A DNA stretch of 57,100 nt, taken from IMG/VR virus record IMGVR_UViG_3300017700_000562, positions 1 through 57,100 of that record; one strand, written 5' to 3'. Positions within the stretch are counted from its first letter, which is position 1; each line of letters begins with the position of its first letter. The notes beneath the pieces were generated by a model. It did no database searches. It was not told the DNA's origin and saw only the letters and a program-made list of their open reading frames with translations. Positions 1 through 57,100 of this stretch are shown piece after piece. The position numbers and the translations under genes were made by a program. Source of the stretch: a virus. Taxonomy: Duplodnaviria > Caudoviricetes.

Positions 1-123
1 CGCAAGCAGCCGTCGTTCACCGAGGATTACCTCAAGACCGTAGCGCCCGGTCGCGACATCCTCGACATTCGCCACCTGTCGCACATGCGGGACAGTTTCA
101 TCGCGCCGCTGTTGGAAGAACAC
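1..123. repeat. Terminal direct repeat, left copy (circular-assembly overlap)
   Basis: cgcaagcagccgtcg...gttggaagaacac is identical to 56978-57100, and it lies inside the polymerase ORF. Confidence 0.97.
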
Positions 124-1011
124 ATCTGGCGCGACCGGGTACATGCCAATTTTAACCAGATGCGCGGAGACGAATATGGAACTATCACGGGCCGCCTATC
201 GTGCGATAGCCCCAACCTACAACAGGCTCATAAGCGCGACGCTGAGCGTGGCCGTATGCTGCGTGGCCTATTTATCCCCGACGAAGGAAAAATCTTCGCC
301 GAAGTTGACTATTCCCAGTGCGAACCGCGCCTGCTCGCTTACTATTCAAGGTGCAAAGTTCTGCTCGACGGATACCGGGCAACTCCGTCTGTCGACGCTC
401 ATACCGCCGTTGGTAAAGCTATCAGCTTCGGTCGATGGGACGAATCTGATCCTGATGCCAAGGGGTCGGTGAACAAGCCGCTCCGAGAAAGCGGCAAGCG
501 CGTCAATCAGACCCTGATCACCGGGGGCGGCAAGGGTGTGATCGTGGCCCGCTACGGTGTGCCGCTGGCCGAAGTCGACAAGATATGGCGCGACTATTTC
601 AAGGCGATGCCTGAAATCAAGGAACTGCAGGATAAGGCCAGCAAGCGCATGCGCAAGCGCGGCTACGTGGTGTCGCTGCTGGGGCGCAGGTCGAGATTGA
701 ATGACGACCGGTTCTACGTCGCCGTTAACCGCTTGCTCCAGTGCGGCAACGCCGACGTGATCAAGTTGAAGATGGTCGAGATCGACGATTATATGGAATC
801 GCAGGGACGTCCTCCCATCGACGTGCTGCTCAACATCCACGACGCTCTGCTATTTCAATTTGACGAGAGCGCCCGCGTGCACTATAATAGGTGCCTTGAG
901 ATCATGTGCGCGTTCGGCCCCGACGACGAGATCACGCTCGACATTCCCATCGAAGTCGACGACGGCGAGGGCGAGACGTGGGCAGAAGCGACATTCGGGC
1001 CGGAGAAATAG
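1..1011 (+). CDS. polA: Family A DNA polymerase, C-terminal polymerase domain (continues from 55868 across the junction); candidate Z-adapted polymerase
   Basis: Motifs TITGRLSCDSPNLQQ, motif A AEVDYSQCEPRLLA, motif B RESGKRVNQTLITG, NRLLQCGNADVIK and motif C NIHDALL. The frame is continuous with the exonuclease half at the window end. Confidence 0.95.
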   Translation, partial: RKQPSFTEDYLKTVAPGRDILDIRHLSHMRDSFIAPLLEEHIWRDRVHANFNQMRGDEYGTITGRLSCDSPNLQQAHKRDAERGRMLRGLFIPDEGKIFAEVDYSQCEPRLLAYYSRCKVLLDGYRATPSVDAHTAVGKAISFGRWDESDPDAKGSVNKPLRESGKRVNQTLITGGGKGVIVARYGVPLAEVDKIWRDYFKAMPEIKELQDKASKRMRKRGYVVSLLGRRSRLNDDRFYVAVNRLLQCGNADVIKLKMVEIDDYMESQGRPPIDVLLNIHDALLFQFDESARVHYNRCLEIMCAFGPDDEITLDIPIEVDDGEGETWAEATFGPEK

Positions 1012-1012
1012 G

Positions 1013-1750
1013 ATGCCGTTTGGTTATTTTGGGGCTAAACACGGGTTGGCCAAGTTCTACCCCGCACCCACCCACAACACCATAATTGAACCATTTGCGG
1101 GGTCCGCCGCGTATTCGTGTAAATGGGCCACACCCGATACTCATGTAATACTTAGGGACATCAATCCTGACGTAATAGGCTTGTGGTATCGACTACAAGG
1201 AATGTCGGTGGATGAATTGATGGCTATACCAATGCCCGTTAAGGGCGAACGGACCGTTGAACCCCTTATAGCTGCTGCCAGCGGTGAACAGGGGATGGCC
1301 GTCCTAGCGGGAAAATCTAGGCAAATCACCGATCGCATGGCCAAATCGTGGCCTAGGCTCAGGCAACGGATCGCGACTGCATTGCCTATGATAAAAAATT
1401 GGGACGTTCAGTTGGGGGACTATTCGTCTATTAAAAACACAAAGGCCACGTGGTTTGTCGACCCCCCATACACGTCCAAGGCAGGAAGTAGGTCCGACGA
1501 TGGAAGCCGCACAAAAGTGACAGAGGGCACTAAGGGGGCGGGTGGGGATAGATATAGTGAGCATGGGGTAGGTTTTAACTCGCACGACGATTTGGCCAAA
1601 TGGTGCCTGTCTCGTAAAGGGCAGTTGATAGTTTGTGAACAAATGCCCGCTGATTGGTTGCCATTCCAACCGTTCAGAACTCAACGCAATGGAGTGGGTG
1701 CGGGAATCCAGTCTACTCGCACCGAAGCTATGTACGCGAGGATTAAATGA
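1013..1750 (+). CDS. Dam-like (D12 class) amino-DNA methyltransferase
   Basis: N-terminal GYFGAK, SAM-binding motif I IIEPFAGSAA and catalytic motif IV FVDPPY. The probable start is ATG 1013, directly after the pol stop. Visibly more AT-rich than its flanks. Confidence 0.85.
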   Translation: MPFGYFGAKHGLAKFYPAPTHNTIIEPFAGSAAYSCKWATPDTHVILRDINPDVIGLWYRLQGMSVDELMAIPMPVKGERTVEPLIAAASGEQGMAVLAGKSRQITDRMAKSWPRLRQRIATALPMIKNWDVQLGDYSSIKNTKATWFVDPPYTSKAGSRSDDGSRTKVTEGTKGAGGDRYSEHGVGFNSHDDLAKWCLSRKGQLIVCEQMPADWLPFQPFRTQRNGVGAGIQSTRTEAMYARIK

Positions 1751-1932
1751 AAACCTTAGGTATTTGGTTCGATACTAATTGCAAGGAACCCCCAAAAATG
1801 AGCGATAAGGAATTTCAGGCCAAAGTGCTGCTATTTCTGGCGAAGTTGATGGCTGATCTCAAGGTGCCGGCCAACTCTACGTCGGCCATGATGTTGTTGC
1901 GCCTCATAGAAGATGCAGAGCGGGACCTGTGA
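1747..1932 (+). CDS. Small hypothetical protein
   Basis: ATGA/GTGA-type overlaps with both neighbours. Confidence 0.5.
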   Translation: MKTLGIWFDTNCKEPPKMSDKEFQAKVLLFLAKLMADLKVPANSTSAMMLLRLIEDAERDL

Positions 1933-2120
1933 TGAAGACCTTCGGTATTCTGGTTCGTTTCGCCGATCTCCCTAACGATATCGGCATGGACGACGTCAAG
2001 CGTATGGCGTCGGACATCATCATGTCGATTCCCGACGAGACGCCGTCGCCGGAACATGGCAAGTGCTTCGAGATCGGCGTCGGAAACGTGCGGCGGGTAC
2101 CGAAGGATAAGCTACAATGA
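1929..2120 (+). CDS. Small hypothetical protein
   Basis: Coupled overlaps at both ends and GC3-rich codons. Confidence 0.6.
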   Translation: MMKTFGILVRFADLPNDIGMDDVKRMASDIIMSIPDETPSPEHGKCFEIGVGNVRRVPKDKLQ

Positions 2121-2569
2121 ACGAACTCCAGATGCAAAAGCTGGTCATCGATTCCGTCATCGAAGGGGGCGGCCGGGCTATGAAGCTTCAAAACGAGTTT
2201 GTCCGAGGCGTTTCGGACCTGCTCGTCAAGATGCCGGGCGGGGTACCGTTCTTCCTTGAGGCCAAGCGCACCGACCTTGGCAAGCGCACCCTGGGTCTAT
2301 TACACCACGAATTCAAGTGGGACGTTTCACAACTCCAGAAGAATTTCCTTCGCGACTGGCACAAGGCCGGCATGAAATGCGGCGTCGTGTCGTTCGTGCA
2401 GTTGACGGGGGGCGACATTCGATCACTCCGCATGGCCATATACCCATATCTTGACTGCGTCGAGCAGGGGTGGACCGGGTCTCTGGCCGACCACGTCGAA
2501 CTGGGTGACCACGTCCAGCGAAGCATCACAATACGAACCCTTCTCAACGCATTCAAACAGGTGCCCTGA
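2117..2569 (+). CDS. VRR-NUC / PD-(D/E)xK nuclease (Holliday-junction resolvase-like)
   Basis: GVSDLLV...FFLEAKR...SQLQKNFLRDWHKAG pattern in a replication module. Confidence 0.75.
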   Translation: MNELQMQKLVIDSVIEGGGRAMKLQNEFVRGVSDLLVKMPGGVPFFLEAKRTDLGKRTLGLLHHEFKWDVSQLQKNFLRDWHKAGMKCGVVSFVQLTGGDIRSLRMAIYPYLDCVEQGWTGSLADHVELGDHVQRSITIRTLLNAFKQVP

Positions 2570-3075
2570 TGGCTAATCGACTACTTACCGCAGACCAGAT
2601 CGTGTCGTTGTTCACTCGCTCGATGGTGGGGGAGGCTTTCACCACCCACCCCGCCAGCGACGAGACCCATATCAAGATAGTTCACATGGGAACGGGCCTG
2701 TCGGAAGATTTCACGACTCAGGACCGTATTCTGTCGGATGGGGATTTCATCAAGAACCGCATCGTGCCGTTCGAAGCGCGGGTACGGTCCAGTTACAAGG
2801 CGTCGGAGCGTTACGCCCCATGTTCTTTGCTTGGCGAGCGCGGCAAGACCCATGGGGACTACGACCAGATGGCTGCCGTCATTCAGTCTATCAAGTTTGC
2901 TATGCAATCCGGCAACTGGGAGGACCTTACGGCCACCCAGAAGGAAAGTTTAGACTTGACAGCCACCAAGATCGGGCGTATAGTCTGCGGCGATCCTAAT
3001 CACCGGGATCATTGGGACGATATCATCGGTTACGCAACACTGGCGCGGGATCGAATTCCCGTAAAGAAGGGCTAG
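2569..3075 (+). CDS. DUF6378-like protein (nucleotide-metabolism associated, all-alpha)
   Basis: C-terminal ERGKTHGDY...KIGRIVCGDPNHRDHWDDIIGYATL, immediately upstream of purZ. Confidence 0.7.
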   Translation: MANRLLTADQIVSLFTRSMVGEAFTTHPASDETHIKIVHMGTGLSEDFTTQDRILSDGDFIKNRIVPFEARVRSSYKASERYAPCSLLGERGKTHGDYDQMAAVIQSIKFAMQSGNWEDLTATQKESLDLTATKIGRIVCGDPNHRDHWDDIIGYATLARDRIPVKKG

Positions 3076-3079
3076 AACT

Positions 3080-4210
3080 ATGCTTGACGGTTTCATTCAG
3101 CGCGGCAAGATGTCGTTCATTCTCGGCGGTCAATTCGGATCGGAGGGCAAGGGCGCTGCAAGTGCCTGGGCCGTCACTGAACTGGTCAAGACCGGACGGG
3201 CGTTCGATATCATCACCACGAACGCGGGTGTCCAATCTGGACATACCAGCATCCACGAGGGCAAGAAGCGCGTGCTGTTTCATCTGCCGACTGCGGCGAT
3301 GTTTTGCGACGCCCCTGTACATCTGAACGCCGGATCGATCATCGACCCGGACGTATTGTTTCGTGAATTCGACGAGAACCCGGATTTCCGCTACACTCAC
3401 CGCCTGACCATTGATCCCTTTGCCGCCGTCGTCACTCAAGAGTGCCGCGACGCCGAAATGGCGAACGACAGCGCGCAGACCAAGATCGCGTCGACCCGCA
3501 AGGGTGTCGGTCAGGCGCTGGCGCGCAAGGTGCTGCGGTCTGGCATGGTCGCCAAGGACCACCCGCGACTGCAGCCTTTCATTTTTCAATTCAGTATGAA
3601 CGATGATCTCTCCAAGGGCGCTTCTATTCTCGCCGAAGTCCCGCAGGGCGTGTCGCTGTCGCTCAACGGCGGTTTCTATCCTCATACCACGAGCCGCGAC
3701 TGCACCGTGGCGCAGGCAGCCTCCGACGCCGGCATCCACCCGCATTTCGTCGGCCAGACGATGCTGGTGCTGCGCACGTTCCCGATCAGGGTGGGGAACA
3801 TCAATCGTACCGCAGAAGAGATTCGGGAGACAATGACCGCATATGAAAGCAAAGACCCTGAACAGTATAAGGGGTATTCCGGCGGCGTCTACCCTGACCA
3901 GTATGAGATATCGTTCGACGATCTCGGCGTCGAGGCCGAAATCACCACCGTCACCAAGCGTGTGCGCCGGATTTTCACCTGGTCCGACCAGCAGGTGGTC
4001 GACGCCATTCGCGTCTCGCGACCCAGCGTGATTTTCCTGTCGTTCTGCGATTATTTGCGCGGTGATGGGCAGGCAGGACAACCTTATATCACGGACGAGT
4101 TGGTACGCAAGGTCCGTGGTTTGTGTCGCGCCGAAGGTCTCGGTAACGTCGAGGTTCTGACCGCCTTCGGCCCGACCACGGCGGACGTGCGGGTCAACGA
4201 GAGCCGCTGA
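3080..4210 (+). CDS. purZ: PurZ-family N6-succino-2-amino-deoxyadenylate synthase (adenylosuccinate synthetase paralog)
   Basis: GGQFGSEGKG has Ser in place of the PurA catalytic Asp of GDEGKG. Also SGHT, STRKGVG, QG.SL...FYPHTTSRD, RTFPIRV and TTVTKRVRR. Followed by MazG-like and HD-domain genes. Confidence 0.92.
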   Translation: MLDGFIQRGKMSFILGGQFGSEGKGAASAWAVTELVKTGRAFDIITTNAGVQSGHTSIHEGKKRVLFHLPTAAMFCDAPVHLNAGSIIDPDVLFREFDENPDFRYTHRLTIDPFAAVVTQECRDAEMANDSAQTKIASTRKGVGQALARKVLRSGMVAKDHPRLQPFIFQFSMNDDLSKGASILAEVPQGVSLSLNGGFYPHTTSRDCTVAQAASDAGIHPHFVGQTMLVLRTFPIRVGNINRTAEEIRETMTAYESKDPEQYKGYSGGVYPDQYEISFDDLGVEAEITTVTKRVRRIFTWSDQQVVDAIRVSRPSVIFLSFCDYLRGDGQAGQPYITDELVRKVRGLCRAEGLGNVEVLTAFGPTTADVRVNESR

Positions 4211-4211
4211 A

Positions 4212-4673
4212 ATGACGACAGCGGCGATAATAGGAGCTACGAACATGACTTTACCCAAGGACTTGTCAGGGCACCCAGAACACCTAGTCATGGGTGTCCG
4301 CGACGAAGTGGCTGAGTTTGCGGTGGCTATGGAAGCCAAGCTTCGCAAGAACGACCACAAGACCGGCTGGAAGGATCAGCCCATCGAGGCCCACATCAAA
4401 TTGATGCGAATCGAAATGATGGAGTTCGACGTGGCGCTGGAATTTCTCGGCGACGAGGAAGCCGCCAAGGAATGCGTCGATATCGCGAATTTCGCCCTGA
4501 TCGTGCGCGACAAGCTGCTGGCGCGGATCGCGGCGAAGAAGGAAGCGGAGCGCCGGGAAAACAACCGCGAACCCGGCACGCTGGTACAGAAAGGGTGTGA
4601 CGTCGAGGGCTGCGGTGCACCCAGCTATGCTACCAATTGTGGCCATCCCAAGTGCATGATGCCCCCTTTCTAA
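4212..4673 (+). CDS. mazZ: MazG-like all-alpha (d)NTP pyrophosphohydrolase, MazZ-type
   Basis: MEAKLRKNDHK.GW...IEMMEF...EAAKECVDIANF provides ExxE...ExxD metal ligands. Position between purZ and datZ. Confidence 0.7.
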   Translation: MTTAAIIGATNMTLPKDLSGHPEHLVMGVRDEVAEFAVAMEAKLRKNDHKTGWKDQPIEAHIKLMRIEMMEFDVALEFLGDEEAAKECVDIANFALIVRDKLLARIAAKKEAERRENNREPGTLVQKGCDVEGCGAPSYATNCGHPKCMMPPF

Positions 4674-4688
4674 AAACAGGAATTTGAA

Positions 4689-5303
4689 ATGCCATACCAG
4701 AAGCTTTTCCCGCCCGAACTTCGCACCGCGTCAATAGTCCCGCGCTGGTCCGTAGTGTGGACCCTGAACAAGGATACCGTGGCGAACCATTCATATTTCG
4801 TCACGTTCTACGCGCGGCAGATCGCCAAGCTGATCGGGTGGAAGGGCTCGTACGAGGACCTGATGTACTACGCGCTGGTGCATGATCTCGACGAGACGGT
4901 GACGGGGGACATCGTGTCGCCGGTCAAGGCGGCAATCGTAGATAAACAAGCCTCCGATGTTTACGTAGACAATCACATGAGCCGGACCATGCCGGATGTC
5001 TTGGCAAATACTGCTCGGATAATGGACCCGTTTAATGAAGACCAATCAGGGAAATTCGACGAGCCCTCCGATATCAAGCTTATCGTCAAGGCAGCCGATC
5101 GCCTCGACGCCCTGTTGTTCCTGATCACCGAGGAACGGTTGGGAAATTCGATCATTATGAAGCGCACCCCGGACGCCCAATCGTTGCTGCGTCAGGCCTG
5201 GATGGATTTGCCCGGTATCGACGAAGCTGGTAAAAAGTTTACGTACGAGGTTATGCTTGAAGAAATTTCACACCACAGGTCCGGGGGTGGTTTCGGTGTC
5301 TGA
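4689..5303 (+). CDS. datZ: HD-domain dATP triphosphohydrolase, DatZ/YfbR-like
   Basis: VPRW...TVANHSY...ALVHDLDETVTGDIVSPVK...VKAADRLDA, within the purZ cluster. Confidence 0.85.
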   Translation: MPYQKLFPPELRTASIVPRWSVVWTLNKDTVANHSYFVTFYARQIAKLIGWKGSYEDLMYYALVHDLDETVTGDIVSPVKAAIVDKQASDVYVDNHMSRTMPDVLANTARIMDPFNEDQSGKFDEPSDIKLIVKAADRLDALLFLITEERLGNSIIMKRTPDAQSLLRQAWMDLPGIDEAGKKFTYEVMLEEISHHRSGGGFGV

Positions 5304-5502
5304 AACATTGACCTTGTACGTACACTGTGCTTGCAACGACGGCTTGGCCCCCAGTGAAGCCGAGGTGGATGCCATGTTGGATAGTCTTAATTATAGGGCT
5401 GCAGCCAGACTACTTGGCAAACACGTGGCACAACGAGAATGGTTCGGTACTTTGCCGTTTTCAGACAGTCTTGGCTTTGCGATATATCGGGATTTTGAAT
5501 GA
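5296..5502 (+). CDS. Small hypothetical protein
   Basis: Fills the gap between datZ and the helicase with overlaps. The GTG start is inferred. Confidence 0.45.
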   Translation: MSETLTLYVHCACNDGLAPSEAEVDAMLDSLNYRAAARLLGKHVAQREWFGTLPFSDSLGFAIYRDFE

Positions 5503-6908
5503 CCACCGATTGGCACCTGAACCACGCCCGTTTCGGCACTAAGCCCTGGGCTGTACAAGTCGAGGCTATGCGTCGTTCTGCCCCACACAGAAAATACGCG
5601 TTATTCGCCGAGCAGGGACTTGGAAAAACTGCAATGGCTCAGAACGCCTTTATCGACGACGATGACACCGACGTCCATCTGGTGCTCTGCCCGAATTCGT
5701 TCAAGAACGACTGGGTGCTGGCCCCTGAGGAATGGGGCGTAGGTTGGATGCCTGTCGGTATGTGGCCGCGCAACCCCATCCCGACCAACGAAGAATATAT
5801 CCAGTACGCCATCAACTTCGAGTCCGCGCGCAAGAGCAAGCTGAACGACCTGCTCCGGTTATGCGAGAAGCGACGTGTCCGGCTGACTATCGACGAATCC
5901 GCGATCCTCGCCAACCCCGGCACCGAATCCACCAAGGGTATGATCGAGATCGCCAAGCGCGCCGACCGGGTCTGGCTGCTGAACGGCACGCCCCTGATCA
6001 AGAACCCTGTCGACTATTTCGGCCAGTTGCGCGCCATCGGTCGCCTAAACGGCTGGAATGCTACTAATTTCAAGAACCGGTTCGCCGTAACTGGGGGTTG
6101 GAAAGGAAAACAACTCTTAAACGAGATCAAAAACGAGACCGAGTTAGCTACCATCCTCGACGAGTGTTCGTTTCGTGCCCTCAAGGCCGACTGGCGCAAG
6201 GACCTGCCCCCCAAGGTACGGACGCCCATTCATCTTGAAATGTCAGCCAAGCAGCGGGTCCATTACGATGAAATGATGGACGAGTTCTATACCATGGTTG
6301 ACGGCGAGGAAATCACCGCGCAACTGGTGCTGACGCAGATGGACAAGCTGCGCCAGATATCATCGTGCGTCCTGATGAAGGACGGCAATGAATATTTCTT
6401 CGAGGAAGACAAGAACAACCCTAAGCTACAGGCCCTGTACGACATCGTGTCGTCCTGTCCCGGCAAGATCATCGTGGTCTACAACTACAAGGCGTCGGGC
6501 ACGCTGTTACGGGAGTCGCTGACCAAGAAGGGTCTCAAGCCCGCCTATATCAAGGGTGGGATGAAGCCCGAGGAACTGTCGCGCCAGAAGGACATGTTCA
6601 ATAACGACCCCGACTGCCGGGCCATCGTGTGTCAGGAACTGGCCTCGTGCCGGGGACATACGCTGATCGGGCAGACCGGAAAAGACAGGTGCGCCACTAT
6701 GTATTTCTACGAAAATTCCTTCTCGTACTACCAGCGCGCCCAGATGGAGGACCGCAATCATCGCGGCGAGCAGGACGAGACTTGCAACATATATGACCCG
6801 GTCGTCAGCCCGATGGATGCTCTTACAGTTGAAATTCTGACCAATAAGAAAGACATGGCGGACGGCCTCGATCAGGTGGTGGCCAAAATACGGGAATTGA
6901 GGGGTTGA
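5499..6908 (+). CDS. SNF2-like SF2 helicase
   Basis: AEQGLGKT Walker A, TIDESA Walker B, LLNGTP, KLRQISS and QMEDRNHRGEQ motif VI. Confidence 0.9.
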   Translation: MTTDWHLNHARFGTKPWAVQVEAMRRSAPHRKYALFAEQGLGKTAMAQNAFIDDDDTDVHLVLCPNSFKNDWVLAPEEWGVGWMPVGMWPRNPIPTNEEYIQYAINFESARKSKLNDLLRLCEKRRVRLTIDESAILANPGTESTKGMIEIAKRADRVWLLNGTPLIKNPVDYFGQLRAIGRLNGWNATNFKNRFAVTGGWKGKQLLNEIKNETELATILDECSFRALKADWRKDLPPKVRTPIHLEMSAKQRVHYDEMMDEFYTMVDGEEITAQLVLTQMDKLRQISSCVLMKDGNEYFFEEDKNNPKLQALYDIVSSCPGKIIVVYNYKASGTLLRESLTKKGLKPAYIKGGMKPEELSRQKDMFNNDPDCRAIVCQELASCRGHTLIGQTGKDRCATMYFYENSFSYYQRAQMEDRNHRGEQDETCNIYDPVVSPMDALTVEILTNKKDMADGLDQVVAKIRELRG

Positions 6909-6933
6909 CTTGCAAGTCTCGGTGTGATAGGAT
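6905..6933 (+). promoter_or_regulatory. Sigma70-type promoter
   Basis: TTGACT-17 nt-TAGGAT, followed by RBS caggag and ATG 6962. Confidence 0.7.
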
Positions 6934-6961
6934 ATAGGTTCGATCACGCAGGAGATAGACC

Positions 6962-7135
6962 ATGAAGACCCCTAATCCTCTTTCCTCTGTCATCATCCGG
7001 TTGCGTGAAGGTGCAGTTTCTGCTGCCACCGCGCACCTGGGCTGGGAACTTATTGTTGACGGTCTCTATGTTGGCAACTTTGCGTCCAAGGCCGATGCCG
7101 AAGCTGCCGCCATCCAGATGACCGTGGGGCTCTGA
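6962..7135 (+). CDS. Small early hypothetical protein (57 aa, MKTPNPLSS...)
   Basis: Strong RBS after the promoter, and it ends next to the start of the following ORF. Too short for the supplied ORF track. Confidence 0.65.
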   Translation: MKTPNPLSSVIIRLREGAVSAATAHLGWELIVDGLYVGNFASKADAEAAAIQMTVGL

Positions 7136-7136
7136 T

Positions 7137-7736
7137 ATGACCCTCGAAATCCCTGCCTTCCTCCGCATCCCGGCCGATGTTCGTCGCGCCGCTTGGCTCG
7201 CCAGCCCCCCGCGCCCTATGCCGAAGTTTATCCCGGTCGCCATCGCGACGGACGCGGACACTGAGGCCGCACTGGCCGAGATCGCGGAGGAAAAACGTCG
7301 CGCGAGCCTGAACCGCATCGCCAAGATGAAATCCAAGATGTCGCAGGGCAAGGTCAGCATCAAGACCCATCGTTGGAATGCGGGGCGCGGGCGGTTCGAG
7401 CCCTTGGCCGCGCCGGAATGGAAGCTGCAGCGCGGGCGAGAGGAACACGTCCGGTTCATGGAAATGTACCCGGACGCGAGGCCGCTGGAGGAAAAACCAA
7501 TGTATCATGTGGCTAAGAATTACTTGATACAGTCACAGAATACACACAAAGTCGCGCTGCCCTCTACCGGCCCTAATCTCGATCTCGTAACCAAGGACAA
7601 CGCCGAACGTGTCGCCCGTCGCAACGGCGTCTGGAAGGACAGCTACGGCACGTTGCAGGCCGGGTTGATGACCATGTCCGTCAAGAACAGGCTTAAACGG
7701 CTTGTTAAGGACGGCCATGATATCATGTGGGACTGA
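7137..7736 (+). CDS. Early hypothetical protein with C-terminal NG-W-Y-G-M-NRL family domain
   Basis: LEIPAFLR N-terminus. The C-terminus resembles the ORFs at 49948 and 51348. Possible internal start at 7500 with ggagg. Confidence 0.7.
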   Translation: MTLEIPAFLRIPADVRRAAWLASPPRPMPKFIPVAIATDADTEAALAEIAEEKRRASLNRIAKMKSKMSQGKVSIKTHRWNAGRGRFEPLAAPEWKLQRGREEHVRFMEMYPDARPLEEKPMYHVAKNYLIQSQNTHKVALPSTGPNLDLVTKDNAERVARRNGVWKDSYGTLQAGLMTMSVKNRLKRLVKDGHDIMWD

Positions 7737-7760
7737 AAAACACAAACAGGAGTTAGGAAT

Positions 7761-7853
7761 ATGTTGAGACAGATCGGTATCATGTTGATCGAGGCAGGAG
7801 GCATCGCGGTCTGCCTGTCGATCTTCATCGGATTTTGGGTGGCGACACCATGA
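7761..7853 (+). CDS. 30-aa hydrophobic membrane peptide
   Basis: aaacaggagtt RBS, then MLRQIGIMLIEAGGIAVCLSIFIGFWVATP, with an ATGA overlap into the next ORF. Confidence 0.55.
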   Translation: MLRQIGIMLIEAGGIAVCLSIFIGFWVATP

Positions 7854-7990
7854 CCACTCAGTCCCGTGCCGACAACCTCTTGCAGGCTTGGCAATTGCTT
7901 CGTCGGCAGGGCGTCCCGGCCGACGCCCGCCTCCCCATCATCGACGCGCTCTGTGAAATGGAGCGCGCTAAGCAGGATTCGAAGAAATGA
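7850..7990 (+). CDS. 46-aa hypothetical protein
   Basis: ATGA overlaps at both ends (MTTQSRADNLLQAW...). Confidence 0.55.
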   Translation: MTTQSRADNLLQAWQLLRRQGVPADARLPIIDALCEMERAKQDSKK

Positions 7991-8955
7991 GCGAACTGTC
8001 GCCCAAGGCCCTCAAGGCCATTGCCACCGTCGAAAAGCTGATGCGGCTCGCCGGCAAGAATCCCAACGAGGCCGAGGCTGCGGCGGCATCGGCCAAGGCC
8101 ATGGACCTGCTCGCCAAGTATAACCTCGACATGTCCATCGTCGAGCAGAATTCCGGCGACAAGGGCAAGCGCGAAGACGCCAAGATGGCTGGGGGTCTAT
8201 ACCATTACCAGCGGGACCTGTGGCAGGCTCTGGCCGAACTGAATTTCTGCATGTACTGGAATCAGTACCGGTATGACAAGGACAAGTCCGAGAAGCGACG
8301 ACGTCCCAGCTACACGTTTCAGCACCGGCTGGTCGGTCGCACCGTCAATGTGACGGCCACTCGCACCATGGCACAATACTTGGAGCAGACAATCGAACGC
8401 CTGACCCGTGAACGCATGGGCGGCGACGGCAAGCAATTCTTCACCCGATACGCGATCTCCTACCGCGAAGGCATCGCGGCCCGCGTCGAGGAAAAGATAT
8501 ACGAGCGCCGACGCCATCTTCTGGCCGAAGAAAGGGCCAAGGAAAAAGCTGCCGAGAAGGCGGCGCGTGCAGCCGGGCGCGAAGGCGTCAGCACGTCGAC
8601 GGCCCTTACGCTGGCCTCCCTGCGCCAGTCCGAAGAGGACGCCAACAATGACTTCCTGTATGGTGAGGGTTGGTCCGCAAAACAGCGCGCGGAAGCTTTG
8701 GCTCGCGCCGAGGCCTCGCGCATCGCGGAGGAAGAATACACCCGCTGGGCGAAGGCTAACCCCGAGGAAGCCGCCAAGGAAGCGGAGGAACTTCGCAAAC
8801 GCCAACGCGCTTATCGCCCTAGCTACGGTAGGGCCTCCTATCGCGACACCAAGCAGCGCGACGACGGCGCATATTATTCAGGCTACGACGCCGGGGCGAA
8901 CGTATCGATTGACCCGCAGGCTGATGGGCGCAAGAACGGAGGGCTGTTGAAATGA
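7987..8955 (+). CDS. DUF2786-domain protein
   Basis: N-terminal VEKLMRLAGKNPNEAEAAAASAKAMDLLAKYNL and C-terminal AYYSGYDAG. Confidence 0.8.
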   Translation: MSELSPKALKAIATVEKLMRLAGKNPNEAEAAAASAKAMDLLAKYNLDMSIVEQNSGDKGKREDAKMAGGLYHYQRDLWQALAELNFCMYWNQYRYDKDKSEKRRRPSYTFQHRLVGRTVNVTATRTMAQYLEQTIERLTRERMGGDGKQFFTRYAISYREGIAARVEEKIYERRRHLLAEERAKEKAAEKAARAAGREGVSTSTALTLASLRQSEEDANNDFLYGEGWSAKQRAEALARAEASRIAEEEYTRWAKANPEEAAKEAEELRKRQRAYRPSYGRASYRDTKQRDDGAYYSGYDAGANVSIDPQADGRKNGGLLK

Positions 8956-9848
8956 CCAAGGAAGTCGGCACGTTCCGGGCCTATCGCAATGTCAAGTTCA
9001 CGGCGGAGTCCTTGGTTACGGTGCAGCAGGCCCGGCAGATCACATCTGAATATGAGGCGCAAGGAATTCCAATGTCCTTGCGCCAACTCTATTATCAGTT
9101 CGTGTCGCGCAACTGGCTGCCGAATTCCCAGGCGTCGTACAATCGCCTTGGCAACATCGTATCGGACGGTCGCATGGCAGGCCTGATTTCGTGGACCGCC
9201 ATCGAAGACCGGGGCCGCGATCTGCGGGGGCTGGAGCATTTCACCGGCCCCAAGCACGCCTTTGGTTCTACGATGGGTACATATCGTCTCGACAAGTGGG
9301 CCAATCAGCCTATTCGGCCAGAGGTATGGGTGGAGAAGGAAGCTCTGGTAGGCGTCATCGGCACAATCTGCAACCAACTGGAGGTAGATTACTTCGCTTG
9401 CAAGGGCTATAATTCCCAGTCCGAAGCATGGCGAGCCGGTCGAAGATTTGCTGGCTATGTTCAGAAGGGCCAGCGTCCTGTCGTGTTTCATCTTGGGGAC
9501 CACGACCCGTCTGGCTTGGACATGACCCGCGACAACCGAGAGCGTCTGGAATTGTTTGCCGGGGTGCCGGTCCAGGTGGTCCGGCTGGCCTTGAATATGG
9601 ACCAGATCGAGAAATATGCCCCACCCCCAAACTACGCCAAGATAACGGACAGCCGCTACGCTGATTACCAGCGCCAATACGGCGACGAAAGCTGGGAACT
9701 CGACGCTCTCAGCCCCAAGATCATTCATAATTTGATCGAGGGTGCGGTTCTCAAGTGCCGGGATCGCGTCAAGTGGGACGAAATGGTTTCGATGGAGATC
9801 GAAGACAAGCGTATCATGGAAGACATGATCGAGACACTTGACTTGTAA
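8952..9848 (+). CDS. Topoisomerase VI subunit A-like winged-helix/TOPRIM protein
   Basis: SLRQLYYQ, IEDRGR, EVWVEK, GYNS, LGDHDPSG (TOPRIM DxD) and WELDAL. Confidence 0.75.
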   Translation: MTKEVGTFRAYRNVKFTAESLVTVQQARQITSEYEAQGIPMSLRQLYYQFVSRNWLPNSQASYNRLGNIVSDGRMAGLISWTAIEDRGRDLRGLEHFTGPKHAFGSTMGTYRLDKWANQPIRPEVWVEKEALVGVIGTICNQLEVDYFACKGYNSQSEAWRAGRRFAGYVQKGQRPVVFHLGDHDPSGLDMTRDNRERLELFAGVPVQVVRLALNMDQIEKYAPPPNYAKITDSRYADYQRQYGDESWELDALSPKIIHNLIEGAVLKCRDRVKWDEMVSMEIEDKRIMEDMIETLDL

Positions 9849-9866
9849 GGTCGGACGTGGTTTTCT
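9838..9866 (+). promoter_or_regulatory. Sigma70-type promoter
   Basis: TTGACT-17 nt-TTTTCT with GTGG before the -10. Same design as the promoter at 49867. Confidence 0.6.
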
Positions 9867-9896
9867 GTCCTTTCAATTCAACGCAGGAGTTACACG

Positions 9897-11447
9897 ATGC
9901 CCTTCTCCCCGCAGCAGCAGACCGTCATTGACTGGGTTCCGGATGGAACTGGCAGCGCTTTCGTCGAGGCCGTCGCCGGGTCCGGCAAGACCACCACCCT
10001 GATCGGCGCGCTGCCCGACATGCAGGGCTCGGTGGCCTTCGCGGCATATAATACCAAGATCGTCAAGGAAATCAAGCAAAAGCTGATCAACAAGGCCGAC
10101 CGCGAGCATGAGGCCTTCGACCCGGCCTATATCGGCATCAACAACCGGGTGAACGTCAAGACGTTCCACGGGTTCGGGTTTGGGGCGTGGAAGTCGGTGT
10201 ACCCCGGGGTTGAATTGGACGACTTGAAAAAAGAGCGTACCACGGTAGCTGAACTAGGCATCCCTAAGATGTTGCAGGGACTTGTGTTCAAACTGGTCGG
10301 CCTCGCCAAGCAGTCGATGGGGGGCCTCGCGTGGCAGGTCGACGACCATTCTAATTGGTACAAGATCGTCGATCACTTCGATCTGGCCTACGAGATCGAG
10401 GACGAGAAGCTGATTGAACAGGCCATTGGCTTCGCGGTCCGTGCGCTGCGCCTGCACTATAAGATGGGTAGGAACATTATGTCGTTCGACGACATGATCT
10501 GGCTGCCCGTGATTTCGGGCTGTAAGGTCTGGCAGAACGACTGGGTCATCGTCGACGAGGCGCAGGACACCAATCCGGCCCGTCGCGCGCTGGCCCGCAA
10601 GATGCTCAAGGCTGGTGGCCGGTCGCTGTGGGTCGGGGACCGCCACCAAGCGATCTACGGGTTCACCGGAGCGGACGCAGATAGCGTCGACCAGATCATC
10701 CGCGATTTTAATTGCAGGGAATTGCCGCTGACTGTTACATTCCGTTGCCCCAAGGCCGTAGTTGAGAAGGCGCAGGAAGTGGTCTCCCATATTCAGGCCC
10801 ACGAGAGCGCGCCGGAAGGTGAAGTCCGGGAAATGAACGCCGAGACATTCGGGAAAATGGGTCTTATCTCGGACAAGACTTTAGACAATTTCCATCCCAC
10901 TCTCGACGCTATCCTTTGCCGCAACACCAAGCCCCTCGTCAAGATGGCATACCAGCTTATCAAGAAAGGCATCGCCTGTCACGTCGAGGGCCGCGACATC
11001 GGGCTGGGCATGGTCAAGCTGGTGAACCGGTTCGACACCAATTCCCTGAACGAACTGGAAGACCGTCTTATTGCCTATCGGGAGAAGGAAGTCGAAAAGC
11101 TGATCGCCAAGGGCAAGGAAACCGCCGCCGAGGCCCTGTCGGATCGCGTCGATACCGTGCTGGTGATGATGGAGGACAAGACCCTCAAGACCGTCATCGA
11201 CCTGCAGGACCGCATCTATGGGTTGTTCCTCGACGGTGACAAGGAAGCCAAGCCGACGTTGACCTTGTGCACCGTGCACCGGTCCAAAGGTCGCGAGTGG
11301 AAGCGAGTCTTTCTGTATGGCAAGGACGCCTATATGCCGTCCAAGTTCGCTCGGCAGGCTTGGCAACTCCAACAAGAGGCGAACCTCGTCTATGTAAGTT
11401 ACACGAGAGCCATGTCCGAATTGGTCCTAGTGCAGGCTTCCGAATGA
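9897..11447 (+). CDS. UvrD/Rep-like SF1 helicase
   Basis: AVAGSGKTT, IVDEAQD, VGDRHQAIYGFTGA, TFRCP, TVHRSKGREW and YVSYTRA. Confidence 0.93.
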   Translation: MPFSPQQQTVIDWVPDGTGSAFVEAVAGSGKTTTLIGALPDMQGSVAFAAYNTKIVKEIKQKLINKADREHEAFDPAYIGINNRVNVKTFHGFGFGAWKSVYPGVELDDLKKERTTVAELGIPKMLQGLVFKLVGLAKQSMGGLAWQVDDHSNWYKIVDHFDLAYEIEDEKLIEQAIGFAVRALRLHYKMGRNIMSFDDMIWLPVISGCKVWQNDWVIVDEAQDTNPARRALARKMLKAGGRSLWVGDRHQAIYGFTGADADSVDQIIRDFNCRELPLTVTFRCPKAVVEKAQEVVSHIQAHESAPEGEVREMNAETFGKMGLISDKTLDNFHPTLDAILCRNTKPLVKMAYQLIKKGIACHVEGRDIGLGMVKLVNRFDTNSLNELEDRLIAYREKEVEKLIAKGKETAAEALSDRVDTVLVMMEDKTLKTVIDLQDRIYGLFLDGDKEAKPTLTLCTVHRSKGREWKRVFLYGKDAYMPSKFARQAWQLQQEANLVYVSYTRAMSELVLVQASE

Positions 11448-11448
11448 A

Positions 11449-11913
11449 ATGCCCCGAGACTCAGAAAACCTTAAACGTTGGCGGGATGCTCGGTACCCCT
11501 TAGTGAAGGACGAGTTAAATCGCCAACGTAGTCAAAATCGCAAGGAAAGACGAGCTAATATGTCTTCGGAGGAAAAATCCAAGATATTAGAGACCAAACG
11601 TAACAATTACCGTCATGGGGACAAAACCTATCACGCGGCTCGTACCAAACGATACCGGGTTAAGCTTAAGATGGACGTAATCAAGGCTTATGGTGGGTGC
11701 TGCTCATGCTGTGAAGAGGACCACCCAGATTTCCTGACTGTCGACCATGTGAAAAACGATGGCAACGTCCACCGCCGCACTCTTAAAGGTACTCAAAATT
11801 TGTACCGCATGTTGCGGGACGCCGGCTACCCTAAAGATGACTACACCGTTCTTTGTTTCAATTGCAACATTGCACGCAGCCTGTTCGGCACGTGTCCACA
11901 CCAGAGGACCTGA
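11449..11913 (+). CDS. HNH-type (Cys-rich) homing endonuclease
   Basis: YGGCCSCC...LTVDHVKNDG...LCFNCN...CPH, in an AT-rich insert. Confidence 0.75.
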   Translation: MPRDSENLKRWRDARYPLVKDELNRQRSQNRKERRANMSSEEKSKILETKRNNYRHGDKTYHAARTKRYRVKLKMDVIKAYGGCCSCCEEDHPDFLTVDHVKNDGNVHRRTLKGTQNLYRMLRDAGYPKDDYTVLCFNCNIARSLFGTCPHQRT

Positions 11914-11916
11914 ACC

Positions 11917-12786
11917 ATGTCTGATTCCCACTACCCCCCTTCCGTCGTCGCTTTCCTCGCAGAGCAGGACCAGATTCGTGCCCACCGGGACCGGCTGGCT
12001 GCGGACCTGAAATGGCAGAAAGACGAAACGACGCGTTTCGACAAGCTGCTTGAAATGGAGCGTTTCAAGACTGAGCGTCTCCATGTCGAAATCGATCGCC
12101 TGTCGGCCCGTTCGGAGACCTATGGCCGCGTCGTCCATCGCCTCGTCGCCAAGGTCGAGACCATGGTATTACTGATGTCGGCGCAGATCGTCGAGATCAA
12201 GGACGAGATCGAACGCTCGCAGTTCGCACCGCCTGAACGGGAGAAGACCGAAGAGCCGGAACCTGATTATCATGAACGCCATCAAGTCATGGAAATGGCC
12301 GAGGCTCTAGATAATCTGCCGCCCGGCAAACTGGGCAAGATCATGCAGACTATTTCAGAGCAGCGCCGGCCTCGTCTCAATGACGTGGTGTCGTCCGTAC
12401 AGGAGATCGGGGACGACGAGCTTATCAGCGCCGAGGAAATCGGCCGTCTCGGTGCGGGCTTTCCGACGCCGGAGGAACTGCCGGACACGTCGAGTGCCGA
12501 AGACTGGCGTAACCAAGATAAAGTGCGAGACGGAACATCGCAGACGGAAGTGGAATTTGTACCCAAGCCAGTGAAGCGAAGCGAACCTAACACCACGACC
12601 CGCTCTACTCCTCATGTGCCGTCGCGCCCTGAAATGACCGTTAAAATCCGTGACCTTGGGGCTGAGATGGGTATGGAACCACTATATCGAGCTTCGCAGG
12701 AGCAGTTGGGGAAGGTCGACGCGGCTGCTTCGAGGACATCTCGCACCCCCATGCCTCCGCCACCGGAGTTTACGCGACGCTCTTAG
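11917..12786 (+). CDS. Hypothetical coiled-coil protein, last gene of the + arm
   Basis: Long ORF whose stop overlaps the stop of the convergent - arm. Confidence 0.65.
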   Translation: MSDSHYPPSVVAFLAEQDQIRAHRDRLAADLKWQKDETTRFDKLLEMERFKTERLHVEIDRLSARSETYGRVVHRLVAKVETMVLLMSAQIVEIKDEIERSQFAPPEREKTEEPEPDYHERHQVMEMAEALDNLPPGKLGKIMQTISEQRRPRLNDVVSSVQEIGDDELISAEEIGRLGAGFPTPEELPDTSSAEDWRNQDKVRDGTSQTEVEFVPKPVKRSEPNTTTRSTPHVPSRPEMTVKIRDLGAEMGMEPLYRASQEQLGKVDAAASRTSRTPMPPPPEFTRRS

Positions 12787-13382
12787 ACGGGTCCGGACCC
12801 ACCACCGCCGCGCCGAGTGGTCGAGGCGGGTCCCTCAAAAATCAGGCGCTCGATGCGATTGAACCGATCATCGATCTTCCGGTCCAGGGTGTCGAACGAT
12901 TTTTGGTGGGATTCCACCTGGACCTGATGGTCTTTTTTCTGCAGGTAGTGACGCTCCGAATATAATGCCTCGTCGTTGACTTTTTGCTTGATCGCGGCGA
13001 TAGTCTCACCGAATTTTTCAAACGTGTCGTTGTGTTGGTCGACGGCTTCCTTGCGGGCCTTTTCGACGTCCATGTTCAGTTCGGCCAGATTTTGCGTCGT
13101 CTCGGATCGTAATTTGTCGATACTGTCGCCGGCCACCTTGGCGCTGGCCTTGATCTCGTTGGATAAGTCTTCCTTCATCTTGTTTTCGCGCGCGGCCTGA
13201 TTCCAGGCTCCGCCGCGTATCTGGACGATGACGTTCAGCAGGAACCCGCCGACAGCCATCGTGGCCAGCACCCATGGTAAATATTCACGCGGTTCCGACC
13301 CTGCAGCCGGGGCAGCCTGTGCCAGAGCCACACCGACGTACGTTACGGCGAGCACCACCACCGTCGCGGGTAAAGCCCTCAT
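12783..13382 (-). CDS. Lysis-module membrane protein with coiled coil
   Basis: Signal-like N-terminus (..VALAQA), a second hydrophobic helix and a charged coiled coil. Confidence 0.6.
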   Translation of the reverse strand: MRALPATVVVLAVTYVGVALAQAAPAAGSEPREYLPWVLATMAVGGFLLNVIVQIRGGAWNQAARENKMKEDLSNEIKASAKVAGDSIDKLRSETTQNLAELNMDVEKARKEAVDQHNDTFEKFGETIAAIKQKVNDEALYSERHYLQKKDHQVQVESHQKSFDTLDRKIDDRFNRIERLIFEGPASTTRRGGGGSGPV

Positions 13383-13594
13383 GCGCTGGGCGCTTTCGGG
13401 CAGTTCTGGCGATAGAACAGTTCGTTGGCGAGAAGCCGTTTCTTGACCCCTGACGGGGCGGTGATGACGCCGTCCCCCTTTTCCACGATAACCTTGTTGT
13501 ACACCACACAGAAGGAATCGATTTGTTCGGGGGTGCAGCTACTTGGGCTCAAGGTCACGGAGAGCAGCATCAACGTCAGTATCGGATAGCGCAT
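13379..13594 (-). CDS. Lipoprotein, o-spanin (Rz1-like) candidate
   Basis: MRYPILTLMLLSVTLSPSSC has a lipobox-like Cys and overlaps the 3-prime end of the upstream gene. Confidence 0.6.
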   Translation of the reverse strand: MRYPILTLMLLSVTLSPSSCTPEQIDSFCVVYNKVIVEKGDGVITAPSGVKKRLLANELFYRQNCPKAPSA

Positions 13595-13778
13595 TGACCT
13601 TCTCCATGATGGCCTTACCGGCAGCGGTCTTGGCAAGAATGTTCTGTGACGTCTTGGCGATTTCAGCATCCGCCCCAGCCTTCATCCACTTGTTCTGCTG
13701 CGCCATGCTGGTCAGTGCTTCTGCCAGCTTGAGCAACGAAACGATGATGGATAGAACGACCGAGGCGGTACTGATCAT
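13539..13778 (-). CDS. i-spanin (Rz-like) candidate
   Basis: N-terminal TM helix plus a short helical domain, overlapping the lipoprotein gene downstream of the endolysin. Confidence 0.55.
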   Translation of the reverse strand: MISTASVVLSIIVSLLKLAEALTSMAQQNKWMKAGADAEIAKTSQNILAKTAAGKAIMEKVNALSDTDVDAALRDLEPK

Positions 13779-13784
13779 GGCGCG

Positions 13785-14090
13785 TCAGCCCCCGGCTGCG
13801 CGGACGGCGGTGACGATGGCCGGCGTGGCCGCGATCACGTCCTTGTTTTCCGTGGCATTCGCAATTTCGGGGGTCGTGACCACCGTGGTGCCGGGCTGGC
13901 TGCCGACCGTCTCTGCGAGGGTGACGGTCTTGGTGAACATACCCATGACGACGGCAACGATGGCAAACACGACGGACGACACCAGCGTGTTCCAGGTAGC
14001 CTGGTCGAGCAGTGGGAACTTCGAAGCCAGCCACGCGACGGCAAGGCCGATAAGCGGAGTGAGGATGGTCTTAATTTGCGTCATGTTCAT
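13785..14090 (-). CDS. Holin candidate
   Basis: About 100 aa with two TM helices, located next to the endolysin. Confidence 0.6.
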   Translation of the reverse strand: MNMTQIKTILTPLIGLAVAWLASKFPLLDQATWNTLVSSVVFAIVAVVMGMFTKTVTLAETVGSQPGTTVVTTPEIANATENKDVIAATPAIVTAVRAAGG

Positions 14091-14150
14091 GGTGAAAGTT
14101 CCTTCTAAGGTTCAGGGGGAATATAACATAGACAGTAGTGGAACGCTAGT

Positions 14151-14759
14151 CTACACGTACGGAGTTCCAGCTTCCAGCATGGCGCGGACCTGCGCCGTGG
14201 ATTTGCCGGTGTGGAGTTCGTAGTGCGGAGTATCTTTAATTGATTTCCAATCGCCGCCCCAGTCGAGGCCGACCGGCTTGATCAGCTTCGCGGCGTCGAC
14301 GTACGCCTTGTTTTCGGTGGCGTTCTTGCCGGTGTAGTAGGTCCTACCCTTGAAAATGCCAATGTCAAACGCGATCCCAAAATTGTGGTTGGACGACCCC
14401 GCCTTGGCGTTGGTCACGATACTGCCGGGCGCGCTGCGGCCCTGGTTGTACAGCTTGGTCTGTTCGGCGTAGGTGCGGGTTCCGGACAGAATCTGAACAG
14501 TGAGACCGCCGCCGAGCGCCTTGACGGCAACCATGGCCTTGCGCGCCGCAATCTGTGCCTTGGGCAACAGCGACATGATATTACCCTCGGTACGCTCGTC
14601 GAACCGGCCGTACTGCTCGGCGTACTTGACGACCAGCTTGTTGAAGGCGTCTTCGGCCTTACGCGAAAGGTCACCGTACGACCCGTCGATTTTGCCCGTG
14701 TAGAGCCCAGCGCATTTCAGGAAGCGCTGGGCGAAATAGACGTCTGCCTTGAAGTTCAT
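14151..14759 (-). CDS. Endolysin, M15 L-Ala-D-Glu peptidase with N-terminal peptidoglycan-binding segment
   Basis: GTRTYAEQ..LYNQGR, SNHNFGIAFDI, WGGDW and DTPHYE. N-terminal YTGKIDG.YG. Confidence 0.9.
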   Translation of the reverse strand: MNFKADVYFAQRFLKCAGLYTGKIDGSYGDLSRKAEDAFNKLVVKYAEQYGRFDERTEGNIMSLLPKAQIAARKAMVAVKALGGGLTVQILSGTRTYAEQTKLYNQGRSAPGSIVTNAKAGSSNHNFGIAFDIGIFKGRTYYTGKNATENKAYVDAAKLIKPVGLDWGGDWKSIKDTPHYELHTGKSTAQVRAMLEAGTPYV

Positions 14760-14765
14760 GGCGTT

Positions 14766-17700
14766 TTATCCTTTGATTTGTCCAGAAATACCAGAGCGTC
14801 TACCTGTATTTGCCGAGCCTACCATAGTTACGGCGTTTGCGCTGCTCATGTTTCCTACCATAGTTACGAAATGGTAGCCATCAGACACACTGTAACGATT
14901 GACTGCCGCGATGGACCCCGTTGCTGTGGTGCCGTTAATGATGCCGCAAGTATCTGTGGGAACGGTAGTGCTGTCTGCTGCACTAAGGCAGGTCCAAGAC
15001 GCGTCCCCTACGGCCACATTGAAACCGTTCCCTACCATGTTGAACGTAACGGCCTGATCCGCCCATGCAAGGAACTCGCAAGTAGGGGCGTTGGTGTATT
15101 GTACAAACACAGTAGTTGCTTGTGGTCCAGTTACCGTGCCGTTCGCCAACATCGGACAGCCCATAGGAATGTCGCGCTTGTTTTGCCACGAGACCACGAA
15201 CCGCTGGTTGGTGTTATATACATACACCACGGACGAACTAAATGTACGAATTTGACCAATCAGTGATCTGCTGGTATTGCCGCTTTTCACCGCCTGACCA
15301 ACATTTCCCGCTCCTGTGTCAATCACGTACCCGGTAGTGGAGAAATCGCAAGTAAGCGTTCCGCCGTTGTTGAACAGGTAGACATAGTAACTTGTGGAAA
15401 CTGCCAAAGTCTGAGCGGCCACTCCATTCAGGTATACCGACGTAGGGTTACCGCACCCGGCTACACCGGCAGCAGGGATTTGATACACCACCCCTGCGAT
15501 ACGTATGGTGTCGCAACTGGCAGAACTGACGGGAGAGAAGTCTAGTAGAGTTCCTGTTACATAAGTTAAGCGTCCGCATTCCTGGGATATAACGGGAGGA
15601 GTCCCCCCAGGAGGGGTCTTCCACGTACCATCCCCGGCCCAATAGGTAGTGCTGGATGCCCCCGAACCCCCGTTTAGATTCGTAACGGGCAGATTTCCAA
15701 CCACCCCGTTGGCAAGATTGACCTGGTCCCACTGAGGATTGTTACTGGCTCCTGTGTTGGCAAGGTAACGACTTGCACTAGTGCTCTTCGCGAGTACCGT
15801 GGGAGTATTGGCGGCTGAATAGTATATCAGGTCCCCCTGCGCCGTGGTGAGGTTTGTAAGCAGCCCCCCAGACGACATATAGGTCAGACCCGAGGCAGCG
15901 TAGGCGGGTAGTAGTATGCCCCCGGCCGCGTTAGATCGTATTCTAATATTACCCAGTCCATCGGCCAGGTAGATGTTGCCGTCCACCATGACGGAATGGT
16001 CTACCTTGCCTAGCGCCGTAACGTTGGAGAGAGCGCTGCCCGCAGTTGTTGCCCCCGTATTATTGACGAACAACGTGTTACCGCTGCCCGAGACGACTCC
16101 CTTGCCAGAATAGAAACCCGCAAATACGTTGCTGCTAGCAGTAGTCACGTTAGCGCCTGAGAGCAAACCAATAGCAATATTGCCCGACCCTGATGTAATG
16201 TCGGACAGCGTGCTCCAACCCAAAGTGGTATTATTAAACGCAGTGGAAATAGAAGGAGCAAAGGCAGCACAAGATTGTGCACCAATGCAAGTATTTTGAT
16301 ACCCGGTGGTAAGGCCGAGACCCGTGTTGTATCCCACTGCCACGTTTTCAGCCCCAGTATGAGGGGTGCCGGTGCCCCCCACCGGGTCGTAATTGCCGCC
16401 GATGGCGTTAGCCCCTAGCGCCGTGTTGTGCGTACCCGTGGTATTGGAAAGCAACGCGGTTGCGCCAACGGCAGTGTTCTCCTGAGCCAGATTGTTGTCT
16501 GCCCATTGTAACGCGAACAGACCGATTCCTACGTTGTAATAACAAGTCGTGCACCCGTAGCCGGACTGGTAGCCAACAAACGTGTTGTTGGTGGAAACTG
16601 GAAAGGTACCCCCAGTAATTTTGTAACCAGCCGCGTTACCAACTAGCACGTTGCCTTTGGAAGTGGTCATGTCATGACCAGCAGCGAAGCCATACGCGGT
16701 GTTTTCGATGCCCGTAGTCAAAGACGTCAAAGAAGCATTGACCGCAGTATTGGCACTCCCAGTCAACGTTCCATTACCAGCATTACAAAACACATTTGAC
16801 GTCCCCGGCGTAGTACAACCGCTACCGCCGCCACCACCAGAAGCAGCGATAGTAAGAGTGCCTGCCCCCGGTGTAATGGTAACATTCGCACCCGCCACCA
16901 GGGTAAGGTTACCCCTTAGTGTATTTAGAGACGTGACCGTGGCGTTAGCGCTGGCCATGTCTAGCAGGGACACCGACATTAAGGCCCCGGTGGAGGCCTT
17001 CTTGACCAGGAATTTATCATTGGCCGAATTTACCGGAGTGCCGCTAGGCAGACCGGCGATATCAAAAGCGGAACTGGACGCGACTACCGTCAAAGGATTG
17101 CCATACAGTGTGCCCGCACCGGCGGCAGCGCCGGGTGTAGAAACCGAAATGTCATTTCCGGTACATACCAGCCCCACGCCGCAGGTCAGCACGCCTTGCA
17201 TACCTCCGATGGACGCCACCCCGAAATAGGAATTAGGATTGGTATCGGGGGTGGTTTTGATGACGTAGTTCAATTGGGTGGTAGGCTGGATTATGGGAGC
17301 GGCTGCAGAACTACCATTTGTATTAATAGTAATACCGGTAACAGAATTTTGTGTGGAAACCCCCGCAAGGCTGGTGATAGTTCCTGTTGGTACGTTCACA
17401 CCGGCCCCGGCCACCACCGTGCCGATGGTAGTACCAGCATAAAGCGTACCGGCAGTCGTAGCATGTAAATGACTGGGGTCGGTAATACCATGATTGTGGG
17501 CCGCAAGTTCAGCCACGGTTTGTACATGGGACTGGGATCCGCACGACGCGCCCAAGCCCGGTTCGGCGCAGAATACCGCAGTAAGCCGGTTGGCCGCGAT
17601 TATGCCCATGTTGTCCCGACCAGCGACGACTCGCCCTCGCAGATCAGGCATGTTAAACGTGGTCGAGCCGTTACCATTGCCGAAATTGAAAAACCGGGTG

Positions 17701-18395
17701 GACACCCCATTGCTCGTGATGATGGCGTTAGAACTCGCCACGACCGTGCTGCCCGACTTGGACACGACGGTGGAACCAGCGTTTAGGCACGAACTTTCTA
17801 TTGCGGCCCCCACGATTAACTGGGACGTGTCCAGCAGCCCGGTAAGATTGGGGCTGCCTGAAATGCAGTTGGCATTCTGAACTGACGTCAAGACAGAATA
17901 CAATTCAGGGTAAGTGGCCCGTACCAGTTGCTGGCCATAGGCAAATATGTAGGCGTTTGGGGCCGTCATGCCTGCCCAAATTTGAACCGACCCCACGGAT
18001 TGTCCGTCCCCTACGGTGGCGGACCCCCCACCCCCACCGCCTGATCCGGTGGACGCAGTTACCGCGTCCCATATTGTGTTCCCGTCAGCGTCCTTGACTA
18101 CCTGACGATATGACCCCGAACCAAAAGTCTGGCCCGTAGGTTGTGGGTAACCTGCAGCGTCTAGGACTACGGGATTGGTGGATAACACCGTACTGGCAGA
18201 ATTTACCCACGTGTTTTTACGTACGTTGCCCCCCGGTATGTAATAGTCCACGGTACCGGCCGCGACGGGATTGCCAAGCGCATCCAGGTATTGCTGTTTG
18301 GCATTGGGCAACAGGGACGTCTGGCCAAATGCCATCATAGGCACGAGGATACCGAGCAGCGTGCCCATTACAATTTGCTTCAAGGTCTTTTTCAT
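14766..18395 (-). CDS. Tail fibre / receptor-binding protein with N-terminal signal peptide
   Basis: Particle-attachment domain (YLDALGNP...TNPVVLDAAG), tail collar (RATYPEL, TFNMPDLRGR), HxH motifs and NTAVG-type beta-roll repeats. GAGGA RBS before MKKTLK. Confidence 0.88.
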   Translation of the reverse strand: MKKTLKQIVMGTLLGILVPMMAFGQTSLLPNAKQQYLDALGNPVAAGTVDYYIPGGNVRKNTWVNSASTVLSTNPVVLDAAGYPQPTGQTFGSGSYRQVVKDADGNTIWDAVTASTGSGGGGGGSATVGDGQSVGSVQIWAGMTAPNAYIFAYGQQLVRATYPELYSVLTSVQNANCISGSPNLTGLLDTSQLIVGAAIESSCLNAGSTVVSKSGSTVVASSNAIITSNGVSTRFFNFGNGNGSTTFNMPDLRGRVVAGRDNMGIIAANRLTAVFCAEPGLGASCGSQSHVQTVAELAAHNHGITDPSHLHATTAGTLYAGTTIGTVVAGAGVNVPTGTITSLAGVSTQNSVTGITINTNGSSAAAPIIQPTTQLNYVIKTTPDTNPNSYFGVASIGGMQGVLTCGVGLVCTGNDISVSTPGAAAGAGTLYGNPLTVVASSSAFDIAGLPSGTPVNSANDKFLVKKASTGALMSVSLLDMASANATVTSLNTLRGNLTLVAGANVTITPGAGTLTIAASGGGGGSGCTTPGTSNVFCNAGNGTLTGSANTAVNASLTSLTTGIENTAYGFAAGHDMTTSKGNVLVGNAAGYKITGGTFPVSTNNTFVGYQSGYGCTTCYYNVGIGLFALQWADNNLAQENTAVGATALLSNTTGTHNTALGANAIGGNYDPVGGTGTPHTGAENVAVGYNTGLGLTTGYQNTCIGAQSCAAFAPSISTAFNNTTLGWSTLSDITSGSGNIAIGLLSGANVTTASSNVFAGFYSGKGVVSGSGNTLFVNNTGATTAGSALSNVTALGKVDHSVMVDGNIYLADGLGNIRIRSNAAGGILLPAYAASGLTYMSSGGLLTNLTTAQGDLIYYSAANTPTVLAKSTSASRYLANTGASNNPQWDQVNLANGVVGNLPVTNLNGGSGASSTTYWAGDGTWKTPPGGTPPVISQECGRLTYVTGTLLDFSPVSSASCDTIRIAGVVYQIPAAGVAGCGNPTSVYLNGVAAQTLAVSTSYYVYLFNNGGTLTCDFSTTGYVIDTGAGNVGQAVKSGNTSRSLIGQIRTFSSSVVYVYNTNQRFVVSWQNKRDIPMGCPMLANGTVTGPQATTVFVQYTNAPTCEFLAWADQAVTFNMVGNGFNVAVGDASWTCLSAADSTTVPTDTCGIINGTTATGSIAAVNRYSVSDGYHFVTMVGNMSSANAVTMVGSANTGRRSGISGQIKG

Positions 18396-18555
18396 GCTAT
18401 CCTCGTGGTCTTACAGCAGGTGGGTCTTATGAAATTCTGGTATATAGCGCTAGGACTGTGCATCCTCGATGGAGTGTTTCAGGCCTTCCGTGACCGGTTC
18501 GGTGACGACATCCTCGGAGGTATCAATCGATATCGACATGGTGAAGAACCTGACT

Positions 18556-20688
18556 TTATTCAGACTGAGAATTCTTGCGACGAACAACCGACGCTCCTGG
18601 TCCTGATACCGCACCGGTCAAAAGGTTTCCTCCGGCCCGCGTCCGAGCGAAGGTCTTTGCCTGACGCGCCTCTTCGTTTGACAGGCCCCGAATCAGGTCG
18701 ATCATCTGAGGACCATTAGGCATCGTCAACAAGTGACCCAACTGGTTGTTGGCTACGTTGTTACGTTCGCCGCGCCGGGCATTGATCATGCCTGAAATAG
18801 TGAACTGATCGCGGATCGATGGCGGCAGATACGTGCCCGGTTTTCCGATATCGAACCCCCACTCAGGAGCGGGATTCGGCATCAATAGATTCTTGCGTTC
18901 GGCGCGGCCGACGTTGGAAGCGCCAGTGGCGTTGTTGCCCATGACGTCGAGAGCCTTGACCCCCAACAAGTGCTCCTGTTCAAGAGCCTTGATCATTTCG
19001 TCGGCCTGCTTATTGTTGCCGATCAGCAGGCGCAATTTCTCCTGATTATTGGGGGCCAACAGCTTGTTGCGCATCTGGGTGTCGCCAGTCAGCGCCGCCC
19101 CCATAGCATCTGAAATGGCCGCCCGTGCACCTATGACGCGGGCCTGGATTTCAGGCACTGACAGTCCGCGTAATTCGTGCTTGAGTTCGTCTACGGTCAA
19201 CCCGGATCGTCCCCCTAGAAAGGTGTCATATCCAGCCGCGTGGTTATCCTTCAACGAGGCATAATCCGCAAAGGTCTTGCGGGCCGTGTTCCACACCTTT
19301 CCAGCGTCGGTGGTTTCGATCTCGTGGATCATATCGTTCTTGAGACCGATCAACTTGCGTGCCAGCGTCTTGTCGCCGCTGGAGTATGCCTTTTCGATGG
19401 ACGAATCTAGGCCCTGCTTGACGTAGTCCCATGTCTGGGCAGTCGGAAAGTCCTTCTGCGGCCCCCCGGTGAAGAACTTGATGTTCACCGGTTCACCTGA
19501 AATGGCAGCCAGCTTCTCGGCGCGCTTGAACGCCCCGGCATTCTTGAGGCGCGGGATCAGGTCCTTTAGGCGTTCGGTGGGTGGAACCCTCATGCTGGTC
19601 CACTGGTTATACAACGGAGACGCCGCAGCCTTCTGGGCCTCAGTCGTAAGATATTCTAGTTCGACCATGTCGCGGCGAGGTGTACCCATGCCAGCGTCGG
19701 CTGCGGCCTCGATTCGGGGGCGCTGGTTGTCCATCCGCGTCTGATAGGCCTCACGCACGACGGCTTTCGGGCCGGGGGTTACGGCTGCCGCCCCCGTAAG
19801 GTCGGTCATACCTTGGTTGAGATCGCCGAGAAAACCGTGCGGCCCGATCCGATCCCGCGCAGCCGCGATGGTGGCCGGAGTCTCCCCCTCCACAGCCTGA
19901 ACCAACCGGTTTACGTTGATGGGGTCGATACCCTTCAACGGCCCCTGACGGGGCAGAAAATAATTGAGGGCAGCCGACGTGCCCTTATGAGCCAGATCGC
20001 CGGCCACAGGCCCGGCCATACCCACTCCACCTCCGAGCAACGCGCCGGTACCGATATTATCCCCGCGCAGCGCGGCATCAGCACCCCCAATGGTGGCACC
20101 CCCGGCTCCACCGCCAAGGGTACGAAGGCCCAAGGAAGGCCCACGGAGGCCCATCATGATCGCGCCGGGGCCTGTCATGGCCAGCGGGATCGCAGACGCA
20201 ACGCCACCCGCCACGTTGGCCACGGTGGACCCTATCGGATTTTCGGCGGCAAATTCCTTGGTGGCCCCGGTCAGTTTGTTGCGGGCCGAAGTGAAACGGT
20301 CCATCCACGTCGCGCCGTAGGGGTTGGGGTCCCCCTGCCCGAAACCTTTGGCAGTAGCGTCAATTGCCGACGCCGCCAGATCGGTGGCCGGGGCAACCAG
20401 CGGCACTCCCTCCACCACCTGGTTGGCATAGCCCGCCGCCTTGCGAGCGGGTTCAGGGGCGGTGTCGATCAGGGACGGTTTGCGGATGGTCACGCGGGGT
20501 CGACCGTTCTCACCAATCGGCACTCCGCCCGGCGAAACCTTGGTCGGTTCGTCTTTGATTCCCAGCATGTCCAGGGCTTTTTGGAATTCATGCACCGTCG
20601 CCGGCTTGGTGGCAGCCTTGCGCGGCGTCGGGGCGTCGTCGTCCTCGCCGTCGTCAATACCCAGCAGCTTGGCGGTCGAACTGGCCAT
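18556..20688 (-). CDS. Large DNA ejection / internal virion protein
   Basis: Gly/Ala-rich amphipathic segment and a helical C-terminus. Third of three coupled genes at the P22 gp7/gp20/gp16 position. Confidence 0.7.
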   Translation of the reverse strand: MASSTAKLLGIDDGEDDDAPTPRKAATKPATVHEFQKALDMLGIKDEPTKVSPGGVPIGENGRPRVTIRKPSLIDTAPEPARKAAGYANQVVEGVPLVAPATDLAASAIDATAKGFGQGDPNPYGATWMDRFTSARNKLTGATKEFAAENPIGSTVANVAGGVASAIPLAMTGPGAIMMGLRGPSLGLRTLGGGAGGATIGGADAALRGDNIGTGALLGGGVGMAGPVAGDLAHKGTSAALNYFLPRQGPLKGIDPINVNRLVQAVEGETPATIAAARDRIGPHGFLGDLNQGMTDLTGAAAVTPGPKAVVREAYQTRMDNQRPRIEAAADAGMGTPRRDMVELEYLTTEAQKAAASPLYNQWTSMRVPPTERLKDLIPRLKNAGAFKRAEKLAAISGEPVNIKFFTGGPQKDFPTAQTWDYVKQGLDSSIEKAYSSGDKTLARKLIGLKNDMIHEIETTDAGKVWNTARKTFADYASLKDNHAAGYDTFLGGRSGLTVDELKHELRGLSVPEIQARVIGARAAISDAMGAALTGDTQMRNKLLAPNNQEKLRLLIGNNKQADEMIKALEQEHLLGVKALDVMGNNATGASNVGRAERKNLLMPNPAPEWGFDIGKPGTYLPPSIRDQFTISGMINARRGERNNVANNQLGHLLTMPNGPQMIDLIRGLSNEEARQAKTFARTRAGGNLLTGAVSGPGASVVRRKNSQSE

Positions 20689-22289
20689 TAGTAGGTAACC
20701 CACTTGTTGTCGTGCGCCTTCTGGACCTTACGGAGCAATTCCTTGCGCTCGTCGGCGTTCTCGATCTTGTCGAAGTATTCCTGCCGTTCCTTGGGTTTCA
20801 GATACTTGAACTGGAACACACGTGGGTCATACTCCGAATTGAAATTATCCTCGAACTGCAGGTAGGTTTGTGGACCCTTACCCTGTTCGCGCCACTTGCG
20901 CCATTCCTTATTCTTCAAGGTGATGGCGTCCTCGTTACCCTTAAGCAGGCTGAGGATGCCCTTGATGCCTTGCTGCGACATCAGTTCGTTGGGCGAAGTG
21001 TGCATCGCGCTGTCCAGCTTGGCGTCGGTGCCGGTGCCGCCGAGAGCCTTGAACTGGGACTGCACGAGAGTATGTACCTGCTTGTTGAACTCTTCCTGCG
21101 AGGCCACGGACCGCTCGTCGAATACCGCGCCTTCCTTTTTCCAACTGGCAGGAATAGGGGCGTTCGCAATAATGGCGCTCTTGAATATGCGCTTGTAGTC
21201 CGCGCCGGGGCCGGGCGTGAAGTTCTTGAGTTCCTTCTCCAGATTGCCGATGATGGCCCTGGCGTTTGGCGATTCGGCTGCCGCAGAACTGAGAGCCGAG
21301 GCCCGTGCCGTGGAAGTCGCGGTTTCTGCCTGTGTCGCGGTATCGAAGCCGGGCGGATTGGCGACTGCCGGGCCTTTTGCCGTGCCGTAGGCCGCGTCCA
21401 TCCGCTGCTGAGGCGTGGCCGGGCTGGGATCGTCCGGAATGGGCATACGGTCCCGGCGCTGCGGACCGGGGGGAGGCAGATCGGCGCGCTCGACCGGGCC
21501 GGCCTCGGACCCCGTAATGATGCCCTTGAAATTGTTGCTGTAGTTGGGGTCCTTGGGAGAGCCCTGCTCGCCATATAGACGCGGTTGACCCTCCGGACCG
21601 GCAACAGGCGTCGTCGGCGGAATGCGCTTTTGCATCGGGGCCGGCAGTTTGGGTTCGGCCTTTGTTCCGAGCGGCACGAAGTTGATGTTCTGGCCATCAT
21701 CAATCGTACCGTATTGAGGTGAGTGCTGGCCCAGGATTTCAGCCGACGACGCGGCCTGTGTGGTAAGTTCGAGGGCCTTCTTGGCGATTTCCTTGCCGGA
21801 CAGCGGCTTGCCATCCACCCCGTGAAACTGCTTGGTGATGTTCAGGATCAGAGGCAGGTCAATGCCCAGTTCCTTGGCACCAGGCAACGACATAACGGTG
21901 CGCGCCACTTTGTGGACTTCGGCCATGGTGGCCTTGTCGCCCTTTTCGGCAATGCCGCTGAACATGTGGCTGGTGAGTGCAAGTCGCTTCTGCAGCGTGT
22001 CTAGACCGGTGGCGTCTGCGGCAAATCCTGCGCTTTTCAACTTTTCGAGCGCGTCCAGCGTCGGGATGGCCTTGGACGCTCCGGCCGGGGATTGCCCTAG
22101 GAAGGTAGCAAGCTTGTTGCGGTCAATCTGACCGTCCGGACCCATCGCCTGCTGAACGCCCTTGCCGACTTCGAGTTCCCCAATAGCCGACTGCATCTTG
22201 GCCACATCGGTAAGCATCGACAAAGGATTGTTAGCCTGTGGCTGAGGCTTGGGGTAGGACGAGAAGTCAAACGAACCAATGTCGGCCAT
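20688..22289 (-). CDS. DNA ejection / internal virion protein
   Basis: Start MADIGSFD at 22289. Assigned by synteny and composition. Confidence 0.7.
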   Translation of the reverse strand: MADIGSFDFSSYPKPQPQANNPLSMLTDVAKMQSAIGELEVGKGVQQAMGPDGQIDRNKLATFLGQSPAGASKAIPTLDALEKLKSAGFAADATGLDTLQKRLALTSHMFSGIAEKGDKATMAEVHKVARTVMSLPGAKELGIDLPLILNITKQFHGVDGKPLSGKEIAKKALELTTQAASSAEILGQHSPQYGTIDDGQNINFVPLGTKAEPKLPAPMQKRIPPTTPVAGPEGQPRLYGEQGSPKDPNYSNNFKGIITGSEAGPVERADLPPPGPQRRDRMPIPDDPSPATPQQRMDAAYGTAKGPAVANPPGFDTATQAETATSTARASALSSAAAESPNARAIIGNLEKELKNFTPGPGADYKRIFKSAIIANAPIPASWKKEGAVFDERSVASQEEFNKQVHTLVQSQFKALGGTGTDAKLDSAMHTSPNELMSQQGIKGILSLLKGNEDAITLKNKEWRKWREQGKGPQTYLQFEDNFNSEYDPRVFQFKYLKPKERQEYFDKIENADERKELLRKVQKAHDNKWVTY

Positions 22290-22291
22290 TT

Positions 22292-23125
22292 TTAATACCC
22301 CGCTAGGGGGGTGGGGCCGTTCGGACCGCCGAGAGACGACGCTCCATACCATGACCCGTCGCCCGTCGCACCGCTGCCGCCATACACGCCATTGCTGCCC
22401 ATCTGGTTAGCAAGATAAGCGCTACCAAGCGAATTGCCCAGTCCGCCGATCGCCGACCCGATGGCATTGGACGACGCGGCGCTGGCATTTCCTGCTCCAA
22501 TCAAGGCCTGAGAATTGGCATTGGCCACGTTCGACCCGACGCCCGCCAGCGCGTTGCCCGACGACGCCCCGGTGTTGATCAGGTTCTGACCCGCGCCGGC
22601 CTGCCCGCTGAACAGGTTCTGTAGAGAATTAACGACACTCTGCCATGTCTGCGACGCCAGACCGCTGGAGAACGACGCCGCCCCCTTAGCCACGGCCCCG
22701 CCCGATCCGCCGAGACCACGGGCAGCCAGCGCATTGTTGGCGGAACGCAGCCCCTGGCTGTTGGCGAACTGATACCCCGGCGTCTGTTCAAGCGTGGCCG
22801 ACTGATCGGCCCCCGGCATCAACAATTTCATGAGAGCGTTCAGGGGGCTGGAAGTGTTGTTAGGGTCGAGAAGCTGTTGCTGCGACCCGATCTGTTGCTG
22901 CCCCGCATTGATAAACGGAGACAATAAGTTCTTGTTCTGTTCGTACATCTGCTGCTGGTTAGCGATGGATTTGTCAGCAGCTTCGCGCTGGGCGTCAGCG
23001 GCATTCGAGGACCCAAACACGGACGCCCCGGCCGAAAGTGCCCCCGCGCCCAAGATCGCTGCCGCGACTGAACAGTACAGCCGGGCCTCCGGATCGAATT
23101 CTTGGAATGCTCGGCTGGTGATCAT
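22292..23125 (-). CDS. DNA transfer (pilot) protein, P22 gp7-like
   Basis: Gly/Ala/Ser/Gln-rich, with LEQTPGYQF...AARG and AADAQREAA motifs. Confidence 0.8.
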   Translation of the reverse strand: MITSRAFQEFDPEARLYCSVAAAILGAGALSAGASVFGSSNAADAQREAADKSIANQQQMYEQNKNLLSPFINAGQQQIGSQQQLLDPNNTSSPLNALMKLLMPGADQSATLEQTPGYQFANSQGLRSANNALAARGLGGSGGAVAKGAASFSSGLASQTWQSVVNSLQNLFSGQAGAGQNLINTGASSGNALAGVGSNVANANSQALIGAGNASAASSNAIGSAIGGLGNSLGSAYLANQMGSNGVYGGSGATGDGSWYGASSLGGPNGPTPLAGY

Positions 23126-23583
23126 CAGATTAAGGCCCTGATCATATATGTATCGGCGGGTTCAAACCCGAACATCGGAAGCAATCTGTCGAGACCCAGC
23201 GGATTTCCGGTCTTGTACCCGGAATACCACACTTTCACGCCCCGTCGTCGTAATTCCTGTTCGGTGTGCCGAAACAACGGGAGGACCAGACCCCGGTTCC
23301 GTTCTTCGGGAACAACGTAACATATGTCCATTGTTCCGGTCAATGTGGAACGGTAGTGAAACCCCGGCGCGACCTGTGCGATGTAATATGCCGCGATCTT
23401 GCCGTTGCGCCGGGCCGTGACCAGGAACAAAATTCCCTGCGCCTCGCGGCGCAGGTATTCGTCGTACTGGGGATCGAGCGGCATCATCCACTGTAGCAGG
23501 CCAAGTTCACGATGATGCGACACGAAGATTTCACGCAGTTCCGGTAATGCGTGTTGGTAAGATTCGACCTGGAGTGTAATCAT
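23125..23583 (-). CDS. GNAT-family acetyltransferase
   Basis: ICYVVPEERNRG acetyl-CoA motif A and a C-terminal FGFEP. Confidence 0.8.
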   Translation of the reverse strand: MITLQVESYQHALPELREIFVSHHRELGLLQWMMPLDPQYDEYLRREAQGILFLVTARRNGKIAAYYIAQVAPGFHYRSTLTGTMDICYVVPEERNRGLVLPLFRHTEQELRRRGVKVWYSGYKTGNPLGLDRLLPMFGFEPADTYMIRALI

Positions 23584-24107
23584 ACGTCGATCCTTACGTC
23601 GACGAGCATGTGAATTCGATCATCTGCCGAATTGTTCACGACGGAGTGCTCCGCCGCCGCGTCGAACCAGAATAGTTGACCCGTAAGCATCTGAACTGTC
23701 TCGTCGCCGCACGTAAACAGCGAACCGGGCAGACCCTGCAAAACGATATGATACCGGGTGTAATATTCCGCGTACTTGCCGAGAGTGTCCTTGTGTGGAA
23801 GGATTTTCTTGCCGGGCTCGGTCTTGGTGATGACCACCCGGCCCAGCCGCGAACCGTTAACCAGCTTCAAAATGTCGAGGGCCATCTGCTTGGCCCCCAG
23901 CAGCGCCATCGCCGGGGTATCTACGGCCTCCAGGTCGTCGCCGTCCGGACTGCCGAACCGCAGCAAGATGTCGTGGACGTCGGCGTGCGGCGTGCCTTCG
24001 AACGAAGTTCTGGTGTCGTCCGCGTCCCACAGTTCGTGGTGGCGCATCAAGGAATTCATGATCGGCTGCGTATTGATGCCCGCAGTAAGCATGTAAAAAT
24101 AGCGCAT
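23580..24107 (-). CDS. Aspartyl/asparaginyl beta-hydroxylase-like 2OG-Fe(II) dioxygenase
   Basis: PGKKILPHKD, RYHIVL, WFD...EHSVVN and DRIHMLVD (HxD...H triad). Confidence 0.85.
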   Translation of the reverse strand: MRYFYMLTAGINTQPIMNSLMRHHELWDADDTRTSFEGTPHADVHDILLRFGSPDGDDLEAVDTPAMALLGAKQMALDILKLVNGSRLGRVVITKTEPGKKILPHKDTLGKYAEYYTRYHIVLQGLPGSLFTCGDETVQMLTGQLFWFDAAAEHSVVNNSADDRIHMLVDVRIDV

Positions 24108-24131
24108 TGGGTTTCCATTTCCAGATGGAGG

Positions 24132-24446
24132 TTAATCAAACAGACTAGTTAGAAACGTCCTGAACTCCGGTGTCAACGTATTATCCGGGTTGGTGGCGCT
24201 GACGGTGCCGGCCACGATTCCGACTGGCACTCCGGCTACTATCGCCAAATTCACCATGAACATTCTGAATTCCGGGGTCAACTCCCCGGTGGGCATCTTT
24301 ACCCTGACCGTACCCGCCAGAATTCCGGGGTTCACCCCCAGTTCGTTACAAATCTCGATCAGAAACATTCGTAGCGCATCGCTGAGCGTGCCGTCCGGGT
24401 TGGTGCCCGGCACTGAGCCGGCTATGAGCCCCGGATTAAGCGCCAT
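24132..24446 (-). CDS. Three-repeat small protein, possible tail plug/needle analogue
   Basis: Three ~35-aa repeats of PG..AG.V...NP.G.LT.EFR.FL, just downstream of the gp10-like gene. Confidence 0.6.
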   Translation of the reverse strand: MALNPGLIAGSVPGTNPDGTLSDALRMFLIEICNELGVNPGILAGTVRVKMPTGELTPEFRMFMVNLAIVAGVPVGIVAGTVSATNPDNTLTPEFRTFLTSLFD

Positions 24447-24696
24447 TGGGCTCGGACCCCACGTCCCACTTGAGAGTTACGCTGGGCTTGCCGGACCTGT
24501 TGCCGGCCCTGCGAGCCACTTCCTGGTCCAGCTTGTCGCGGGTCTCGAACTCCAGCGCCGGTCGATACTTGGCGGCATCAGTGAGTTGAGCAGACAGGGT
24601 GGAGTCGTCCAGCATTTCCTGCATGAGTGGAGGAAATGCAGACAGATAGTATTTGAAACTTTCCTTGTCTTGCCACGCGTACAGGGTTCTTGGCAT
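24436..24696 (-). CDS. Hypothetical protein
   Basis: Coupled between tail genes. Confidence 0.5.
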   Translation of the reverse strand: MPRTLYAWQDKESFKYYLSAFPPLMQEMLDDSTLSAQLTDAAKYRPALEFETRDKLDQEVARRAGNRSGKPSVTLKWDVGSEPNGA

Positions 24697-26162
24697 CAGG
24701 TTTCCGCTTCCTCGGGCTCGACGTACACGCCGTTGAGCGCAGTTTTCATGTTTGCAGTCCAGAACAATTCATAGACGCGCTGGCGAGCCATGCCGAGACG
24801 GTTGTATTCGATCAGGGTGTCATACTGCCCGGTAGCTCCCAGGGGCTTTTGCAACGGGTCCGAATAAGTGTGACCCCCGTCGTCTGAATAGACCATGTTC
24901 AGCATCGGCATTTCGGCGTTCGGGTCTTCGATGGTACCGCATTCCATATAAGCGCGTAGTGCCCAGTGCGTCACTCGGTTCAGTTCCTTGACCAGTGTTG
25001 GGAACCCTCGGATATACTGTACAGCCCGCCCGTTGTCTTCATATACTTCTGGGTCGATCAAGTATAGTTCACCGGTTTCCCAGTCCACCCCAACCGTTTC
25101 ACCATACGCTTGTGCATAAAATAACACGCGGTCCCGGTGCAAGTTGCCGTCATCATCCTGCCATGCCAACTGGTGCCACTGCTTGGTGGCCAGATCGTAT
25201 GCCCAGGTCTTGTCGGCACTCGGAAATGTGAACACTACGAAGATATGACCTTCGATCTGGTAGGTGGTACCTACGGCATCTTCCAGCGTAGGGTATTTCT
25301 GGATTTCGTTCTCGATGGCGTGGGTTGAAATACGCTGAGCCGTGTATCCTTCCGACTTTACAATGATTCCCTTGCCTTGCAAATTGCGAGAAATCCAGAA
25401 CAGTGAAGTATCCGCGAACACTTTGCTGTACTTGGCGACACATCCATACGACACGAAAGTAGACGGAATGGCCTCGAACGGAAAATCAGCCGCGCCCGAC
25501 AGGAACCATGGCTCCGTGGTCTGCGTGCCGATCAACCAGACTTCACGCTGACGAACTCCAATGGTCACGATGCTGTCCGGGTAGGTAGCCTTGCCGGCGA
25601 TGTCCAGGGCATCAAATGTTACGGCGTCGGACTGCGATATAATCCAATTCTGGGTGTTTGGGATGGTGTTGAACAGGAAAAACGTCTGCAGATAGTCGAC
25701 CACGTCGGCCCCGGTGAACAGCCCCGTGCCGTCAACTATAGGATTGAACACCAGCGTGGTCATGTTCATCACGTAGCCGGTGGTGGTGCCATCCACCAAC
25801 ACCAGGGCATTGCCCGCAAATTGTCCGTTATCTGCCATTGATACCGGATTCAGACCCCCTACGATATTCCCAATGGCGTTGTACTGCCAAGTGGGATCAA
25901 TGTAGTACAAAGTGTCATTGATCAATTCAAACAGTCGACCGTTAGACGCCGTGTACAGACCCCGCGCCACTCCGTTTGGACCTGTGCCGGACAGTACGGG
26001 AGACCCCAACAAAGTCTTACCGGGCCGTGGGTAGTGCGTGACCGGGGCTGGGGGCTTGGTCTCCTGTGGATTGGCCTCCGGATACAGGTTTACGCAGCGC
26101 TGAGCGTTGGCAATGACGCTCTTTGCCTGGTACGCGCCTGACGTAAGCGGAAGTGGCTCCAC
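24696..26162 (-). CDS. Packaged-DNA stabilisation / tail hub protein, P22 gp10-like
   Basis: AQRCVNLYPE, SMADNG, TWAYDLATKQWH, SDDGGHTYS and RLGMARQRVYEL. Confidence 0.85.
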   Translation of the reverse strand: MEPLPLTSGAYQAKSVIANAQRCVNLYPEANPQETKPPAPVTHYPRPGKTLLGSPVLSGTGPNGVARGLYTASNGRLFELINDTLYYIDPTWQYNAIGNIVGGLNPVSMADNGQFAGNALVLVDGTTTGYVMNMTTLVFNPIVDGTGLFTGADVVDYLQTFFLFNTIPNTQNWIISQSDAVTFDALDIAGKATYPDSIVTIGVRQREVWLIGTQTTEPWFLSGAADFPFEAIPSTFVSYGCVAKYSKVFADTSLFWISRNLQGKGIIVKSEGYTAQRISTHAIENEIQKYPTLEDAVGTTYQIEGHIFVVFTFPSADKTWAYDLATKQWHQLAWQDDDGNLHRDRVLFYAQAYGETVGVDWETGELYLIDPEVYEDNGRAVQYIRGFPTLVKELNRVTHWALRAYMECGTIEDPNAEMPMLNMVYSDDGGHTYSDPLQKPLGATGQYDTLIEYNRLGMARQRVYELFWTANMKTALNGVYVEPEEAET

Positions 26163-26176
26163 AGTTCAGGTCGCCT

Positions 26177-26596
26177 TTAGGCGCTGGTGAGGCGGAACCA
26201 CTTGCCATTCTGCGTCGAAATGAACCGGGCCGTCTTGCCGGCCGCCAGATCGACCGGCGTGGTGCCGGCGGTACCGTTGATCGTGTCGGTGGGAGTTCGG
26301 GCGTTCGAATAAATGCGGGCGCTGTTGGCCGTGCTGTTGACGACGTCCAGAATCTGATTGCCCTTGGCCGACGGCAACTGCGCGCTGTCGTTGGCCGAAG
26401 CGACGACGCTGATCTCGCAGATGGCGGCGTCGAGCAGCGACACGTTGATGCCGGGGGCCGCCCCACCAGCCAGCGCGGCCACGGTCTTCGCAGAGCGATT
26501 ATACCCGCCCGCCAGACCGTGCGAGTTGACGAACGCGCCGTCGATCAGGCGCTCGCCACTCTGCGGAATGGTGGCGTTTCCATTGGGATAGGTCAT
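26177..26596 (-). CDS. Virion structural / decoration protein
   Basis: Small beta-rich Ala/Gly/Thr protein between the adaptor and gp10-like genes. Confidence 0.6.
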   Translation of the reverse strand: MTYPNGNATIPQSGERLIDGAFVNSHGLAGGYNRSAKTVAALAGGAAPGINVSLLDAAICEISVVASANDSAQLPSAKGNQILDVVNSTANSARIYSNARTPTDTINGTAGTTPVDLAAGKTARFISTQNGKWFRLTSA

Positions 26597-26608
26597 GTCG
26601 TTATGCTC

Positions 26609-27343
26609 CTAGTTGCCGAACTGGTCCGAAAGGATGTTGTACCCATTACCCCTTGGCATAACAGCCGAGGGCATAGTGAGTTCCGGAATTTGCAAATTGG
26701 CCTGGACGATGATGTCTCGGGCTTCCTGCGCCAGCGCGATCAGGGACGGATCGGGCTTCATACCCTTGCCGTACCCCTGCCGCAATCGCAGCGCCAGTTG
26801 GAATTTCATCCACGGCACGTACATTTCGGGGAACACGCCGTCGACCACCGTGTTAAGGGTCACGACCGGCATGACGTCCTTGAACAGTAGATGGATTTCG
26901 TACAAATTGGCGTTCGGTACCGGATATGGGTACAAGATTCCCATCGGGTTCTTGGTATCTAGGAACACCGCCTGTGGAAACGAAATCAATTGCTTGGTGG
27001 CGATCTGGCTGTAGGTCTCGCGCGCGTCGATGACCTTCAAGGGCTGATCGACGTCGAGGCCGTTGTTCTGCAGCTGGCGCACGTAGGCTGCCTGAATACG
27101 GTTGGGGCGCGGGGTCACGTTATAGTTCCCGCCCGGTCCCACCGTGTAGGTGTATGCCCCGGTAGACACGAACCCCACGTCTAGTTCGGCCCAAGTCATG
27201 AACTTTTCAGTTCTGGCCTGGGCCAACATGTCATTGAGATCGGCCAGCGCATCGTTCTGGTCCGACGCGCTGGCCGTCCCCCCTGAACCAAGTATCCCCG
27301 ACTTTTTCAGAGCCTGAGTTACTATGGACAGACCTGTGGTCAC
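26609..27343 (-). CDS. Head-to-tail adaptor, P22 gp4-like
   Basis: IVTQALKKSGILG...DALADLNDMLAQ and FQLALRL...YG. Confidence 0.8.
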   Translation of the reverse strand: MTTGLSIVTQALKKSGILGSGGTASASDQNDALADLNDMLAQARTEKFMTWAELDVGFVSTGAYTYTVGPGGNYNVTPRPNRIQAAYVRQLQNNGLDVDQPLKVIDARETYSQIATKQLISFPQAVFLDTKNPMGILYPYPVPNANLYEIHLLFKDVMPVVTLNTVVDGVFPEMYVPWMKFQLALRLRQGYGKGMKPDPSLIALAQEARDIIVQANLQIPELTMPSAVMPRGNGYNILSDQFGN

Positions 27344-27867
27344 TTCGCGCTAGCCTTGAGGCGCGCGGGGAGTGCCGTGTCCTTCTTGCCGGGCTTGGGC
27401 TTGAGGCGCGTCGGGGTGATCGCGGACAGCGCGTTGCCGTCCGTTTCCTCCGTCTCGTCCCCGTCATCCAGCGACACACCCTGCTTGGCCAGCATGGCGC
27501 GCAGCTTGGCGTTTTCGGATGCCATACGGGACAGCGCCGCATCGGTCTCGGCTTTGGCGTCAGCCGACGAGCGCGGCAGCAACGAGCGAATTTCTTCGGC
27601 TTTGGCCTCGTCTTCGAGGTTGCCGAGATAGGTCTCCAGTTCGTCTTCGCTGGAGACGATGATGGGCTGGTCGACTTCGTCGAGGACCGGCACGACCTTA
27701 CGCAGCGGTTCCTTCTTGCCGGGGAGGGCCACATCGACATACTGCGTCAACATCAGCGGATAGTCCCGGTGGATGTGTTCCGGAAAGTCTGCCGGGTTGG
27801 TCATCTTGGTCAACGGAATGGCGGTCCGAATGTCGTGGCGGCGATTGTTGTTGGCGACTGCGGCCAT
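27340..27867 (-). CDS. Hypothetical head-region protein
   Basis: DYPLML...IIVSSEDE motif and coupling to the adaptor gene. Confidence 0.6.
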   Translation of the reverse strand: MAAVANNNRRHDIRTAIPLTKMTNPADFPEHIHRDYPLMLTQYVDVALPGKKEPLRKVVPVLDEVDQPIIVSSEDELETYLGNLEDEAKAEEIRSLLPRSSADAKAETDAALSRMASENAKLRAMLAKQGVSLDDGDETEETDGNALSAITPTRLKPKPGKKDTALPARLKASAK

Positions 27868-27893
27868 GGTATTTTCCCTTACCAGAAGGAATT

Positions 27894-27918
27894 CCCCCTG
27901 ACCGACATGGTCAGGGGG
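27894..27918 (-). terminator. Stem-loop, possible terminator
   Basis: ccccctgacc-gacat-ggtcaggggg is a perfect 10-bp stem in an intergenic gap, with only a weak U tail. Confidence 0.55.
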
Positions 27919-27931
27919 TAGAAATCAGAGT

Positions 27932-28810
27932 TCAGCGCGGACGGCGCGGCGGGGCTGCGGCGGGCTGACCGGAGACGCGGTTGTCGGCCTGACCGCTGGA
28001 CTTGCCGGGGACCACCGAATCGCTCTCGAAGGTCGACGGGCCGGTGCTGACGTGGTCGCCCGGCTGCGGGTTCGGCGTCGGGTTGGGGTTGGCGTCCGTA
28101 GCCGGGAACTGGCTGCGCTGGGTGATGTCGCCGCGATTGTCGGAAACCGGCGAAGCCACCGGGGCCGGTTCAGTCGGGCGGTTCGGGGCACCAGGTTCAC
28201 GCGGGCCGGCGAACGGCTCGTAGGGCGGGGCGTCGAGGATGTCGGCGGTGCGATTGGCCTCGGTGCGCTGTACTTCATCGTGCTTGTCGGCAATGAGACC
28301 TTCGCGGTCCGAATTGAACTTGTCTTCCTCGTCGGCATTGTTGACGATGACGCGGTCGCCGCCTTCACCGACCCACTTGGGGTACTCGTTGCCGGCGTGC
28401 AGCCGAATTTTGTGCTCGCGCAGCGTCAGCCGGACGTGCTCGACGTTCTCGGTGGTCGGTTCGAGGCCGAGGTGTGAACACACTTCCTTGACGAACGACA
28501 GCCCGTGGGCCGATTCCGGGTCCATACGGGACGACGCATCCGCCTGCATCGACGGGCCGATGGCCATGGCCGCTTCGCGCGGGCCGAGGGATCGCATGTC
28601 ACCCTTGTCGAAGGTGTCGTTGTAACGCTTGGTCTGGCCGTCATCATGACCACGCGCTGCCAGTTCGTCCTGAGCCGGACCGGCCGGACCCTGACCGCGC
28701 TTTTCGTAGGCCTGCGGCTTGCCTTTGTAGCCGGTGCTGACGAAATCGACAGCGTCGCTGGCAACGGTGTCTTCGAGCCCGGCGTGCGGGTCCTGCTTTC
28801 GGTCTTCCAT
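27932..28810 (-). CDS. Hypothetical acidic/Pro-rich protein downstream of the capsid gene
   Basis: AGGAGG RBS, EYPKWV...VIVNNADEE motif and a disordered tail. Confidence 0.7.
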   Translation of the reverse strand: MEDRKQDPHAGLEDTVASDAVDFVSTGYKGKPQAYEKRGQGPAGPAQDELAARGHDDGQTKRYNDTFDKGDMRSLGPREAAMAIGPSMQADASSRMDPESAHGLSFVKEVCSHLGLEPTTENVEHVRLTLREHKIRLHAGNEYPKWVGEGGDRVIVNNADEEDKFNSDREGLIADKHDEVQRTEANRTADILDAPPYEPFAGPREPGAPNRPTEPAPVASPVSDNRGDITQRSQFPATDANPNPTPNPQPGDHVSTGPSTFESDSVVPGKSSGQADNRVSGQPAAAPPRRPR

Positions 28811-28859
28811 GGGAATTTCCTCCTGAGGGCACCATGCCCTGAATAGATAACGGGCGGTG

Positions 28860-28887
28860 CCCGCGCCGGTTCCTTACCCGGCGCGGG
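28860..28887 (-). terminator. Stem-loop after the major capsid gene
   Basis: cccgcgccgg...ccggcgcggg forms a 10-bp stem just past the capsid stop. Confidence 0.6.
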
Positions 28888-28899
28888 GGTGGGACACCC

Positions 28900-30108
28900 T
28901 CAGATTTTGTCCGGAACGATGCACGCCCATTCCGGTCGGACCGTCAGCGAACCGTACAGGACGTCGAGACGGGACGCCTCCTGGTCGGTGCCGATGATGT
29001 AGTCCTTAATGTAGCGCAGCGACACGTTGTCGTAGCGGTGACGCGCCGTGACCTTGTTCGCGGGCATCGGAAGATCGCCGGTCGCCATGGTGATCGCCTC
29101 GGGGGCGAACCGGAACGACTTGCGGTAGACCACGTTCGGATTGGTGAACAGCGAAATCACGGCACCGTTGGCCGGCGACACGTCGACGGTCTGGTACTGG
29201 ACGGCATTGCCGCCGATGGCCGGGATGATCGACGGATAGACCGCGAGACCGGTGGCCCCGTTCGCCGCGTTGGCCGTGATCACGAACTGACGAAGTTCGC
29301 CGGTCGTGTCCTTGGTGACGCGGTTGACGGCGTTGACGCCCGCGATGGTGATGATGTCGCCGACGTTCAGGGTGCCGGTGATGGCGTTGGTGACGAGGTT
29401 CGGACCGGACTGGCCTGCGCCGTTGACGGTGCCGGCAGTGAACGAACCAGCGGTGTGCTTGATGACGGTCTGGTCATTGAACCAGGTCGCACCCAGCGCC
29501 TTGTACATCGTGCCTTCGTAATACTGGTCGGAGATCGCGGACTGCGGGTTGAGCAGGCCGGCCAGCGACTTGACGACGCGGGCTTCCTGCCGGGGGTCGT
29601 TGATAATCTTGTGACCGACCATCGGCGCCGAATTCAGGCTGAGCGTGGCCTGGGCGTCGAGGTAGGTGCCGTCGTTGGGGGTGATGATGTTGTTGTTGGC
29701 GTCGAGGTTCGCCGCGATGTTGCAGATCGCCTCGGCGTTGGCGTTCATGATGGTCGAGGCCACCTTGCCGGCGAGGTTGTTCATCATCGGCAACAGAATG
29801 TTGTCGGAGAAGTCGTCGAGCGACAGCAGCATGTCGGCGGTGGTGAACGACACGTCGACGTGCTGCTGCGTCGCCATGGTCAGGACGGTCTGCTGCTCGG
29901 AGGTGTCCTGCACCGACAGCGCCGGGCCGGTGGTGACGATGTAGTCGTTCGGCAGGCGGATGCGCAACTGCGAACCGATCTTCTCACCATTCTTGCCGAA
30001 TTCCGAATCGTACTGGCGATTCAGGTTCTTGATGAAGGCGTTGGTGTTGATGAACAGCGGCACCGCCTCGCGCGTGATCTGCGAAATGGTGAGAAGGTTG
30101 TTGGCCAT
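28900..30108 (-). CDS. Major capsid protein, P22 coat (gp5) family
   Basis: MANNLLT...KIGSQLRIRLP...RLDVLYG..TVRPEWA, with a GAGGA RBS at 30108 and strong codon bias. Confidence 0.93.
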   Translation of the reverse strand: MANNLLTISQITREAVPLFINTNAFIKNLNRQYDSEFGKNGEKIGSQLRIRLPNDYIVTTGPALSVQDTSEQQTVLTMATQQHVDVSFTTADMLLSLDDFSDNILLPMMNNLAGKVASTIMNANAEAICNIAANLDANNNIITPNDGTYLDAQATLSLNSAPMVGHKIINDPRQEARVVKSLAGLLNPQSAISDQYYEGTMYKALGATWFNDQTVIKHTAGSFTAGTVNGAGQSGPNLVTNAITGTLNVGDIITIAGVNAVNRVTKDTTGELRQFVITANAANGATGLAVYPSIIPAIGGNAVQYQTVDVSPANGAVISLFTNPNVVYRKSFRFAPEAITMATGDLPMPANKVTARHRYDNVSLRYIKDYIIGTDQEASRLDVLYGSLTVRPEWACIVPDKI

Positions 30109-30253
30109 GTTGTCCTCGATTGTTGTCGTGCTGTGTTTCGGATTTTTGCGGTGCCTGAATTCGCAACTTTTGGTAGGCCAGCACGAGAACAATGCGCTCG
30201 GACGCCGTTTAGGGCACTAGAATTTTACAAGCGCTAGGACGCCGATGAATAGT

Positions 30254-30285
30254 TCGACCGGGACCATAACACAGGCCCCGGTCGA
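30254..30285 (-). promoter_or_regulatory. Stem-loop between scaffold and capsid genes
   Basis: tcgaccggg...cccggtcga inverted repeat in a ~185-nt intergenic leader. Confidence 0.45.
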
Positions 30286-30292
30286 GTGGAAG

Positions 30293-31219
30293 TTATCTCC
30301 GGCCCTGCTTCTTGGCGAACCGTTCCTGACGCTGGCGTTCCCGCGCCGCGAACCACTCCTCGTCTGGAACACTGTCGCTCTTGGGGTCGGCCGGGTTGAT
30401 GCGCTTGCCGGATGGCGTCGCGTTCCGACCGATGGGGGTCACCGGCTGCGGAGCGTTGGAAGCGCCTTTCGGGGCCGGTTTGTCCGGAATTCCCAGCTTG
30501 GCGATGGCCGTGGCTCGCTTCGCCGGAGGCAGGCCCATGATGCGCTCGTATTCATCCGGGTCGCTGGCCATGGTGTACAGAACCTTGGCCGGGTCATCCG
30601 ACGCCACGATGTATTCCATGGTGGAGTTGTCGATGCCGCCGAGGATCGGGAGACGAGCAAGCTTAGTGTCCCAATCCTTCTTGTATCGACCCTTGCCGGT
30701 AGCGTACGCCGCGTTGCAGTCGGCGTCGAACTTGGCCTGGGCATCTTCGTTGCGAATCTGGGCCTTGGCCGTGGCCACGGGGTCCGGGTCGGAAGATGCC
30801 GCAGCGGGCTTCTTAGCGGGCGGCGGGTCCTTGGGGTCGCGTCCCTCGGCGATGGCGCGGAGAGTAGCGTTCTCCGCCTCCAGTTCTGCTGCCCGACGTA
30901 TACCTTCTTGAATCTTGCGATGCTGCTTGGCAAGCTGACGGTCGCGCCAGTCAGCCTTGTCGGCCTTGCTGGCGTTGGCATCAGGCTTGTCGTCTTCGTC
31001 ATCGGAATCATCGTCTGCGTCGTCGCTGTCCGCGTCGTCGGACGAACCATCACCCTCGTCTGAATCGGAAGAATCGTCGTCGCCCGTGTCGCCGTCGTCC
31101 TGATCGTCGGTCTCGTCGACGGTATCATCATTGGTGTCGTTGTCGTCCGACGCGTCGCCGGGCTTGTCGGCGGGACCGTAGAACATGCGAACCGAACCGA
31201 GCATCTTGTTCTTGAACAT
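30293..31219 (-). CDS. Capsid scaffolding protein
   Basis: Very acidic N-terminus, coiled coil and C-terminal SNAPQPVTPI...EEWFAARERQ, directly upstream of the coat gene. Confidence 0.8.
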   Translation of the reverse strand: MFKNKMLGSVRMFYGPADKPGDASDDNDTNDDTVDETDDQDDGDTGDDDSSDSDEGDGSSDDADSDDADDDSDDEDDKPDANASKADKADWRDRQLAKQHRKIQEGIRRAAELEAENATLRAIAEGRDPKDPPPAKKPAAASSDPDPVATAKAQIRNEDAQAKFDADCNAAYATGKGRYKKDWDTKLARLPILGGIDNSTMEYIVASDDPAKVLYTMASDPDEYERIMGLPPAKRATAIAKLGIPDKPAPKGASNAPQPVTPIGRNATPSGKRINPADPKSDSVPDEEWFAARERQRQERFAKKQGRR

Positions 31220-31272
31220 GGTAGTCTCCAGAGTGCATGAGTATTGTAAAGGCGCTCAGACGCCGGTTGATA

Positions 31273-31500
31273 TTAACGCTTCTTGCCGGGCGAACACACC
31301 TTCGCCATCGACTTCATTTCCTCACGGGCATGCTTCTTGACGTGCGCCATGAGGGGCTTGTCACGCCGAATTTCTTCGGCGCGGGTGAGAGTGTGCAGGG
31401 CGTCCTTGGCCCGCCATTTCATGTCGTCCACCGCAGACGGACCCATGGTGTCCATCAACTTGTTCGACGACTTCGTGATCTTGGACTTGGTGTTAGCCAT
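31273..31500 (-). CDS. Small basic hypothetical protein
   Basis: GGAGG RBS and KWRAKDALHTLTRAEEI. Confidence 0.65.
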   Translation of the reverse strand: MANTKSKITKSSNKLMDTMGPSAVDDMKWRAKDALHTLTRAEEIRRDKPLMAHVKKHAREEMKSMAKVCSPGKKR

Positions 31501-31509
31501 CGTGCCCTC

Positions 31510-31908
31510 CTAGGCGCTGAAAGTCGGCTTGTCGCCCATGCGACGCTGCAGTAACGACACGGCCTTGGGGGACGTAGACTTCTGGTGCTCTTCCAGTAGC
31601 GCGGCCATGATGCCGTCCTTGACGTTCTGGTGGATGGTCGGGTCAGTCAACATCTGAACCATGCGCTTGCGTGCGATGTCGACGAAGTATAACCAGCCTG
31701 GGCGATCGATATTGATCGTACCGTCCTTTTTGACCTGCATACCTCGAATATAGTGGCGCAAAGTCGGGTATGTGGCCCTGAAAGCAGCGGAACGCTGTTG
31801 ATCATGCAAAGCAGAGCCATGCTCCTTACTCGCCTCAGTATAAAATTCAGAGGCGAGGCGCTTTGCAACACTCCGGATGCTTCGTTCCGTCATTGTTCTA
31901 TCTTCCAT
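31510..31908 (-). CDS. Hypothetical protein
   Basis: ORF in the late operon. Confidence 0.6.
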   Translation of the reverse strand: MEDRTMTERSIRSVAKRLASEFYTEASKEHGSALHDQQRSAAFRATYPTLRHYIRGMQVKKDGTINIDRPGWLYFVDIARKRMVQMLTDPTIHQNVKDGIMAALLEEHQKSTSPKAVSLLQRRMGDKPTFSA

Positions 31909-34900
31909 GGGTTGTCTTCGACCGGTACCAGCGGAAACGGAATGCCAGATGCGAATAGTGGGAAACCCTTGCCGATGGCGGCTTCGCGCATCTTGTCGGT
32001 GATGGGGAGGACGTAGACGGGAGAACCTACATCCTTAACTGTAAAGTCCCCAACTCCCAAATCCTTGTTGGACTCATTCATACGAGCCACCCACGCTTCC
32101 ATTTCAGCGCGAGTTGGGGCCGAAGCCACGACATTTCCCTTAGGGTCGACGGCGTCAAACGAAACACCTGTGGACCCCTTGTTTACTTTCGCCCCGAATT
32201 TCTTCCCCAGCGCGTTGGCCTTGTCGACCAGCATTTTGTCGTAGAAAGCTTTCATACCCTCGCCGCCGACCTTAAGATCGAGGCCTGACAATTCCCCTTT
32301 AAGGTTATTGCCAACGGGTACCAATTCTGCTTTAGAAAAACTGCGCCTATCCCCATTCGGAAATTTTACAGTGAACTGGTGTTGTCCTGAGGGCATTCGC
32401 TTGTCGATCACCCCTTCTTGCCCAATTAAATCCTTAAACGCAGGGATGTCCGGCAAATTCAATTTTACTTTATCCCCCACATTTAAGGTTTTTTTAGACT
32501 TAACGGCCCCTTCTCCCGCAATAATCTTGTCGGCTACATCCTTGCCGACAAAATCGGCCAATTTATCAGCCGGAACGTTAGGGTGGGCCACGTTTTCCAT
32601 GAGGGCCGCGTGGTGGGTGGCATGCCCAACCAATCTTCCGTCCTTATACGGAGAAAGATTGAAAGTGCCGTCGTCATTCTTAGACCATTTCAACTGGTCC
32701 ACCTGTTTGCTCAGGTCGTACCGCGCCGCCTGCGCCTCCCCCGGCGTCCAGCTGATCTGGTCGTAGCCCTTTTCAGACGCTTCGCGGATCAGGCGTTTAA
32801 GCACGAGATCAGGCCACGTGGTCTTGAAAGGAGCATCAGGTACACCTTGCGTCTTCTTGATAAGAGCGCCCTGCTTATCCCATGCATCCTTATATTCTTT
32901 AGCAATAGCATGGTACTCAGGAGTGTCTAGCCACCACGGCACCTTATTGGCAGGTAATTCCCCGGCTTCGATCTTGTGGATCAAGCTCATGCCGCTATCA
33001 TCGAGATCGACGCCAGCCTGCTTTGCCTTTTCCAATATGTGAGACCCTAAATCCACGCGCGCAGCGGACGCATCGTCGCGCGCAGCGTGGATTTCCTCTT
33101 TAGTCGGGACGTCCTCTTTGTACCCTTTCTTCCGTCCCTCTTGGTGCCAGTCGCTCTGGATTTCCTCCACGTGCAACGACTTCTTGCCGTCGATGACGCG
33201 GTCGTTCAGGCGCGTGTGGGCGAGGACGTTGGGTTCGTCCCAATGAGAAGAACGATAATCTCCACCGTAAGAAGATCCAGCAGGTTGGCCGCTCAACACC
33301 CGCTCCAAATCAACCATTTCCGCGTGTTCGGCGTCGGTCAAATTACGCCGGTCTGCCTCGTTGGTAAGCTTGGCATATCTGTCCATAGCTCCTACGCGGT
33401 CAGCAGTCTTGGATGGTAGCGTAAACAGCACCTCGCGGTAGTTCTCGGCGCCTGGAAGCTGATAAGAGCCGAACTTAGTGTCCGACATACCCGTATCTTC
33501 CATCCAGTCCATCAAATCCACAGTGTTTTCAGGCGGATGACCGAACTGGTTCTCATATTCATCCCGCATCCCAGCTTCGTATTCGGGATCAGATAGGTCC
33601 TTGTTGCCCTTCTTGACCTCTTTTATCTCAACCTTGTGGTTATTCACCCAGTCCTGCATCTGCTCTTTCGACACAGATTTCCCTTCGAACGGGTTCTTTT
33701 CACCTAGACCCATCCACGCAAGTTCCTCGCCCTTGACGCCGGGCTGGTTCTTGAGATAGCCCATCCACTGGTCATACGACATCTTGGGCTGCGGGGCGTT
33801 CATCACAGAGTGCTCGACGGCTGAATAGAACGCCGGGGCCTGTTGCTTTGCGATGGCTGAAATCGGAGCACCTGGAACGGCGCTGTCGGACATCAGCTTG
33901 GATGGGTCTACACCATACGCGTCTCCTACAGCCCGTGCGTACTTGGCAGTCTTGTGCGGCTCTAGGTCCTCAAATTTGGAATCTTTGCCTATCTTGATCT
34001 GAGCGCGATAGTCGTCGTTGTGCGTGGGTTCCACCTTGATGGTCTGGTCCCCTTTGACATACGTAGCAGGCTTGTCGCTAAAAGCCACGGCTCTGTACCC
34101 GGTGGTGGTGTTGGGGTCCGAATACACGCGCGTAGACTTACGGTTATCCTTTAATTCCCACCCGTCGCCTACGAGGCGTTCGTGTAGTTCTGCCATGTTT
34201 TTGGACCCGGCTTCCGTCCAATGTGACGGAGCGTTGGGGTTGTGATCGACGTAGTCGCCTATCTCCTTGAGATACGTGGTAGATATGCGCCCGGTTGGCG
34301 TGAACAAGTCCTTGGGAACCATATCTCCGGTCAAAGGGTTGCGCACCATGGGCACCCCCATATCGACCGTGGGCATCCACTGGTCGGACAACAGACGCAA
34401 ATATTCGGGTTTCACACCTCCCAAAACTGCCGTGCTCTCCCCACGAGCCAACGCATGTATACCATCCATCGGGTCGGAGGAAACGTCCTCGTCTGGTAAG
34501 AATTTTTTAAGGTTCTTTTCGGTGGCTGGAATACGAGCTTCCAAGACCTGGTGGGACCCCTGTTCGGTCTGTGCAAGATTTTCCAAGGCTGCCTTACGGG
34601 TGCCATGGAAATAAGTTCCATCCCCCGAATAAGCTGGCTTCCAATTTTGGCCAGACGCGGGACTTTTACCCGGTATCAGGCCCTCTTTTAGGATTGATTC
34701 CACATTTTCTATAGGGGCGACATGGAACACGCTGATAGTACCATCGTCATTCAAGCGATTAGAACTTTTAAGGTACTTAAGCGTGGGATCAAGATGTTGA
34801 GGCCGAAACCCGTTGTCCAACCTACGAACTGGTCCACTTCCCAGCGTGGCCTCTCCTGCCTTCACGCTCGCGATGCTGCCGCCCCCCATCAGTCCGCTCG

Positions 34901-35396
34901 TGTCCTGCGCGCGCTCGATAACGCGGTCGCCCGGCTGTTGCCACGGCGACGTGAAACCCGAACCCCGAGGCAATTCCACCATATCTTCCGTACGGAGGCC
35001 GGGGAGCGGCATCGGCTGCGCGCCGGACACGACGTCGCCGGGCAGCGTCAGACCGGACCGGACCATTTTCTCCGGCCACGTCTGGTACCTTTCCTGACCG
35101 TTGGTGCCCAGCAGGCGGTCGCGGGCGCGCTCAGCCACCGGGGCCTCGCCGGGCGCGACGCCGGCCGTACCGACGTTCGACCCCAGCCCCTGTATCATCG
35201 ATCCCAGTCTGGCCAGCAACGTGCCGATGTCAACACCCCCTTGCTCTACGGGTTCGTCGACTTTGCCCTCCATGCGCGCGGCCAGCTTGTTAGGGGCAGC
35301 ACCGCCGATGCGCACCCGAAAAACTCCGTCCGGGTCGCGCACCATGCCCGAGCCTTCATCGGGGTTCAGGTACTGTTCTAGTTCATTAGCCATCAC
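31890..35396 (-). CDS. Large mosaic polyvalent-type protein with a putative ADP-ribosyltransferase-fold domain
   Basis: 1168 aa. VFHVAPIENVESILKEGLIP...TYFH...VLEARI is ART/Tpt1-like. Conserved-looking blocks FYSAVE...GVKGEEL, HWDEPNVLAH, EEIQSDWHQ, VPDAPF and GMKAFYD. Confidence 0.65.
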   Translation of the reverse strand: MMANELEQYLNPDEGSGMVRDPDGVFRVRIGGAAPNKLAARMEGKVDEPVEQGGVDIGTLLARLGSMIQGLGSNVGTAGVAPGEAPVAERARDRLLGTNGQERYQTWPEKMVRSGLTLPGDVVSGAQPMPLPGLRTEDMVELPRGSGFTSPWQQPGDRVIERAQDTSGLMGGGSIASVKAGEATLGSGPVRRLDNGFRPQHLDPTLKYLKSSNRLNDDGTISVFHVAPIENVESILKEGLIPGKSPASGQNWKPAYSGDGTYFHGTRKAALENLAQTEQGSHQVLEARIPATEKNLKKFLPDEDVSSDPMDGIHALARGESTAVLGGVKPEYLRLLSDQWMPTVDMGVPMVRNPLTGDMVPKDLFTPTGRISTTYLKEIGDYVDHNPNAPSHWTEAGSKNMAELHERLVGDGWELKDNRKSTRVYSDPNTTTGYRAVAFSDKPATYVKGDQTIKVEPTHNDDYRAQIKIGKDSKFEDLEPHKTAKYARAVGDAYGVDPSKLMSDSAVPGAPISAIAKQQAPAFYSAVEHSVMNAPQPKMSYDQWMGYLKNQPGVKGEELAWMGLGEKNPFEGKSVSKEQMQDWVNNHKVEIKEVKKGNKDLSDPEYEAGMRDEYENQFGHPPENTVDLMDWMEDTGMSDTKFGSYQLPGAENYREVLFTLPSKTADRVGAMDRYAKLTNEADRRNLTDAEHAEMVDLERVLSGQPAGSSYGGDYRSSHWDEPNVLAHTRLNDRVIDGKKSLHVEEIQSDWHQEGRKKGYKEDVPTKEEIHAARDDASAARVDLGSHILEKAKQAGVDLDDSGMSLIHKIEAGELPANKVPWWLDTPEYHAIAKEYKDAWDKQGALIKKTQGVPDAPFKTTWPDLVLKRLIREASEKGYDQISWTPGEAQAARYDLSKQVDQLKWSKNDDGTFNLSPYKDGRLVGHATHHAALMENVAHPNVPADKLADFVGKDVADKIIAGEGAVKSKKTLNVGDKVKLNLPDIPAFKDLIGQEGVIDKRMPSGQHQFTVKFPNGDRRSFSKAELVPVGNNLKGELSGLDLKVGGEGMKAFYDKMLVDKANALGKKFGAKVNKGSTGVSFDAVDPKGNVVASAPTRAEMEAWVARMNESNKDLGVGDFTVKDVGSPVYVLPITDKMREAAIGKGFPLFASGIPFPLVPVEDNPWKIEQ

Positions 35397-37780
35397 TGCG
35401 CCCCCACAGGAGCAGGCGTCTCGACCTGGTAATACTGGCCACCCTTCTTTATATAGTAGTTCTGGCCATCCGGGGTGCGGGGTGTATCGAAGTCTTCCTC
35501 CGAATCCTCGTCGAATTCGGCTTCCTGCGACTGTTCGTGCGGGATCAGCAGCCGGCTATCCTGGTTGGCGCTGTCCTGCAGCGCCTCCTGTATCATCTGC
35601 TTGATCAGTGCAGCCAGACCTTCACCCTCGCCGGCATCCTGCAGGTTCTCGACGGCGTTGCCAATTTCCTTGATACGCTTGGTGTGCGAATCGAACGCCT
35701 GGATGTCGGTCTTGCGATACTCGTTGGACACGCTCGCACCCTTGAGCGCCAGTTCGGCCGTCTTGTCTTCCAGCGCCTTTTGCAGTTGTTGCAGACCTTC
35801 GGTGGCCTGCTTAAGCTGGGCTTCAAGCTGCTGCGTCTTGGGATTGGGCGCTTCGTCGTCAAGCAGCCACGGAGCGTTGGCCTTGAGTTTGCGTTTGTAG
35901 CGCTCCGAAATCTTGTCGGCCAGCGGGAAGTCAGCAGACTTGAACATGAGATCGCCGAATTCGTCGATGAACGCCGGGTTGCCGGTAACGATCTGGACGA
36001 ACGCGTTCCAGGCCTCCTGCCGCTGGGTTGAATAGGCCGGACCGGACTTGGCCTGCACCTTGTACTTGCCCACGGACGGATTGAACATTACCTGGACTTC
36101 GTCGGCGTCGATCTTCTTTTCCTCGTACGCCGCCTTGGCCTTCGGATCGATCTGCACTTCCATTTCGGTGCCATCCTTTTCGAGGATTTGCACCACGCGC
36201 TTGGTATCGTAGGTCTTGGGGATCAGATCGAGCAGAATGATGCCCGTGGTCTCGATGGCAATAGCCAGATTGTCGTTGAAATTATAGGTGATCAGTTCGC
36301 CGGTCTGCTTGGTCTGATTGATCGCGTAGCCCGACTTCTCGACGGTCGGCTTGCCGAACTGCGCCGGACCTTGACCCGAGGCCATTTCAAATTCAGCCGC
36401 TGCAATCTGCATGCCGGTAATGAAGGCCGGCGACGCACCGGGCGGTTCGGGGCGTGTTGGTGCGGGGATCGGTTGACCCTGTGCGTCGACGTGCTTGAAC
36501 GTGAGATAGGCCGCGTTGGTCTTGTTGGCGTTATTCCATGCCCTTTCATTTCCGGCGAACGCCGCAGCCGGACCGACCCACGGCGATTTGGAGGCCAGCG
36601 CACCATATTCGACCTGACCGGACGAATTGTAGTTGTACATGCGCTGCGGGTCCTTGAGCGTGCGTACCAGACCCTTGCGCTCCAGCTTGCCGTCGATGAC
36701 GCGCTCCTTGCCGACGCAGCGCACGATGGGAACATATGACGACTTCAAGTCACGCCGTTCCAGAATTTCCGACCCCGCCAGCTTGAACCATTGCAGGCGG
36801 CGAACGTCGATAGGCCGGCGCTTGACTTCGGTGTCCTCGCTGATGTCCTTCTCCAGCTTGCGAATCTGGCGCAACACGGCCGGGTCGCACTGCGACTTGC
36901 GGATGGTGCTCTCCTTGTCGCCCTCGCGCACGTAGATCAGTTCGTCGCGCTCGATGTTGATGCGATAATACTCGGCGATGCGGACCTGGTCATCCTTGAA
37001 CCAGTCCAGCATGTCACCGGACAGCGCCGACCCACGCGGGACGCGGACCTTGGGATACTGGCGCTTGAACTCCTTGATAGGCATACTGTCGAAGATGAAC
37101 CCCCACATGGCGTCGAGGCCGGACTTCTGCTTGATGTTGGGATCGAGCAACACGCCCATATGTGACTGCACCGGGGCGATGCGGCACTCCTGATCGAACG
37201 AATCGTCGTCCGCGTATTCGGTAATGATGCGCCAATATCCGATGCCGCCTTCTACCGCGCTTTCCATCGCGTCGTCGTAAATAGCCTGTGCACCGGACCG
37301 ATATTCGATATTGCGAACCAGACCCTCGTACATCTGAGCCGCGTCGTACGAACTGTCGGCCCCGGCCGGGCGAATATCGATGGCTGCCTTGTTCTGCTTG
37401 GCGTCGTTTGTGACCAGGGCCACGTGGTTCTGCGTCTTGTTGATCGTCAGTGACGGTTTACCGACGACGCCGCGCTCACGCCACATATCGTTCGGCCACT
37501 GCCAGCCGTTATCACTGTCACCGTTGGCGAACTTGACGTCGTCCACATACAGCGACATGAACGCAGATTCCCAGTCCATCGCGATGTCAAAGCGTTCGCG
37601 GGCCTCGATCAGGATGTCTTCGTCGATCTGCTCGTCGTCGATTTCCTGCTCGCTGCGGGTCTCGGCCAGTTCGGACACCTCAGTGCCTTCACGAGTCTTG
37701 CGAATATTGTTAAGTTCACCCGAATTCTGGTTCGAGATCGAGCGCATGCCGGGAGTGGAGCGGGGGCGACGGGTTGCCAT
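35393..37780 (-). CDS. Portal protein, P22-like
   Basis: DDVKFANG...WQWP, LTINK, GGIGYWRI, LKDPQRMYNY and GPAYSTQRQE, directly downstream of terL. Confidence 0.92.
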   Translation of the reverse strand: MATRRPRSTPGMRSISNQNSGELNNIRKTREGTEVSELAETRSEQEIDDEQIDEDILIEARERFDIAMDWESAFMSLYVDDVKFANGDSDNGWQWPNDMWRERGVVGKPSLTINKTQNHVALVTNDAKQNKAAIDIRPAGADSSYDAAQMYEGLVRNIEYRSGAQAIYDDAMESAVEGGIGYWRIITEYADDDSFDQECRIAPVQSHMGVLLDPNIKQKSGLDAMWGFIFDSMPIKEFKRQYPKVRVPRGSALSGDMLDWFKDDQVRIAEYYRINIERDELIYVREGDKESTIRKSQCDPAVLRQIRKLEKDISEDTEVKRRPIDVRRLQWFKLAGSEILERRDLKSSYVPIVRCVGKERVIDGKLERKGLVRTLKDPQRMYNYNSSGQVEYGALASKSPWVGPAAAFAGNERAWNNANKTNAAYLTFKHVDAQGQPIPAPTRPEPPGASPAFITGMQIAAAEFEMASGQGPAQFGKPTVEKSGYAINQTKQTGELITYNFNDNLAIAIETTGIILLDLIPKTYDTKRVVQILEKDGTEMEVQIDPKAKAAYEEKKIDADEVQVMFNPSVGKYKVQAKSGPAYSTQRQEAWNAFVQIVTGNPAFIDEFGDLMFKSADFPLADKISERYKRKLKANAPWLLDDEAPNPKTQQLEAQLKQATEGLQQLQKALEDKTAELALKGASVSNEYRKTDIQAFDSHTKRIKEIGNAVENLQDAGEGEGLAALIKQMIQEALQDSANQDSRLLIPHEQSQEAEFDEDSEEDFDTPRTPDGQNYYIKKGGQYYQVETPAPVGAQ

Positions 37781-37781
37781 T

Positions 37782-39131
37782 TTAACGCATCCATCCTAGT
37801 TGCTGGTTTTCACCGTGATAGCCATGGTCTTCTTCGTGTTCTTCGGCGCGGAAGTCTTCAACTTCTTCCAGCATCCAGGTCGCATAAGACCCGAACGAAT
37901 CGGCGTCATGGCTGCTGTCGTCGTGGACCGGGGTATTGGTGCGCTGGCGCGTCTGCGCGTTGATGCCGTAACGATAGCGGGGTAACGATGACAGCAAATT
38001 CGGGCAACCCTTCTCGCTGATGTAGATGCGAGGAAACAGGGTGCGGCACGCATTGATGCGGATCGATATGTTGGAAATAGCCGACTTCTCGCATCGGACC
38101 ACGCCCTCGGTCGGATAGGCAGCCAGCGTCTGCTTGAACGGCGTCGCCGTGATGTTCATCTTGTCCTGCCGGGCGTCGTGCGGCAACCAGATGCCGCCGA
38201 TCTGAAACCCGGTATCCTGAATATGCTTCAAGTAGTGTGGCCAGTCGTGGCCCACGTTAGAATAATGATAGATCGCGTGGTGCTGCATTCCGATCTGTTG
38301 CCAGAATGTCAGCGACGTCATGTCGCGCTTGCCAAGGTCGACCGTCACGATGACGGGCTTGCCCTTGATGTGGCCAATGTTCGGTGAAATCCGACCCTCG
38401 GCGATGGCGGCGTCGAGTTCACGATAGTAAATCGATCCCTTGACGGTGCGCCGGACCTTGCCACCCCAGATCGTTCGCGCGCTGTCCGGGTCCTTGGCAT
38501 ACATGTCGACCATCTGTCGACGCAGGATTTCAGGAAACCACGGGTTGTCCTCGTGGTTACACTCGATGACTACCGTGCCCTCCGGCGGGTCGAGAACCCA
38601 GTGCTGGTAAGTGTAGCTGGTGGCCAGTTCAGGGTTAAAGTCGATCCAGACTTCGGACCCTTGCCCGAAAGGACCGAAAGGAGGATCGCGACGGATCGTA
38701 GGAATGAGGACTTCCCATGTCGCCTCCGGAATCGGTTCTGCCTCTGTGACCCAACAAACATCGATAGCCTCCATCGACTTGATGTTCAGGATGTTGTTAC
38801 GCAGACCTTCGAACACGAACCTGGTGCGATGACCATTACCATCCGGGGCACCGCGAATCTCGTTGTCGAGCACATCATAGTAGCCGTCGTAGCCCATCAT
38901 CCTGATCTGGTCGGACAGCAGCTTGTGTACGGATTCCTTGATCGATTTCTGGATGTCGCGGGCACACAGGTTGAACAACTTGCGGTTCATCCCCAGCGTC
39001 AGCAGTGCCCGCGCGTAGTCCCACGACTTGGCCCCACCGCGTCCGCCATACGACACCTTGTAGGGCGCAGGTTTGAACAGCGGTATCGCCTTCTCGGTAA
39101 ACTGGACGCGGGGTTTGACGAGGGCGTTCAT
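37782..39131 (-). CDS. terL: Terminase large subunit (PBSX/Sf6-like, headful type)
   Basis: YGGRGGAKS Walker A, WVTEAE Walker B, DFNP, DNPWF, VDLG and HDDSSHDADSF. The true start is MNALVKP at 39131. Confidence 0.93.
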   Translation of the reverse strand: MNALVKPRVQFTEKAIPLFKPAPYKVSYGGRGGAKSWDYARALLTLGMNRKLFNLCARDIQKSIKESVHKLLSDQIRMMGYDGYYDVLDNEIRGAPDGNGHRTRFVFEGLRNNILNIKSMEAIDVCWVTEAEPIPEATWEVLIPTIRRDPPFGPFGQGSEVWIDFNPELATSYTYQHWVLDPPEGTVVIECNHEDNPWFPEILRRQMVDMYAKDPDSARTIWGGKVRRTVKGSIYYRELDAAIAEGRISPNIGHIKGKPVIVTVDLGKRDMTSLTFWQQIGMQHHAIYHYSNVGHDWPHYLKHIQDTGFQIGGIWLPHDARQDKMNITATPFKQTLAAYPTEGVVRCEKSAISNISIRINACRTLFPRIYISEKGCPNLLSSLPRYRYGINAQTRQRTNTPVHDDSSHDADSFGSYATWMLEEVEDFRAEEHEEDHGYHGENQQLGWMR

Positions 39132-39604
39132 TACTGCGTGACCGAAGCCTTGATGAACCCGGTAATGACGCCGGTTGTCTTGGTGAAGCAGTTGGCACCG
39201 GACGACAGCACGGCAGTAATTCCGGTTGAATAGGCTGACGCCGGACCGGGGTTGAAACTGAGGGTGGCGTTGCCGTTCGCCGGCAGGGCCACACAGTCCA
39301 GCGGCGTAACTACCCCATCGGCTGGAACAGTGGTTGAATTGAGAATGAGCAAGAACCCGGCCGTCGCCGTGGCATTCGCTGCGTACACGTTGTAAAGCTG
39401 GCCGGGGGCGGCGAGCAGAACGCGCGAAAATTCGGCGCTGGGCGACGCGACGGACGGGATCGCCTGCACGCAATTGTAAATCGGAGCGCCACCCTGCACG
39501 CGGTACGACAGCCAGCACTGAGACTGGGTAACCTGCGCGTTGACGAGGGTCGGGGCGAGAGCGCTGAACACCAGCGCCAGTAACATCGGGATCAGGCGCT
39601 TCAT
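39131..39604 (-). CDS. Sec-signal exported beta-rich protein (4 Cys)
   Basis: MKRLIPMLLALVFSALAPTLVNA-Q, with a GGAG RBS. Its stop overlaps the terL start. Confidence 0.8.
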   Translation of the reverse strand: MKRLIPMLLALVFSALAPTLVNAQVTQSQCWLSYRVQGGAPIYNCVQAIPSVASPSAEFSRVLLAAPGQLYNVYAANATATAGFLLILNSTTVPADGVVTPLDCVALPANGNATLSFNPGPASAYSTGITAVLSSGANCFTKTTGVITGFIKASVTQ

Positions 39605-39627
39605 GTTCTGGTCTCCAGTTGATTGAT

Positions 39628-39664
39628 GAAAAGAAGCCCCCGATGTACCAGAACACCGGGGGCT
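39628..39664 (-). terminator. Rho-independent terminator
   Basis: agcccccg...cgggggct stem followed on the minus strand by tcttttc. Confidence 0.6.
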
Positions 39665-39714
39665 AAGTCTAGGGAGGAAACGCCCAGTCGGGCCTCGTAC
39701 GGCGACGTGCCGAA

Positions 39715-40317
39715 TTACTGGGTACGATACCACTTGGTCGTGGTGGCATTGTAGAACCACTCATAGCAGGTTCCTGCGCCGGTCGCAGGCGGAATCGCCA
39801 TGGCGGTGGGGCCGTTCATGATCGTGGTGCCGGACCCGGCCGTCAGGGTCAGCGCCGTGATGATCTGAGTCGAACACAGGCCGAGCAGCTGATTGTCGAG
39901 CAGGGTCGACGCTGCGGGGAACACGAAGGTCAGCGCAGCAAGCGTGCCGGCCGGTTCGATCTGGACGCGCCGGGTGCCGGGCAACACAGTGATCGATGTC
40001 CCGGTCAGGGGGACGCTATACTGGTAGGGGCCGGCACCGAGGGTCGAAATGTCGATGGCGACGGTCTGGGGTGCCTGACCAGATGGCAAATGAGTATCCG
40101 CCACGATGGTTTCGTTGCCGGTGAGAGCAGACGGGCCGGCCGGGACTGGAGAAGTGCAGGTCGGCGTGGTACCGGGCACGCCCGATGTTGCGTAACCGGC
40201 GCAACCAGCCGGGCCGCCGACGAGGGGAAAGCCGGGAAAGTAGCCGTCAGCAATCGCAGCACCGACGCCCAGGGCGAGGGCAGCGGCTGCTACCAGAGCG
40301 TAGAGGGAACGCTTCAT
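39715..40317 (-). CDS. Sec-signal exported beta-rich protein (4 Cys), decoration/fibre-like C-terminus
   Basis: MKRSLYALVAAAALALGVGAAIA-D, and IEPAGTLAALTFVFP...STQIITALTL...WYR. AGGAG RBS. Confidence 0.8.
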   Translation of the reverse strand: MKRSLYALVAAAALALGVGAAIADGYFPGFPLVGGPAGCAGYATSGVPGTTPTCTSPVPAGPSALTGNETIVADTHLPSGQAPQTVAIDISTLGAGPYQYSVPLTGTSITVLPGTRRVQIEPAGTLAALTFVFPAASTLLDNQLLGLCSTQIITALTLTAGSGTTIMNGPTAMAIPPATGAGTCYEWFYNATTTKWYRTQ

Positions 40318-40712
40318 TGTAGTCTCCTAGTAGTAGCCGGGACCAGCCCCGGCGATGCATCCGCAGGATTGCGGAATTGATTGCCAAACACGTCTACGTC
40401 CATCGACACTTGGTCATATGGGCTGTAGATTGGGTCATATTTGGCCATATTCTCTTCCACGGTGGGGAGACGCCCCATCGAGCGACGAATAAGCCGCATT
40501 CGTTCCGGTGAAATGCGCGTGATGGCGTCCGGAACCTTGGTCATAAACCGGTGGTTGGTCTTGATGATCTTGAACCCGCCTTGATACCGGGGCACAATAC
40601 GATAAAAGTGGTGATCGAATTCTTTCACTTGCATCAGGCTCGACGCCCGCACGATTGCGGGGCCAGCTACGAGGGCCGCGAAGCCAGTGATAAAGGAACG
40701 ACGGGCGATCAT
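40314..40712 (-). CDS. Twin-arginine (Tat) signal protein, paralog 2
   Basis: MIARRSFITGFAALVAGPAIVRA-SSLMQVK. Confidence 0.7.
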   Translation of the reverse strand: MIARRSFITGFAALVAGPAIVRASSLMQVKEFDHHFYRIVPRYQGGFKIIKTNHRFMTKVPDAITRISPERMRLIRRSMGRLPTVEENMAKYDPIYSPYDQVSMDVDVFGNQFRNPADASPGLVPATTRRLQ

Positions 40713-40948
40713 GCTAAAAGCCTCTGATAGCGAGCAGCGATGCGCTCAACACTCGGAAAATCTGCAACCTTCCACAGGACGTCGCCAATTTCTTCTATTA
40801 CCTTGAAATCAGACGGCCGAAGGAACTTTAAGCCCCCGTCCAAAACCAACGGCGTCGCCTTCACCTGCATCAACGACCCGGCGCGCACGATCGCGGGTGC
40901 TGCGATCAGGGTCGCGAGGCCAGTGATAAAGGAACGACGAGCGATCAT
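40709..40948 (-). CDS. Twin-arginine (Tat) signal protein, paralog 1
   Basis: MIARRSFITGLATLIAAPAIVRA-GSLMQVK, with ATGA overlaps at both ends. Confidence 0.7.
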   Translation of the reverse strand: MIARRSFITGLATLIAAPAIVRAGSLMQVKATPLVLDGGLKFLRPSDFKVIEEIGDVLWKVADFPSVERIAARYQRLLA

Positions 40949-41253
40949 TTGGGAACGCCCCAACTTTTGTGCCTGAACCCACCCCACCCGGCGTATTCCA
41001 TTTCGGAGCCAATCTTGTTCTGCTCGCTCTGTTCCTCTACTCGCAGCGGGTGCGTGACGTCACTCAGTGCCGCGTCGATCTGGTTGACGGTCTCGGTCAC
41101 CTGCTGCAGGACCTGCGCGCCCAGCGTAACGATGGTGGTTCCCATAGCGTTGGGCTCGTACACCGTGACCTGGTTCATATTGAACCGGCGCTTGACCAAG
41201 GTTTCCGGTTTGCCGGACAACTGAACGGGACAGGTGAGGACGAGCCAAGTCAT
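40945..41253 (-). CDS. Hypothetical protein
   Basis: GAGG RBS and coupling to the Tat ORF. Confidence 0.6.
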   Translation of the reverse strand: MTWLVLTCPVQLSGKPETLVKRRFNMNQVTVYEPNAMGTTIVTLGAQVLQQVTETVNQIDAALSDVTHPLRVEEQSEQNKIGSEMEYAGWGGFRHKSWGVPK

Positions 41254-41371
41254 CGGTACCTCATGGGTCTGCCCCGAATGAAGCTGGACACCCGGCGACC
41301 CCTGCCATAGACCAGCACGATATTGCGATCAGTGGGTGGACGGCGCGTCGGGTGTTCTGCGATGCCGGGGT

Positions 41372-41917
41372 TCATTTCTTCACCTTGGCTTTGGCTGCCG
41401 GGGCTACGAACTCGATCTCCACGCTATGCGGGATCGGGGTGCCATTGGGGCCGGAATGTTCGTTCTTGTTGACCGGGTTGTAACGGTCGGGGCGCTTACC
41501 CTTCATGATCATTTGCATCAAGGGGTCGGAGTAGAGGGTGCGCTTGTCGACGGCCACGCCGTCTTTGTTGAACACCTTCTCGTCGTAACCGGTGGCGCGA
41601 CGGGTGGCTTCGTCCTCCAGCACGTCGACGCCTGCCTCATGGGCGTGCTCGTACCGGGTAAAGAAATTTTCATTGTAGTCGTGGCGGAAAGTCGGGGACT
41701 TGGGGTCCAGGGCATCGCGCTCCGTCTTGGCATCATCGCGCCAGTTGAACACTGTGGCGCGATGGATGCCTGCGGCTGCTGCTGCCTTGGTGATGGACCA
41801 GCCTTGCGAGATCACTTCAAGAACCTTGTCCTCTACCGCCCGGTCCCGCTTGGCTACGAACTTGCCCAGGGTCTTGACGCTGGGGTGTAACTTGCGACTG
41901 GTCGCGGACTTTGCCAA
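41372..41917 (-). CDS. terS: Terminase small subunit
   Basis: HTH (SITKAAAAAGIHRATVFNW), LEDEATRRA, YSDPLM and EHSGPNG.PI. First gene of the late arm. Confidence 0.85.
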   Translation of the reverse strand: MAKSATSRKLHPSVKTLGKFVAKRDRAVEDKVLEVISQGWSITKAAAAAGIHRATVFNWRDDAKTERDALDPKSPTFRHDYNENFFTRYEHAHEAGVDVLEDEATRRATGYDEKVFNKDGVAVDKRTLYSDPLMQMIMKGKRPDRYNPVNKNEHSGPNGTPIPHSVEIEFVAPAAKAKVKK

Positions 41918-42070
41918 TTGGGGACTCTTGCGCGTGTGAAATGGTCGTGTTGGTTGACGGCGCTCAACCTACCACGCGCTGCCCCCTCCCCACAAGACTG
42001 GAACTGAATCACCACCCCTCCTGCATGGGTCTGCATGACTAGGAATTTGAAATCCATGCAGCCTTCGAGG

Positions 42071-42230
42071 CCCGTCCGACGGGGCCTCTCTTGGGTTTCT
42101 TATATTTTTTATATTTTATTATTAAAAAAGGGAAGAAAGCCATCCTCCCGCAGCGCTGCCATGCTTCTGCCGGCACTCGCACGAATACCCAAGAAATATA
42201 AGAAACCCAAGAGAAACCGCGTCGGACGGG
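42071..42230. repeat. Long imperfect inverted repeat around an AT-rich core at the strand-divergence point
   Basis: 42087-42107 tctcttgggtttcttatattt pairs perfectly with 42194-42214. The outer cccgtccgacg pairs with cgtcggacggg. Confidence 0.85.
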
Positions 42231-42256
42231 GGTTTTCGTATGTGAGGGTCTGGTTG

Positions 42257-42303
42257 GCCCTCTCCCCTTCCCGCTTGACGGAGGGGAGAGGGCGTGCTCT
42301 TAT
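42257..42303 (+). promoter_or_regulatory. 12-bp hairpin with a TTGACG -35 in its loop; candidate early promoter
   Basis: gccctctcccct...aggggagagggc, with TTGACG at 42275 followed 17 nt later by TCTTAT. Confidence 0.5.
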
Positions 42304-42409
42304 CCAGAGCGCTTCGGAGTCAGGGTAAGGTCTCGGCAGATCAACCCCAGATCTCGGAAGCAAGACCACATCTAATCACGTCCCGCCTCTCTCGGCAAGG
42401 GAGAACTTT

Positions 42410-42652
42410 ATGCCTCGTACTGTCGTCCTGTCATGGTTATTCCACATCACTGCCAAGCGGGATACGGTAATGGGTGAAGTTGTGACCAGGATGCGCAAAC
42501 GACGAGACGCCCCTAATTTCTTCTCCACCAAGACCCGCATGCGAGAATATATGATCGTCAAGATGGGACTGGCCCCATATGTCATGGATACTTGCTTTGC
42601 TGATTTGTGGAAATCTTACAGGCAATACCTAAAAAATAGGGTAAAATTATGA
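42410..42652 (+). CDS. Hypothetical protein
   Basis: GGAG RBS; first ORF of the + arm. Confidence 0.6.
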   Translation: MPRTVVLSWLFHITAKRDTVMGEVVTRMRKRRDAPNFFSTKTRMREYMIVKMGLAPYVMDTCFADLWKSYRQYLKNRVKL

Positions 42653-42855
42653 CTGATACCCAGGACCCTGACTTCGCTGTCGAGCCCGACCCTCGCACTG
42701 GTCCTTTCCTCGCCGAGTACAAGATGGTCGAACACCAGATCATCGAAGTCCTGATGACCAAGATCAACGAGCAAGCCAAGATGGGCTGGCGACTGGTCCA
42801 GGTCATCTACAACCCCGATCGCAAGATTGCATTCATGGAAAGGCTGACTCGCTGA
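42649..42855 (+). CDS. Small DUF4177-like protein
   Basis: EYKMV...KINEQAKMGWRLVQV. Confidence 0.55.
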   Translation: MTDTQDPDFAVEPDPRTGPFLAEYKMVEHQIIEVLMTKINEQAKMGWRLVQVIYNPDRKIAFMERLTR

Positions 42856-43337
42856 TGCCCATGCCCCCCATAATCAGCAAAAAAGCAGCTAGGGCTCAGG
42901 GCTTAAAGCGATATTATACTGGTGTTCCGTGTAAGCACGGTCACACCGCAGATCGTAGGGTATCCGATAGTGGGTGCCTTGGGTGTAAAAATCAACGGGA
43001 GCGCGACAGGCGAAAAAAGTCCGAACATCAGTCCAAGGAATTACAACGTAATCAGTTATACAGAACCCAGTTACGACACGATGTCTTATCCAATTATGGG
43101 GGCAAGTGTGCCTGTCCAGGGTGCGATATAGCTGAACCCCGGTTCCTTGGCATCGACCATATCGAGGGGGGAGGTCGAAAACATCGTAAAGAAATAGGTA
43201 GCGGCCCCGGACTTTATGTTTGGTTAAGGAATAACGACTACCCCAAAGACAAATTTCGTCTTCTGTGCCACAACTGTAACCACTCGTACGGCCATTATGG
43301 CTTCTGCGCACATGGGGTCTCCAATGGCAAAGTCTAG
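42855..43337 (+). CDS. HNH-type homing endonuclease
   Basis: GLKRYYTGVPCKHGH Zn-finger-like N-terminus, then YGGKCAC...IDHIEGGG...LCHNCN. Confidence 0.75.
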   Translation: MPMPPIISKKAARAQGLKRYYTGVPCKHGHTADRRVSDSGCLGCKNQRERDRRKKSEHQSKELQRNQLYRTQLRHDVLSNYGGKCACPGCDIAEPRFLGIDHIEGGGRKHRKEIGSGPGLYVWLRNNDYPKDKFRLLCHNCNHSYGHYGFCAHGVSNGKV

Positions 43338-45591
43338 TCAACTCGTATTACAAACCCATGCCTGGGCAGAGAAGCATGGGTTTAAGGTGGTGGCTTTACA
43401 CAAACAGTCCAAGGCTGCCGTTGGTAGAGACTATGTAAAAACCGACTATCAGTCCCCCTCTGCGGACCACTGGAGGAAATATGACCAAGGAATTGGAATC
43501 GTCACTGGGCCGCTACATTCTGGTCCAGTGGATTTCGATCTGGACTGTGAAGAAGCTGTTTTCTTTGCTCCTTTTTTCTTACCGGCTACGTCCGCCGTGT
43601 TTGGTCGCGCCAGCAAACGACGATCTCACTACTTGTATAAGGCCACGTGTACTTCCTTCGACAAGATTGCTTTCTCAGACCCCGTTACTAAAACTACAAT
43701 CGTCGAAGCCCGGGGAGACGGGGGTCATCAGACTTGCGCTCCAGGTTCTATACATGAGCAAACCGGGGAGCTTATTGAATGGGATAACGTTGCATTTCCA
43801 GACGTCACGGACATCGACGTCGAAACGATCCAGCGTTCGGTCAAGAAGATCGCAATATCCACGCTGCTGGTAAGGTACGCGTGGGGCGCTGGCACCCACA
43901 ACGAGACCACCAAGAACCTCGCCGGGCTGCTCTATTATCTGGAGTGGCCGATAGAGGAAACCATTCAGCTTATCGAAGCCTTGATGGCATGGGACGACGA
44001 CGATGACAAATCCCGCATACCAACAGTACGGGCGACTTATAAACGCGGTGAAGCAGGTAAGAAGATCGCAGGCGCTGGGGTTCTCCGAAAGCAACTTAAC
44101 AACGATCCTGTCGTGGATAAGATACTCGAATGGGCAGGCTCTTCTACGGTTAACTTGCTGCAGGAGTACAATGATCGTTACGCCGTTGTCTCGGTCTCTG
44201 GTAAGTTTCGTATCGCGGAGACCGCCAACGGCCCCGGCGAGCCCCCCATCTTCTACCAGAAGGAGGACTGGCTCAACCTGAACTTCACCGACAAGATGGA
44301 GATAATCGATGACAAGGGTAAATCCAAATCTGTTCCTAAGGCTGCCGTCTGGCTCAACTCACCCCGACGCCGACAGTACAAGACCGTCGACTTTCTGCCC
44401 GGCGACGACGAGTCCACTTCCGTTCTCAACATTTGGGGAGGCTGGGCCGTTGAGCCCACCAAGCCCGGTCGCAACGATTCTGGGTGCACTGCATTCCTGG
44501 AATTACTTAGCGACGTGATTTGCGGCGGCGACCCCGAACTGAACCGCTGGATGCTGCACTGGTTCGCCCATATCGTGCGCGAACCGATGAAGAAATCATT
44601 GACGGCCCCGGTGATAATCGGCGTCGAAGGGGCGGGTAAGTCCCTGATGCTAGCCTACTTCGGTAAGATATTAGGCCCGGCCTACACGGTAGTCACCAAC
44701 GAAAAGCACATCTACGGTCAATTCAATTCCCATCTGGCCACCACGCTGCTGCTACACTCCGAGGAAGCCCTGTACGGTGGCGATCAGCGCCATGCTTCGA
44801 TCATCCGTTCACTCATTACCGACGAGAAACGGATGTGGGAGCCGAAGGGCATCGACGCCCGACAGGTCAAGAATTACCTGCGCCTGATCCTGCTGTCCAA
44901 CAAGGACCGCGCAGCCCCCGTGATGCCCGGCGACCGCCGTTATACCGTCATCAATATGAAGGCGCGCAAGGTGTCCGACGAATTGTTGGCCCGCGTTCTG
45001 GCCGAGTTTGATTCAGACGGCCCGGCCGCACTGTTTCACTATCTGATGACTATGGATTACGACCCGGTGCTGCCCCGCATAAACGTCAAGAACGACGACC
45101 TGGCGCAGATGAAGGCCCACAATTTCACGCCGCTGGAGGACTGGTGGTACGGCACGCTGCAGTCCGGCCAGATTCTACCGGACCCGTTGAACTGGGCAAC
45201 CATACCTGACGGCGAAGCCTGGCCCTCGGTGGTGGCCTCACCGACGTTATATGCCGCGATGGCCGTCGATCTCAAGGACAAGTCGACGCGATACGTGCCC
45301 AACGACACAGCCTTTGCGCTCGAAATGAACAAGATGTTGGGCATGAAATTGCAACGCGCCCAGCGGTCGTTCGACAACCAACTTGCCGGCGCTACCGGCA
45401 TGCCGCAGATGTGGACCAAACTCGGCAATCGCCAGTACGCCATCATCAATCTGCCTGATCTTGAGACCTGTCGTCGCGCCTTCGAAGCCTACGTCGGCCA
45501 GCCTCTAGACTGGCCCGAGGACGAACCTGATAAGACCCCCGCCTTCATGAAGAAAGACAGCAAGAAGGACAAGCCCCATGAAAGATATTGA
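43324..45591 (+). CDS. Bifunctional primase-polymerase (AEP) fused to a DUF5906/SF3-type helicase
   Basis: GIGIVTG...DFDLD, SHYLY, QTCAPGSIH, then GVEGAGKS Walker A, SEEA, LSN and DRRY. Confidence 0.88.
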   Translation: MAKSSQLVLQTHAWAEKHGFKVVALHKQSKAAVGRDYVKTDYQSPSADHWRKYDQGIGIVTGPLHSGPVDFDLDCEEAVFFAPFFLPATSAVFGRASKRRSHYLYKATCTSFDKIAFSDPVTKTTIVEARGDGGHQTCAPGSIHEQTGELIEWDNVAFPDVTDIDVETIQRSVKKIAISTLLVRYAWGAGTHNETTKNLAGLLYYLEWPIEETIQLIEALMAWDDDDDKSRIPTVRATYKRGEAGKKIAGAGVLRKQLNNDPVVDKILEWAGSSTVNLLQEYNDRYAVVSVSGKFRIAETANGPGEPPIFYQKEDWLNLNFTDKMEIIDDKGKSKSVPKAAVWLNSPRRRQYKTVDFLPGDDESTSVLNIWGGWAVEPTKPGRNDSGCTAFLELLSDVICGGDPELNRWMLHWFAHIVREPMKKSLTAPVIIGVEGAGKSLMLAYFGKILGPAYTVVTNEKHIYGQFNSHLATTLLLHSEEALYGGDQRHASIIRSLITDEKRMWEPKGIDARQVKNYLRLILLSNKDRAAPVMPGDRRYTVINMKARKVSDELLARVLAEFDSDGPAALFHYLMTMDYDPVLPRINVKNDDLAQMKAHNFTPLEDWWYGTLQSGQILPDPLNWATIPDGEAWPSVVASPTLYAAMAVDLKDKSTRYVPNDTAFALEMNKMLGMKLQRAQRSFDNQLAGATGMPQMWTKLGNRQYAIINLPDLETCRRAFEAYVGQPLDWPEDEPDKTPAFMKKDSKKDKPHERY

Positions 45592-46402
45592 TAGGATGAA
45601 GCTGGCGGAACAGACATATCGCGACATGCCCCAATTATTGGAGCAACATCGCGGATACGAGGGGTCTACATGGGAGGCCCTATCGCCACGTGGTCGCAAG
45701 CCGTTTTATTACGTGGCTGATGTGGCCATAGCTTACGCTGGCACCCTCCGCGCGCCAGAGGCCGACAAGGGGGAGGTGGTGCCTGTGGCGCACGTCAATG
45801 GGGTAGACCTTACTGATACCGATTTGCATAATTTCGCGACATACGCTGAGAGCATGCGAAAGCAACGGTGCGGGCCCTTACTTACGGTATCTGTCGAAGG
45901 CGGCATCATGATCGAAAGGCTGATTACCGAAATCAATCGGTTGAGGCCTTATGAGGTGGAGCTTCGTCGAATCGCAGACGACCTCGGTGAGCCAAATGAT
46001 CCGTTTGCAGCATGGGAGAAACTCGCACCCGCCTCCCCCGCCGCAGCCCCGGCGGCCAAGCCGTTCGCCTATGTGCCGCTGTCCAAGTCGCACGGGCACG
46101 AAGGCGAGCCGATCTGGCGGGAAACCCGGCGCACCCTCGATAACAACCCATGGCCTGACAATCTCATGATGCCGCTCTACGCCGCCCCGCCGGCTGCAAG
46201 CGCGGATGCGGTGAGGGCGCGAGCAAAGGAACTTGCCGAAAGAATTGTTTCGACGGCGCGCGAGACGGACTTCACCTGCGAGCTACGCTTTGATTACTCT
46301 GAAGCCGTGGAAAGTGCGATTGAAGATTTGGTGTCCGCCCTCTCCACGCCAGTAGCCGCCGCAGATGCCGCGATGCGGGATAAAGGAGGCCCCGATGCCT
46401 AA
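45578..46402 (+). CDS. Mosaic hypothetical protein
   Basis: Coupled ORF with PLYAAPPA-type accessory segments. Confidence 0.6.
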   Translation: MKDIDRMKLAEQTYRDMPQLLEQHRGYEGSTWEALSPRGRKPFYYVADVAIAYAGTLRAPEADKGEVVPVAHVNGVDLTDTDLHNFATYAESMRKQRCGPLLTVSVEGGIMIERLITEINRLRPYEVELRRIADDLGEPNDPFAAWEKLAPASPAAAPAAKPFAYVPLSKSHGHEGEPIWRETRRTLDNNPWPDNLMMPLYAAPPAASADAVRARAKELAERIVSTARETDFTCELRFDYSEAVESAIEDLVSALSTPVAAADAAMRDKGGPDA

Positions 46403-46640
46403 CTGTCGTCTTCGCTCCCCCGTTCACCGTTGCTGGCAGTATCTGTCCGGCACTAGCATGTTGGAATGGCCGATGTGGGTCGTCAGCCGCACTCGCTACA
46501 CCGCGAACGGTCTAGTGGTCGACCGCAGCACCGGGGCGCAAGTCGTGGGATATGGCGACTGGCTGGTCCACGATCTGGACAAGACCGACTTGCTATGGTA
46601 TGATGAAAAAACCTTCAAGAAGGAAATGGAGCTTATATGA
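46395..46640 (+). CDS. Hypothetical protein
   Basis: AAGGAGG RBS and GDWLV...FKKEME. Confidence 0.6.
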   Translation: MPNCRLRSPVHRCWQYLSGTSMLEWPMWVVSRTRYTANGLVVDRSTGAQVVGYGDWLVHDLDKTDLLWYDEKTFKKEMELI

Positions 46641-47164
46641 CGCCCAGGATCAAGGTTATCTGGACCGATGAACTTATCACCATGCTGCGCAGGCTCCATT
46701 CCGAGGGACTGTCGGGCTCTCAAATCGCCTCCATGATACCTGGGGCCACCCGCAACGCCATCATTGGCAAGATACACCGGCTGGGCCTAACCCAGTCCGA
46801 CGTGTCTGGTCACAGACGCAAGACCTCCAAGTCATTCAGACCCCCGCGTCCCTCAGGCAACAGGGGCGGATTCGGGGCCTTCAACATCCAGAAGCCCCTT
46901 ACTTCCATTCCGTTCGTCGCGCCCGTTATTAACCCGCTCGACCCTGACAAGATTTGTCATTATGACGACCTAGGCCCTGGCCGGTGTAACTGGCCGGTGG
47001 ACGTCGAGGGTCGGACCAACATGTACTGCGGCGGCGACGTCGACCCCGACAAGTTCCGAGCCGTATACTGCAAGGTCCACGGGTTCAAGGCTACCAACCG
47101 CCGCAACGACCCTATCAGCAAGCAAATCAAGCCGGGCAACATGACGCGGGGATTGGGGCGTTAA
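46637..47164 (+). CDS. gcrA: GcrA cell-cycle regulator homolog
   Basis: WTDELITMLRRLHSEGLSGSQIA...TRNAIIGKIHRLGL, and C-terminal CNWP...YCG...YCKVH. Confidence 0.92.
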   Translation: MTPRIKVIWTDELITMLRRLHSEGLSGSQIASMIPGATRNAIIGKIHRLGLTQSDVSGHRRKTSKSFRPPRPSGNRGGFGAFNIQKPLTSIPFVAPVINPLDPDKICHYDDLGPGRCNWPVDVEGRTNMYCGGDVDPDKFRAVYCKVHGFKATNRRNDPISKQIKPGNMTRGLGR

Positions 47165-47560
47165 ATGCTTCTGGTTCCTGACCCCTTCGACCCTCGTTTC
47201 CTCGATTTTGGGGACCAGCACGAGTATAAGATTTATGGGGACGACCATGCCCTTACCTTCGCCCGAGTTGATCAAATTGATTATCAATGGGCAGTTCGGT
47301 GGCGTTGGAACGTTACTTTCGACAAGCACGGAAAGAAGCCCTACTTTCGCATAACGGTGTCTGAGACCGGCCGACCTGACTATACCGTCTACCTTCACGT
47401 GGAAATTCAGAAGCGAAAAGGCGAACCCCAGCCACCTCACCATACGATATCGGACCATCTTAACGGAGATAGTTCCGACTGCCGAAGATTCAATCTTGGT
47501 TGGGCTACTCCGTCGATGAATCGCCGCAACATCTTTGGACAGGGATACATGAAGCTATGA
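47165..47560 (+). CDS. HNH endonuclease (HNH_3-like)
   Basis: YLHVEI...SDHLNGDSSDCRRFNLGWATPSMNRRN. Confidence 0.8.
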   Translation: MLLVPDPFDPRFLDFGDQHEYKIYGDDHALTFARVDQIDYQWAVRWRWNVTFDKHGKKPYFRITVSETGRPDYTVYLHVEIQKRKGEPQPPHHTISDHLNGDSSDCRRFNLGWATPSMNRRNIFGQGYMKL

Positions 47561-47727
47561 CCAGCACCCAGCACACCGGCCGCACCTGTAGCGAAGCGGA
47601 AGCCGACGCGCAGACCGACCGCGTCAAGGCCATCATGGTCGACCAGAACCTCGACTGGCACCAGGCACTGGACGTGTATATCAACCTCAAGTTGATCGAG
47701 GACGGCGTTCCCGCTGCGCGGCTGTGA
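47557..47727 (+). CDS. Small hypothetical protein
   Basis: ATGA/GTGA overlaps. Confidence 0.55.
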   Translation: MTSTQHTGRTCSEAEADAQTDRVKAIMVDQNLDWHQALDVYINLKLIEDGVPAARL

Positions 47728-48119
47728 CCGATAACACCACCGATCTCCGCCAACGTCTTTTGCTCTGGCATCGCGTCCTCGCGCAGATGTCCGGCACGCT
47801 GTCGCTGTCGTATGGCGGATCTGGCCTGAAGAAATCTGCGCTGGATGAGTGGGCCACGCGCCTCGAAACCGTAGCCCTCGACATGCGTTCCATCACCAGC
47901 GTGGCTAATTCTAGACTTGACATCGACCAGCGCGCGGTGCTACGCTCTGCAGCGCGTACGGCGCCTCTAGGTCATGAAACGGAGGGCGCGATGTTCTTCG
48001 GCAAGGAGAAGCGTGATGAAGTAGAGATCAAGGACCCCGCCGCACAAAGAACCGGCGGGGTCCACTCTGCTAAGGCAATGCCGAAGAAAGCAACACGGAA
48101 AACAAGAATTGAAAAATGA
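47724..48119 (+). CDS. Hypothetical protein (possible internal start at 47991)
   Basis: Coupled ORF with an internal TTGACA...TACGCT and a GGAGG RBS before MFFGKE. Confidence 0.55.
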   Translation: MTDNTTDLRQRLLLWHRVLAQMSGTLSLSYGGSGLKKSALDEWATRLETVALDMRSITSVANSRLDIDQRAVLRSAARTAPLGHETEGAMFFGKEKRDEVEIKDPAAQRTGGVHSAKAMPKKATRKTRIEK

Positions 48120-48343
48120 ATAGACCCCCCTCCAAGTTCAAGCAGATGCGCAACGCTATTGACGCCGCGGAACTGGCGCTGGGGATGGCCGATGCTAGTC
48201 GGTTGGCCAAGTTGTTCGAGGACTCCAGCGACGACATCAAGGTCAATATCAGGATAGAGCTTCGCACTCTTCGCCTGATGGCGTCGGCGTACAGGGAGAT
48301 GAACCGCATCATCAACGACCCGGCTTTCGAGAAAGGTCGTTGA
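48116..48343 (+). CDS. Hypothetical protein
   Basis: Coupled ORF. Confidence 0.55.
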   Translation: MNRPPSKFKQMRNAIDAAELALGMADASRLAKLFEDSSDDIKVNIRIELRTLRLMASAYREMNRIINDPAFEKGR

Positions 48344-48567
48344 TGCCCCGTCGTCCCATTGAGCGCAACTATTCCGAGTCCCCGGACGTTTCGACCGAGG
48401 TCGCCTACGCGATTTGCCGCAACATCTACGCGACGAAGCTTGACGATCCGTCCACCTTCATCTGTCTGTGCCAGAAGCGTGGCCGCGGCCAGACCTGCGC
48501 GCAGATGAACATCGCGGCGCTGGACGTGGTGCAGACCATAGTCAAGTTCATGGGAGAGAAGAAATGA
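48343..48567 (+). CDS. Small Cys-containing hypothetical protein
   Basis: Coupled ORF, AIC...CLC...TC. Confidence 0.55.
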   Translation: MPRRPIERNYSESPDVSTEVAYAICRNIYATKLDDPSTFICLCQKRGRGQTCAQMNIAALDVVQTIVKFMGEKK

Positions 48568-48908
48568 GAATGGCTCGCAAATATAGAGTTTGCAGCCACG
48601 TGGGAGGCGTTCGTAAGAAACTAGCGCGTATGTTGGTTAAAGTACTGGCAGACGAAGGGATACAAGCACGATGTGACCCTAAAAACTTGTGGCCAGCGCA
48701 AGGATATTGGAGACAGGTAGAGCAAGACGTTATGTCTTGGGAAGGTCAATTAGAAATATTTGTACACGGCAAGTGGTCGACTCGTAGTTTAGGGTCTTGG
48801 GATCGTATGACATCCTGTGTGCGCGGGTTTACGATAAGTCCAGACGGGTTTGGCTTCGAAATTAATGCGATACAGGAATTGGCCCCTAGTCAGCGATTTG
48901 GTAAATAA
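48564..48908 (+). CDS. AT-rich hypothetical protein
   Basis: ATGA overlap and a composition shift. Confidence 0.55.
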   Translation: MRMARKYRVCSHVGGVRKKLARMLVKVLADEGIQARCDPKNLWPAQGYWRQVEQDVMSWEGQLEIFVHGKWSTRSLGSWDRMTSCVRGFTISPDGFGFEINAIQELAPSQRFGK

Positions 48909-48910
48909 AA

Positions 48911-49165
48911 ATGTCCCTTAAGCAGTCTCCCATGTCCTCTGCCGACAAGGCCGTCCACGAGGTCATGTCCTCGATGCCGCTCGAACCGGGCCAGATGCTG
49001 CTGCTCGGGCCGAAGTCCGTCGCGATCCTGTCGACGGAGGGAGCGTTCAAGGGGAATCTGCCGGACATGATGGTCTTTTCGCGCGAGGAATGGGAAAAAG
49101 GGTCGTTCATGGGAACGGACGCCCGGCCGAATTTTGGTAAAGGCAGGAAAGCGACGAGGAAATAG
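48911..49165 (+). CDS. Hypothetical protein
   Basis: ORF with GC3-rich codons. Confidence 0.55.
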   Translation: MSLKQSPMSSADKAVHEVMSSMPLEPGQMLLLGPKSVAILSTEGAFKGNLPDMMVFSREEWEKGSFMGTDARPNFGKGRKATRK

Positions 49166-49204
49166 ATTTGCGGTTTGGCTCGCATGAACGTTTAACCGCT
49201 AGAT

Positions 49205-49627
49205 ATGGAGGCCGCTATGCAATGGCGTTACGAGATACAGACTGGGCCGAACGGTGAGCAAGACTACGCTTGGGTCTATGAACCCGGAGGAGCCATGGTC
49301 TGCACCGCGAAATTGCATCATGCGTTCATGATCGTCGGCGGGATGAACAACGTCGATTTTTTGAGCAGTCAGCTATCGTTGGCAAACGGGATGATCGACG
49401 AACTGAAGGCCGAAACCTCCGATGAATTTGAGAGCCGGCTAGATCACCAGAATCCGTACAAGCAGGGTTGTGATCCGGCGTTGGCCCACAACCCCGTAAG
49501 CGAAGGCATGAAGCGAACACAGGAGATCATGCAAGGCGGTGTCGATATGGGCCGCCCCGCTTGCGGTCAAGGTGACGAGTGGGGCCGCAAGCCGACCGAT
49601 GAGCGCTACGGGGAGCCTAAGTCATGA
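49205..49627 (+). CDS. Hypothetical protein
   Basis: ORF with GGAGG before the second Met. Confidence 0.55.
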   Translation: MEAAMQWRYEIQTGPNGEQDYAWVYEPGGAMVCTAKLHHAFMIVGGMNNVDFLSSQLSLANGMIDELKAETSDEFESRLDHQNPYKQGCDPALAHNPVSEGMKRTQEIMQGGVDMGRPACGQGDEWGRKPTDERYGEPKS

Positions 49628-49863
49628 TCGACGACGCGCGCTTAGCGGAAGCCATCAAGAAGATGCGCAAGCTGCGGCTGGTTGATAGCATTCCGATCAA
49701 AGATGCCGGGCCGCCTGCGACCACGTTCCTCGCGGTGATGCAGAAGGGGCTTGGCGGTATCTACGAGGACGCCGCGCTGGAATACGTCTTTCGGCGCTTC
49801 CTGAAATACTATGAGACCACCCCAGCGGTCACTTCGAAAGACCGCAATACTCCTTCCAAGTAA
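49624..49863 (+). CDS. Hypothetical protein
   Basis: ATGA overlap. Confidence 0.55.
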   Translation: MIDDARLAEAIKKMRKLRLVDSIPIKDAGPPATTFLAVMQKGLGGIYEDAALEYVFRRFLKYYETTPAVTSKDRNTPSK

Positions 49864-49866
49864 TAC

Positions 49867-49895
49867 TTGACACGTTCCTCGCCTTGTGGTTTTCT
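49867..49895 (+). promoter_or_regulatory. Sigma70-type promoter
   Basis: TTGACA-17 nt-TTTTCT, followed by aaacaggagtta and ATG 49948. Confidence 0.7.
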
Positions 49896-49947
49896 GTGCA
49901 AGTCAACCACGGCGCGGAATTCCCGCCCCACCAAACAGGAGTTACAA

Positions 49948-50706
49948 ATGGCCGCGATCCATCATCAGACTTTGAAGAAAGCCAAGTCCTTCGGTATCGT
50001 CCTCACCGTCGAGGACAACGACGTCGTCGCCACCAAGGACGGCGTGCAACTGGCCAGCGGGCTGCAGGGCAACAAGGTCCTCGAAGCGGCCATTGCGAAG
50101 CTGACTCCGGAAGTCAAGGGCGCCGTCACCGGCCGCACCACCAGTACCACTTCCCCAGTTACTGAGATCGCCAAGGACGGCGTCAAGGTCAAGCCCACCA
50201 AGGTTTCCAAGGTCGTCGAGCTTTCCCCGGCCGAACTGGCTGCCAAGGAAGCTGCTGAGGCCGAGGGCTGGAAGGCCTTGCGCGCTGGCGGCTTTGTCCG
50301 CAAGACCCCCGGCGAAGAGACCGACTACTCCGAGGCCAAGACGTGGGCCGAACTCTGCGAAGAGCAGGATATCGAAGTCGAGCAGGAAGAGGCCGAAGAA
50401 GAGGAAGCCCCCGCTTCCGTGATAAAGGACAAATATAAAAAGATTTACGCGCAGACCGCCGTGAAAGGTACCTGCGGCGACGACCTCGCAAAGCAATTGC
50501 GCGAATATCTGATGGTCGACACCGAGGACGGCCCGCGCATCGACAAGAAGAAGCTACGCAAATGGGCCGAGGCCAACGGGGTCTGGGTCGCGGCCTACGG
50601 GTCGATGAAGGTCGGCATGATTGCCATGAATACTCGAAACCGTCTGCGCGGTAATATGCGCAAGGCCGAAAAAGCCGGTGAAGTGTTTGAGGTCCAATGG
50701 CCGTAA
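49948..50706 (+). CDS. Highly expressed-looking early protein with NG-W-Y-G-M-NRL family domain
   Basis: Strong codon bias; TCGDDLA...ANGVWVAAYGSMKVGMIAMNTRNRLRG. Confidence 0.8.
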   Translation: MAAIHHQTLKKAKSFGIVLTVEDNDVVATKDGVQLASGLQGNKVLEAAIAKLTPEVKGAVTGRTTSTTSPVTEIAKDGVKVKPTKVSKVVELSPAELAAKEAAEAEGWKALRAGGFVRKTPGEETDYSEAKTWAELCEEQDIEVEQEEAEEEEAPASVIKDKYKKIYAQTAVKGTCGDDLAKQLREYLMVDTEDGPRIDKKKLRKWAEANGVWVAAYGSMKVGMIAMNTRNRLRGNMRKAEKAGEVFEVQWP

Positions 50707-51746
50707 AGTCCAAAAATAAACCTACGTTTATTAGTAGGCCCGTGGCGGAAGCTGCGGGCCTTAAACGCTTTTACACTGGACAGAAGTGTCCCCAAGGGCA
50801 CGTAGCTGAAAGGTACGTAAAAGACAGTAAATGTGTGGTTTGTAAAGGGATAAGACATTCAGCATTTGTAGCTAGGACAGGATACAATTGGCATAAACTA
50901 AATCCCGAACGTAGACGCGCTAATGATAATACCCGGTATGCCAAAGACCCCGATAGAATAAAAAACAAAAACAAGTCGTACCATGAAAAACACCCAGAAA
51001 TCCGCAGAGCAATAAGGCGTCGTAGGCGGGCCAGAATTTTGGCCGCTGAGGGGGACCACACCCCCAAGGACATTAAGGATTTGTTTGATAAACAGAAAGG
51101 CTTATGTGCTGGCCCTCATTGTCGAAAAGATATCAGTACCAAATACCAGATAGACCACATGGTTCCTATAACCAGAGGGGGTTCTAACTGGCCCAGTAAT
51201 TTACAACTTCTGTGTTTCCACTGTAATAATTCTAAGCACACTAAGACTAACGAGGAATGGTTAGAGTTTATTAAACTACCAAGATTGACACGTTGGGACG
51301 GGCGTGCTGTAAAGATTAATGAGGGGCCTAAATCTGGAGAGTCTATCATGGTTGCTAAAAAGGCCAAAAAGGAATCCGCTTCGGTGGTTGATACCGAAAA
51401 GTTCAACTACGAGACGACCAAAATTCGCGGGGTCGACGGCAAGATCCGCCATTCGCGCGGCAATCAGGACGCCATTGCCAAGGCTCTTCTTGTGTTCATC
51501 GCCGGAGGTGGGGATATCAAGAAGGTAATCAAGGCTAATGGTCTTTCGGACCGCATGAAGGGTCGCGAAGGAATGAACGCCGGCTTGTTTCGGATGACAG
51601 CGTCGGTGATGCTCCGCAAGCTGGTCCGCGACGGCACCCCGGTCGAGATCGGCGACATCACGGTCAAGAAGCTGGACCAGGTTGTCAAGGTGCCGGCCGA
51701 AGTCGAGAAGCCGGCGCGGAAGGCTCGGGTCGCGAAAGCAGCTTAG
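50697..51746 (+). CDS. HNH endonuclease reading in frame into a downstream early gene
   Basis: GLKRFYTGQKCPQGH, QKGLCAGPHC, IDHMVPITRGGSNWPSNLQLLCFHCNNSK. There is no stop before MVAKKAKK. Confidence 0.75.
   Translation: MAVKSKNKPTFISRPVAEAAGLKRFYTGQKCPQGHVAERYVKDSKCVVCKGIRHSAFVARTGYNWHKLNPERRRANDNTRYAKDPDRIKNKNKSYHEKHPEIRRAIRRRRRARILAAEGDHTPKDIKDLFDKQKGLCAGPHCRKDISTKYQIDHMVPITRGGSNWPSNLQLLCFHCNNSKHTKTNEEWLEFIKLPRLTRWDGRAVKINEGPKSGESIMVAKKAKKESASVVDTEKFNYETTKIRGVDGKIRHSRGNQDAIAKALLVFIAGGGDIKKVIKANGLSDRMKGREGMNAGLFRMTASVMLRKLVRDGTPVEIGDITVKKLDQVVKVPAEVEKPARKARVAKAA
51348..51746 (+). CDS. Early basic protein, third NG-G-RM family member (independent internal start)
   Basis: TTGACA at 51285, GGAGAG RBS, and a codon-usage switch at ATG 51348. 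Confidence 0.7.
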   Translation: MVAKKAKKESASVVDTEKFNYETTKIRGVDGKIRHSRGNQDAIAKALLVFIAGGGDIKKVIKANGLSDRMKGREGMNAGLFRMTASVMLRKLVRDGTPVEIGDITVKKLDQVVKVPAEVEKPARKARVAKAA

Positions 51747-51860
51747 ACCTCGCAACGGGTCTTACTAGGCTAACTGGGGCAGGAAAGACTATAATCCGGT
51801 CGCTCCGGATGAATGCTTTCCCCATACGCCAGCCAGCAACCGGGTTTGATGCCCGGTCTT

Positions 51861-51900
51861 AAACGCCGTCAGTTTCCCTCCAAGGGCTGGCGGCGTTTCT
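51861..51900 (+). terminator. Rho-independent terminator
   Basis: aaacgccgtcag...ctggcggcgttt followed by ct. Confidence 0.7.
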
Positions 51901-51965
51901 GTATTCCGACTTGCTGAATCGTCTCAGTGTGCTAGGGTGTCTCTCCACACAATAGGAGGTTTGGT

Positions 51966-52166
51966 ATGCGCGGATATGCTAAAGAGACAGAAGTGAAGGT
52001 TGGAATTCAGGTCGATTTGGATGGAGGTTTCACGTGCGTCGAAGCCTGTCGGACCACGATCCACAAGGATGAACACGGCCTGTATTTCGAGTGTTCCGAG
52101 GGGAAACACTACCTGGACGGCCAGCTTGAAGACGGCGAGTACATCGGTCTGTCTATTCCGACTTGA
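51966..52166 (+). CDS. Small hypothetical protein
   Basis: AGGAGG RBS and DGGFTC...CSEGKHYLDGQ. Confidence 0.7.
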   Translation: MRGYAKETEVKVGIQVDLDGGFTCVEACRTTIHKDEHGLYFECSEGKHYLDGQLEDGEYIGLSIPT

Positions 52167-52306
52167 CGGCTCTAGTCTTTTATGGTCTTCTCCCTTTAGG
52201 TCCGACGCGGCGTGTACTCTTAGCCCCCAAGCCCCGCGCCGCCCGGACCGATCGCTCCCCGGCAGAACGTCCCCTCTGCCGGGGAGTATCAAACAGGAGT
52301 TGGAAG

Positions 52307-52546
52307 ATGAAGACTAGGTTCGAGATCATTACTGCGGCTTTCCCTCTCCACGCACAGGTCATAGCGGAACGGGTGTATGACTATCAGACCAAAATTACTG
52401 ATGGCCCTGTAATGCTCGAATGGTTCATGACCCACCCCGCCAAATACGCCAGCCCCCAGTATATTATTTCCACGTCGTTCGTGTGGGGGCTGACCCCCGA
52501 GGGTGTTGAATACTGGGCGCGTCTTGCTGGGGAGTGCGACTTTTGA
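52307..52546 (+). CDS. Small hypothetical protein
   Basis: aaacaggagtt RBS and SFVWGLTPEGVEYW. Confidence 0.65.
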   Translation: MKTRFEIITAAFPLHAQVIAERVYDYQTKITDGPVMLEWFMTHPAKYASPQYIISTSFVWGLTPEGVEYWARLAGECDF

Positions 52547-52998
52547 CCGTCTATACCGTTCACGTTCTGCGAGACGACCACGCGGCCAACATGGCTGACT
52601 GGGGCAACGTGGTGCCGGTGAACCACCGGTTCATTTTCCCCGACGAACTGGCCGTCGACGGCAGCCTGCCCCCTGCCTTCATCAACAATATGGAGCGCTG
52701 CGCGCGAAACTTCCGACAAGGTGTCGATTACGTCGTGCTGTCCGGGGACCAGTTACAGCTTGCGGCGTTCTGCTCGATCCTTTCCCACCGGCACGGCTGG
52801 TACAACGTCCTGAAATTCGAGCGTCGGGAACAGGCCTATTTTCCCGCGCTCGTTAGAAGTTACGATCTTGTGCGTGGTGCACGGGACGTGGTAGAAGAGA
52901 AACCTCAAACAGGAGTTAAAGATGGCGAAATCAGCAGCGAAGGTCGCGGAAGCGAAGCCTACTACCCCCGCAAAAACTACCACGGACCAGATACCTAA
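52543..52998 (+). CDS. Hypothetical alpha/beta protein
   Basis: DYVVLSGD...VLKFERR..AY; the start codon is uncertain. Confidence 0.6.
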   Translation: MTVYTVHVLRDDHAANMADWGNVVPVNHRFIFPDELAVDGSLPPAFINNMERCARNFRQGVDYVVLSGDQLQLAAFCSILSHRHGWYNVLKFERREQAYFPALVRSYDLVRGARDVVEEKPQTGVKDGEISSEGRGSEAYYPRKNYHGPDT

Positions 52999-53545
52999 GG
53001 TCCCCTCCACTCTCCCCGCGTCGCTCGTCAAGTCGCTGCCGGTCAGCGTCGAGATCATGAAGCACGTGCGCGAGATCGAGAAGCTGATGCCGAAGCTCCA
53101 GCGCGAGATCAACCAGGCCGTGAAGAGCGGCACCACGCCGACCGCACGGGCTTTCGTGGTGATGCACCGGATGCGTGACGCCGTGCGGTCCGGCGAGGGT
53201 AAGGACAAGTCCATTTTCAAACCGTTCATGGATATGTACGAGACCCTGAACAAGGTGACCCTGCCCAACATGCTGGAAGTCGACGGCGTGACCAACGTGC
53301 CGCTGGCCGAAGGTTTTCGGGTGCAGATGGCGTCGCCGTTCTACGCCTCCGTCAAGAAGGACCAACAGGCTGCGGCCTACGAGTGGCTCAAGGCCAACGG
53401 CCTGGGCGATCTGATCAAGGACACCGTCAATTCGTCGTCGCTGGCGGCCGGGCTCAAGGGCCTGCTCGAAGACAAAAACATCGAGGCCCCCGCCGAAATC
53501 TTCACGGCAGACTACGTGCCGGCCATGTCGGTGGTGAAGACATGA
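52922..53545 (+). CDS. Replication-module protein (common upstream of phage SSB genes)
   Basis: AAYEWLKANGLGDLIKDTVNSSSL.A.LK motif and an aaacaggagtta RBS. Confidence 0.75.
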   Translation: MAKSAAKVAEAKPTTPAKTTTDQIPKVPSTLPASLVKSLPVSVEIMKHVREIEKLMPKLQREINQAVKSGTTPTARAFVVMHRMRDAVRSGEGKDKSIFKPFMDMYETLNKVTLPNMLEVDGVTNVPLAEGFRVQMASPFYASVKKDQQAAAYEWLKANGLGDLIKDTVNSSSLAAGLKGLLEDKNIEAPAEIFTADYVPAMSVVKT

Positions 53546-53730
53546 GCAAGATCAAGATTTCGATGTGCGCCGAGTGTAAGGGTAAAGGCACCAAGCTCAC
53601 GTTCGCCTCTAACGGCGTCGAAGTTGATGCTAGGGTTTGCGTCGAGTGCAAGGGTACCGGCAAGATCATCAGTAGTTTCCGAGGTTCACGCAGGACTGGG
53701 CAATTCTGCCCAATATCAAGAAGGACTTAG
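53542..53730 (+). CDS. DnaJ-type zinc-finger mini-protein
   Basis: CAECKGKG and CVECKGTG. Confidence 0.6.
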   Translation: MSKIKISMCAECKGKGTKLTFASNGVEVDARVCVECKGTGKIISSFRGSRRTGQFCPISRRT

Positions 53731-53736
53731 ACTGCC

Positions 53737-54690
53737 ATGGCGAAGACAGCAACCAAGATGGCCACCCCGGCCCCCAAGAAGCCCGACCCGAAGCCTGCTC
53801 CGGCGAAAGCTACGTCGGCCCCCCGCGCCTCCGTCCCGGCAACGGTGAAGCCCCGGAACGAAGTCGCGGACCCCTCTCTCGCGAACGTGCCGGCTTTCAT
53901 GCAGCAGGACGTCGGCATGGGGCTCGACAAGATCGGCAACGACGATCTTGAAATTCCCCGGCTCAAACTGATCCAGGGCATCAGCCCCGAACTGCAGGAG
54001 TACAACGAACTGCGCGCCGGCAATTTTTTCCACACGGCGGCCGAAATGATCTTCGACGAACCGTTCCGGGTCGTCCCGATCTACGTGCAGAAGGAATATA
54101 TCCTCTGGAACCCGATCGACAGCGGCGGCGGCATTCTGGCGCGGGCTTCCGACGCCATTCACTGGTCGCCGTCGACCGGCGAATTTGACGTCAAGCTGGA
54201 CAAGTCGCAGGGCGGCGCGAAGGTCAAGTGGACGCTCAAGCCCACGGTCGCGCAGTCCGGCCTCGCCAACTGGGGGACGCAGAACCCGGCCGACAAGGAC
54301 AGCCCGCCCGCCGCGACGCTGATGTACAACTTCCTGTTCGGCTTCCCCGATCACCCGGAACTGATGCCGGCCGTGTTCACGTTCCAGCGGTCGTCGATCA
54401 AGGTCGGTCGCAAGTTCCTGACCAAGTTGAAGACCGTCCGTACCCCGATCTTCGGCACCGTCTACTCGGTGACGTCGACCGACATGGGCAGCGACAACAA
54501 GTCCTACAAGGTACCGGTGATGTCCGGCGCGGGCCTGGTCGACTCCGAGGCGATGTACAACGATTTCAAGGCCATGCACGAGTCGTTCTCGGTCAAGGGC
54601 CTGAACATCAAGGACATCGACTCGCTGGCCGACGAGGACGGCAAGAACGCGGCCGACGAGGACGGCGACGACGGGAAGCCGAAGTACTGA
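53737..54690 (+). CDS. Single-stranded DNA-binding / annealing-like protein
   Basis: DDLEIPRLKLIQGISPE, and an acidic tail ending in an aromatic residue (DEDGDDGKPKY). Confidence 0.7.
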   Translation: MAKTATKMATPAPKKPDPKPAPAKATSAPRASVPATVKPRNEVADPSLANVPAFMQQDVGMGLDKIGNDDLEIPRLKLIQGISPELQEYNELRAGNFFHTAAEMIFDEPFRVVPIYVQKEYILWNPIDSGGGILARASDAIHWSPSTGEFDVKLDKSQGGAKVKWTLKPTVAQSGLANWGTQNPADKDSPPAATLMYNFLFGFPDHPELMPAVFTFQRSSIKVGRKFLTKLKTVRTPIFGTVYSVTSTDMGSDNKSYKVPVMSGAGLVDSEAMYNDFKAMHESFSVKGLNIKDIDSLADEDGKNAADEDGDDGKPKY

Positions 54691-54702
54691 TCGGTACAAG
54701 AA

Positions 54703-54965
54703 CGGGAGCGACGCCGGCCGGCGTCGTGACCCCAGCTTCGCAGTGGGAATTGCTAGCATAGTACCACTGGGAGCGGAGAAGGGAGACGGTGTACTTGCGG
54801 TGCAAGCCGTCTCCCTACTTTCCGAATAGTTTGTTTTCGTGGACGTCGGGCCACTAGGGTGGGGAGGATATCTTGAACCTCTCGGGATGCTGACAACGCC
54901 AGTGACTTCCTAGTAGTTGCCCAACAGGACAGGTGTGCGGGTTCGATCCTCGTCCGCGCCCGGCG
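54703..54965 (+). ncRNA. Structured non-coding region with a tRNA-like T-arm at its 3-prime end
   Basis: Several consecutive stems plus GGTTCGATCC; it does not fold as a canonical tRNA. Confidence 0.4.
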
Positions 54966-55034
54966 TCCTCGAAAACAAACAAGAGAACTATCATGGTGGT
55001 GGTTCGCAAACGTCCCAAAGTTGGGAGATATACA

Positions 55035-55349
55035 ATGCCTGAACTTACCGAAGAGCAGTACGAGCACGTCGCCCTGATACTGTCCGAACTGGCACCCGTC
55101 GTCGACGACCTGAACGACAGCCCGGCAAATTTCGTGCGCGACCAGATCGCGCGGCACGAGCAGTATGGCGCGCGGATGTTCATGTCGCCGAAGCAGATCG
55201 CCTGGCTCGAACGCCTCCACGAGGAACACGTCGGCACGGCGTCGCACGCGCAGCCTTCCGACTTGACAGACGACGTCGGGCCCGGGTCAGATGGACCCGA
55301 TACGAGCGATCCCCGCTTCAATGGTGAAGCGGACGACGTACTGTTCTAG
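55035..55349 (+). CDS. Hypothetical acidic protein
   Basis: GGGAG RBS and FVRDQ..R.EQYG..MFMSPKQIAWL. Confidence 0.65.
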   Translation: MPELTEEQYEHVALILSELAPVVDDLNDSPANFVRDQIARHEQYGARMFMSPKQIAWLERLHEEHVGTASHAQPSDLTDDVGPGSDGPDTSDPRFNGEADDVLF

Positions 55350-55358
55350 GAGGATGCA

Positions 55359-55715
55359 ATGCGAGAGATTATCAGCCACCGGGTCAATCCGGCGAACGAC
55401 AAGATTTCAATCCACGTGATCGACGAACCCGGTGCCGGGGGAGCCAATCATGAATACGACGTGCTGATCCCCAATCGGGATAATATGCGCATTTCGTTTC
55501 AGAACGGCCCCATCGCCGAAAACGGCGTCAACGGCATCACGCAGGAAGTGCTGCTGGCCATCGTGATCGATCGGCTGGAGTCGTTCCAGAAGGGGTCGTT
55601 CACCTGCCGCGAAAACGCGATGGCGTTGACCAAACTGGAAGAAGCCAAGCTGTGGCTGTTCAGACGCACGATGGAGCGCATGACGCGCGGCGTTGAAGGC
55701 ACCAACAAGGTCTGA
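55359..55715 (+). CDS. tad1: Tad1-family anti-defence sponge protein (anti-Thoeris/CBASS)
   Basis: FQNGPIAENGVNG...LLAIVIDRLESFQ...CRENAMALTKLEEA.LWL.RRT.ER..RGVEGT, and HEY upstream. Confidence 0.88.
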   Translation: MREIISHRVNPANDKISIHVIDEPGAGGANHEYDVLIPNRDNMRISFQNGPIAENGVNGITQEVLLAIVIDRLESFQKGSFTCRENAMALTKLEEAKLWLFRRTMERMTRGVEGTNKV

Positions 55716-55731
55716 ACCAGAAAGCGTCGCG

Positions 55732-56016
55732 ATGCCTAATATCAACAACAAGACCCTTCGCGACGCAACCTGGAAACAGGTTTACCGCTATACTGGGGCC
55801 AAGGTGTCGTTCATCACCTACGCCTGCGAGGAAATTCCCGGACTCACCATCACGAAGGACATGCTCGGTGCCAAAGTCGTCAAAACCACGTACACCGTCG
55901 CCGGCAAAGCCACGGACAGTCCGACGCAAGCCGTCCGCGACTACAACGCCCACCAGAGAGCCCAATCTGGCCGACAGGAAGTACCGGGAAGTCCTCGCGC
56001 GGCTGGACTCAGATGA
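55732..56016 (+). CDS. Hypothetical protein overlapping the polymerase start
   Basis: Good codon usage; overlaps the pol frame. Confidence 0.5.
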   Translation: MPNINNKTLRDATWKQVYRYTGAKVSFITYACEEIPGLTITKDMLGAKVVKTTYTVAGKATDSPTQAVRDYNAHQRAQSGRQEVPGSPRAAGLR

Positions 56017-57100
56017 ACCGCTCATTTCGCTGGACACCGAGACTTCTGGCCTCGATTGGCGCGTGCACCATATTGTCGGCTACGTATTTGCTTTCTCCGC
56101 GAGCCCCGACGATAGTTATTACATTCCTGTTAGGCATGCTGGTCGGAACAATGTTGGGGGTCATGCTGGTCCATCGACTGCCACTGGCTGGGACGGCGAA
56201 ACCCTTGCGCATGGGGAAGCGGAACTCTTACGGCTGTCTATGCGGAAGGGACTACGATACGTAGGCCACAATCTGTCGTTCGATCTCAAGTTCTTGTATC
56301 GGGTCTGCGGCACGGCGGCGTTCGATCCCCAATACGAAGACACCATGATCAACGAACCGTTGATTGATGAACATGCCGGCAAATTCAGCCTTGAAGCCTG
56401 CTGCCTGCGGCGCGGGGTTCAGGCCAAAAAGAGCCATATGATGTACGACCACATCCACAAGCTGTTCCCCGAGGTGCCGGCCGCGGCGTCGTCGATGGGA
56501 CACTTCTGGCGACTAGACGCTGAGGACTCGGTGGCGATTGAATACGCCGAGGGCGACGGCACGTCGACTTGGCAACTGCGCGACGCGCAGATGGAAGAAA
56601 TGCTGCGGCAAGATGCAGAACATTACAAAGCAGACATCTTGGATTGGCTGGGTACTGCACCTAGGGTATGGGATGGGGACGAAGAGCGCGACGCGATAGG
56701 GCGGGAGTGGTTTGATCTTCCTGAGAACCACAAACTTCCCACCCTGCGCCGCGTCCACGGCATCGAGTCCCGTCTGATCCGCGTCCTAGCGCGCATGACC
56801 TGTAAGGGTCTGCGCACCGACCGCAAGGCCGTCCAGAAGCTTTACGACGGCCTCACCAAAAAGATCAACGGTTTGATGGAGAAGCTGCCCCCCGGCGCGT
56901 CGGTGCGCTCGCCGAACGACGTCAAGGCCTGGTTGATGGTTAACGGCATTACGAGCGGTTGGCCCCTGACCCCCAAGCGCAAGCAGCCGTCGTTCACCGA
57001 GGATTACCTCAAGACCGTAGCGCCCGGTCGCGACATCCTCGACATTCGCCACCTGTCGCACATGCGGGACAGTTTCATCGCGCCGCTGTTGGAAGAACAC
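55868..57100 (+). CDS. polA: Family A DNA polymerase, N-terminal 3-5 exonuclease and thumb (continues into 1-1011; about 706 aa in total)
   Basis: My translation gives ExoI LDTETSGL, ExoII GHNLSFDL, DTMI and ExoIII EYAEGD. The frame is open to the window end. The GTG start at 55868 is inferred. Confidence 0.9.
   Translation, partial: MPKSSKPRTPSPAKPRTVRRKPSATTTPTREPNLADRKYREVLARLDSDEPLISLDTETSGLDWRVHHIVGYVFAFSASPDDSYYIPVRHAGRNNVGGHAGPSTATGWDGETLAHGEAELLRLSMRKGLRYVGHNLSFDLKFLYRVCGTAAFDPQYEDTMINEPLIDEHAGKFSLEACCLRRGVQAKKSHMMYDHIHKLFPEVPAAASSMGHFWRLDAEDSVAIEYAEGDGTSTWQLRDAQMEEMLRQDAEHYKADILDWLGTAPRVWDGDEERDAIGREWFDLPENHKLPTLRRVHGIESRLIRVLARMTCKGLRTDRKAVQKLYDGLTKKINGLMEKLPPGASVRSPNDVKAWLMVNGITSGWPLTPKRKQPSFTEDYLKTVAPGRDILDIRHLSHMRDSFIAPLLEEH
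56978..57100. repeat. Terminal direct repeat, right copy
   Basis: Identical to 1-123. Confidence 0.97.

Follow-up and report, generated by a model that had tools for sequence, protein, structure and literature searches.

The window analysed here is a whole IMG/VR record of 57,100 bp, rated 100% complete, with a 123-bp terminal repeat and a GC content of 57.4%; podovirus-like structural genes lie on its (-) strand and replication genes on its (+) strand (Table 1). Replication genes at the left end begin with polA, which runs across the record ends, and continue with an orphan amino-methyltransferase (MTase) gene, two small open reading frames (ORFs), a gene for an endonuclease-like protein and a cluster of genes related to the synthesis of 2-aminoadenine (Z), in which purZ starts 1.3 kb past the end of the MTase gene. 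The sole public DNA run containing the window sequence is a freshwater metagenome kept as contigs, which may be its source (the RNA runs listed number 0), and a megablast search with positions 1-6000 of the window gave no match among cultured phages. A gene for an Asp/Asn beta-hydroxylase-like cupin and one for a GNAT acetyltransferase were also seen among the structural genes.

Table 1. Features of the window discussed in the text, with positions in the 57,100-bp record.
Feature	Position	Strand	Evidence or remark
PolA, C-terminal part (family-A DNA polymerase)	1..1011	+	PF00476 E 1.8e-47; phrog_17 E 1.2e-54
Sigma-70-like promoter match, TTGACG-17-TATAAT	860..888	+	11/12; within the last part of polA, with the MTase start 125 nt further on
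GGAG, ribosome-binding-like site	1002..1005	+	7 nt 5' of the MTase ATG; by reading the sequence
Amino-methyltransferase, alpha-class (D12, Dam-fold), orphan	1013..1750	+	245 aa, no internal stop; no cognate nuclease
F-x-Y-x-G-x-K motif, residues 3-9	1019..1039	+	near-invariant in the 68-sequence family alignment
Motif I, EPFAGSA, AdoMet-binding loop, residues 26-32	1088..1108	+	aligned with EPFVGAG of E. coli Dam
Motif IV, DPPY, catalytic loop, residues 150-153	1460..1471	+	codons GAC CCC CCA TAC
Low-confidence loop after DPPY, residues 154-180	1472..1552	+	pLDDT 55-74
61-aa ORF	1747..1932	+	overlaps the MTase stop (ATGA); GC 0.478; no family match
63-aa ORF	1929..2120	+	overlaps the preceding stop; GC3 genome-typical; no family match
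Endonuclease-like protein, 150 aa	2117..2569	+	phrog_93 E 3.8e-8; same position in related MTase-less purZ phages
DUF6378 protein, directly 5' of purZ	2569..3075	+	PF19905 E 3.9e-5 (below cut-off); phrog_17775 E 2.8e-19
PurZ (2-aminoadenylosuccinate synthetase)	3080..4210	+	phrog_1211 E 4e-55; Ser-for-Asp13 signature GGQFGSEGKG
MazZ-like NTP pyrophosphohydrolase candidate	4212..4673	+	phage OH gp33, 29% identity, E 1e-11; no Pfam match
DatZ-like HD dATP triphosphohydrolase	4689..5303	+	phrog_7076 E 1.9e-16; PF12917 E 6.5e-17
SNF2-type helicase	5499..6908	+	closes the conserved module; in 65/80 purZ loci
GNAT acetyltransferase	23125..23583	-	
Asp/Asn beta-hydroxylase-like cupin	23580..24107	-	PF05118 E 2e-14
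Large terminase	37782..39656	-	
suhB/mmgR sRNA match (Rfam RF00519)	39622..39700	-	52.2 bits vs gathering score 41
GcrA homologue	46637..47164	+	PF07750 E 1e-20

The N-terminal sequence of the MTase, MPFGYFGAKH, is common to all 13 of its closest homologues, which fixes the ATG at position 1013 as the true start. The PolA stop codon (TAG, 1009-1011) ends 1 nt before this ATG, and the TGA of the MTase gene shares bases with the ATG of the ORF that follows (ATGA). The promoter-like match inside the end of polA may add separate transcription of the MTase gene; four such sites occur in positions 1..7200 against a shuffle mean of 4.3, which is no excess. A cognate restriction endonuclease gene, the hallmark of a restriction-modification system, is absent beside the MTase gene; two small ORFs adjoin it, followed by the endonuclease-like gene, which is kept in loci lacking the MTase.

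The MTase belongs to the D12 class: with 39.7 bits (E 6e-10), its match to the PF02086 (MethyltransfD12) model exceeds the cut-off of 22, although residues 19-75 alone are aligned; motif I, a helical segment (residues 52-127) and DPPY follow one another in the D12 order; and the predicted structure has the two-domain Dam fold. A match to phrog_56, 'DNA methyltransferase', was obtained at E 1.1e-12. The enzyme falls outside the Dam subfamily proper, as its 24.8 bits with the TIGR00571 'dam' model stay below the cut-off of 114.85. The family is large, comprising 1055 proteins at E<=1e-3 in a word-indexed search (the closest being 59-62% identical and all metagenomic) and 1413 clusters at 50% identity in an exhaustive search. 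GTDB genomes contain 200 relatives across many phyla (best identity 39%), and a tblastn search against cultured phages returned just four records with at most 33% identity, none of them named as a listed PurZ phage. The columns that are invariant in a 68-sequence family alignment include E26, P27, G30, A32, D150, P152 and Y153, and the window MTase keeps every one of the invariant columns; F3, Y5, G7 and K9 are near-invariant and form the N-terminal motif, which may correspond to the 'WAGGK' motif of Dam. An AlphaFold2 model built on the same alignment has a mean pLDDT of 88.7 and a pTM of 0.88 and is weak only at residues 154-180, a loop that holds an insertion of ~11 residues absent from the 12 closest homologues. 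The predicted fold, the motifs and the retained residues all speak for an active enzyme that uses AdoMet to methylate amino groups in DNA.

These data bear out the preliminary description of this locus, in which the gene was said to encode an intact-looking amino-MTase, to lie between a polymerase gene and the purZ cluster, to be more AT-rich than its neighbours and to have only a short stretch separating motif I from motif IV. The invariant columns and the mean pLDDT agree with an intact enzyme, and polA precedes the gene while purZ follows it. Its GC content is 0.515 and its GC3 0.533, as against 0.545-0.595 and 0.68-0.74, respectively, in the seven large neighbouring genes (PolA, nuclease, DUF6378, PurZ, MazZ-like, DatZ and SNF2 for GC3). 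The distance between motifs I and IV is 124 residues (E26 to D150), which is 24 shorter than the 148 residues of E. coli Dam (E33 to D181) and ~23 shorter than the 147 residues of M.CbeI, a bacterial enzyme discussed below.

The PurZ of the window has the Ser signature, and DatZ-like and MazZ-like genes lie beside purZ. According to PMC12884076, each of the 147 phage PurZ proteins surveyed has Ser where PurA has its catalytic Asp13. The title of PMC8342488 (Czernecki et al. 2021) states that the PurZ-MazZ-DatZ triad is sufficient for A-to-Z replacement in bacterial DNA. The PurZ, MazZ-like and DatZ genes thus give good grounds for predicting that the window phage has no adenine in its DNA. The known Z gene sets comprise PurZ, MazZ, DatZ and DpoZ in phages S-2L and phiVC8, and PurZ0, DutZ and DmtZ in Arthrobacter and Gordonia phages. 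The nearest cultured PurZ is that of Ochrobactrum phage vB_OspP_OH (phage OH), with 38.9% identity, and the window shares the order PolA, PurZ, MazZ-like, DatZ with this phage and with 60-65 of 80 metagenomic purZ loci. Phage OH gp33 ('nucleoside triphosphate pyrophosphohydrolase') occupies the same position as the MazZ-like gene of the window. The DUF6378 gene, which was found in 26 of the 80 loci, directly precedes purZ in many Z phages and is annotated 'phosphofructokinase' in phage OH, may encode an undescribed member of the Z cluster.

The conserved module of these phages consists of PolA, nuclease, DUF6378, PurZ, MazZ, DatZ and SNF2. Among the best 80 of 245 relatives in viral contigs, tblastn found PolA in 65 purZ loci, DatZ in 60 and SNF2 in 65, but neither the window MTase nor its two small downstream ORFs in any (0/80); the endonuclease-like gene was found in 21 of the 80, none of which matches the window MTase. 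Phage OH has the same gene order and no MTase. The 61-aa ORF that follows the MTase gene probably arrived with it. What lies behind PolA varies among the relatives, the site being occupied by endonuclease VII in locus L083, by ThyX in L085 and L122, and by an IS1595 transposase together with a split MTase in L091. When 69 of the 190 ORFs (>=70 aa) in the PolA-PurZ gaps, namely those of at least ~110 aa, were scanned against Pfam, with the L091 ORFs scanned separately, no further MTase appeared, and endonuclease VII, ThyX, DUF6378, DUF5664 and prim-pol were seen. The window MTase is accessory cargo, probably acquired horizontally, and is dispensable. Four HNH/endonuclease VII-type genes elsewhere in the window (11449-11913, 42855-43337, 47165-47560 and 50697-51746) have a low GC3 like that of the MTase gene, which suggests several mobile insertions in this genome.

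These features would also fit a recent passenger that has no selected role, whether active or decaying, and that happens to sit at a variable site: its GC3 of 0.53 is atypical and resembles that of the HNH endonuclease genes of the phage, the copy of a related phage (G006) is disrupted by an insertion sequence, and the gene is missing from all 80 related purZ loci. Against this, the window gene has no stop, frameshift or lost motif, retains its invariant residues, yields a confident model and is translationally coupled to its neighbours. Since an enzyme of the same clade is, moreover, kept at the Z cluster of a distant phage at 55% identity (see below), a mere passenger is quite improbable.

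The distribution of MTases was surveyed in a larger set of purZ phages. Within 50 records around the window PurZ clade, PF02086 was found in three (G006, G023 and G048; 1/21 among those at least 90% complete), the family profile A1 in one (G048), PF01555 in two (G023 and G045) and PF00145 in two (G002 and G030), whereas PF02086 was found in none of 50 records of a second PurZ clade. D12 MTases overall thus occur in 3/100 metagenomic purZ records, and the three Pfam MTase families tested gave no match in five cultured Z phages (0/5). When 160 purZ loci with 10-kb flanks were searched locally with HMMs, MTases were detected in L215 (=G051), L160, L121 and L091 only. Judging from these low counts, MTases are rare in Z phages.

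The phylogeny of the family adds a different element. In a FastTree of 167 family rows (SH-like support, no bootstrap), the window enzyme and that of record G051 share one clade of 16 sequences with an SH-like support of 96, and the sister clades contain L003 and L002, the records of which have no purZ. The genomic context was readable for one other member of the 16-sequence clade, namely G051. This record was reached through a narrower scan of viral contigs with the 13 closest homologues as query, which returned locus L178 (record G051; 30,127 bp; 63% complete) with an enzyme 55% identical to the window MTase; the second-best locus had 42% identity. The genes of G051 are arranged in the order PD-(D/E)XK nuclease, AAA_24 protein, 163-aa ORF, PrimPol, PolA, 135-aa ORF, PurZ (signature GGQYGSEAKG), 137-aa ORF, a protein of 286 aa that ends in a dUTPase domain, and finally the MTase, which lies 1.4 kb from this PurZ0-type cluster. 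A dUTPase fused behind an N-terminal domain beside purZ is the DmtZ-DutZ arrangement of PurZ0 phages described in PMC12884076. With this arrangement and a GC content of 64%, G051 is a Z phage of another kind than the window. Across 116 family loci from viral contigs, purZ lies within 10 kb in one, the top-ranked G051 locus (0/80 in an earlier scan).

A metagenome scan with the MTase produced a single match, contig L082 (2064 bp), in which the C-terminus of PolA is followed by PurZ (GAQLGSEGKG) and then, from 2 nt past the purZ stop, by MPFGYFGAKHGLARF; this MTase piece of 15 residues is too short for clade placement. The putative clade-level link with Z is one of a full-length relative and a 15-residue fragment. 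When the PurZ of the window and that of L082 were each used as a single-protein query against viral contigs, no close relative of either was found. A comparison of the MTase homologue list with two PurZ homologue lists for shared contigs gave one coincidence in size (2222 bp), which is about what chance would give and was dropped. A complete record of 120.8 kb (G107; L375 1207-2346) was observed to contain a family enzyme with 40% identity and a PF00709 gene 33 kb away; it was rejected as a Z phage because this gene has the PurA-type Asp signature GDEGKG.

The preliminary description, which named Z, residual A, the N4 of cytosine and host DNA as possible targets and proposed a survey of co-occurrence in purZ phages, considered that methylation of Z would be undermined if the enzyme acted only on ordinary A-DNA and was sporadic among relatives. 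The second half of this turned out to be the case, as the enzyme is sporadic among purZ phages (3/100, 0/5 and 0/80), yet its closest readable relatives are embedded in Z clusters, a location that, despite the sporadic spread, favours a Z-linked role of the MTase. A further suggestion, that the MTase might act on host DNA in connection with the GcrA of the phage, found no comparative support. Cellular GcrA homologues read m6A. Among the 50 purZ records, GcrA is present in seven, including the five with the closest PurZ (G001-G005), none of which has a D12 enzyme, whereas G051 (63% complete) has the enzyme and no GcrA; the distributions therefore do not match. GcrA characterises that group of records, and the MTase came in later.

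The GcrA homologue, the match to suhB/mmgR and the similarity to the PurZ of phage OH together point to an alphaproteobacterial host, suhB/mmgR being an alphaproteobacterial sRNA family. The match to this family, which extends into the first part of the large terminase gene, may represent a regulatory sRNA of the host that the phage carries. In such a host, the MTase might be an ordinary N6-adenine enzyme that is unable to use Z and acts on the A-DNA of the host or on residual adenine of the phage, for example for manipulating host replication or transcription or for marking host DNA. The Dam fold, the DPPY motif and the GcrA gene would all fit such an enzyme, as would the occurrence of the wider family in phages lacking purZ (115/116 viral loci) and in bacteria of many phyla. 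It is nevertheless unlikely, because GcrA and the MTase do not co-occur in G001-G005 and G051, because little residual adenine would be left if, as its DatZ homologue predicts, the phage removes dATP, and because a role confined to the host leaves the repeated placement at Z clusters unexplained.

To our knowledge, almost every D12-class enzyme characterised so far methylates adenine at N6. E. coli Dam, phage T4 Dam and DpnM, which are alpha-class D12 enzymes methylating the N6 of adenine in GATC, have 13-16% identity to the window MTase, the gene of which differs from those of Dam-type enzymes in its position in a genome predicted to lack adenine. The GATC sequence is neither avoided nor enriched in the window genome (302 observed vs 297 expected). 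The nearest solved relative of the window MTase is M.CbeI of Caldicellulosiruptor bescii (PDB 7M6B), an alpha-class N4-cytosine enzyme that shares the DPPY catalytic motif and a Dam-like architecture with it and is termed 'unique' in the title of PMC3425538. By paper titles, M.CbeI belongs in the context of a bacterial restriction barrier, whereas the window MTase stands as an orphan among phage replication genes in an operon. The profile match is better for M.CbeI (E 3.5e-6) than for Dam (~2e-3), while the fold scores of the model are tied (17.7 and 17.0, respectively). Since DPPY and the Dam fold are thus also found in an N4-cytosine enzyme, motif and fold do not fix an adenine-type chemistry. 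None of the clade-specific residues (G4, G11, C36, Q93, A96, G158, V228, G229 and G231) was tied to the base pocket.

The option of a rare alpha-class N4-cytosine enzyme, which would guard C-containing sites beyond the protection given by A-to-Z replacement, gains weight from the DPPY motif of this nearest solved structure. On the other hand, identity to M.CbeI is 17% and Dam reaches a tied fold score, and an N4-cytosine enzyme would be useful to ordinary phages too, leaving the location of the closest relative at a Z cluster unexplained; such a target seems distinctly unlikely.

Three further purZ phages have non-orthologous amino-MTases at most 1.5 kb from purZ. In G048 (L160), the order is PolA, PurZ, DUF5664/DUF550, a 238-aa D12 enzyme with DPPY and an HD hydrolase, the D12 enzyme having 20% identity to the window MTase. 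G006 (L091; complete, 56 kb, with terminal repeats) has a PurZ 51% identical to that of the window and carries a G048-type enzyme directly 3' of PolA, the same site as that of the window MTase. This copy is split by an IS1595-family transposase (N-terminal piece 6312-6584, transposase 7194-8234, C-terminal piece 8238-8831), and both pieces are ~40% identical to the G048 enzyme. The transposase, which matches PF12762 at E 3e-33 and also has a zinc ribbon, is an observation in its own right, as an insertion sequence in a lytic-looking phage is unusual. In G023 (L121, 161 kb), a full-length Dam-like enzyme (PF02086 E 2e-53) precedes a Ser-type PurZ by 1.2 kb; as neither a DatZ nor a MazZ homologue was seen within 10 kb, the Z cluster of this large phage would be an unusual one. 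A DUF6996/DUF6997 protein (L121 8794-9540) was noted between the Dam-like MTase and PurZ of G023, with ribonucleotide reductase and radical-SAM genes adjoining. In G045, an N6_N4 enzyme lies ~1.2 kb after purZ.

Excluding the 2-kb fragment L082, six of the seven amino-MTases in Z-phage records lie at most 1.5 kb from purZ. The probability of this is 5e-6 under a null of uniform position (5e-5 when the window is left out) and 0.013 under a null confined to a 15-kb replication module. The G048-type subfamily is found in 228 records of cultured phages, and the three carriers examined (Vibrio phage F27, Curtobacterium phage Sooty and Vibrio phage 1.119.O) have no PF00709 gene, the family of PurA and PurZ. 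As the subfamily is common in phages and these three have no purZ, Z phages borrow enzymes that evolved on A-DNA, and the general phage pool has supplied such enzymes to them more than once.

The palindrome content of the genomes bears on what such enzymes may be needed for. The predicted Z phages (window, G001, G002, G003, G005 and G051) display an extreme and phage-specific avoidance of 6-bp palindromes, including those that contain A/T. In the window, CTCGAG is observed 0 times against 13.5 expected and AGATCT once against 14; in G005, AGGCCT is observed 0 times against 26 expected and CCWGG is wholly absent; GAATTC occurs twice against 11.7 expected in G002, and GCCGGC 0 times against 33.7 in G003. 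Z alone apparently leaves some restriction pressure, under which A-containing sites are still selected against. When the window was compared with the four MTase-less records of close PurZ and with G051, no site separated carriers of the MTase from non-carriers. Each phage has its own pattern of avoidance, so palindromes offer no guess at the target site of the enzyme.

The favoured model is that the MTase methylates the N6 of 2-aminoadenine in the phage DNA, a reading to which a probability of roughly 0.4 may be given. The MTase gene would have come in by horizontal transfer, landing immediately 3' of polA within an operon that makes and polymerises dZTP; this position argues for co-expression with Z-DNA synthesis, and the enzyme would be made during phage DNA replication. 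It would bind AdoMet via motif I and read a short recognition sequence with its shortened helical domain; the target base would be flipped out of this sequence, and DPPY would serve to move the methyl group to an exocyclic amino group. The product would be N6-methyl-2,6-diaminopurine at specific sites of the phage Z-DNA, which may add protection where Z alone fails to block host nucleases. Both the clade-level and the positional linkage to Z clusters, and the persistent avoidance of A/T-containing palindromes, would count toward methylation of Z. Several observations weigh the other way: M.CbeI is the nearest solved enzyme by profile and ties with Dam by fold; the enzyme is dispensable, with 0/80 related loci, 3/100 purZ records and 0/5 cultured Z phages carrying one; the G006 copy is split by the IS1595 transposase; the G048/G006-type subfamily is common in phages, including three that have neither PurA nor PurZ; and MTases are common in replication modules anyway. 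It is more tentative still to speculate that a Dam-fold clade has become specialised on Z-DNA, travelling with Z clusters in the two deep lineages of aminoadenine phages, PurZ and PurZ0, and making N6-methyl-2,6-diaminopurine in vivo.

Z-genome phages are usually described as evading restriction via base replacement itself. Neither the gene sets of S-2L and phiVC8 nor those of the Arthrobacter and Gordonia phages, as described, contain an MTase, whereas the window has one, and it is the location beside the Z-DNA genes that makes the window enzyme new. A literature search restricted to open papers, exclusive of supplements, found no phage-encoded MTase in a Z-genome phage and no natural methylated Z, nor was N6-methyl-2,6-diaminopurine found as a natural base; a paragraph in the discussion of PMC8342488 was the one pertinent passage. 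The main text of PMC12884076 does not contain the words methyltransferase, methylase or methylat-, and PMC13128860 treats the coexistence of Z with 6mA merely as a future analytical challenge. As the model Z phages have no MTase of the three families (0/5), there has been no obvious natural system for studying methylation of Z. The window, G051 and the three other purZ phages provide candidate enzymes that lie inside the Z-DNA operon, and the proposal of a methylated 2-aminoadenine is, from what their sequences offer, plausible. If the MTase acts on Z, it would place a second layer of modification on a base that is already non-canonical, which would bear on restriction evasion, on sequencing-based detection of Z and on synthetic ZTGC systems. 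If it acts only on cytosine or on host DNA, it would reveal what the replacement of adenine by Z leaves unprotected.

Follow-up and report, generated by a model that had tools for sequence, protein, structure and literature searches.

Does the replication module of a freshwater phage encode the enzymes that put 2-aminoadenine (Z) in the place of adenine, and is the genome of this phage Z-substituted? The question is raised by a group of adjacent genes in IMGVR_UViG_3300017700_000562, the complete 57 kb genome of an uncultured freshwater phage, which we analysed over its full 57,100 nucleotides (the window). Bases 56978-57100 repeat bases 1-123 exactly (123 nt, no strand assigned). We read this terminal repeat as an overlap left by assembly, the genome being circular or permuted with 56,977 bp of unique sequence; in IMG/VR the record is listed under 'direct terminal repeats' with 100% completeness. 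Our analysis suggests, with a probability of roughly 0.8, that the replication module of this P22-headed phage holds a working Z-cluster, and we also consider it likely, judging by the genes, that its DNA carries 2-aminoadenine instead of adenine, as an earlier note on this DNA had proposed.

The Z-cluster and its neighbours

Three tightly packed genes on the + strand, together occupying 3080-5303, are purZ, mazZ (type 2) and datZ; that they form the published "Z-cluster" follows from homology and active-site residues as well as from phylogeny and synteny. The earlier note had described adjacent genes for a PurA paralogue with the P-loop GSEGKG, a MazG-like hydrolase and an HD hydrolase near a PolA, and all of these are indeed found there, on the + strand. 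It had drawn the cassette as 2569-5303, but only 3080-5303 belongs to the triad. The remaining stretch (2569-3075, + strand), directly upstream of purZ, encodes a DUF6378 protein that accompanies the triad and is none of its three enzymes. This protein scores 24.3 bits with PF19905 (cut-off 27.1), has a conserved core at residues ~85-165 and matches DUF6378 clusters of the ESM Atlas with a feature score of 0.95 and a TM of 0.9. Its counterpart at the corresponding position in Ochrobactrum phage vB_OspP_OH (hereafter OH; Wolominvirus), gp31, scores 81.5 bits for DUF6378; the OH protein is annotated as 'phosphofructokinase'.

The triad lies between a PolA that carries a 3'-5' exonuclease domain and an SNF2-family helicase (5499-6908, + strand; PF00176 and PF00271; phrog_62, E=3e-82). 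The helicase ends the conserved block, with homologues downstream of datZ in OH and related loci. Upstream of the cluster lies a nuclease-like gene (2117-2569, + strand; phrog_93 'endonuclease', E=4e-8), whose homologues hold the equivalent position in related loci.

Modelled on phiVC8, S-2L and Acinetobacter phage SH-Ab 15497, the proposed pathway would start with MazZ-2 converting dGTP to dGMP, from which PurZ, using Asp and ATP, would make dSMP. Host PurB and host kinases would carry this product on to dZTP while DatZ destroyed dATP, and the phage PolA would, as a consequence, copy the genome with Z in place of A.

MazZ and DatZ

The 153-aa product of 4212-4673 (+ strand; alternative start at 4245) is predicted to supply dGMP as a MazG-like (d)GTP pyrophosphohydrolase. 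No match was found for it in Pfam or NCBIfam, and its assignment to type 2, as defined in PMC8342488, comes from two comparisons: 29% identity (E=1e-11) to the 'NTP pyrophosphohydrolase' gp33 of OH, and a match of the family profile to phiVC8 p26, a protein of the MazZ-2 type (hhalign 96.5%, E=8e-10). A putatively metal-binding acidic tetrad (E68, E71, E87, D90) is invariant in all 23 aligned MazZ-2 sequences. For the all-alpha MazG-HisE fold expected of MazZ-2, the comparison was by sequence: against the PDB, the family profile matches 2p06 (E=2.7e-12) and, more weakly, the MazG-related 2yxh (0.007) and 1vmg (0.01) and the HisE structure 1yvw (0.19); PRA-PH/MazG clusters in the ESM Atlas (0.82-0.87) serve as leads only. 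The window copy alone has a Cys-rich C-terminal tail.

The 204-aa product of 4689-5303 (+ strand) would, as an HD-domain dATP triphosphohydrolase, remove dATP. It matches PF12917 (YfbR-like, 62 bits), HD_3 and HD, as well as phrog_7076, annotated 'dATP triphosphohydrolase' (E=2e-16). In a sequence search of the PDB, OxsA (1e-7) and YfbR (1e-6) rank ahead of S-2L DatZ (6e-4). Eleven of 13 key positions are identical to S-2L DatZ, including the metal ligands H34, H66, D67 and D119, the (tri)phosphate binders R19, K81 and K116, and W20 and P78 (aligned with S-2L P79); the two differences are I22 to V and Q29 to D. In S-2L, the specificity residues described in PMC8065100 are W20, which keeps out the 2'-OH, I22, which keeps out the 2-amino group, and P79.

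Virion type and host

The head genes point to a P22-like podovirus, as the earlier note had suggested. A P22-type portal protein (35393-37780, - strand; phrog_156, E=3e-96) and major coat protein (28900-30192, - strand; phrog_283, E=5e-54) have matches annotated 'phage P22 like portal protein' and 'P22 coat protein', respectively. PHROG searches recovered the P22-type families for portal, coat, scaffold, head-closure and ejection (phrog_156, 283, 8865, 578, 598) and also matched the large terminase; no tape-measure, tube or sheath family appeared among the 20 larger proteins scanned.

The host is probably an alphaproteobacterium. The window encodes a GcrA-family regulator (46637-47164, + strand; PF07750, 74.5-75.2 bits, above cut-off), a host indicator whose PLSDB matches are alphaproteobacterial replicons in all 11 records, and the nearest cassette is that of an Ochrobactrum phage. 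GANTC is strongly depleted in the window genome, as it is in OH (ratio 0.15) and in a Bradyrhizobium stretch, with no depletion in phiVC8 (1.28). These signs are indirect, but they fit an alphaproteobacterial host; both the GcrA gene and the host proposed in the earlier note are borne out, the latter as a probability. A search for a host link through genome loci returned no PurZ match above 38% identity, and the window genome has no tRNA genes.

The polymerase, the methyltransferase and the extent of substitution

The family-A polymerase gene spans the end of the record: its N-terminal part (55868-57100, + strand, open at the 3' end), with the 3'-5' exonuclease domain (PF01612, 31 bits), is in frame with the C-terminal polymerase domain at 1-1011 (+ strand; PF00476, 162 bits). 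By E-value, its best cultured-phage matches are mostly the polymerases of PurZ phages (OH, 1e-40; Klebsiella, PSA28 and PMBT28, ~1e-34), and we regard it as a candidate DpoZ-like replicase with a putative preference for Z.

Alternatively, the cluster may reshape the purine dNTP pools of a genome that is only partly, or not at all, Z-substituted, for example if dATP depletion served host shut-off and Z were a minor base. PolA is only about 30% identical to those PurZ-phage polymerases and displays no specific affinity to DpoZ in the PDB, where Klenow (92.7 bits) and phiVC8 DpoZ (7pbk, 92.3 bits) are not separated. S-2L, however, is described as replicating with PrimPol and without a DpoZ, meaning that a Z-preferring polymerase is not universal among Z phages (PMC8065100). 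Its PrimPol is reported to be non-selective, selectivity being imposed by DatZ, and its triad alone is reported to suffice for A-to-Z replacement in bacterial DNA (PMC8342488, PMC8065100).

A second observation in favour of incomplete substitution is the gene that follows. A D12-class (Dam-like) N6-adenine DNA methyltransferase (1010-1750, + strand; PF02086, 39.7 bits), whose start overlaps the PolA stop and whose translation contains PFAGSA and DPPY motifs, has been retained, and the simplest explanation is that the DNA contains adenine. The persistent avoidance of GANTC points in the same direction; yet this avoidance is stronger still in OH, which is listed among the Z-cluster phages. With all three genes intact here and their key residues conserved, we consider partial or absent substitution unlikely.

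The methyltransferase is rare in such loci: no D12 homologue lies within 7 kb of purZ in 79 IMG/VR loci, and PF02086 was found in none of five reference Z phages and, weakly, in one of five near-complete relatives. One speculative possibility, which we think improbable, is a doubly non-canonical DNA in which A is replaced by Z and the D12 enzyme, translationally coupled to polA, then makes site-specific N6-methyl-2-aminoadenine. Taken with the GcrA gene of the phage and its extreme GANTC avoidance, this would, if true, mean that alphaproteobacterial epigenetic circuitry of the CcrM/GcrA type can still read and write Z-DNA, with the phage evading it and exploiting it at the same time.

The PurA paralogue as a probable PurZ

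Z-substitution, the reading that we prefer, further depends on the substrate of the 376-aa protein encoded by 3080-4210 (+ strand; PF00709, 105 bits; phrog_1211 '2-aminooxy adenylosuccinate synthetase', E=4e-55). Its predicted activity is that of a succino-2-amino-deoxyadenylate synthase (dGMP + Asp + ATP to dSMP). In its P-loop, GGQFGSEGKG, the catalytic Asp of PurA is replaced by Ser (S21, aligned with phiVC8 S14), a change shared by 32/32 aligned members of its clade. The earlier note had taken this replacement as diagnostic. The Ser is present, but at least 562 confirmed bacterial chromosomal paralogues also carry a Ser-type P-loop, and some of them have PurZ-like residues as well; since such paralogues sit in chromosomes without MazZ or DatZ, the Ser alone is little proof. 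The window protein might therefore be a Ser-type PurA paralogue acting on another substrate, in a cassette that makes or removes some other purine nucleotide.

Database scores leave some room for such a paralogue. The top NCBIfam family is PurZ (NF038379, 201 bits, versus 163 bits for the archaeal-type PurA model), at a score below the curated cut-off of 300 bits; OH (241) is also below it, and phiVC8 and Wayne reach 397 and 367. In the PDB, an archaeal PurA (2e-37) comes slightly before phiVC8 PurZ (7e-36).

The residues, phylogeny and gene context argue against it. Among 13 discriminating positions taken from section 8 of bioRxiv 10.1101/2025.10.22.683976, the window agrees with phiVC8 PurZ at F12, S14, P233, Y244, G256, T262, F295 and Y298 (phiVC8 numbering) and with S-2L at 252 (F) and 273 (T), and deviates at 15 (E), 34 (T) and 144 (G). 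The conserved set includes the ATP-stacking F295/Y298, where PurZ0 has M/Q and PurA has K/V or K/I, and the 2-amino pocket S14/F12/T262. The published pocket positions tested, F19, T289, F322 and Y325 in window numbering, are present, and the residues of the dGMP and ATP pockets are retained. Less in keeping with PurZ are the three deviations and an insertion of ~20 residues after IRVGN.

In trees the protein belongs to the clade of characterised and assayed PurZ enzymes. A quick IQ-TREE analysis of 67 rows, of the kind suggested in the earlier note, places it in a 32-row clade (SH-aLRT 99) with phiVC8, S-2L, JeffCo, BCSR129 and OH, and within this in a 20-row sub-clade with OH (SH-aLRT 99); FastTree on 203 rows agrees. 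The window protein stands apart from PurZ0, from archaeal and bacterial PurA and from both bacterial paralogue clades. Joining it to PurZ0 was rejected by an AU test (delta lnL 106, p=9.5e-6) on a group that was named only after tree inspection. Finally, MazZ-2 and DatZ accompany purZ here, and neither is nearby at 78 of the 80 bacterial paralogue loci kept. A different substrate thus seems to us slightly less probable still than incomplete substitution.

Recurrence of the cassette in related viruses

We counted co-occurrence in 14 related viral loci of the window clade with enough downstream sequence, and in 7 sister loci. MazZ-2 was found in 12/14 and DatZ in 12/14 of the window-clade loci (both in 10/14; each went undetected in two), and a DUF6378 gene lies upstream of purZ in 11/14. 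In the sister loci the counts were 7/7 for MazZ-2, 6/7 for DatZ and 6/7 for both. The recurrence of MazZ-2 and DatZ in the 14 related loci therefore places the cassette beyond chance. We consider it very improbable that the cluster has decayed to an inactive remnant or arose as a chimera of assembly: the record is a metagenome assembly whose sequence occurs in one run only, possibly its source, but the ORFs of the cluster are unbroken and closely packed, the block recurs in independent viral contigs, and three of five near-complete relatives have the cassette together with a coat protein 72-78% identical to that of the window.

Comparison with known systems

The closest known counterpart is OH, the nearest cultured phage both by PurZ (38.9% identity, among the matches listed) and by PolA. 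As in the window, the order is PolA (including the 3'-5' exonuclease domain), nuclease, DUF6378 gene, purZ, MazZ-2, datZ and SNF2-type helicase, and GANTC is strongly depleted. OH differs in its smaller genome (41 kb versus 57 kb), its P-loop (GSTGKG versus GSEGKG), an additional small ORF separating mazZ from datZ, a lack of detectable PF02086, and structural genes that, as annotated in the stretch compared, do not resemble the window's portal and coat of P22 type.

phiVC8 has the same purZ-mazZ2-datZ order adjoining PolA, the same MazZ-2 family and PurZ pocket residues, and a weak DUF6378 gene nearby (p22). Its PurZ is 32.6% identical to ours, its DatZ has L22 and V79 in place of V22 and P78, and its host is a gammaproteobacterium, with no GANTC depletion in the phage. 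Its PurZ, MazZ-2, DatZ and DpoZ make up the podovirus system that is characterised biochemically and structurally. The triad of cyanophage S-2L has the same functions in the same order, with the DatZ and PurZ residues (F252, T273) shared as above, but its MazZ-1 (DUF550, PF04447) has no detectable similarity to the window MazZ family, it uses PrimPol rather than PolA (PMC8065100), and it is described as a siphovirus (PMC8342488). The PurZ0 actinophages (Arthrobacter phage Wayne, Microbacterium phage Goodman) share the Ser P-loop followed by Glu (GSEAKG) and a nearby PolA; they form a separate clade with M295/Q298 instead of F/Y, and have Dut-like, NDT-like and DUF5664 proteins as pool enzymes instead of MazZ and DatZ (PMC12884076).

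For the head, Pseudomonas phage PAE2 (portal 45%, coat 55% identity) and Acetobacter phage phiAX1 (33% and 42%) are comparable, and P22-like head modules also occur in 'P22 like' Manatee Spring contigs; these genomes measure 34-51 kb against 57 kb. PAE2 and phiAX1 are absent from the 100 of 205 PurZ-matching records listed.

The earlier note had expected this phage to widen the range of Z phages, an expectation that does not hold. phiVC8 is described as a Z phage of the Podoviridae (PMC8342488); OH, a podovirus by electron microscopy, infects an alphaproteobacterium (PMC7139368) and was among the Z-cluster phages listed in 2021 (PMC8342488), so that Z-cluster podoviruses, among them one with this gene order that infects an alphaproteobacterium, have been in print since 2020-21. 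Since the phage has the known three-gene set for adenine replacement, it represents a known system in a new, divergent form, and its biology is not of a new kind. What it adds is a divergent lineage, common in metagenomes, whose PurZ is at most 39% identical to those of cultured phages among the matches listed, and a D12 adenine methyltransferase adjoining a Z-cluster.

The three-enzyme cassette and its surroundings

IMG/VR lists the record as 100% complete and places it in the class with direct terminal repeats. Positions 1-123 are an exact repeat of 56978-57100, so that the unique genome measures 56,977 bp. The gene of a family-A polymerase spans the record junction in frame on the + strand, with the N-terminal part at 55868-57100 (3'-5' exonuclease domain, PF01612) and the C-terminal part at 1-1011 (polymerase domain, PF00476); by arithmetic from the coordinates, the joined PolA has about 706 residues. 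A PDB sequence search was unable to show kinship of this PolA with DpoZ. GC content lies between 51% and 64% along the record, and no tRNA genes were found in the window. The only sequencing run with the window sequence (kept as contigs) is a freshwater metagenome, which may be its source.

The genes after polA are all on the + strand and almost abut. First comes the gene of a D12-class N6-adenine methyltransferase (1010-1750; PF02086), followed by two small ORFs and the genes of a nuclease-like protein (2117-2569; phrog_93) and a DUF6378 protein (2569-3075). Next are those of a PurA paralogue with the P-loop GGQFGSEGKG (PurZ; 3080-4210), a 153-aa protein (MazZ-2; 4212-4673), an HD protein (DatZ; 4689-5303) and, at the end of the block, an SNF2 helicase (5499-6908). 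Elsewhere on the + strand are a Cys-rich 154-aa ORF 3' of the helicase (11449-11913; no Pfam match) and an endonuclease VII or HNH-type nuclease of 349 aa (50697-51746) that matched 15 PHROG families. The earlier note had described a PurA paralogue, a MazG-like enzyme and an HD enzyme as neighbours, and all three are real and adjacent in the window; the span it gave them, 2569-5303, does enclose them, except that its first ORF is the DUF6378 gene, which lies outside the triad. Its reading of the cassette as a Z-cluster (purZ, mazZ and datZ) is well supported, and we consider actual replacement of adenine by 2-aminoadenine (Z) in this genome probable (roughly 80%).

PurZ belongs to the clade of assayed enzymes

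The P-loop Ser of the window PurZ is invariant in 32/32 aligned close homologues. In PHROGs the protein matches phrog_1211 ('2-aminooxy adenylosuccinate synthetase', E = 4e-55), and its best NCBIfam model is the PurZ model NF038379, with 201 bits as compared to 163 bits for the archaeal-type PurA model. The curated cut-off of NF038379 is 300 bits, with phiVC8 of Vibrio (397) and the PurZ0 actinophage Wayne (367) above it, and the window and Ochrobactrum phage vB_OspP_OH (hereafter OH, the closest cultured PurZ; 241 bits) below it. Automatic annotation will therefore call genes of this sort plain adenylosuccinate synthetases, missing Z genomes.

We compared 20 aligned sequences at 13 positions which, in the relevant part of a 2025 preprint (bioRxiv 10.1101/2025.10.22.683976), discriminate PurZ from PurA. 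The window agrees with phiVC8 PurZ at F12, S14, P233, Y244, G256, T262, F295 and Y298, agrees with PurZ of the cyanophage S-2L at 252 (F) and 273 (T), and deviates at 15 (E for T), 34 (T) and 144 (G). Positions 295/298 are M and Q in PurZ0; in PurA they are K followed by V or I. The Glu that follows the P-loop Ser is not diagnostic, since OH has STG and its nearest IMG/VR relatives have SEG.

Two trees place the protein. The first (FastTree, 203 rows) started from 189 loci with a match, of which 3 were removed because no P-loop could be recognised, 1 for a length under 300 aa and 3 as duplicates; 21 database proteins were added. The second (IQ-TREE quick, LG+C20 PMSF) used 67 rows hand-picked from the 203. 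In both, the window falls in a well-supported clade that includes every assayed PurZ type of the set (phiVC8, S-2L, Acinetobacter JeffCo-type) and, within it, in a sub-clade with OH; SH-aLRT in the 67-row tree is 99 for the PurZ clade (32 rows) and 99 for the sub-clade (20 rows). Bacterial PurA, short archaeal PurA with Asp, and PurZ0 (Wayne, Goodman) lie outside the PurZ clade in both trees. A union of the window clade with PurZ0 was rejected by the AU test (delta lnL 106, p = 9.5e-6), the tested group having been named after tree inspection. The PurA/PurZ/PurZ0 phylogeny that had been proposed as a check thus puts the window with PurZ. As to the co-substrate of this enzyme family, the introduction of PMC12884076 says that PurZ uses ATP, and section 24 of that paper appears inconsistent with this.

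The Asp-to-Ser change is widespread on bacterial chromosomes

A search of species-representative bacterial genomes with the pattern GGQ[WFY]GSE[GA]K gave at least 600 matching stretches, with at least 562 confirmed relatives, from which 80 loci (L088-L167) were kept. These Ser-type paralogues are short, carry GSEGKG and PurZ-like S14/T262/Y298, share their chromosomes with a normal PurA, and form clades outside both PurZ and PurZ0. At 78 of the 80 loci, no MazZ, DatZ, DUF550, DUF5664 or DUF6378 was found within 7 kb. Because many bacterial paralogues carry the Asp-to-Ser change with no MazZ or DatZ nearby, this change alone is not evidence of a Z genome; as a signature it over-calls, and either the triad or the phylogeny is required before a genome is called Z. 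Our case for the window accordingly draws on both of these, and not on the substitution alone.

The neighbours of the bacterial paralogues are kinase-like, NUDIX, DUF7002, RNase-H-like, dCTP-deaminase-like and deoxynucleoside-kinase genes (for example L164:5894-9265, L090:3538-8065 and L136:2010-9660). They include an AAA_18 kinase that is fused to the paralogue and an RNase_H_2-like protein in which a kinase domain is present. Such a neighbourhood suggests an operon, so far uncharacterised, that modifies nucleotides or resembles a defence system. PADLOC holds no family for the paralogue, and a literature search for a PurA-like defence gene gave no relevant match.

MazZ-2 and DatZ complete the triad

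The 153-aa protein matched no Pfam or NCBIfam model and, as a single sequence, no PDB entry. Its identity to OH gp33, which bears the annotation NTP pyrophosphohydrolase, is 29% (E = 1e-11), and a profile of 23 homologues aligned with phiVC8 p26 at an hhalign probability of 96.5% (E = 8e-10). Against the PDB, the profile matched the hypothetical protein 2p06 (E = 2.7e-12), with weak matches to MazG-related and HisE entries. In the part that deals with MazZ, Czernecki et al. (2021, PMC8342488) divide the family into the S-2L-like MazZ-1 and the phiVC8-like MazZ-2, name the OH protein as a MazZ-2, and describe four strictly conserved acidic residues in MazZ-2; in our alignment E68, E71, E87 and D90 are invariant in 23/23 sequences. 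Membership of MazZ-1 can be dismissed, the family profile showing no similarity to S-2L MazZ-1 (probability 2%). Among the 23 aligned homologues, only the window copy has a Cys-rich C-terminal tail (4600-4673), with four Cys at residues ~129-149. The gene has an alternative start at 4245, as the ESM Atlas record begins at residue 12.

The HD protein matches YfbR-like, HD_3, HD and phrog_7076 ('dATP triphosphohydrolase'). At 13 positions named in the relevant part of the S-2L DatZ structure paper (PMC8065100), it is identical to S-2L at 11 (R19, W20, A32, H34, H66, D67, G74, P79, K81, K116 and D119), the substitutions being V for I22 and D for Q29; position 22 is Ile in 10 of the 14 window-lineage DatZ homologues of the alignment. 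Since OxsA and YfbR outscore S-2L DatZ in a PDB sequence search, the predicted orthology with DatZ rests mainly on these residues and on synteny.

Conservation of the cassette in related loci

The gene order of OH is that of the window: PolA, putative nuclease, DUF6378 protein (annotated 'phosphofructokinase' in OH), purZ, NTP pyrophosphohydrolase, datZ and helicase, with a small ORF between the pyrophosphohydrolase gene and datZ in OH. In phiVC8 the order purZ-p26-datZ is likewise as in the window.

A single-protein scan of viral contigs found no close relatives of the window; an alignment-based IMG/VR scan gave 79 loci. Cassette genes were counted at loci with at least 1.8 kb downstream, using our own ORF calls and a profile or phmmer threshold of 1e-3. 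The window clade (15 loci, 14 with such sequence) has MazZ-2 at 12, DatZ at 12 and both at 10, and DUF6378 upstream at 11/14; its sister group (7 loci with such sequence) has MazZ-2 at 7, DatZ at 6 and both at 6, and DUF6378 upstream at 3/7; the OH-side loci (13 loci, 8 with such sequence) have MazZ-2 at 8, DatZ at 2 and both at 2, and DUF6378 upstream at 4/11. The two OH-side loci with DatZ are L030 and L032, and OH itself has the gene; in other IMG/VR relatives of OH (L034-L044), purZ and MazZ-2 are kept and no DatZ is detectable in the available sequence. A metagenome protein search returned 1911 proteins at E ≤ 1e-10, the best 120 of which are all at least 50% identical and lie on contigs of up to ~71 kb.

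The slot directly 5' of purZ is usually taken by DUF6378, as in the window (2569-3075); the slot is also present at L031:6595-7062 and L028:6540-6959. What occupies the slot hints at a possible functional tie with the control of nucleotide pools. The conserved core of DUF6378 spans ~80 residues, with K134, R137, D151 and Y155 invariant in 19/19 sequences. Its profile had no similarity to DUF5664 (neither to the Wayne protein nor to a six-sequence alignment) and no credible PDB match; a weak match to the MazZ-2 profile (probability 17%, E = 0.0015, 68 columns) is a lead to which we give no weight. A role of DUF6378 as a Z-specific component was set aside for now, the main text of two papers annotating DUF6378 phage proteins mentioning neither PurZ nor adenylosuccinate synthetase, which is no proof of absence; we treat the gene as co-located with the triad rather than a member of it.

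Phage type and signs of the host

PHROG matches include a P22-type portal, coat, scaffold, head-closure protein, ejection protein, large terminase, and tail or tailspike proteins, and many of the portal and coat matches are annotated as P22-like. The nearest cultured portal and coat are those of Pseudomonas phage PAE2 (45% and 55%) and Acetobacter phage phiAX1 (33% and 42%). The P22-type coat is 72-78% identical in 3 of 5 near-complete relatives and is not shared by the other 2, so the lineage is partly mosaic; the Z-cluster has hence become established with a kind of head outside the cultured Z phages compared.

A GcrA gene lies at 46637-47164, its PLSDB matches are alphaproteobacterial replicons in 11/11 cases, and GcrA also occurs in 3 of the 5 near-complete relatives. 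GANTC, the site of CcrM, is under-represented in Caulobacter. The window has 98 copies of it versus 254.7 ± 13.7 expected; in a comparison of 96 palindromic patterns (about 253 expected for GANTC) no other is depleted as strongly (z = -9.6). GANTC is likewise depleted in 8/8 relatives' stretches tested among L002 and L009-L031 (ratios 0.13-0.49). Ratios are 0.15 in OH and 0.35 in a Bradyrhizobium stretch, with no depletion in phiVC8 (1.28), JeffCo (1.03) or a Pseudomonas stretch (0.93); S-2L is depleted too (0.39), so that the avoidance is not confined to a single host group. GATC shows no depletion (302 observed versus 283 ± 15 expected), and there is thus no sign of Dam-site avoidance. CGNCG is strongly enriched in the window (766 versus 513 expected). 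No direct host link was found through the bacterial genome loci or the tRNA scan.

An adenine methyltransferase in a probable Z genome

The start of the methyltransferase gene (1010-1750, +) overlaps the polA stop, and its product carries PFAGSA and DPPY motifs. A D12-class methyltransferase thus sits in a genome predicted to lack adenine. It has no homologue within 7 kb of purZ at any of the 79 IMG/VR loci; PF02086 is found in 0/5 reference Z phages and, weakly, in 1/5 near-complete relatives, and only three phage records match the enzyme, at 32% identity or less. Together with GANTC avoidance in a probably adenine-free genome, this enzyme makes it possible to test concretely whether Z can undergo N6-methylation.

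Comparison with known Z phages

The Z-cluster concept and the pathways of phiVC8, S-2L and SH-Ab 15497 are published, as the pertinent sections of PMC8342488 and PMC12884076 describe, and the latter, a 2026 paper, distinguishes at least seven groups of Z phages among NCBI viruses. The window had been thought to widen the range of such phages; this is not supported, as podoviruses were among Z phages from the start (PMC8342488, same sections) and OH, a podovirus by electron microscopy, infects Ochrobactrum (PMC7139368, in its account of the phage). What the window adds is a complete genome that can serve as reference for a divergent lineage of probable Z-DNA phages, abundant in metagenomes. All 205 records of cultured-phage PurZ matches are below 60% identity (best 38.9%), and the window is a new, divergent example of a known Z-cluster phage type.

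Follow-up and report, generated by a model that had tools for sequence, protein, structure and literature searches.

A crown-group PurZ from a clade without cultured members carries a guanine-type aspartate in its phosphate-donor pocket

The window analyzed here, a complete 57.1-kb phage genome with a 123-bp direct terminal repeat, encodes a genuine crown-group PurZ in which S321 and D324 stand where canonical PurZ has an N and an N/Q that bind adenine (N294/N297 in phiVC8 and N305/Q308 in S-2L). The reading that we favor, and that we place just on the probable side, is that this enzyme is of ATP-type ancestry, that its pocket later reverted to the GTP type with probable acceptance of GTP, and that it is no missing link. 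To our knowledge, only one pathway rewrites a Watson-Crick base in DNA, and its committed enzyme is PurZ, which is also in use for making Z-DNA in Escherichia coli. A large natural clade has the guanine-type Asp, as do roughly a sixth of the PurZ sequence clusters (22 of 135 representatives), inside otherwise standard Z-clusters. No description of an Asp-type crown PurZ was found in the accessible parts of the literature on PurZ, PurZ0 and Z-genomes, the supplements of PMC12884076 and of a bioRxiv preprint being places that may show one; the term "N297" has 0 occurrences in the preprint text.

RESULTS

The purZ gene starts with ATG, encodes 376 amino acids and is a genuine gene rather than a chance ORF. 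Its product matches PF00709 (E = 5.1e-30) and PHROG 1211 (E = 4.1e-55), and its top NCBIfam family is PurZ NF038379 (201 bits, E = 2.4e-59, below the curated cut-off of 300), followed by archaeal PurA NF003295 with 163 bits. The AlphaFold2 model (mean pLDDT of 94.0, pTM of 0.92) retrieved PurZ of phiVC8 and S-2L on all Foldseek ranks from 1 to 5 and PurZ0 on rank 9; the top match was phiVC8 PurZ (6FKO/6FM1), with a TM score of 0.88 on the target, an rmsd of 2.1 and 31% identity. The PADLOC defense models gave no match to the protein. By homology, the enzyme would condense dGMP and aspartate into the precursor of a 2-aminoadenine nucleotide, and we infer that the DNA of this phage contains Z.

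All motifs that the first-pass annotation had singled out in this ORF were located in the translation, i.e., GSEGKG starting at residue 20, QSGHT at 52, EVPQG at 186, TTVTKRVRR at 289 and FLSFCDYL at 319; GYSGGVYPDQYEI starts at 265. The hallmarks of PurZ are retained (S21, His55, Gln189, R237-V238, the TTVT loop, F322, Y325 and G364-P365), including S21 in place of Asp13 of PurA and R237-V238 as the counterpart of R240-V241, the 2'-deoxy selector of S-2L. All of the 147 PurZ-group sequences from phages in one survey (100%) have Ser at the Asp13 place (PMC12884076). A 24-residue insertion has no counterpart in the aligned phiVC8, OH, PurZ0 and PurA sequences, and the pLDDT falls below 50 at residues 254 to 258. 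The coordinates are compiled in Table 1.

Table 1. Coordinates of purZ, its motifs and the neighboring genes in the window
Feature	Positions	Strand	Basis or remark
Family A DNA polymerase, C-terminal part (candidate DpoZ)	1..1011	+	PF00476, E = 1.8e-47
Small nuclease-like protein, conserved upstream in relatives	2117..2569	+	PHROG, neighbor loci
DUF6378-like protein, directly 5' of purZ, conserved in relatives	2569..3075	+	Pfam, PHROG, neighbor loci
purZ, succino-2-amino-deoxyadenylate synthase homologue	3080..4210	+	Pfam, NCBIfam, PHROG, AlphaFold2 fold, tree placement
P-loop G16-G-Q-F-G-S21-E22-G-K-G25	3125..3154	+	Alignment
Q52-S-G-H55-T56	3233..3247	+	N-A/S-G-H-T in PurA/PurZ; catalytic His retained, N to Q
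E186-V-P-Q189-G	3635..3649	+	Counterpart of PurA EGAQG; Gln contacting the purine O6 side retained
Variable insertion, residues 241-264	3800..3871	+	Between RVGN and GYSGG; short helix, then low-confidence loop
T289-T-V-T-K-R-V-R-R297, aspartate-binding loop, conserved	3944..3970	+	Alignment; S-2L T273-T276 loop (PMC8342488)
S321-F322-C-D324-Y325, NTP-base pocket	4040..4054	+	Alignment to phiVC8, S-2L, PurA and PurZ0
G364-P365, counterpart of S-2L G335-P336, conserved	4169..4174	+	Alignment
MazG-superfamily NTP pyrophosphohydrolase candidate (MazZ-like), Cys-rich C-terminal tail	4212..4673	+	OH gp33, PDB 2P06 profile match
HD-domain YfbR-like phosphohydrolase, DatZ-like (candidate dATPase)	4689..5303	+	PF12917, E = 6.5e-17
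SNF2-family helicase, syntenic with OH helicase	5499..6908	+	Pfam, synteny
Family A DNA polymerase, N-terminal part	55868..57100	+	Gene spans the record ends

Several of these motifs had been read as signs of GTP use. The PurZ signatures GSTGKG and N-F-x-N/Q are true of phiVC8, S-2L and Ochrobactrum phage vB_OspP_OH (OH), whereas TKLPRR, which had been named alongside them, is a peculiarity of S-2L and near kin such as PSA28; phiVC8 has TKKVRR and OH TKRVRR. With TK[KR]VRR as the norm of PurZ, the retained Arg carries no signal for GTP. The protein has roughly 1,900 homologues. Residue states were counted in 135 representatives, and by these counts the supposed oddity EVPQG turned out to be the consensus of metagenomic PurZ, V187 (71 of 135) and P188 (66 of 135) being the prevailing states. 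In the P-loop, G16 and E22 form an ancestral-like pair that is found in 28 of 135 representatives, most PurZ having D16 and T22 (99 of 135), and G/T or D/E mixtures do not occur. E22 is coupled to G16, whereas neither tree links it to D324, and GSEGKG was accordingly dropped as a GTP signature.

The donor pocket of S-2L consists of N305, F306, Q308, G335 and P336, of which G335-P336 stack on the base of the donor and also make a contact through the backbone, and the Asn and Asn/Gln of S-2L and phiVC8 bind the 6-amino group of adenine and clash with a 2-amino group (PMC8342488). The window protein has kept the aromatic pair F322/Y325 (F295/Y298 in phiVC8, credited in the preprint with stabilizing the adenine ring) as well as G364 and P365. 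Its S-F-C-D aligns with T-M-L-D of PurZ0 and thereby agrees with the PurA-like guanine pocket T-x-x-D, the agreement being one of aligned sequences rather than of a solved complex. The GTP-type Asp that the first-pass annotation had described as retained is indeed present as D324, as in PurA and PurZ0, and residue 321 is not Asn. PurA recognizes guanine by an Asp at the place equivalent to 324. Going by its title alone, a 1994 study by Kang et al. reportedly found that E. coli PurA changes from GTP to XTP upon the substitution Asp333Asn. In the 101-row tree, Asp stands at this place in 6 of 6 PurA outgroups, 9 of 9 bacterial/archaeal Ser-type rows and 3 of 3 PurZ0 rows.

Positions 321 and 324 do not vary independently of each other. 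None of the 22 Asp-bearing representatives combines D324 with N321; among 11 independent pairs, the two positions changed in the same direction in 9 to 10 and never in opposite directions (p ~0.004), and the coupling was seen again on a tree built without these columns (6.8 of 8, p = 0.016). The pattern [S/T/G]-F-x-D recurs across PurZ with a minimum of 14 to 16 changes, which suggests that the phosphate donor may have been switched or relaxed repeatedly. Asp324 is dispensable for the window clade, because N324 is found together with S, T or A at 321 in 12 of the 120 best-listed closest relatives. An altered cosubstrate may therefore fairly be inferred from D324 of the PurA/PurZ0 type and the non-Asn residue 321; the altered amino-acid substrate that had been proposed along with it finds no support, given that TTVT-x-R-x-RR, the loop that binds Asp, is intact. 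By analogy, the window PurZ would use GTP, alone or beside ATP, as phosphate donor, with unchanged dGMP/aspartate chemistry. Use of ATP may persist, because the carboxylate oxygens of the Asp could accept the N6 hydrogen bond of adenine. The donor preference is called from two residues and analogy, and the retained F322/Y325, the adenine-stabilizing aromatics of the PurZ type, are a point against a donor change.

The window PurZ belongs to a distinct clade, as the first-pass annotation had supposed, and this clade is without a cultured member: at least 120 metagenomic relatives among the matches listed share at least 50% identity with it, and the 205 matching phage records all stay below 60%, the best being OH with 38.9%. 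A search of viral contigs with the single protein retrieved no relative, and a query with the clade alignment yielded 43 loci. The main tree (IQ-TREE, LG+C20, 101 rows) places the protein in the PurZ clade, apart from Asp-type PurA and from the PurZ0 rows, which form a separate clade of their own (100/100). From the outer to the inner nodes, the supports are 100/99 (PurZ), 100/95, 99/100 (a 63-row clade including OH), 100/92, 100/86 and 100/98 (window clade), with ultrafast bootstraps that were unsettled at correlations of 0.974 for all columns and 0.986 after removal of the motif columns. The nesting survives the removal of 37 motif columns (51-row clade including OH 98/99, PurZ clade 99/95), and a FastTree analysis of 195 rows agrees with it. 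In AU tests of groups chosen after inspection of the tree, a position outside the rest of PurZ was rejected without the motif columns (lnL lower by 57.9, p = 0.0083) and survived with all columns (p = 0.076). The earlier idea of an intermediate or evolutionary link is at odds with this nesting in crown PurZ together with OH. As to nesting in an existing clade that shares these residues, the lineage does lie inside PurZ, but its immediate outgroups are mostly without D324.

A single-site reconstruction on the motif-free tree gave D324 a probability of 1.00 at the root of the Ser-type group; the value falls to 0.01 at the node of crown PurZ and is back at 0.96 at that of the window clade. Among the sister lineages, P0131 has D16, T22, N321 and N324; P0128 has G16 and E22 with N321 and N324; and P0125, P0127, P0132, P0136 and P0170 have E22 and S/T321 with N324. 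The basal PurZ rows P0210 and BpsS140 both have G16 and E22, to which P0210 adds T321 and D324. Four ancestral-like states in one clade are also what would be expected of an early-branching lineage.

A Z-cluster comprises purZ with a dATP hydrolase (DatZ) and a (d)GTP/(d)ATP pyrophosphohydrolase beside it, plus a family A polymerase. The genomic surroundings are those of such a cluster, as far as homology goes, with DatZ-like, MazG-like and family A polymerase genes. The MazG-like protein is 29% identical to OH gp33, annotated as "nucleoside triphosphate pyrophosphohydrolase" (E = 1e-11); its profile (A4) matches PDB 2P06 (E = 8.9e-10) and, weakly, MazG-related and PRA-PH chains, and E68, E71, E87 and D90 are invariant. 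A Pfam search gave no match for this protein and no MazG match in the genome; DUF550 was without a match in the genome, the control genomes being equally silent. The DatZ-like protein matches phrog_7076 "dATP triphosphohydrolase" (E = 1.9e-16) and the DatZ structure 6ZPA (E = 6e-4), shares 34% identity over 68 aa with S-2L DatZ, and has W-x-V where S-2L has W20-x-I22. Of the 17 closest IMG/VR loci, 13 have MazZ-like and DatZ-like genes 3' of purZ. A context of the PurZ0 type, i.e., DutZ (dUTPase-like) and usually DmtZ (NDT-like) instead of DatZ/MazZ, is absent from the window, and neither dUTPase (PF00692) nor NDT (PF05014) was detected in the complete genome, whereas control genomes were matched. 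In the IMG/VR loci, no accessory gene was seen to set Asp-type relatives apart from Asn-type ones, and the rest of the genome thus gives no sign of a changed donor; loci L129 to L139 have no detectable DatZ-like gene in either state.

DISCUSSION

We propose that the window lineage arose from ATP-type PurZ enzymes and that four positions would have returned to the state of PurA, PurZ0 and basal PurZ. Residue 321 would have changed first, from N to S/T, followed by the coupled P-loop pair from D16/T22 to G16/E22 along with N52 to Q, and N324 would have become D last. Residues 321 and 324 would line the pocket for the base of the phosphate donor, where an Asp would confer guanine recognition; acceptance of GTP is proposed from the loss of the adenine-binding Asn together with the guanine-type Asp at 324. 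More tentatively, and somewhat short of probable, donor choice might be no one-way step from GTP (PurA, PurZ0) to ATP (PurZ) but a two-residue switch between N-F-x-N and [S/T/G]-F-x-D, operated by phages on many occasions; the window clade would then have returned to the use of GTP, or of both purine triphosphates, with DatZ and the MazG-like enzyme retained.

It is rather unlikely, although a serious competitor, that the protein is an ordinary ATP/dATP-using PurZ in which 321/324 are a tolerant pair drifting between N...N and [S/T/G]...D with the donor unchanged, the Asp bonding to the 6-amino group and the aromatic sandwich dominating binding. The conservation of F322, Y325, G364 and P365, the role in adenine stabilization ascribed to F295/Y298, the frequency of the flips, which extend into the window clade itself, and the occurrence of MazZ-like and DatZ-like genes in both Asp- and Asn-type relatives would all agree with drift. 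However, the joint change of the two positions, as seen in the sign tests and in the missing combination of N321 with D324, points to selection on a joint function over free drift, Asp is found in every sampled GTP-type relative (PurA and PurZ0), and the Asn/Gln amide has been assigned the exclusion of 2-amino purines. The co-occurrence of the four ancestral-like states, the presence of G16 and E22 in basal P0210 and BpsS140 and of T321 and D324 in P0210, the all-column AU test and a phmmer score that is as good for Pyrococcus horikoshii PurA (132 bits) as for phiVC8 PurZ (127 bits) can be cited for an early-branching link from GTP-using PurZ0 to ATP-using PurZ that never lost G16, E22, S/T321 and D324. 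This is improbable, since the nesting would have to be an artifact against strong supports in both maximum-likelihood trees, the concurring FastTree analysis and the AU rejection without motif columns; the stepwise assembly of the states across successive sister lineages, the ranking of phiVC8 PurZ as top and PurZ0 as ninth fold match, and a genome with DatZ-like and MazG-like genes and without dUTPase and NDT likewise speak against it.

Still less credence, and very little at that, is given to an altered nucleotide or amino-acid substrate, e.g., a non-dGMP substrate admitted by Q52-S53 in the acceptor base pocket. In S-2L, the pocket for the dGMP base includes N49 and A50 (PMC8342488), whose places are indeed taken by Q52 and S53 in the window protein, and Q52, which is present in 15 of 135 representatives and needs a minimum of 3 changes on the tree, is near-fixed among the closest relatives (117 of the 120 best listed). 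But many ordinary PurZ likewise have Ser at the second place (OH, with GPNSGHT, is one of them), Q at the place equivalent to 52 also occurs in an archaeal Asp-type PurA outgroup (L088), and Q52 is older than D324, shows no link to it on the tree and is also found alongside N324. S21, Q189, R237-V238 and the entire aspartate loop are conserved, and the Z-cluster context is intact.

The favored reading of a crown PurZ reverted to a GTP-type pocket touches on current views of Z-genome biosynthesis. According to the summary of the bioRxiv preprint, the shift to ATP/dATP as donor is held to adapt PurZ to life with a Z-genome and also to drain dATP. If Asp-type PurZ uses GTP, donor choice is plastic and the drain of dATP by PurZ dispensable; if ATP is still its donor, the accepted view of how the pocket structure works has to be revised. 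With a two-residue switch, if true, Z synthesis would no longer be tied to the consumption of dATP, and the account of a "progressive evolution" of Z-genome biosynthesis would be revised. Either outcome would offer engineers a second PurZ class without competition for ATP/dATP.

Among the known systems, phiVC8 PurZ (6FM1, 6FKO) shares with the window protein the P-loop Ser, the NxGHT-type His, Gln189, RVG, TTVTK-x-VRR, F...Y and GP, and differs in D/L-Q-F-G-S-T-G-K-G, N-A-G-H-T, EGAQG and L-N-F-C-N-Y, where the window has G-G-Q-F-G-S-E-G-K-G, Q-S-G-H-T, EVPQG and L-S-F-C-D-Y plus the insertion after RVGN; on both trees it belongs to another crown subclade. The closest cultured relative is the PurZ of OH (38.9% identity over 97% of the protein), which lies in the crown subclade of the window and shares TKRVRR and E-V-x-Q-G with it but has the canonical D16/T22, N52 and N321/N324. 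The two phages share the order of their genes (PolA, small genes, PurZ, NTP pyrophosphohydrolase, HD nucleotidase, helicase) in genomes of 41 kb (OH) versus 57 kb. S-2L PurZ (PDB 7ODX), the source of the structural reading of the donor pocket, has the fold of the window protein but a pocket of N...Q and TKLPRR, and BLASTP and hhalign detected no similarity between its MazZ and the window MazG-like protein.

PurZ0 (Gordonia phage Archimedes, PDB 7VF6; Arthrobacter phages Wayne and DreamTeam) resembles the window protein in the P-loop Ser followed by Glu (GSEAKG) and in a donor-pocket Asp with Thr ahead of it (L-T-M-L-D-Q), yet it forms its own clade, has 28 to 29% identity and lacks the F...Y aromatic pair. 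PurZ0 is said to use GTP, a 2023 report by Tong et al. with which the preprint summary is consistent. A preference of PurZ0 and PurZ for "ATP and GTP, respectively," as given in PMC12884076, is the opposite of PMC8342488 and the preprint and is taken as an inversion. The genomes of PurZ0 phages carry DutZ and DmtZ (PMC12884076), and neither family was found in the window. Finally, the short archaeal PurA (P. horikoshii, PDB 5K7X; rows L087 and L088) is like the window protein in length, fold, G-G-x-x-G-x-E-G-K-G and the T-x-x-D donor motif, but its catalytic Asp is replaced by Ser in the window protein, and it has neither an F...Y pair nor a TTVTK loop of the PurZ type.

Identity and phylogenetic position of the window PurZ

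The 376-aa product of the window purZ gene is a crown PurZ that belongs to a large uncultured clade. Its adenylosuccinate synthetase homology is documented by PF00709 (E 5.1e-30), and the top curated family is PurZ NF038379 (201 bits, under the 300-bit cut-off), followed by the archaeal PurA family (163 bits); PHROG 1211 matched with an E value of 4.1e-55. The AlphaFold2 model, based on 143 aligned sequences (pLDDT 94.0, pTM 0.92), retrieved in ranked order phiVC8 PurZ (TM 0.88, rmsd 2.1), S-2L PurZ, and P. horikoshii PurA, with the actinophage relative PurZ0 at rank 9. Only distant relatives are in culture, i.e., 205 of 50,697 phage records matched, all at <60% identity, and the closest was Ochrobactrum phage OH (38.9%). 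Metagenomes contributed 1,911 matching proteins (E <= 1e-10), the best 120 of which were 50-75% identical and in many cases located on 50-70-kb contigs; 303 clusters at the 50% level matched at E <= 1e-30.

All motifs quoted in the first-pass annotation are present in the translation, i.e., GSEGKG (residue 20), QSGHT (52), EVPQG (186), GYSGGVYPDQYEI (265), TTVTKRVRR (289), and FLSFCDYL (319). The residues concerned are clade-wide, as E22, Q52, P188, and D324 were found in 107, 117, 120, and 108 of the 120 best relatives, respectively, the other 12 having N324.

Archaeal genomes and Salmonella purA served as tree outgroups, and FastTree (195 rows) and IQ-TREE LG+C20 PMSF (101 rows by 347 columns) gave agreeing topologies. 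With bootstrap supports that are incompletely settled, homologues with Ser in the P-loop (Ser-type) were split from PurA with the catalytic Asp (Asp-type) at 100/99, and PurZ0 (100/100) and PurZ (100/99) formed distinct clades. Bacillus phage BpsS-140 and the metagenomic representative P0210 were the earliest branches in PurZ. The clade of cultured PurZ (100/98; phiVC8, ZP6, BCSR129, S-2L, JeffCo, K21lambda1, and PSA28) had as its sister a 63-row clade (99/100) including phage OH, and the window clade (100/98) was placed several supported nodes (100/92, 100/86) inside the latter.

The first-pass annotation had suggested that the protein is possibly an evolutionary link between PurZ0 and PurZ. 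Since four ancestral-like states could draw the window clade toward the base, its position was checked twice, with groups picked post hoc after the tree had been seen and with subsamples (101, then 79) of the 195 available rows. When the 19-row E22 lineage was constrained to branch outside the remaining PurZ, the log-likelihood fell by 45.7, and the all-column AU test left this outside tree unrejected (p = 0.076), which is in favor of a link. After removal of 37 motif columns (residues 14-26, 47-56, 185-190, and 319-326; 79 rows), the window clade was still nested with OH (51-row clade, 98/99), and the outside position was rejected (57.9 units, p = 0.0083). The nesting with OH in both trees makes a "missing link" unlikely.

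Residue states and their order of appearance

Residues were tabulated for 135 cluster representatives and reference proteins. TK[KR]VRR was the norm among PurZ, with TKLPRR restricted to S-2L and close relatives; the retained Arg, proposed as a GTP-type sign, therefore discriminates nothing. EVPQG is equally no oddity, being the majority state (V in 71/135, P in 66/135), and the EGAQG of phiVC8 and S-2L represents the minority. The contrast of GSEGKG and GSTGKG is real (E in 28/135, T in 99/135); as a companion of D324, GSEGKG did not hold, because E22, like Q52 (15/135), had no link to 324 comparable to that of residue 321 among independent pairs.

P-loop residues 16 (nt 3125-3127) and 22 (nt 3143-3145) covaried perfectly across the 135 representatives: G16 was paired with E22 in 28 and D16 with T22 in 99 (105 with T, S, C, or G at 22), and mixed pairs (G/T or D/E) occurred in none. 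Both residues changed at least six times on the tree, every time jointly and with no link to the donor-pocket state; it looks as if an acidic residue moves between the two positions. An Asp-type short PurA of an archaeal genome (L088; 381 bits to NF003295) has Q for the N of NAGHT, and this substitution is thus tolerated in a presumably ordinary PurA.

At residue 324, the representatives had N (104), D (22), Q (7), or E (1). N321 was combined with N324 (96) or Q324 (7), T or S at 321 with N324 (8), and T, S, or G with D324 (22); N321 with D324 was absent from all 135. The first tree (83 PurZ rows) required at least 16 changes for D324 and at least 14 for non-Asn321, the motif-free tree at least 14 and 13, respectively. 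Among phylogenetically independent pairs differing at 324, 9-10 of 11 showed a concordant shift at 321 and none a discordant one (p ~0.004, first tree), and the tree without motif columns gave 6.8 of 8 in the same direction (p = 0.016).

Single-site reconstruction on the motif-free tree gave probabilities of Asp324 of 1.00 for the root of the Ser-type group, 0.01 for the crown PurZ node, 0.01 for the node immediately outside the window clade, and 0.96 for the window-clade node. The donor pocket has secondarily returned to a PurA-like form. Along the window lineage, Asn would have been lost at 321 before G16, E22, and Q52 were acquired, and D324 would have come last; the same stepwise states are visible in extant sister lineages.

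Donor pocket and predicted cosubstrate

According to the structural statements on S-2L PurZ consulted in PMC8342488, F306 and P336 stack against the donor base, the adenine 6-amino group is bound by N305, Q308, and the G335 backbone, and Q308 corresponds to N297 of phiVC8; the Asn/Gln amide is assigned the role of keeping out 2-amino purines. S321 of the window protein occupies the N305 position and D324 that of Q308/N297; F322, Y325, and G364-P365 are also present. Column 324 is Asp in the Asp-type PurA outgroups (6/6), bacterial and archaeal Ser-type rows (9/9), and PurZ0 rows (3/3). With aromatics of the PurZ type and an Asp of the PurA type, the pocket can be read from its sequence as a hybrid. 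By the present alignment, Asp333 of Escherichia coli adenylosuccinate synthetase is probably the TKLD-motif Asp of this column. The title of a 1994 paper states that this enzyme was changed from GTP to XTP by Asp333Asn.

The most likely consequence, to which we give about an even chance, is that the window PurZ accepts GTP as a donor, alone or together with ATP. The main rival explanation is a functionally neutral 321/324 pair with continued use of ATP/dATP, and it is favored by the neighboring genes, which are alike in eight Asp-type (D324) and eight Asn-type (N324) IMG/VR loci. An altered acceptor or amino acid, as also suggested by the first-pass annotation, has little support, given that S21, H55, Q189, R237-V238, and the TTVT loop, i.e., the acceptor and aspartate residues, are retained.

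Cellular Ser-type homologues

PurZ0 (GTP) and PurZ (ATP) have been described as two monophyletic groups in a progression out of archaeal PurA in the sections consulted of PMC12884076 and a bioRxiv preprint. PMC12884076 also has a sentence giving the preferences of PurZ0 and PurZ as ATP and GTP, respectively, the reverse of PMC8342488 and the preprint; this is probably a slip. Asp-type members of the PurZ group are not mentioned in the sections consulted of these and related papers, and may have been noted earlier elsewhere.

Ser-type PurA homologues of about 345 aa with GGQ[FY]GSEGKGK and the donor-pocket Asp are widespread in bacterial chromosomes. A pattern scan of genome contigs gave at least 562 confirmed stretches (including loci L012, L015, L016, and L018-L053), and among the matches listed are records titled Bradyrhizobium, Xanthomonas, Trinickia, and Hydrogenophaga as well as numerous MAGs. 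Phylogenetically, these proteins were placed at the unresolved base of the PurZ and PurZ0 group. Loci L016:5995-7065 and L046:5431-7119 were inspected. In Bradyrhizobium, a fusion of RNase_H_2 and AAA_18 kinase precedes the gene, with a dCTP-deaminase-like gene nearby; in Trinickia, the gene includes a fused AAA_18 kinase domain and is adjoined by DUF7002, patatin, and UvrD-like genes. PADLOC returned only weak "dCTPase" matches, to the kinase part. The bacterial proteins could represent a cellular origin of PurZ or form a defense system based on nucleotides.

Genome and gene neighborhood

The 57,100-bp record represents a whole virus with direct terminal repeats (exact, 123 bp) and an estimated completeness of 100%. 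Its remaining genes include those for terminase, portal, major head, head-closure, and tail proteins, as well as for a primase and a helicase. Homing endonucleases are the probable products of four genes of the HNH or endonuclease VII-like type.

Features of the purZ neighborhood and replication module
Feature	Position	Strand	Remark
Family A DNA polymerase	55868-57100 plus 1-1011		spans record ends; upstream of purZ
D12-class N6-adenine DNA methyltransferase	1013-1750	+	PF02086, E 1.1e-9; upstream of purZ
Small nuclease-like protein			upstream of purZ
DUF6378-like protein			upstream of purZ
PurZ	3080-4210	+	
MazG-like protein, 153 aa	4212-4673	+	downstream of purZ
HD/YfbR-like hydrolase			downstream of purZ
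SNF2 helicase			downstream of purZ
HNH or endonuclease VII-like genes (four)	11449-11910, 42855-43334, 47165-47557, 50697-51743		scattered in replication module

The methyltransferase gene lies between the polymerase and the Z-cluster, though the phage DNA is predicted to be adenine-free, and it had no counterpart (E <= 1e-4) in any of 43 related IMG/VR loci. The methyltransferase may act on host DNA or on Z. The PurZ0 partners dUTPase and nucleoside deoxyribosyltransferase were not found in the window genome.

The MazG-like protein lacks a Pfam match, and similarity to S-2L MazZ could not be detected; it is 29% identical (E 1e-11) to OH gp33, annotated as an NTP pyrophosphohydrolase. Its 17-sequence profile, with invariant E68, E71, E87, and D90, matched PDB 2P06 (E 8.9e-10) and, weakly, MazG-related and PRA-PH chains. 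The last 30 residues form a Cys-rich tail (C-x4-C ... C-x4-C), present in 0 of 16 aligned relatives, that may be a small zinc-binding add-on.

MazZ-like and DatZ-like genes follow purZ in 13 of the 17 closest of the 43 loci; of the remainder, two have only the DatZ-like gene and two are cut off. A group of IMG/VR loci (L129-L139; 34-38% identical to the window) has PolA, PurZ, an OH-type pyrophosphohydrolase, and the SNF2 helicase; a DatZ-like gene was not detected among these genes with either form of the donor pocket (S...D or N...N). For the window HD protein, the PHROG hit is dATP triphosphohydrolase (E 1.9e-16), and identity to S-2L DatZ is 34% over 68 residues, with W-x-V in place of W20-x-I22. 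The gene order PolA, small genes, PurZ, pyrophosphohydrolase, HD hydrolase, and helicase is common to the window and phage OH.

Follow-up and report, generated by a model that had tools for sequence, protein, structure and literature searches.

A predicted Sec signal peptide and ten cysteine pairs suggest periplasmic maturation of the tail fibre of a P22-like podovirus

Introduction

Assembly of tailed phages is, in the textbook account, wholly cytoplasmic. In P22, addition of the tailspike is the last assembly step, and it works in vitro on tail-less heads. Outside the tailed phages, pIII of phage Ff is a receptor-binding protein of the virion that carries a Sec signal peptide and acquires its disulfides in the periplasm, ahead of its incorporation into the particle.

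Several further systems touch on protein export or on disulfides in phage-related proteins. Lys44 of Oenococcus phage fOg44 (Sec-type) and SAR endolysins such as P1 Lyz are late proteins that rely on the host Sec system, and for P1 Lyz periplasmic disulfide chemistry plays a part (PMC6116005). WceF of Pantoea stewartii is described, in the part of the source available, as a tailspike-like trimer that an N-terminal signal, later removed, directs to the periplasm via Tat (PMC7949094). Disulfides stabilise the particles of Agrobacterium phage Milano and Bacteroides phage PD491P1 and a siphovirus tail tube; the cysteines lie in sheath, baseplate, tube or capsid proteins, and oxidation is ascribed to host enzymes or air, an export signal being undescribed in the text available (PMC13576161). 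The words 'signal peptide', 'periplasm' and 'cytoplasm' are all absent from the Milano paper. A precedent for an exported, periplasm-matured fibre was not found in the literature on tailed phages. Here we describe a gene of a P22-like phage with a short tail. We read it as the only gene for a receptor-binding tail fibre in this phage, and its product may take a route to the virion that differs from that of all characterised tailed-phage fibres.

Results

The window, that is the whole stretch of 57,100 nucleotides analysed, constitutes a podovirus genome, complete at 57.1 kb, with a P22-type portal (P22_portal match, 461.9 bits), adaptor, hub and ejection genes. Its sole fibre gene has the following features:

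14766..18395, minus strand: whole fibre gene, 1209 codons plus stop, 1209 aa
18400..18404, minus strand: Shine-Dalgarno-like GAGGA, then a 4-nt spacer and the ATG at 18395
18324..18395, minus strand: predicted Sec/SPase-I-type signal peptide, residues 1-24 (n-, h- and c-region reading, homolog leaders)
18036..18323, minus strand: predicted P22 gp9-type tailspike head-binding domain, residues 25-120 (PDB profile and fold search)
17241..18008, minus strand: tail-collar / T4 gp12-like domain, residues about 130-385 (PF07484, PHROG 8763)
15996..16763, minus strand: repeat-rich shaft, residues about 545-800 (tblastn; PHROGs 6002 and 4636)
14769..15581, minus strand: C-terminal receptor-binding-type domain with four cysteine pairs, residues 939-1209 (homology)

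The preliminary description had read a GAGGA ribosome-binding site, a Sec-type leader with basic n-region, hydrophobic core and A-F-G|Q cleavage site, a particle-attachment domain directly behind it and 20 cysteines, all in local pairs; each of these elements was recovered. The protein begins with the 24 residues MKKTLKQIVMGTLLGILVPMMAFG, followed by Q25. The n-region contains K2, K3 and K6 (KK..K) and no acidic residue, the h-region reads IVMGTLLGILVPMMA with residues 8-22 uncharged and an 11-residue Kyte-Doolittle mean of up to 2.65, and A-F-G occupies positions -3 to -1 before Q25. The leader has neither cysteine nor arginine, and is thus of neither lipobox nor twin-arginine type. Homologs had been considered that might lack such a leader, but a basic n-region and hydrophobic core are present in 119/119 homologs among the matches listed in a word-indexed search (with net positive charge beside the core in 104/119 by a crude parse), and after an exhaustive search 187/207 proteins overall bear a leader. 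The letters of these leaders are highly divergent, yet the organisation into n-, h- and c-regions is kept. Small residues at -3/-1 occur in 183 of the 187 leader-bearing proteins and are missing from four; the commonest types are AxA (71), AxG (67) and AxS (13), and Q follows at +1 in 159. The predicted cut aligns with the natural start of the leaderless relatives PAE2, P4282, P26218 and MW202557, which begin with M/V plus one or two residues and then LLP/LLQ. These sequence features suggest cleavage of the fibre by signal peptidase.

With about 190 clusters encountered, this is a large family. Its lineage branches deeply and consists of 54-61-kb podoviruses, with a portal identity to the window of only about 40%, and the searches turned up no cultured member of the leader-fibre lineage. 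Among cultured phages, PAE2 has the portal nearest to that of the window (45% identical), and its fibre is leaderless.

The start codon bears on an alternative in which the fibre stays in the cytoplasm, the leader being either a gene-calling artefact or a hydrophobic extension with another role, for example a membrane-active segment during infection, and the cysteines oxidising spontaneously after lysis, as has been suggested for other virions rich in disulfides. Met20 and Met21 lie near the domain in the window protein, and translation from this internal MMAFG had been raised in the preliminary description. The reading frame is closed upstream by an in-frame TAA at 18413-18411, which rules out a longer N-terminus; Met1 of the leader is the first possible start and is preceded by the GAGGA site (18404-18400), whereas no Shine-Dalgarno-like motif stands before Met20/Met21. 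The retention of n-, h- and c-regions across very divergent sequences also argues against this alternative. An internal start was rejected as a general option, since a methionine among the last nine leader residues is found in only 22/187 leader-bearing homologs and is lacking in 165/187. As Met20/Met21 adjoin the cut site, however, a minor cytoplasmic form may be made in this one phage.

Behind the leader, residues 25-120 form the predicted particle-attachment domain, of P22 gp9 type. Profile comparison with the PDB retrieved 7eeq_A, the 'Tailspike head-binding domain' of cyanophage Pam1 (E=1.5e-13), as well as 9vyg and 9vyh (E about 3e-12 to 1e-11). In the fold search, 8eb7 (in-situ P22 gp4-gp10-gp9N) matched with Z 10.3 and an rmsd of 2.8 A over 91 residues, followed by 8tvr (Z 10.2), 2vnl (10.2), 7sg7 (9.8) and 7eeq (9.5), scores that exceed those of unrelated rows (Z 7 or lower). 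Model pLDDT is 81-90 across the domain. Near-invariant alignment columns cover roughly the first 400 residues, the head-binding domain among them.

A second alternative concerns the fate of the leader, which might remain uncleaved as a SAR-like signal-anchor holding the fibre on the periplasmic face of the inner membrane, with release upon holin depolarisation. Among phages, SAR endolysins offer a well-established precedent (PMC6116005), and the cores of many homologs of alphaproteobacterial type are rich in Gly, Ala and Thr, even with Gln, as in IAWGALFGTLIATQALG, a composition reminiscent of SAR domains. The signal-peptidase-type -3/-1 motif, on the other hand, sits directly ahead of the domain in 183/187 proteins, as given above. 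The uncharged cores are short, with a median of 13 residues and a range of 9-26 across the 187 homologs, and in low-GC homologs they lack the length for stable anchoring. Furthermore, the head-binding fold begins about nine residues past the predicted cut, compared with residue 9-14 in the P22, Sf6 and Pam1 chains. We therefore regard an uncleaved anchor as distinctly improbable.

The remainder of the protein resembles a fibre. The Collar domain PF07484 matches residues 135-170 with 41.7 bits (cut-off 24; E=1.1e-10) and the collar region matches PHROG 8763 'tail protein' (E=7e-18), with weak fold matches (1ocy, Z 6.3; 8kec, Z 6.1). Two cysteine pairs lie in this region, C177/C203, which is conserved, and C276/C285, which is specific to the window. 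The shaft carries C615/C618 and C703/C709, and its tblastn matches are tail fibres or tail structural proteins of Pelagibacter HTVC111P, Roseobacter CRP-1, CRP-831 and others. The C-terminal domain is homologous to 80 viral loci, and homologs at the tail-fibre position include those of Rhizobium phages RHph_TM26 (E=6e-20) and RR1-A (E=6e-18). The structure model is confident only at mature residues about 11-92 and 105-230, and C177/C203 are the only pair within this part.

The fibre has exactly 20 cysteines in ten local pairs: 177/203, 276/285, 405/411, 527/537, 615/618, 703/709, 940/961, 981/1016, 1080/1106 and 1136/1150. Spacing is 3-35 residues within pairs (sum 156) and 20-231 between them; when 20 positions were drawn at random 100,000 times, a sum this small came up with a frequency of 7e-5. 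The pairs behave as units, with C405 and C411 together present or together absent in 180/185 rows and C177 and C203 both kept in 176/185 leader-bearing rows, and other leader lineages (L032 type, L059 type) have a cysteine pair within the head-binding domain itself. An even number of cysteines in the mature protein is found in 210/214 leader-bearing proteins vs 21/45 leaderless ones, counts in which L054 was reassigned by eye; Fisher's test before this reassignment, with related sequences counted, gave p=2.8e-16. A phylogenetically independent test of parity has only 3 supported pairs and thus no power (p about 1). Some leaderless relatives are cysteine-rich (up to 13), and in the leaderless fibres of the Rhizobium myophages only C1106 of the eight cysteine positions of the C-terminal domain is kept in both phages. 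In the sequences compared, even cysteine counts follow the leader and not the domain families, which is a further point against the cytoplasmic fibre introduced above. That alternative draws on the disulfide-bonded tailed-phage virions reported with an export route unmentioned in the text available, and these indicate that cysteine pairs alone need no periplasmic route. Weighing both sides, we hold a purely cytoplasmic fibre to be very improbable.

Other genes of the window form the context of the fibre:

24696..26162, minus strand: tail hub, P22 gp10-like (PHROG 'head closure Hc3'; PHROG 578, E=2.8e-90)
26609..27343, minus strand: head-tail adaptor, P22 gp4-like (Ad3; PHROGs 12985 and 637)
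18556..23125, minus strand: three ejection-protein-like genes, 22292-23125, 20688-22352 and 18556-20703 (PHROG 598 'DNA ejection', PHROG 5880)
13379..14759, minus strand: lysis cassette of four ORFs, directly downstream of the fibre
14151-14759, minus strand: soluble M15-type endolysin, leaderless (PHROG 2649, E=3e-35)
13785-14090, minus strand: two-TMD holin-like ORF (sequence features only)
13539-13778, minus strand: i-spanin-like ORF (sequence features only)
13379-13669, minus strand: Rz-like lipoprotein ORF (lysis cassette reading)
39715..40317, minus strand: second exported protein (predicted), 200 aa, 4 Cys, signal peptide A-I-A before D

The hub, which has no signal peptide, and the adaptor are the expected docking partners of the fibre. 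The ejection-protein-like genes lie directly upstream of it, and the gene order Hc3 - ejection - fibre is common to leader-bearing and leaderless relatives. The other virion proteins of the window are cysteine-poor, with 0 Cys in proteins of 715, 554 and 1168 aa and 1 Cys in the 1546 aa of the ejection-type proteins combined. In the lysis cassette, where a spanin match was obtained (PHROG 1275, E=7e-4), the endolysin without leader lets us expect a hole-forming holin, and the Rz-like lipoprotein indicates a diderm host, which is probably one of the Hyphomicrobiales. A phage-encoded DsbA or thioredoxin was not found, while control genomes gave positives.

This context bears on a third alternative, in which the exported protein serves outside the virion, whether exclusively or in addition to a structural role. 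It could act at the envelope of the infected cell in receptor masking or destruction, in superinfection exclusion or in shielding progeny from adsorption to debris, or else be a free, soluble depolymerase or adhesin. A signal peptide and paired cysteines would suit any protein of the periplasm or the cell surface, a leaderless member of the N-domain family in Ralstonia phage P4282 is deposited as 'bacteriolytic protein', and bacteria themselves export tailspike-like trimers, as the available part of the WceF report (Tat pathway) indicates (PMC7949094). However, the head-binding domain occurs in a single copy in this complete genome and likewise in 5/5 complete relatives, so that without the product of 14766..18395 the particle would be fibreless. 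The gene also occupies the tailspike slot. In leader-bearing homologs, few parts of the protein are as well conserved as the head-binding domain, and this conservation would be difficult to account for if the domain had ceased to dock on a hub. Hence, an envelope role in place of a virion role seems unlikely to us, while a cell-surface or receptor-masking function may be an additional role of the fibre.

The 200-aa protein encoded at 39715-40317 is present in 9/10 leader-fibre phage records (5/5 + 4/5) and in none of the five leaderless-fibre phage records searched (0/5). Its cysteines are paired, all its homologs have a signal peptide and an even mature cysteine count, and it gave no match in Pfam and PHROG. 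It is modular, with a conserved N-terminal module of its own.

Discussion

The sequence comparisons strongly support export of the fibre and formation of disulfides. The export and oxidation proposed in the preliminary description gain from the parity of the cysteines, the co-occurring pairs, the cysteine-poor remainder of the virion and the match of the predicted cut with the start of leaderless relatives. Taken together, it is probable, though by no means certain, that the fibre is exported via Sec, oxidised in the periplasm and attached at lysis to particles made in the cytoplasm. The fibre would be synthesised with a cleavable Sec signal peptide and pass unfolded into the periplasm of the diderm host, where signal peptidase I would cut after A-F-G. 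The mature N-terminus would then be Q-T-S-L-L-P-N-A-K-Q-Q, the equivalent of the natural N-terminus of the leaderless relatives. The protein would trimerise and gain about ten intrachain disulfides via the periplasmic oxidation system of the host, presumably with a dependence on host Dsb. Meanwhile, heads with portal, adaptor, hub and ejection proteins would be built and filled in the cytoplasm as usual. The holin would then open the inner membrane, lysis would be completed by endolysin and spanins, and with the compartments mixed the gp9-type domain could dock on the gp4/gp10-like hub as the last assembly step, joining fibre and particle at or after lysis. Such late docking is plausible given the in vitro addition of the P22 tailspike. 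A broader reading, to which we give even chances, is that this lineage splits virion assembly into cytoplasmic heads, filled with DNA and carrying hub and ejection proteins, on the one hand and at least two Sec-exported, disulfide-bonded appendages of periplasmic make on the other, the main fibre and the protein of about 200 aa, joined only when the holin breaches the membrane.

If true, a step of periplasmic maturation would be known for the first time from the virion of a tailed phage, and oxidative folding would be open to the receptor-binding parts of these phages. A fibre of this kind would add a new branch to the assembly pathway and tie infectivity to the secretion and disulfide machinery of the host, so that the phages would depend on further host factors and hosts might have further ways to resist them. 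The very stable, cysteine-rich receptor-binding parts of some phages would be accounted for as well. For virome annotation it would follow that a signal peptide on a 'tail fibre' gene should be treated neither as a mis-call nor as proof of a non-structural gene. In engineering, such fibres would probably need periplasmic expression or oxidising strains for folding.

The closest systems by structure are the tailspikes of P22 (gp9), Sf6 (gp14), Pam1 and Pan3, whose attachment domain has the same fold and belongs to the same family, and P22-type systems share the hub genes and the gene slot. P22-type tailspikes are made in the cytoplasm and begin directly with this domain, whereas the window fibre has a 24-residue leader and ten cysteine pairs; its body is fibre-like, while that of the tailspikes is a beta-helix enzyme. 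The fibres of Pseudomonas PAE2, Rhodoferax P26218 (gp26) and Ralstonia P4282 are 40-44% identical to the window protein in the N-domain, but have no leader, start the domain at residue 2-3, are shorter (459-688 aa) and contain 12, 3 and 13 cysteines, respectively, of mixed parity. Exported endolysins differ in being lysis enzymes rather than virion parts, and the endolysin of the window itself is leaderless. The N-terminal part of WceF is a weak fold match to the window fibre (6tgf, Z 6.0); WceF uses Tat, according to the available part of its description, while the window leader lacks a twin arginine. Unlike in virions of the Milano type, cysteines in the window are confined to the proteins with signal peptides, the other virion proteins being cysteine-poor. 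Ff pIII resembles the window fibre in its route and not in ancestry: in a Pfam search at E<=0.1 the window fibre contained the Collar domain only, and pIII domains were not found. Ff particles leave the cell by extrusion through its envelope, with no lysis, whereas the DNA-filled icosahedral head of the window phage is cytoplasmic and would have to meet the exported part.

Results

A tailspike-type protein behind a predicted leader

On the minus strand, the ORF from 18395 to 14766 encodes a fibre of 1209 residues. The GAGGA ribosome-binding site named in the preliminary description lies at 18404-18400, four bases from the ATG, and a longer N-terminus is impossible because an in-frame TAA is found 18 bases upstream of this ATG. 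Reading of residues 1-24 bears out the proposed leader, a Sec-type signal peptide with three lysines in a basic n-region, an uncharged hydrophobic core and A-F-G preceding Q25. That a particle-attachment domain follows directly was confirmed by profile and fold matches to tailspike head-binding domains. A profile built from residues 25-125 and their relatives matched the Pam1 cyanophage 'Tailspike head-binding domain' (7eeq, E=1.5e-13) and also the Pan3 tailspike (9vyg/9vyh). The AlphaFold model of the domain is confident (pLDDT 81-90), and its superposition gave a Z of 10.3 against the in-situ P22 gp4-gp10-gp9N complex (8eb7; rmsd 2.8 A over 91 residues), 9.8 against Sf6 gp14N and 9.5 against Pam1. 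The fold sets in about nine residues past the predicted cut, compared with residue 9 to 14 in the matched solved chains. The remainder of the fibre is built as follows.

Behind the head-binding domain, glycine linker
Tail-collar / T4 gp12-like domain (Pfam, 41.7 bits; fold matches weak)
Repeat-rich shaft, resembling marine-phage tail fibres
C-terminal domain (residues 939-1209, receptor-binding type), common to fibre-slot genes of the Rhizobium myophages RHph_TM26 and RR1-A

An AlphaFold2 model of the whole mature fibre from 32 aligned rows has a mean pLDDT of 45.7 (906 of its 1185 residues score under 50) and is readable as a fold only up to residue ~255; it yields no disulfide geometry. In public sources, homologs are named only 'hypothetical', 'endosialidase-like' or 'microcystin-dependent protein', and no cultured phage (50,697 records) aligned over more than one fifth of the fibre at any single place.

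The window, a complete virus record, comprises 57,100 bases and has a direct terminal repeat of 123 bases and a G+C content of 57.4%. A tRNA scan found no tRNA in it, and between 13300 and 19000 the number of promoter and terminator sites is not above that of shuffled sequence. Its genes are arranged as follows.

Minus strand: large terminase, then P22-type portal (461.9 bits), then 1168-aa protein
31890-35396, minus strand: 1168-aa ORF in the portal/scaffold interval; no Cys, no Pfam family, a weak PHROG 'endolysin' stretch at residues 713-787
Minus strand, after the 1168-aa ORF: scaffold, major head protein, gp4-like adaptor, gp10-like hub
Minus strand, after the hub: three ejection-protein-like genes, then the fibre gene, then the lysis cassette
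Minus strand, lysis cassette: leaderless M15 endolysin, holin-like ORF with two transmembrane domains, i-spanin-like ORF, Rz-like lipoprotein
Other strand, replication genes: DNA polymerase A, Prim-Pol/DUF5906, UvrD-type and SNF2-type helicases

This is a P22-like morphogenetic module within a virulent-looking genome, and the closest cultured portal, that of Pseudomonas phage PAE2, is just 45% identical. The product of the 1168-aa ORF may be a large protein of the virion interior. The ORF at 85-1011 (plus strand) matched the DNA polymerase A profile over the C-terminal two thirds only (positions 97-381), and its N-terminal part was not found; this gene may be split or continue across the record ends. 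An acetyltransferase-like ORF (23125-23583, minus strand; PHROG 1249, E=4e-11) lies among the tail and ejection genes. Directly behind the spanin genes, the ORF at 12783-13382 (minus strand, 199 aa) encodes a protein with one hydrophobic segment, or two, at its N-terminus and a long tail that is charged and coiled-coil-like; PHROG gave no match and Pfam only one below threshold, and the product may be a lysis-associated membrane protein. Leader-bearing copies of the fibre are also contained in MAG contigs labelled Pseudolabrys and Hyphomicrobiales, where binned phage contigs can mislead; together with the C-terminal domain shared with Rhizobium phages, these labels are hints, and only hints, of a Hyphomicrobiales-type host.

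The head-binding domain occurs once in the window. It likewise occurs exactly once, and behind a leader, in every one of five complete relatives (57-61 kb) whose portals are 39-43% identical to that of the window. The position of the fibre gene after the hub and ejection genes is the same in leader-bearing and leaderless phages. By the identity of its head-binding domain, in sequence and model, its single copy and its conserved slot, the fibre is the phage's own tailspike-slot protein and no accessory gene. The alternative that it acts in the envelope, outside the virion, is unlikely as a sole role: it is the only fibre gene of the phage, and the head-binding domain is among its best-conserved parts.

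Conservation of the leader

A word-indexed search with residues 1-140 gave 174 matches, and among the 120 listed the leader was present in all 119 besides the query. An exhaustive search with the domain alone returned 4725 clusters at E<=1e-3; when the best 150 of these were pooled with the first set, 187 of the resulting 207 proteins were leader-bearing, three had leaders shortened by gene calling and 17 started at the domain. The possibility, raised beforehand, that homologs would lack the leader is thus not borne out. Leader sequences differ almost wholly between groups, with the basic start kept. Among the 187, the core has a median of 13 uncharged residues, small residues occupy -3/-1 in 183 (AxA 71, AxG 67, AxS 13) and Gln follows the cut in 159. 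Translation from the internal MMAFG had been another doubt. A Met within the last nine leader residues is found in only 22/187, so that an internal start skipping the leader is not generally available.

The leaderless fibres of the cultured or assembled phages PAE2, P4282, P26218 and MW202557 start with M or V and one or two residues, followed by LLP or LLQ. This natural start is the exact point at which predicted cleavage leaves the window fibre. On a weak FastTree tree (274 N-domains, ~100 columns) the leader state changes at least seven times, and separate leader types (loci L032, L047, L059 and L086) hint at more than one origin, again with the tree being weak. Judged by this conservation, the leader is real and old. 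It might instead stay uncleaved and tether the fibre in the manner of a SAR protein, a reading that we consider improbable given the cleavage motifs and the short hydrophobic cores.

Cysteine pairing follows the leader

The 20 Cys of the fibre had been described as lying in local pairs, and this holds: when they are paired in sequence order, partners lie 3 to 35 residues apart in the ten pairs, with gaps of 20 to 231 between pairs, and random placement reaches so small a summed pair distance with a frequency of 7e-5. Other virion proteins of the window contain far fewer, at most 0, 0, 1, 0, 3, 3, 1 and 4 (three ejection proteins, 1168-aa protein, portal, hub, scaffold and coat). After removal of duplicates, the mature Cys count is even in 210 of 215 leader-bearing fibres (median 12), compared with 21 of 44 that lack a leader (median 2.5; no Cys in seven), a difference with a Fisher p of 2.8e-16 among rows that are related. 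Of the five "leader" rows with an odd count, L054 proved leaderless on inspection, which changes the counts to 210/214 and 21/45. An independent-pairs test had no power, with only three supported pairs (p about 1).

Mature counts range from 2 to 26, and near relatives differ by twos. C177 and C203 are present together in 176 of 185 leader-bearing rows, while C405 and C411 are both present in 129 of these, both absent in 51 and mismatched in five. In two other leader lineages, the head-binding domain itself contains a Cys pair. Of the Cys positions in the homologous C-terminal domain, that of C1106 alone is shared by both leaderless Rhizobium myophage fibres, the partners being ordinary residues. 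This domain was found in 80 viral loci, leaderless except for one (L150), with 0-7 Cys and an even number in 49/80, and some leaderless relatives of the N-domain have up to 13; Cys as such is therefore not exclusive to exported fibres. What is exclusive to the leader-bearing, putatively exported fibres in these alignments is near-perfect pairing. The exception among the 80 loci, an IMG/VR contig of 28.7 kb, encodes a 751-aa protein in which a different signal-peptide-bearing N-terminus is joined to a C-terminal domain of the Rhizobium-phage type; with seven Cys in its mature part, an odd number, it departs from the pairing rule.

A second predicted exported protein

Directly upstream of the terminase gene lies a further ORF with a signal peptide.

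39715-40317, minus strand: 200-aa ORF with a signal peptide and four Cys

Homologs (35-58% identity) occur in nine of ten phage records with leader-bearing fibres and in none of five with leaderless ones (three of these five at least 90% complete), a co-occurrence confounded by shared ancestry. All homologs read have a signal peptide and an even mature Cys count, one pair being lost or replaced as a pair, and in one relative a 445-aa protein is headed by the same signal peptide and a conserved module of ~60 residues. The predicted layout is that of a modular appendage, and the 200-aa protein may be a second exported appendage. It belongs to no Pfam or PHROG family, and besides viral unknowns a language-model look-up returned no more than weak leads to fibre-like proteins of small size.

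Two small adjacent ORFs (40314-40712 and 40709-40987, both minus strand) have near-identical twin-arginine (Tat-like) leaders, MIARRSFITG..., encoded by an 89-nt direct repeat that is 79% identical (repeat family D2). They were rejected as conserved partners, since the leader part alone was matched, in two of five relatives. At loci L230, L231 and L233 of three relatives (virus records G005, G003 and G002), the ORF next downstream of the 200-aa homolog has a signal-peptide-like N-terminus, in one case with a lipobox-like L-A-A-C, which suggests a small cluster of putative exported proteins in these phages.

Discussion

On present sequence evidence the fibre is a true tail fibre and belongs to a known family; what is new about it is a conserved secretion leader coupled to obligatory Cys pairing. 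We propose that the fibre leaves the cytoplasm via Sec, loses its leader to signal peptidase I, and folds and becomes oxidised in the periplasm. Oxidation would probably depend on the host's system, because family searches of the window, with positive controls, found no DsbA or thioredoxin-like protein. Heads would be finished in the cytoplasm and meet the fibre once the holin opens the inner membrane, an opening required anyway because the endolysin is leaderless, or after spanins complete lysis. Tailspikes of P22 attach last and can also attach in vitro, which makes late docking plausible. A cytoplasmic fibre whose cysteines are oxidised by air appears very improbable, as the leader is conserved and preceded by a Shine-Dalgarno sequence. 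Sec export, periplasmic oxidation and joining of heads at or after lysis, all three of which we infer, make up the most economical reading and probably the correct one.

Several known systems share single elements with this route. Sec-exported and SAR endolysins are described in a review (PMC6116005), and WceF is a bacterial tailspike-like trimer that is exported via Tat (PMC7949094). Disulfide-rich virions are listed in a 2026 paper, according to which phages are not known to possess a dedicated oxidising machinery (PMC13576161). A word search of the Milano phage paper found export-related words absent. In the full-text literature covered, which leaves out most subscription journals, we found no report of a secretion signal on the fibre or tailspike of a tailed phage. 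The proposed route implies a compartmentalised assembly step, of a kind that this literature is not known to describe for tailed phages. The nearest analogue is pIII of filamentous phages, which is unrelated in sequence to the window fibre and resembles it in route only.
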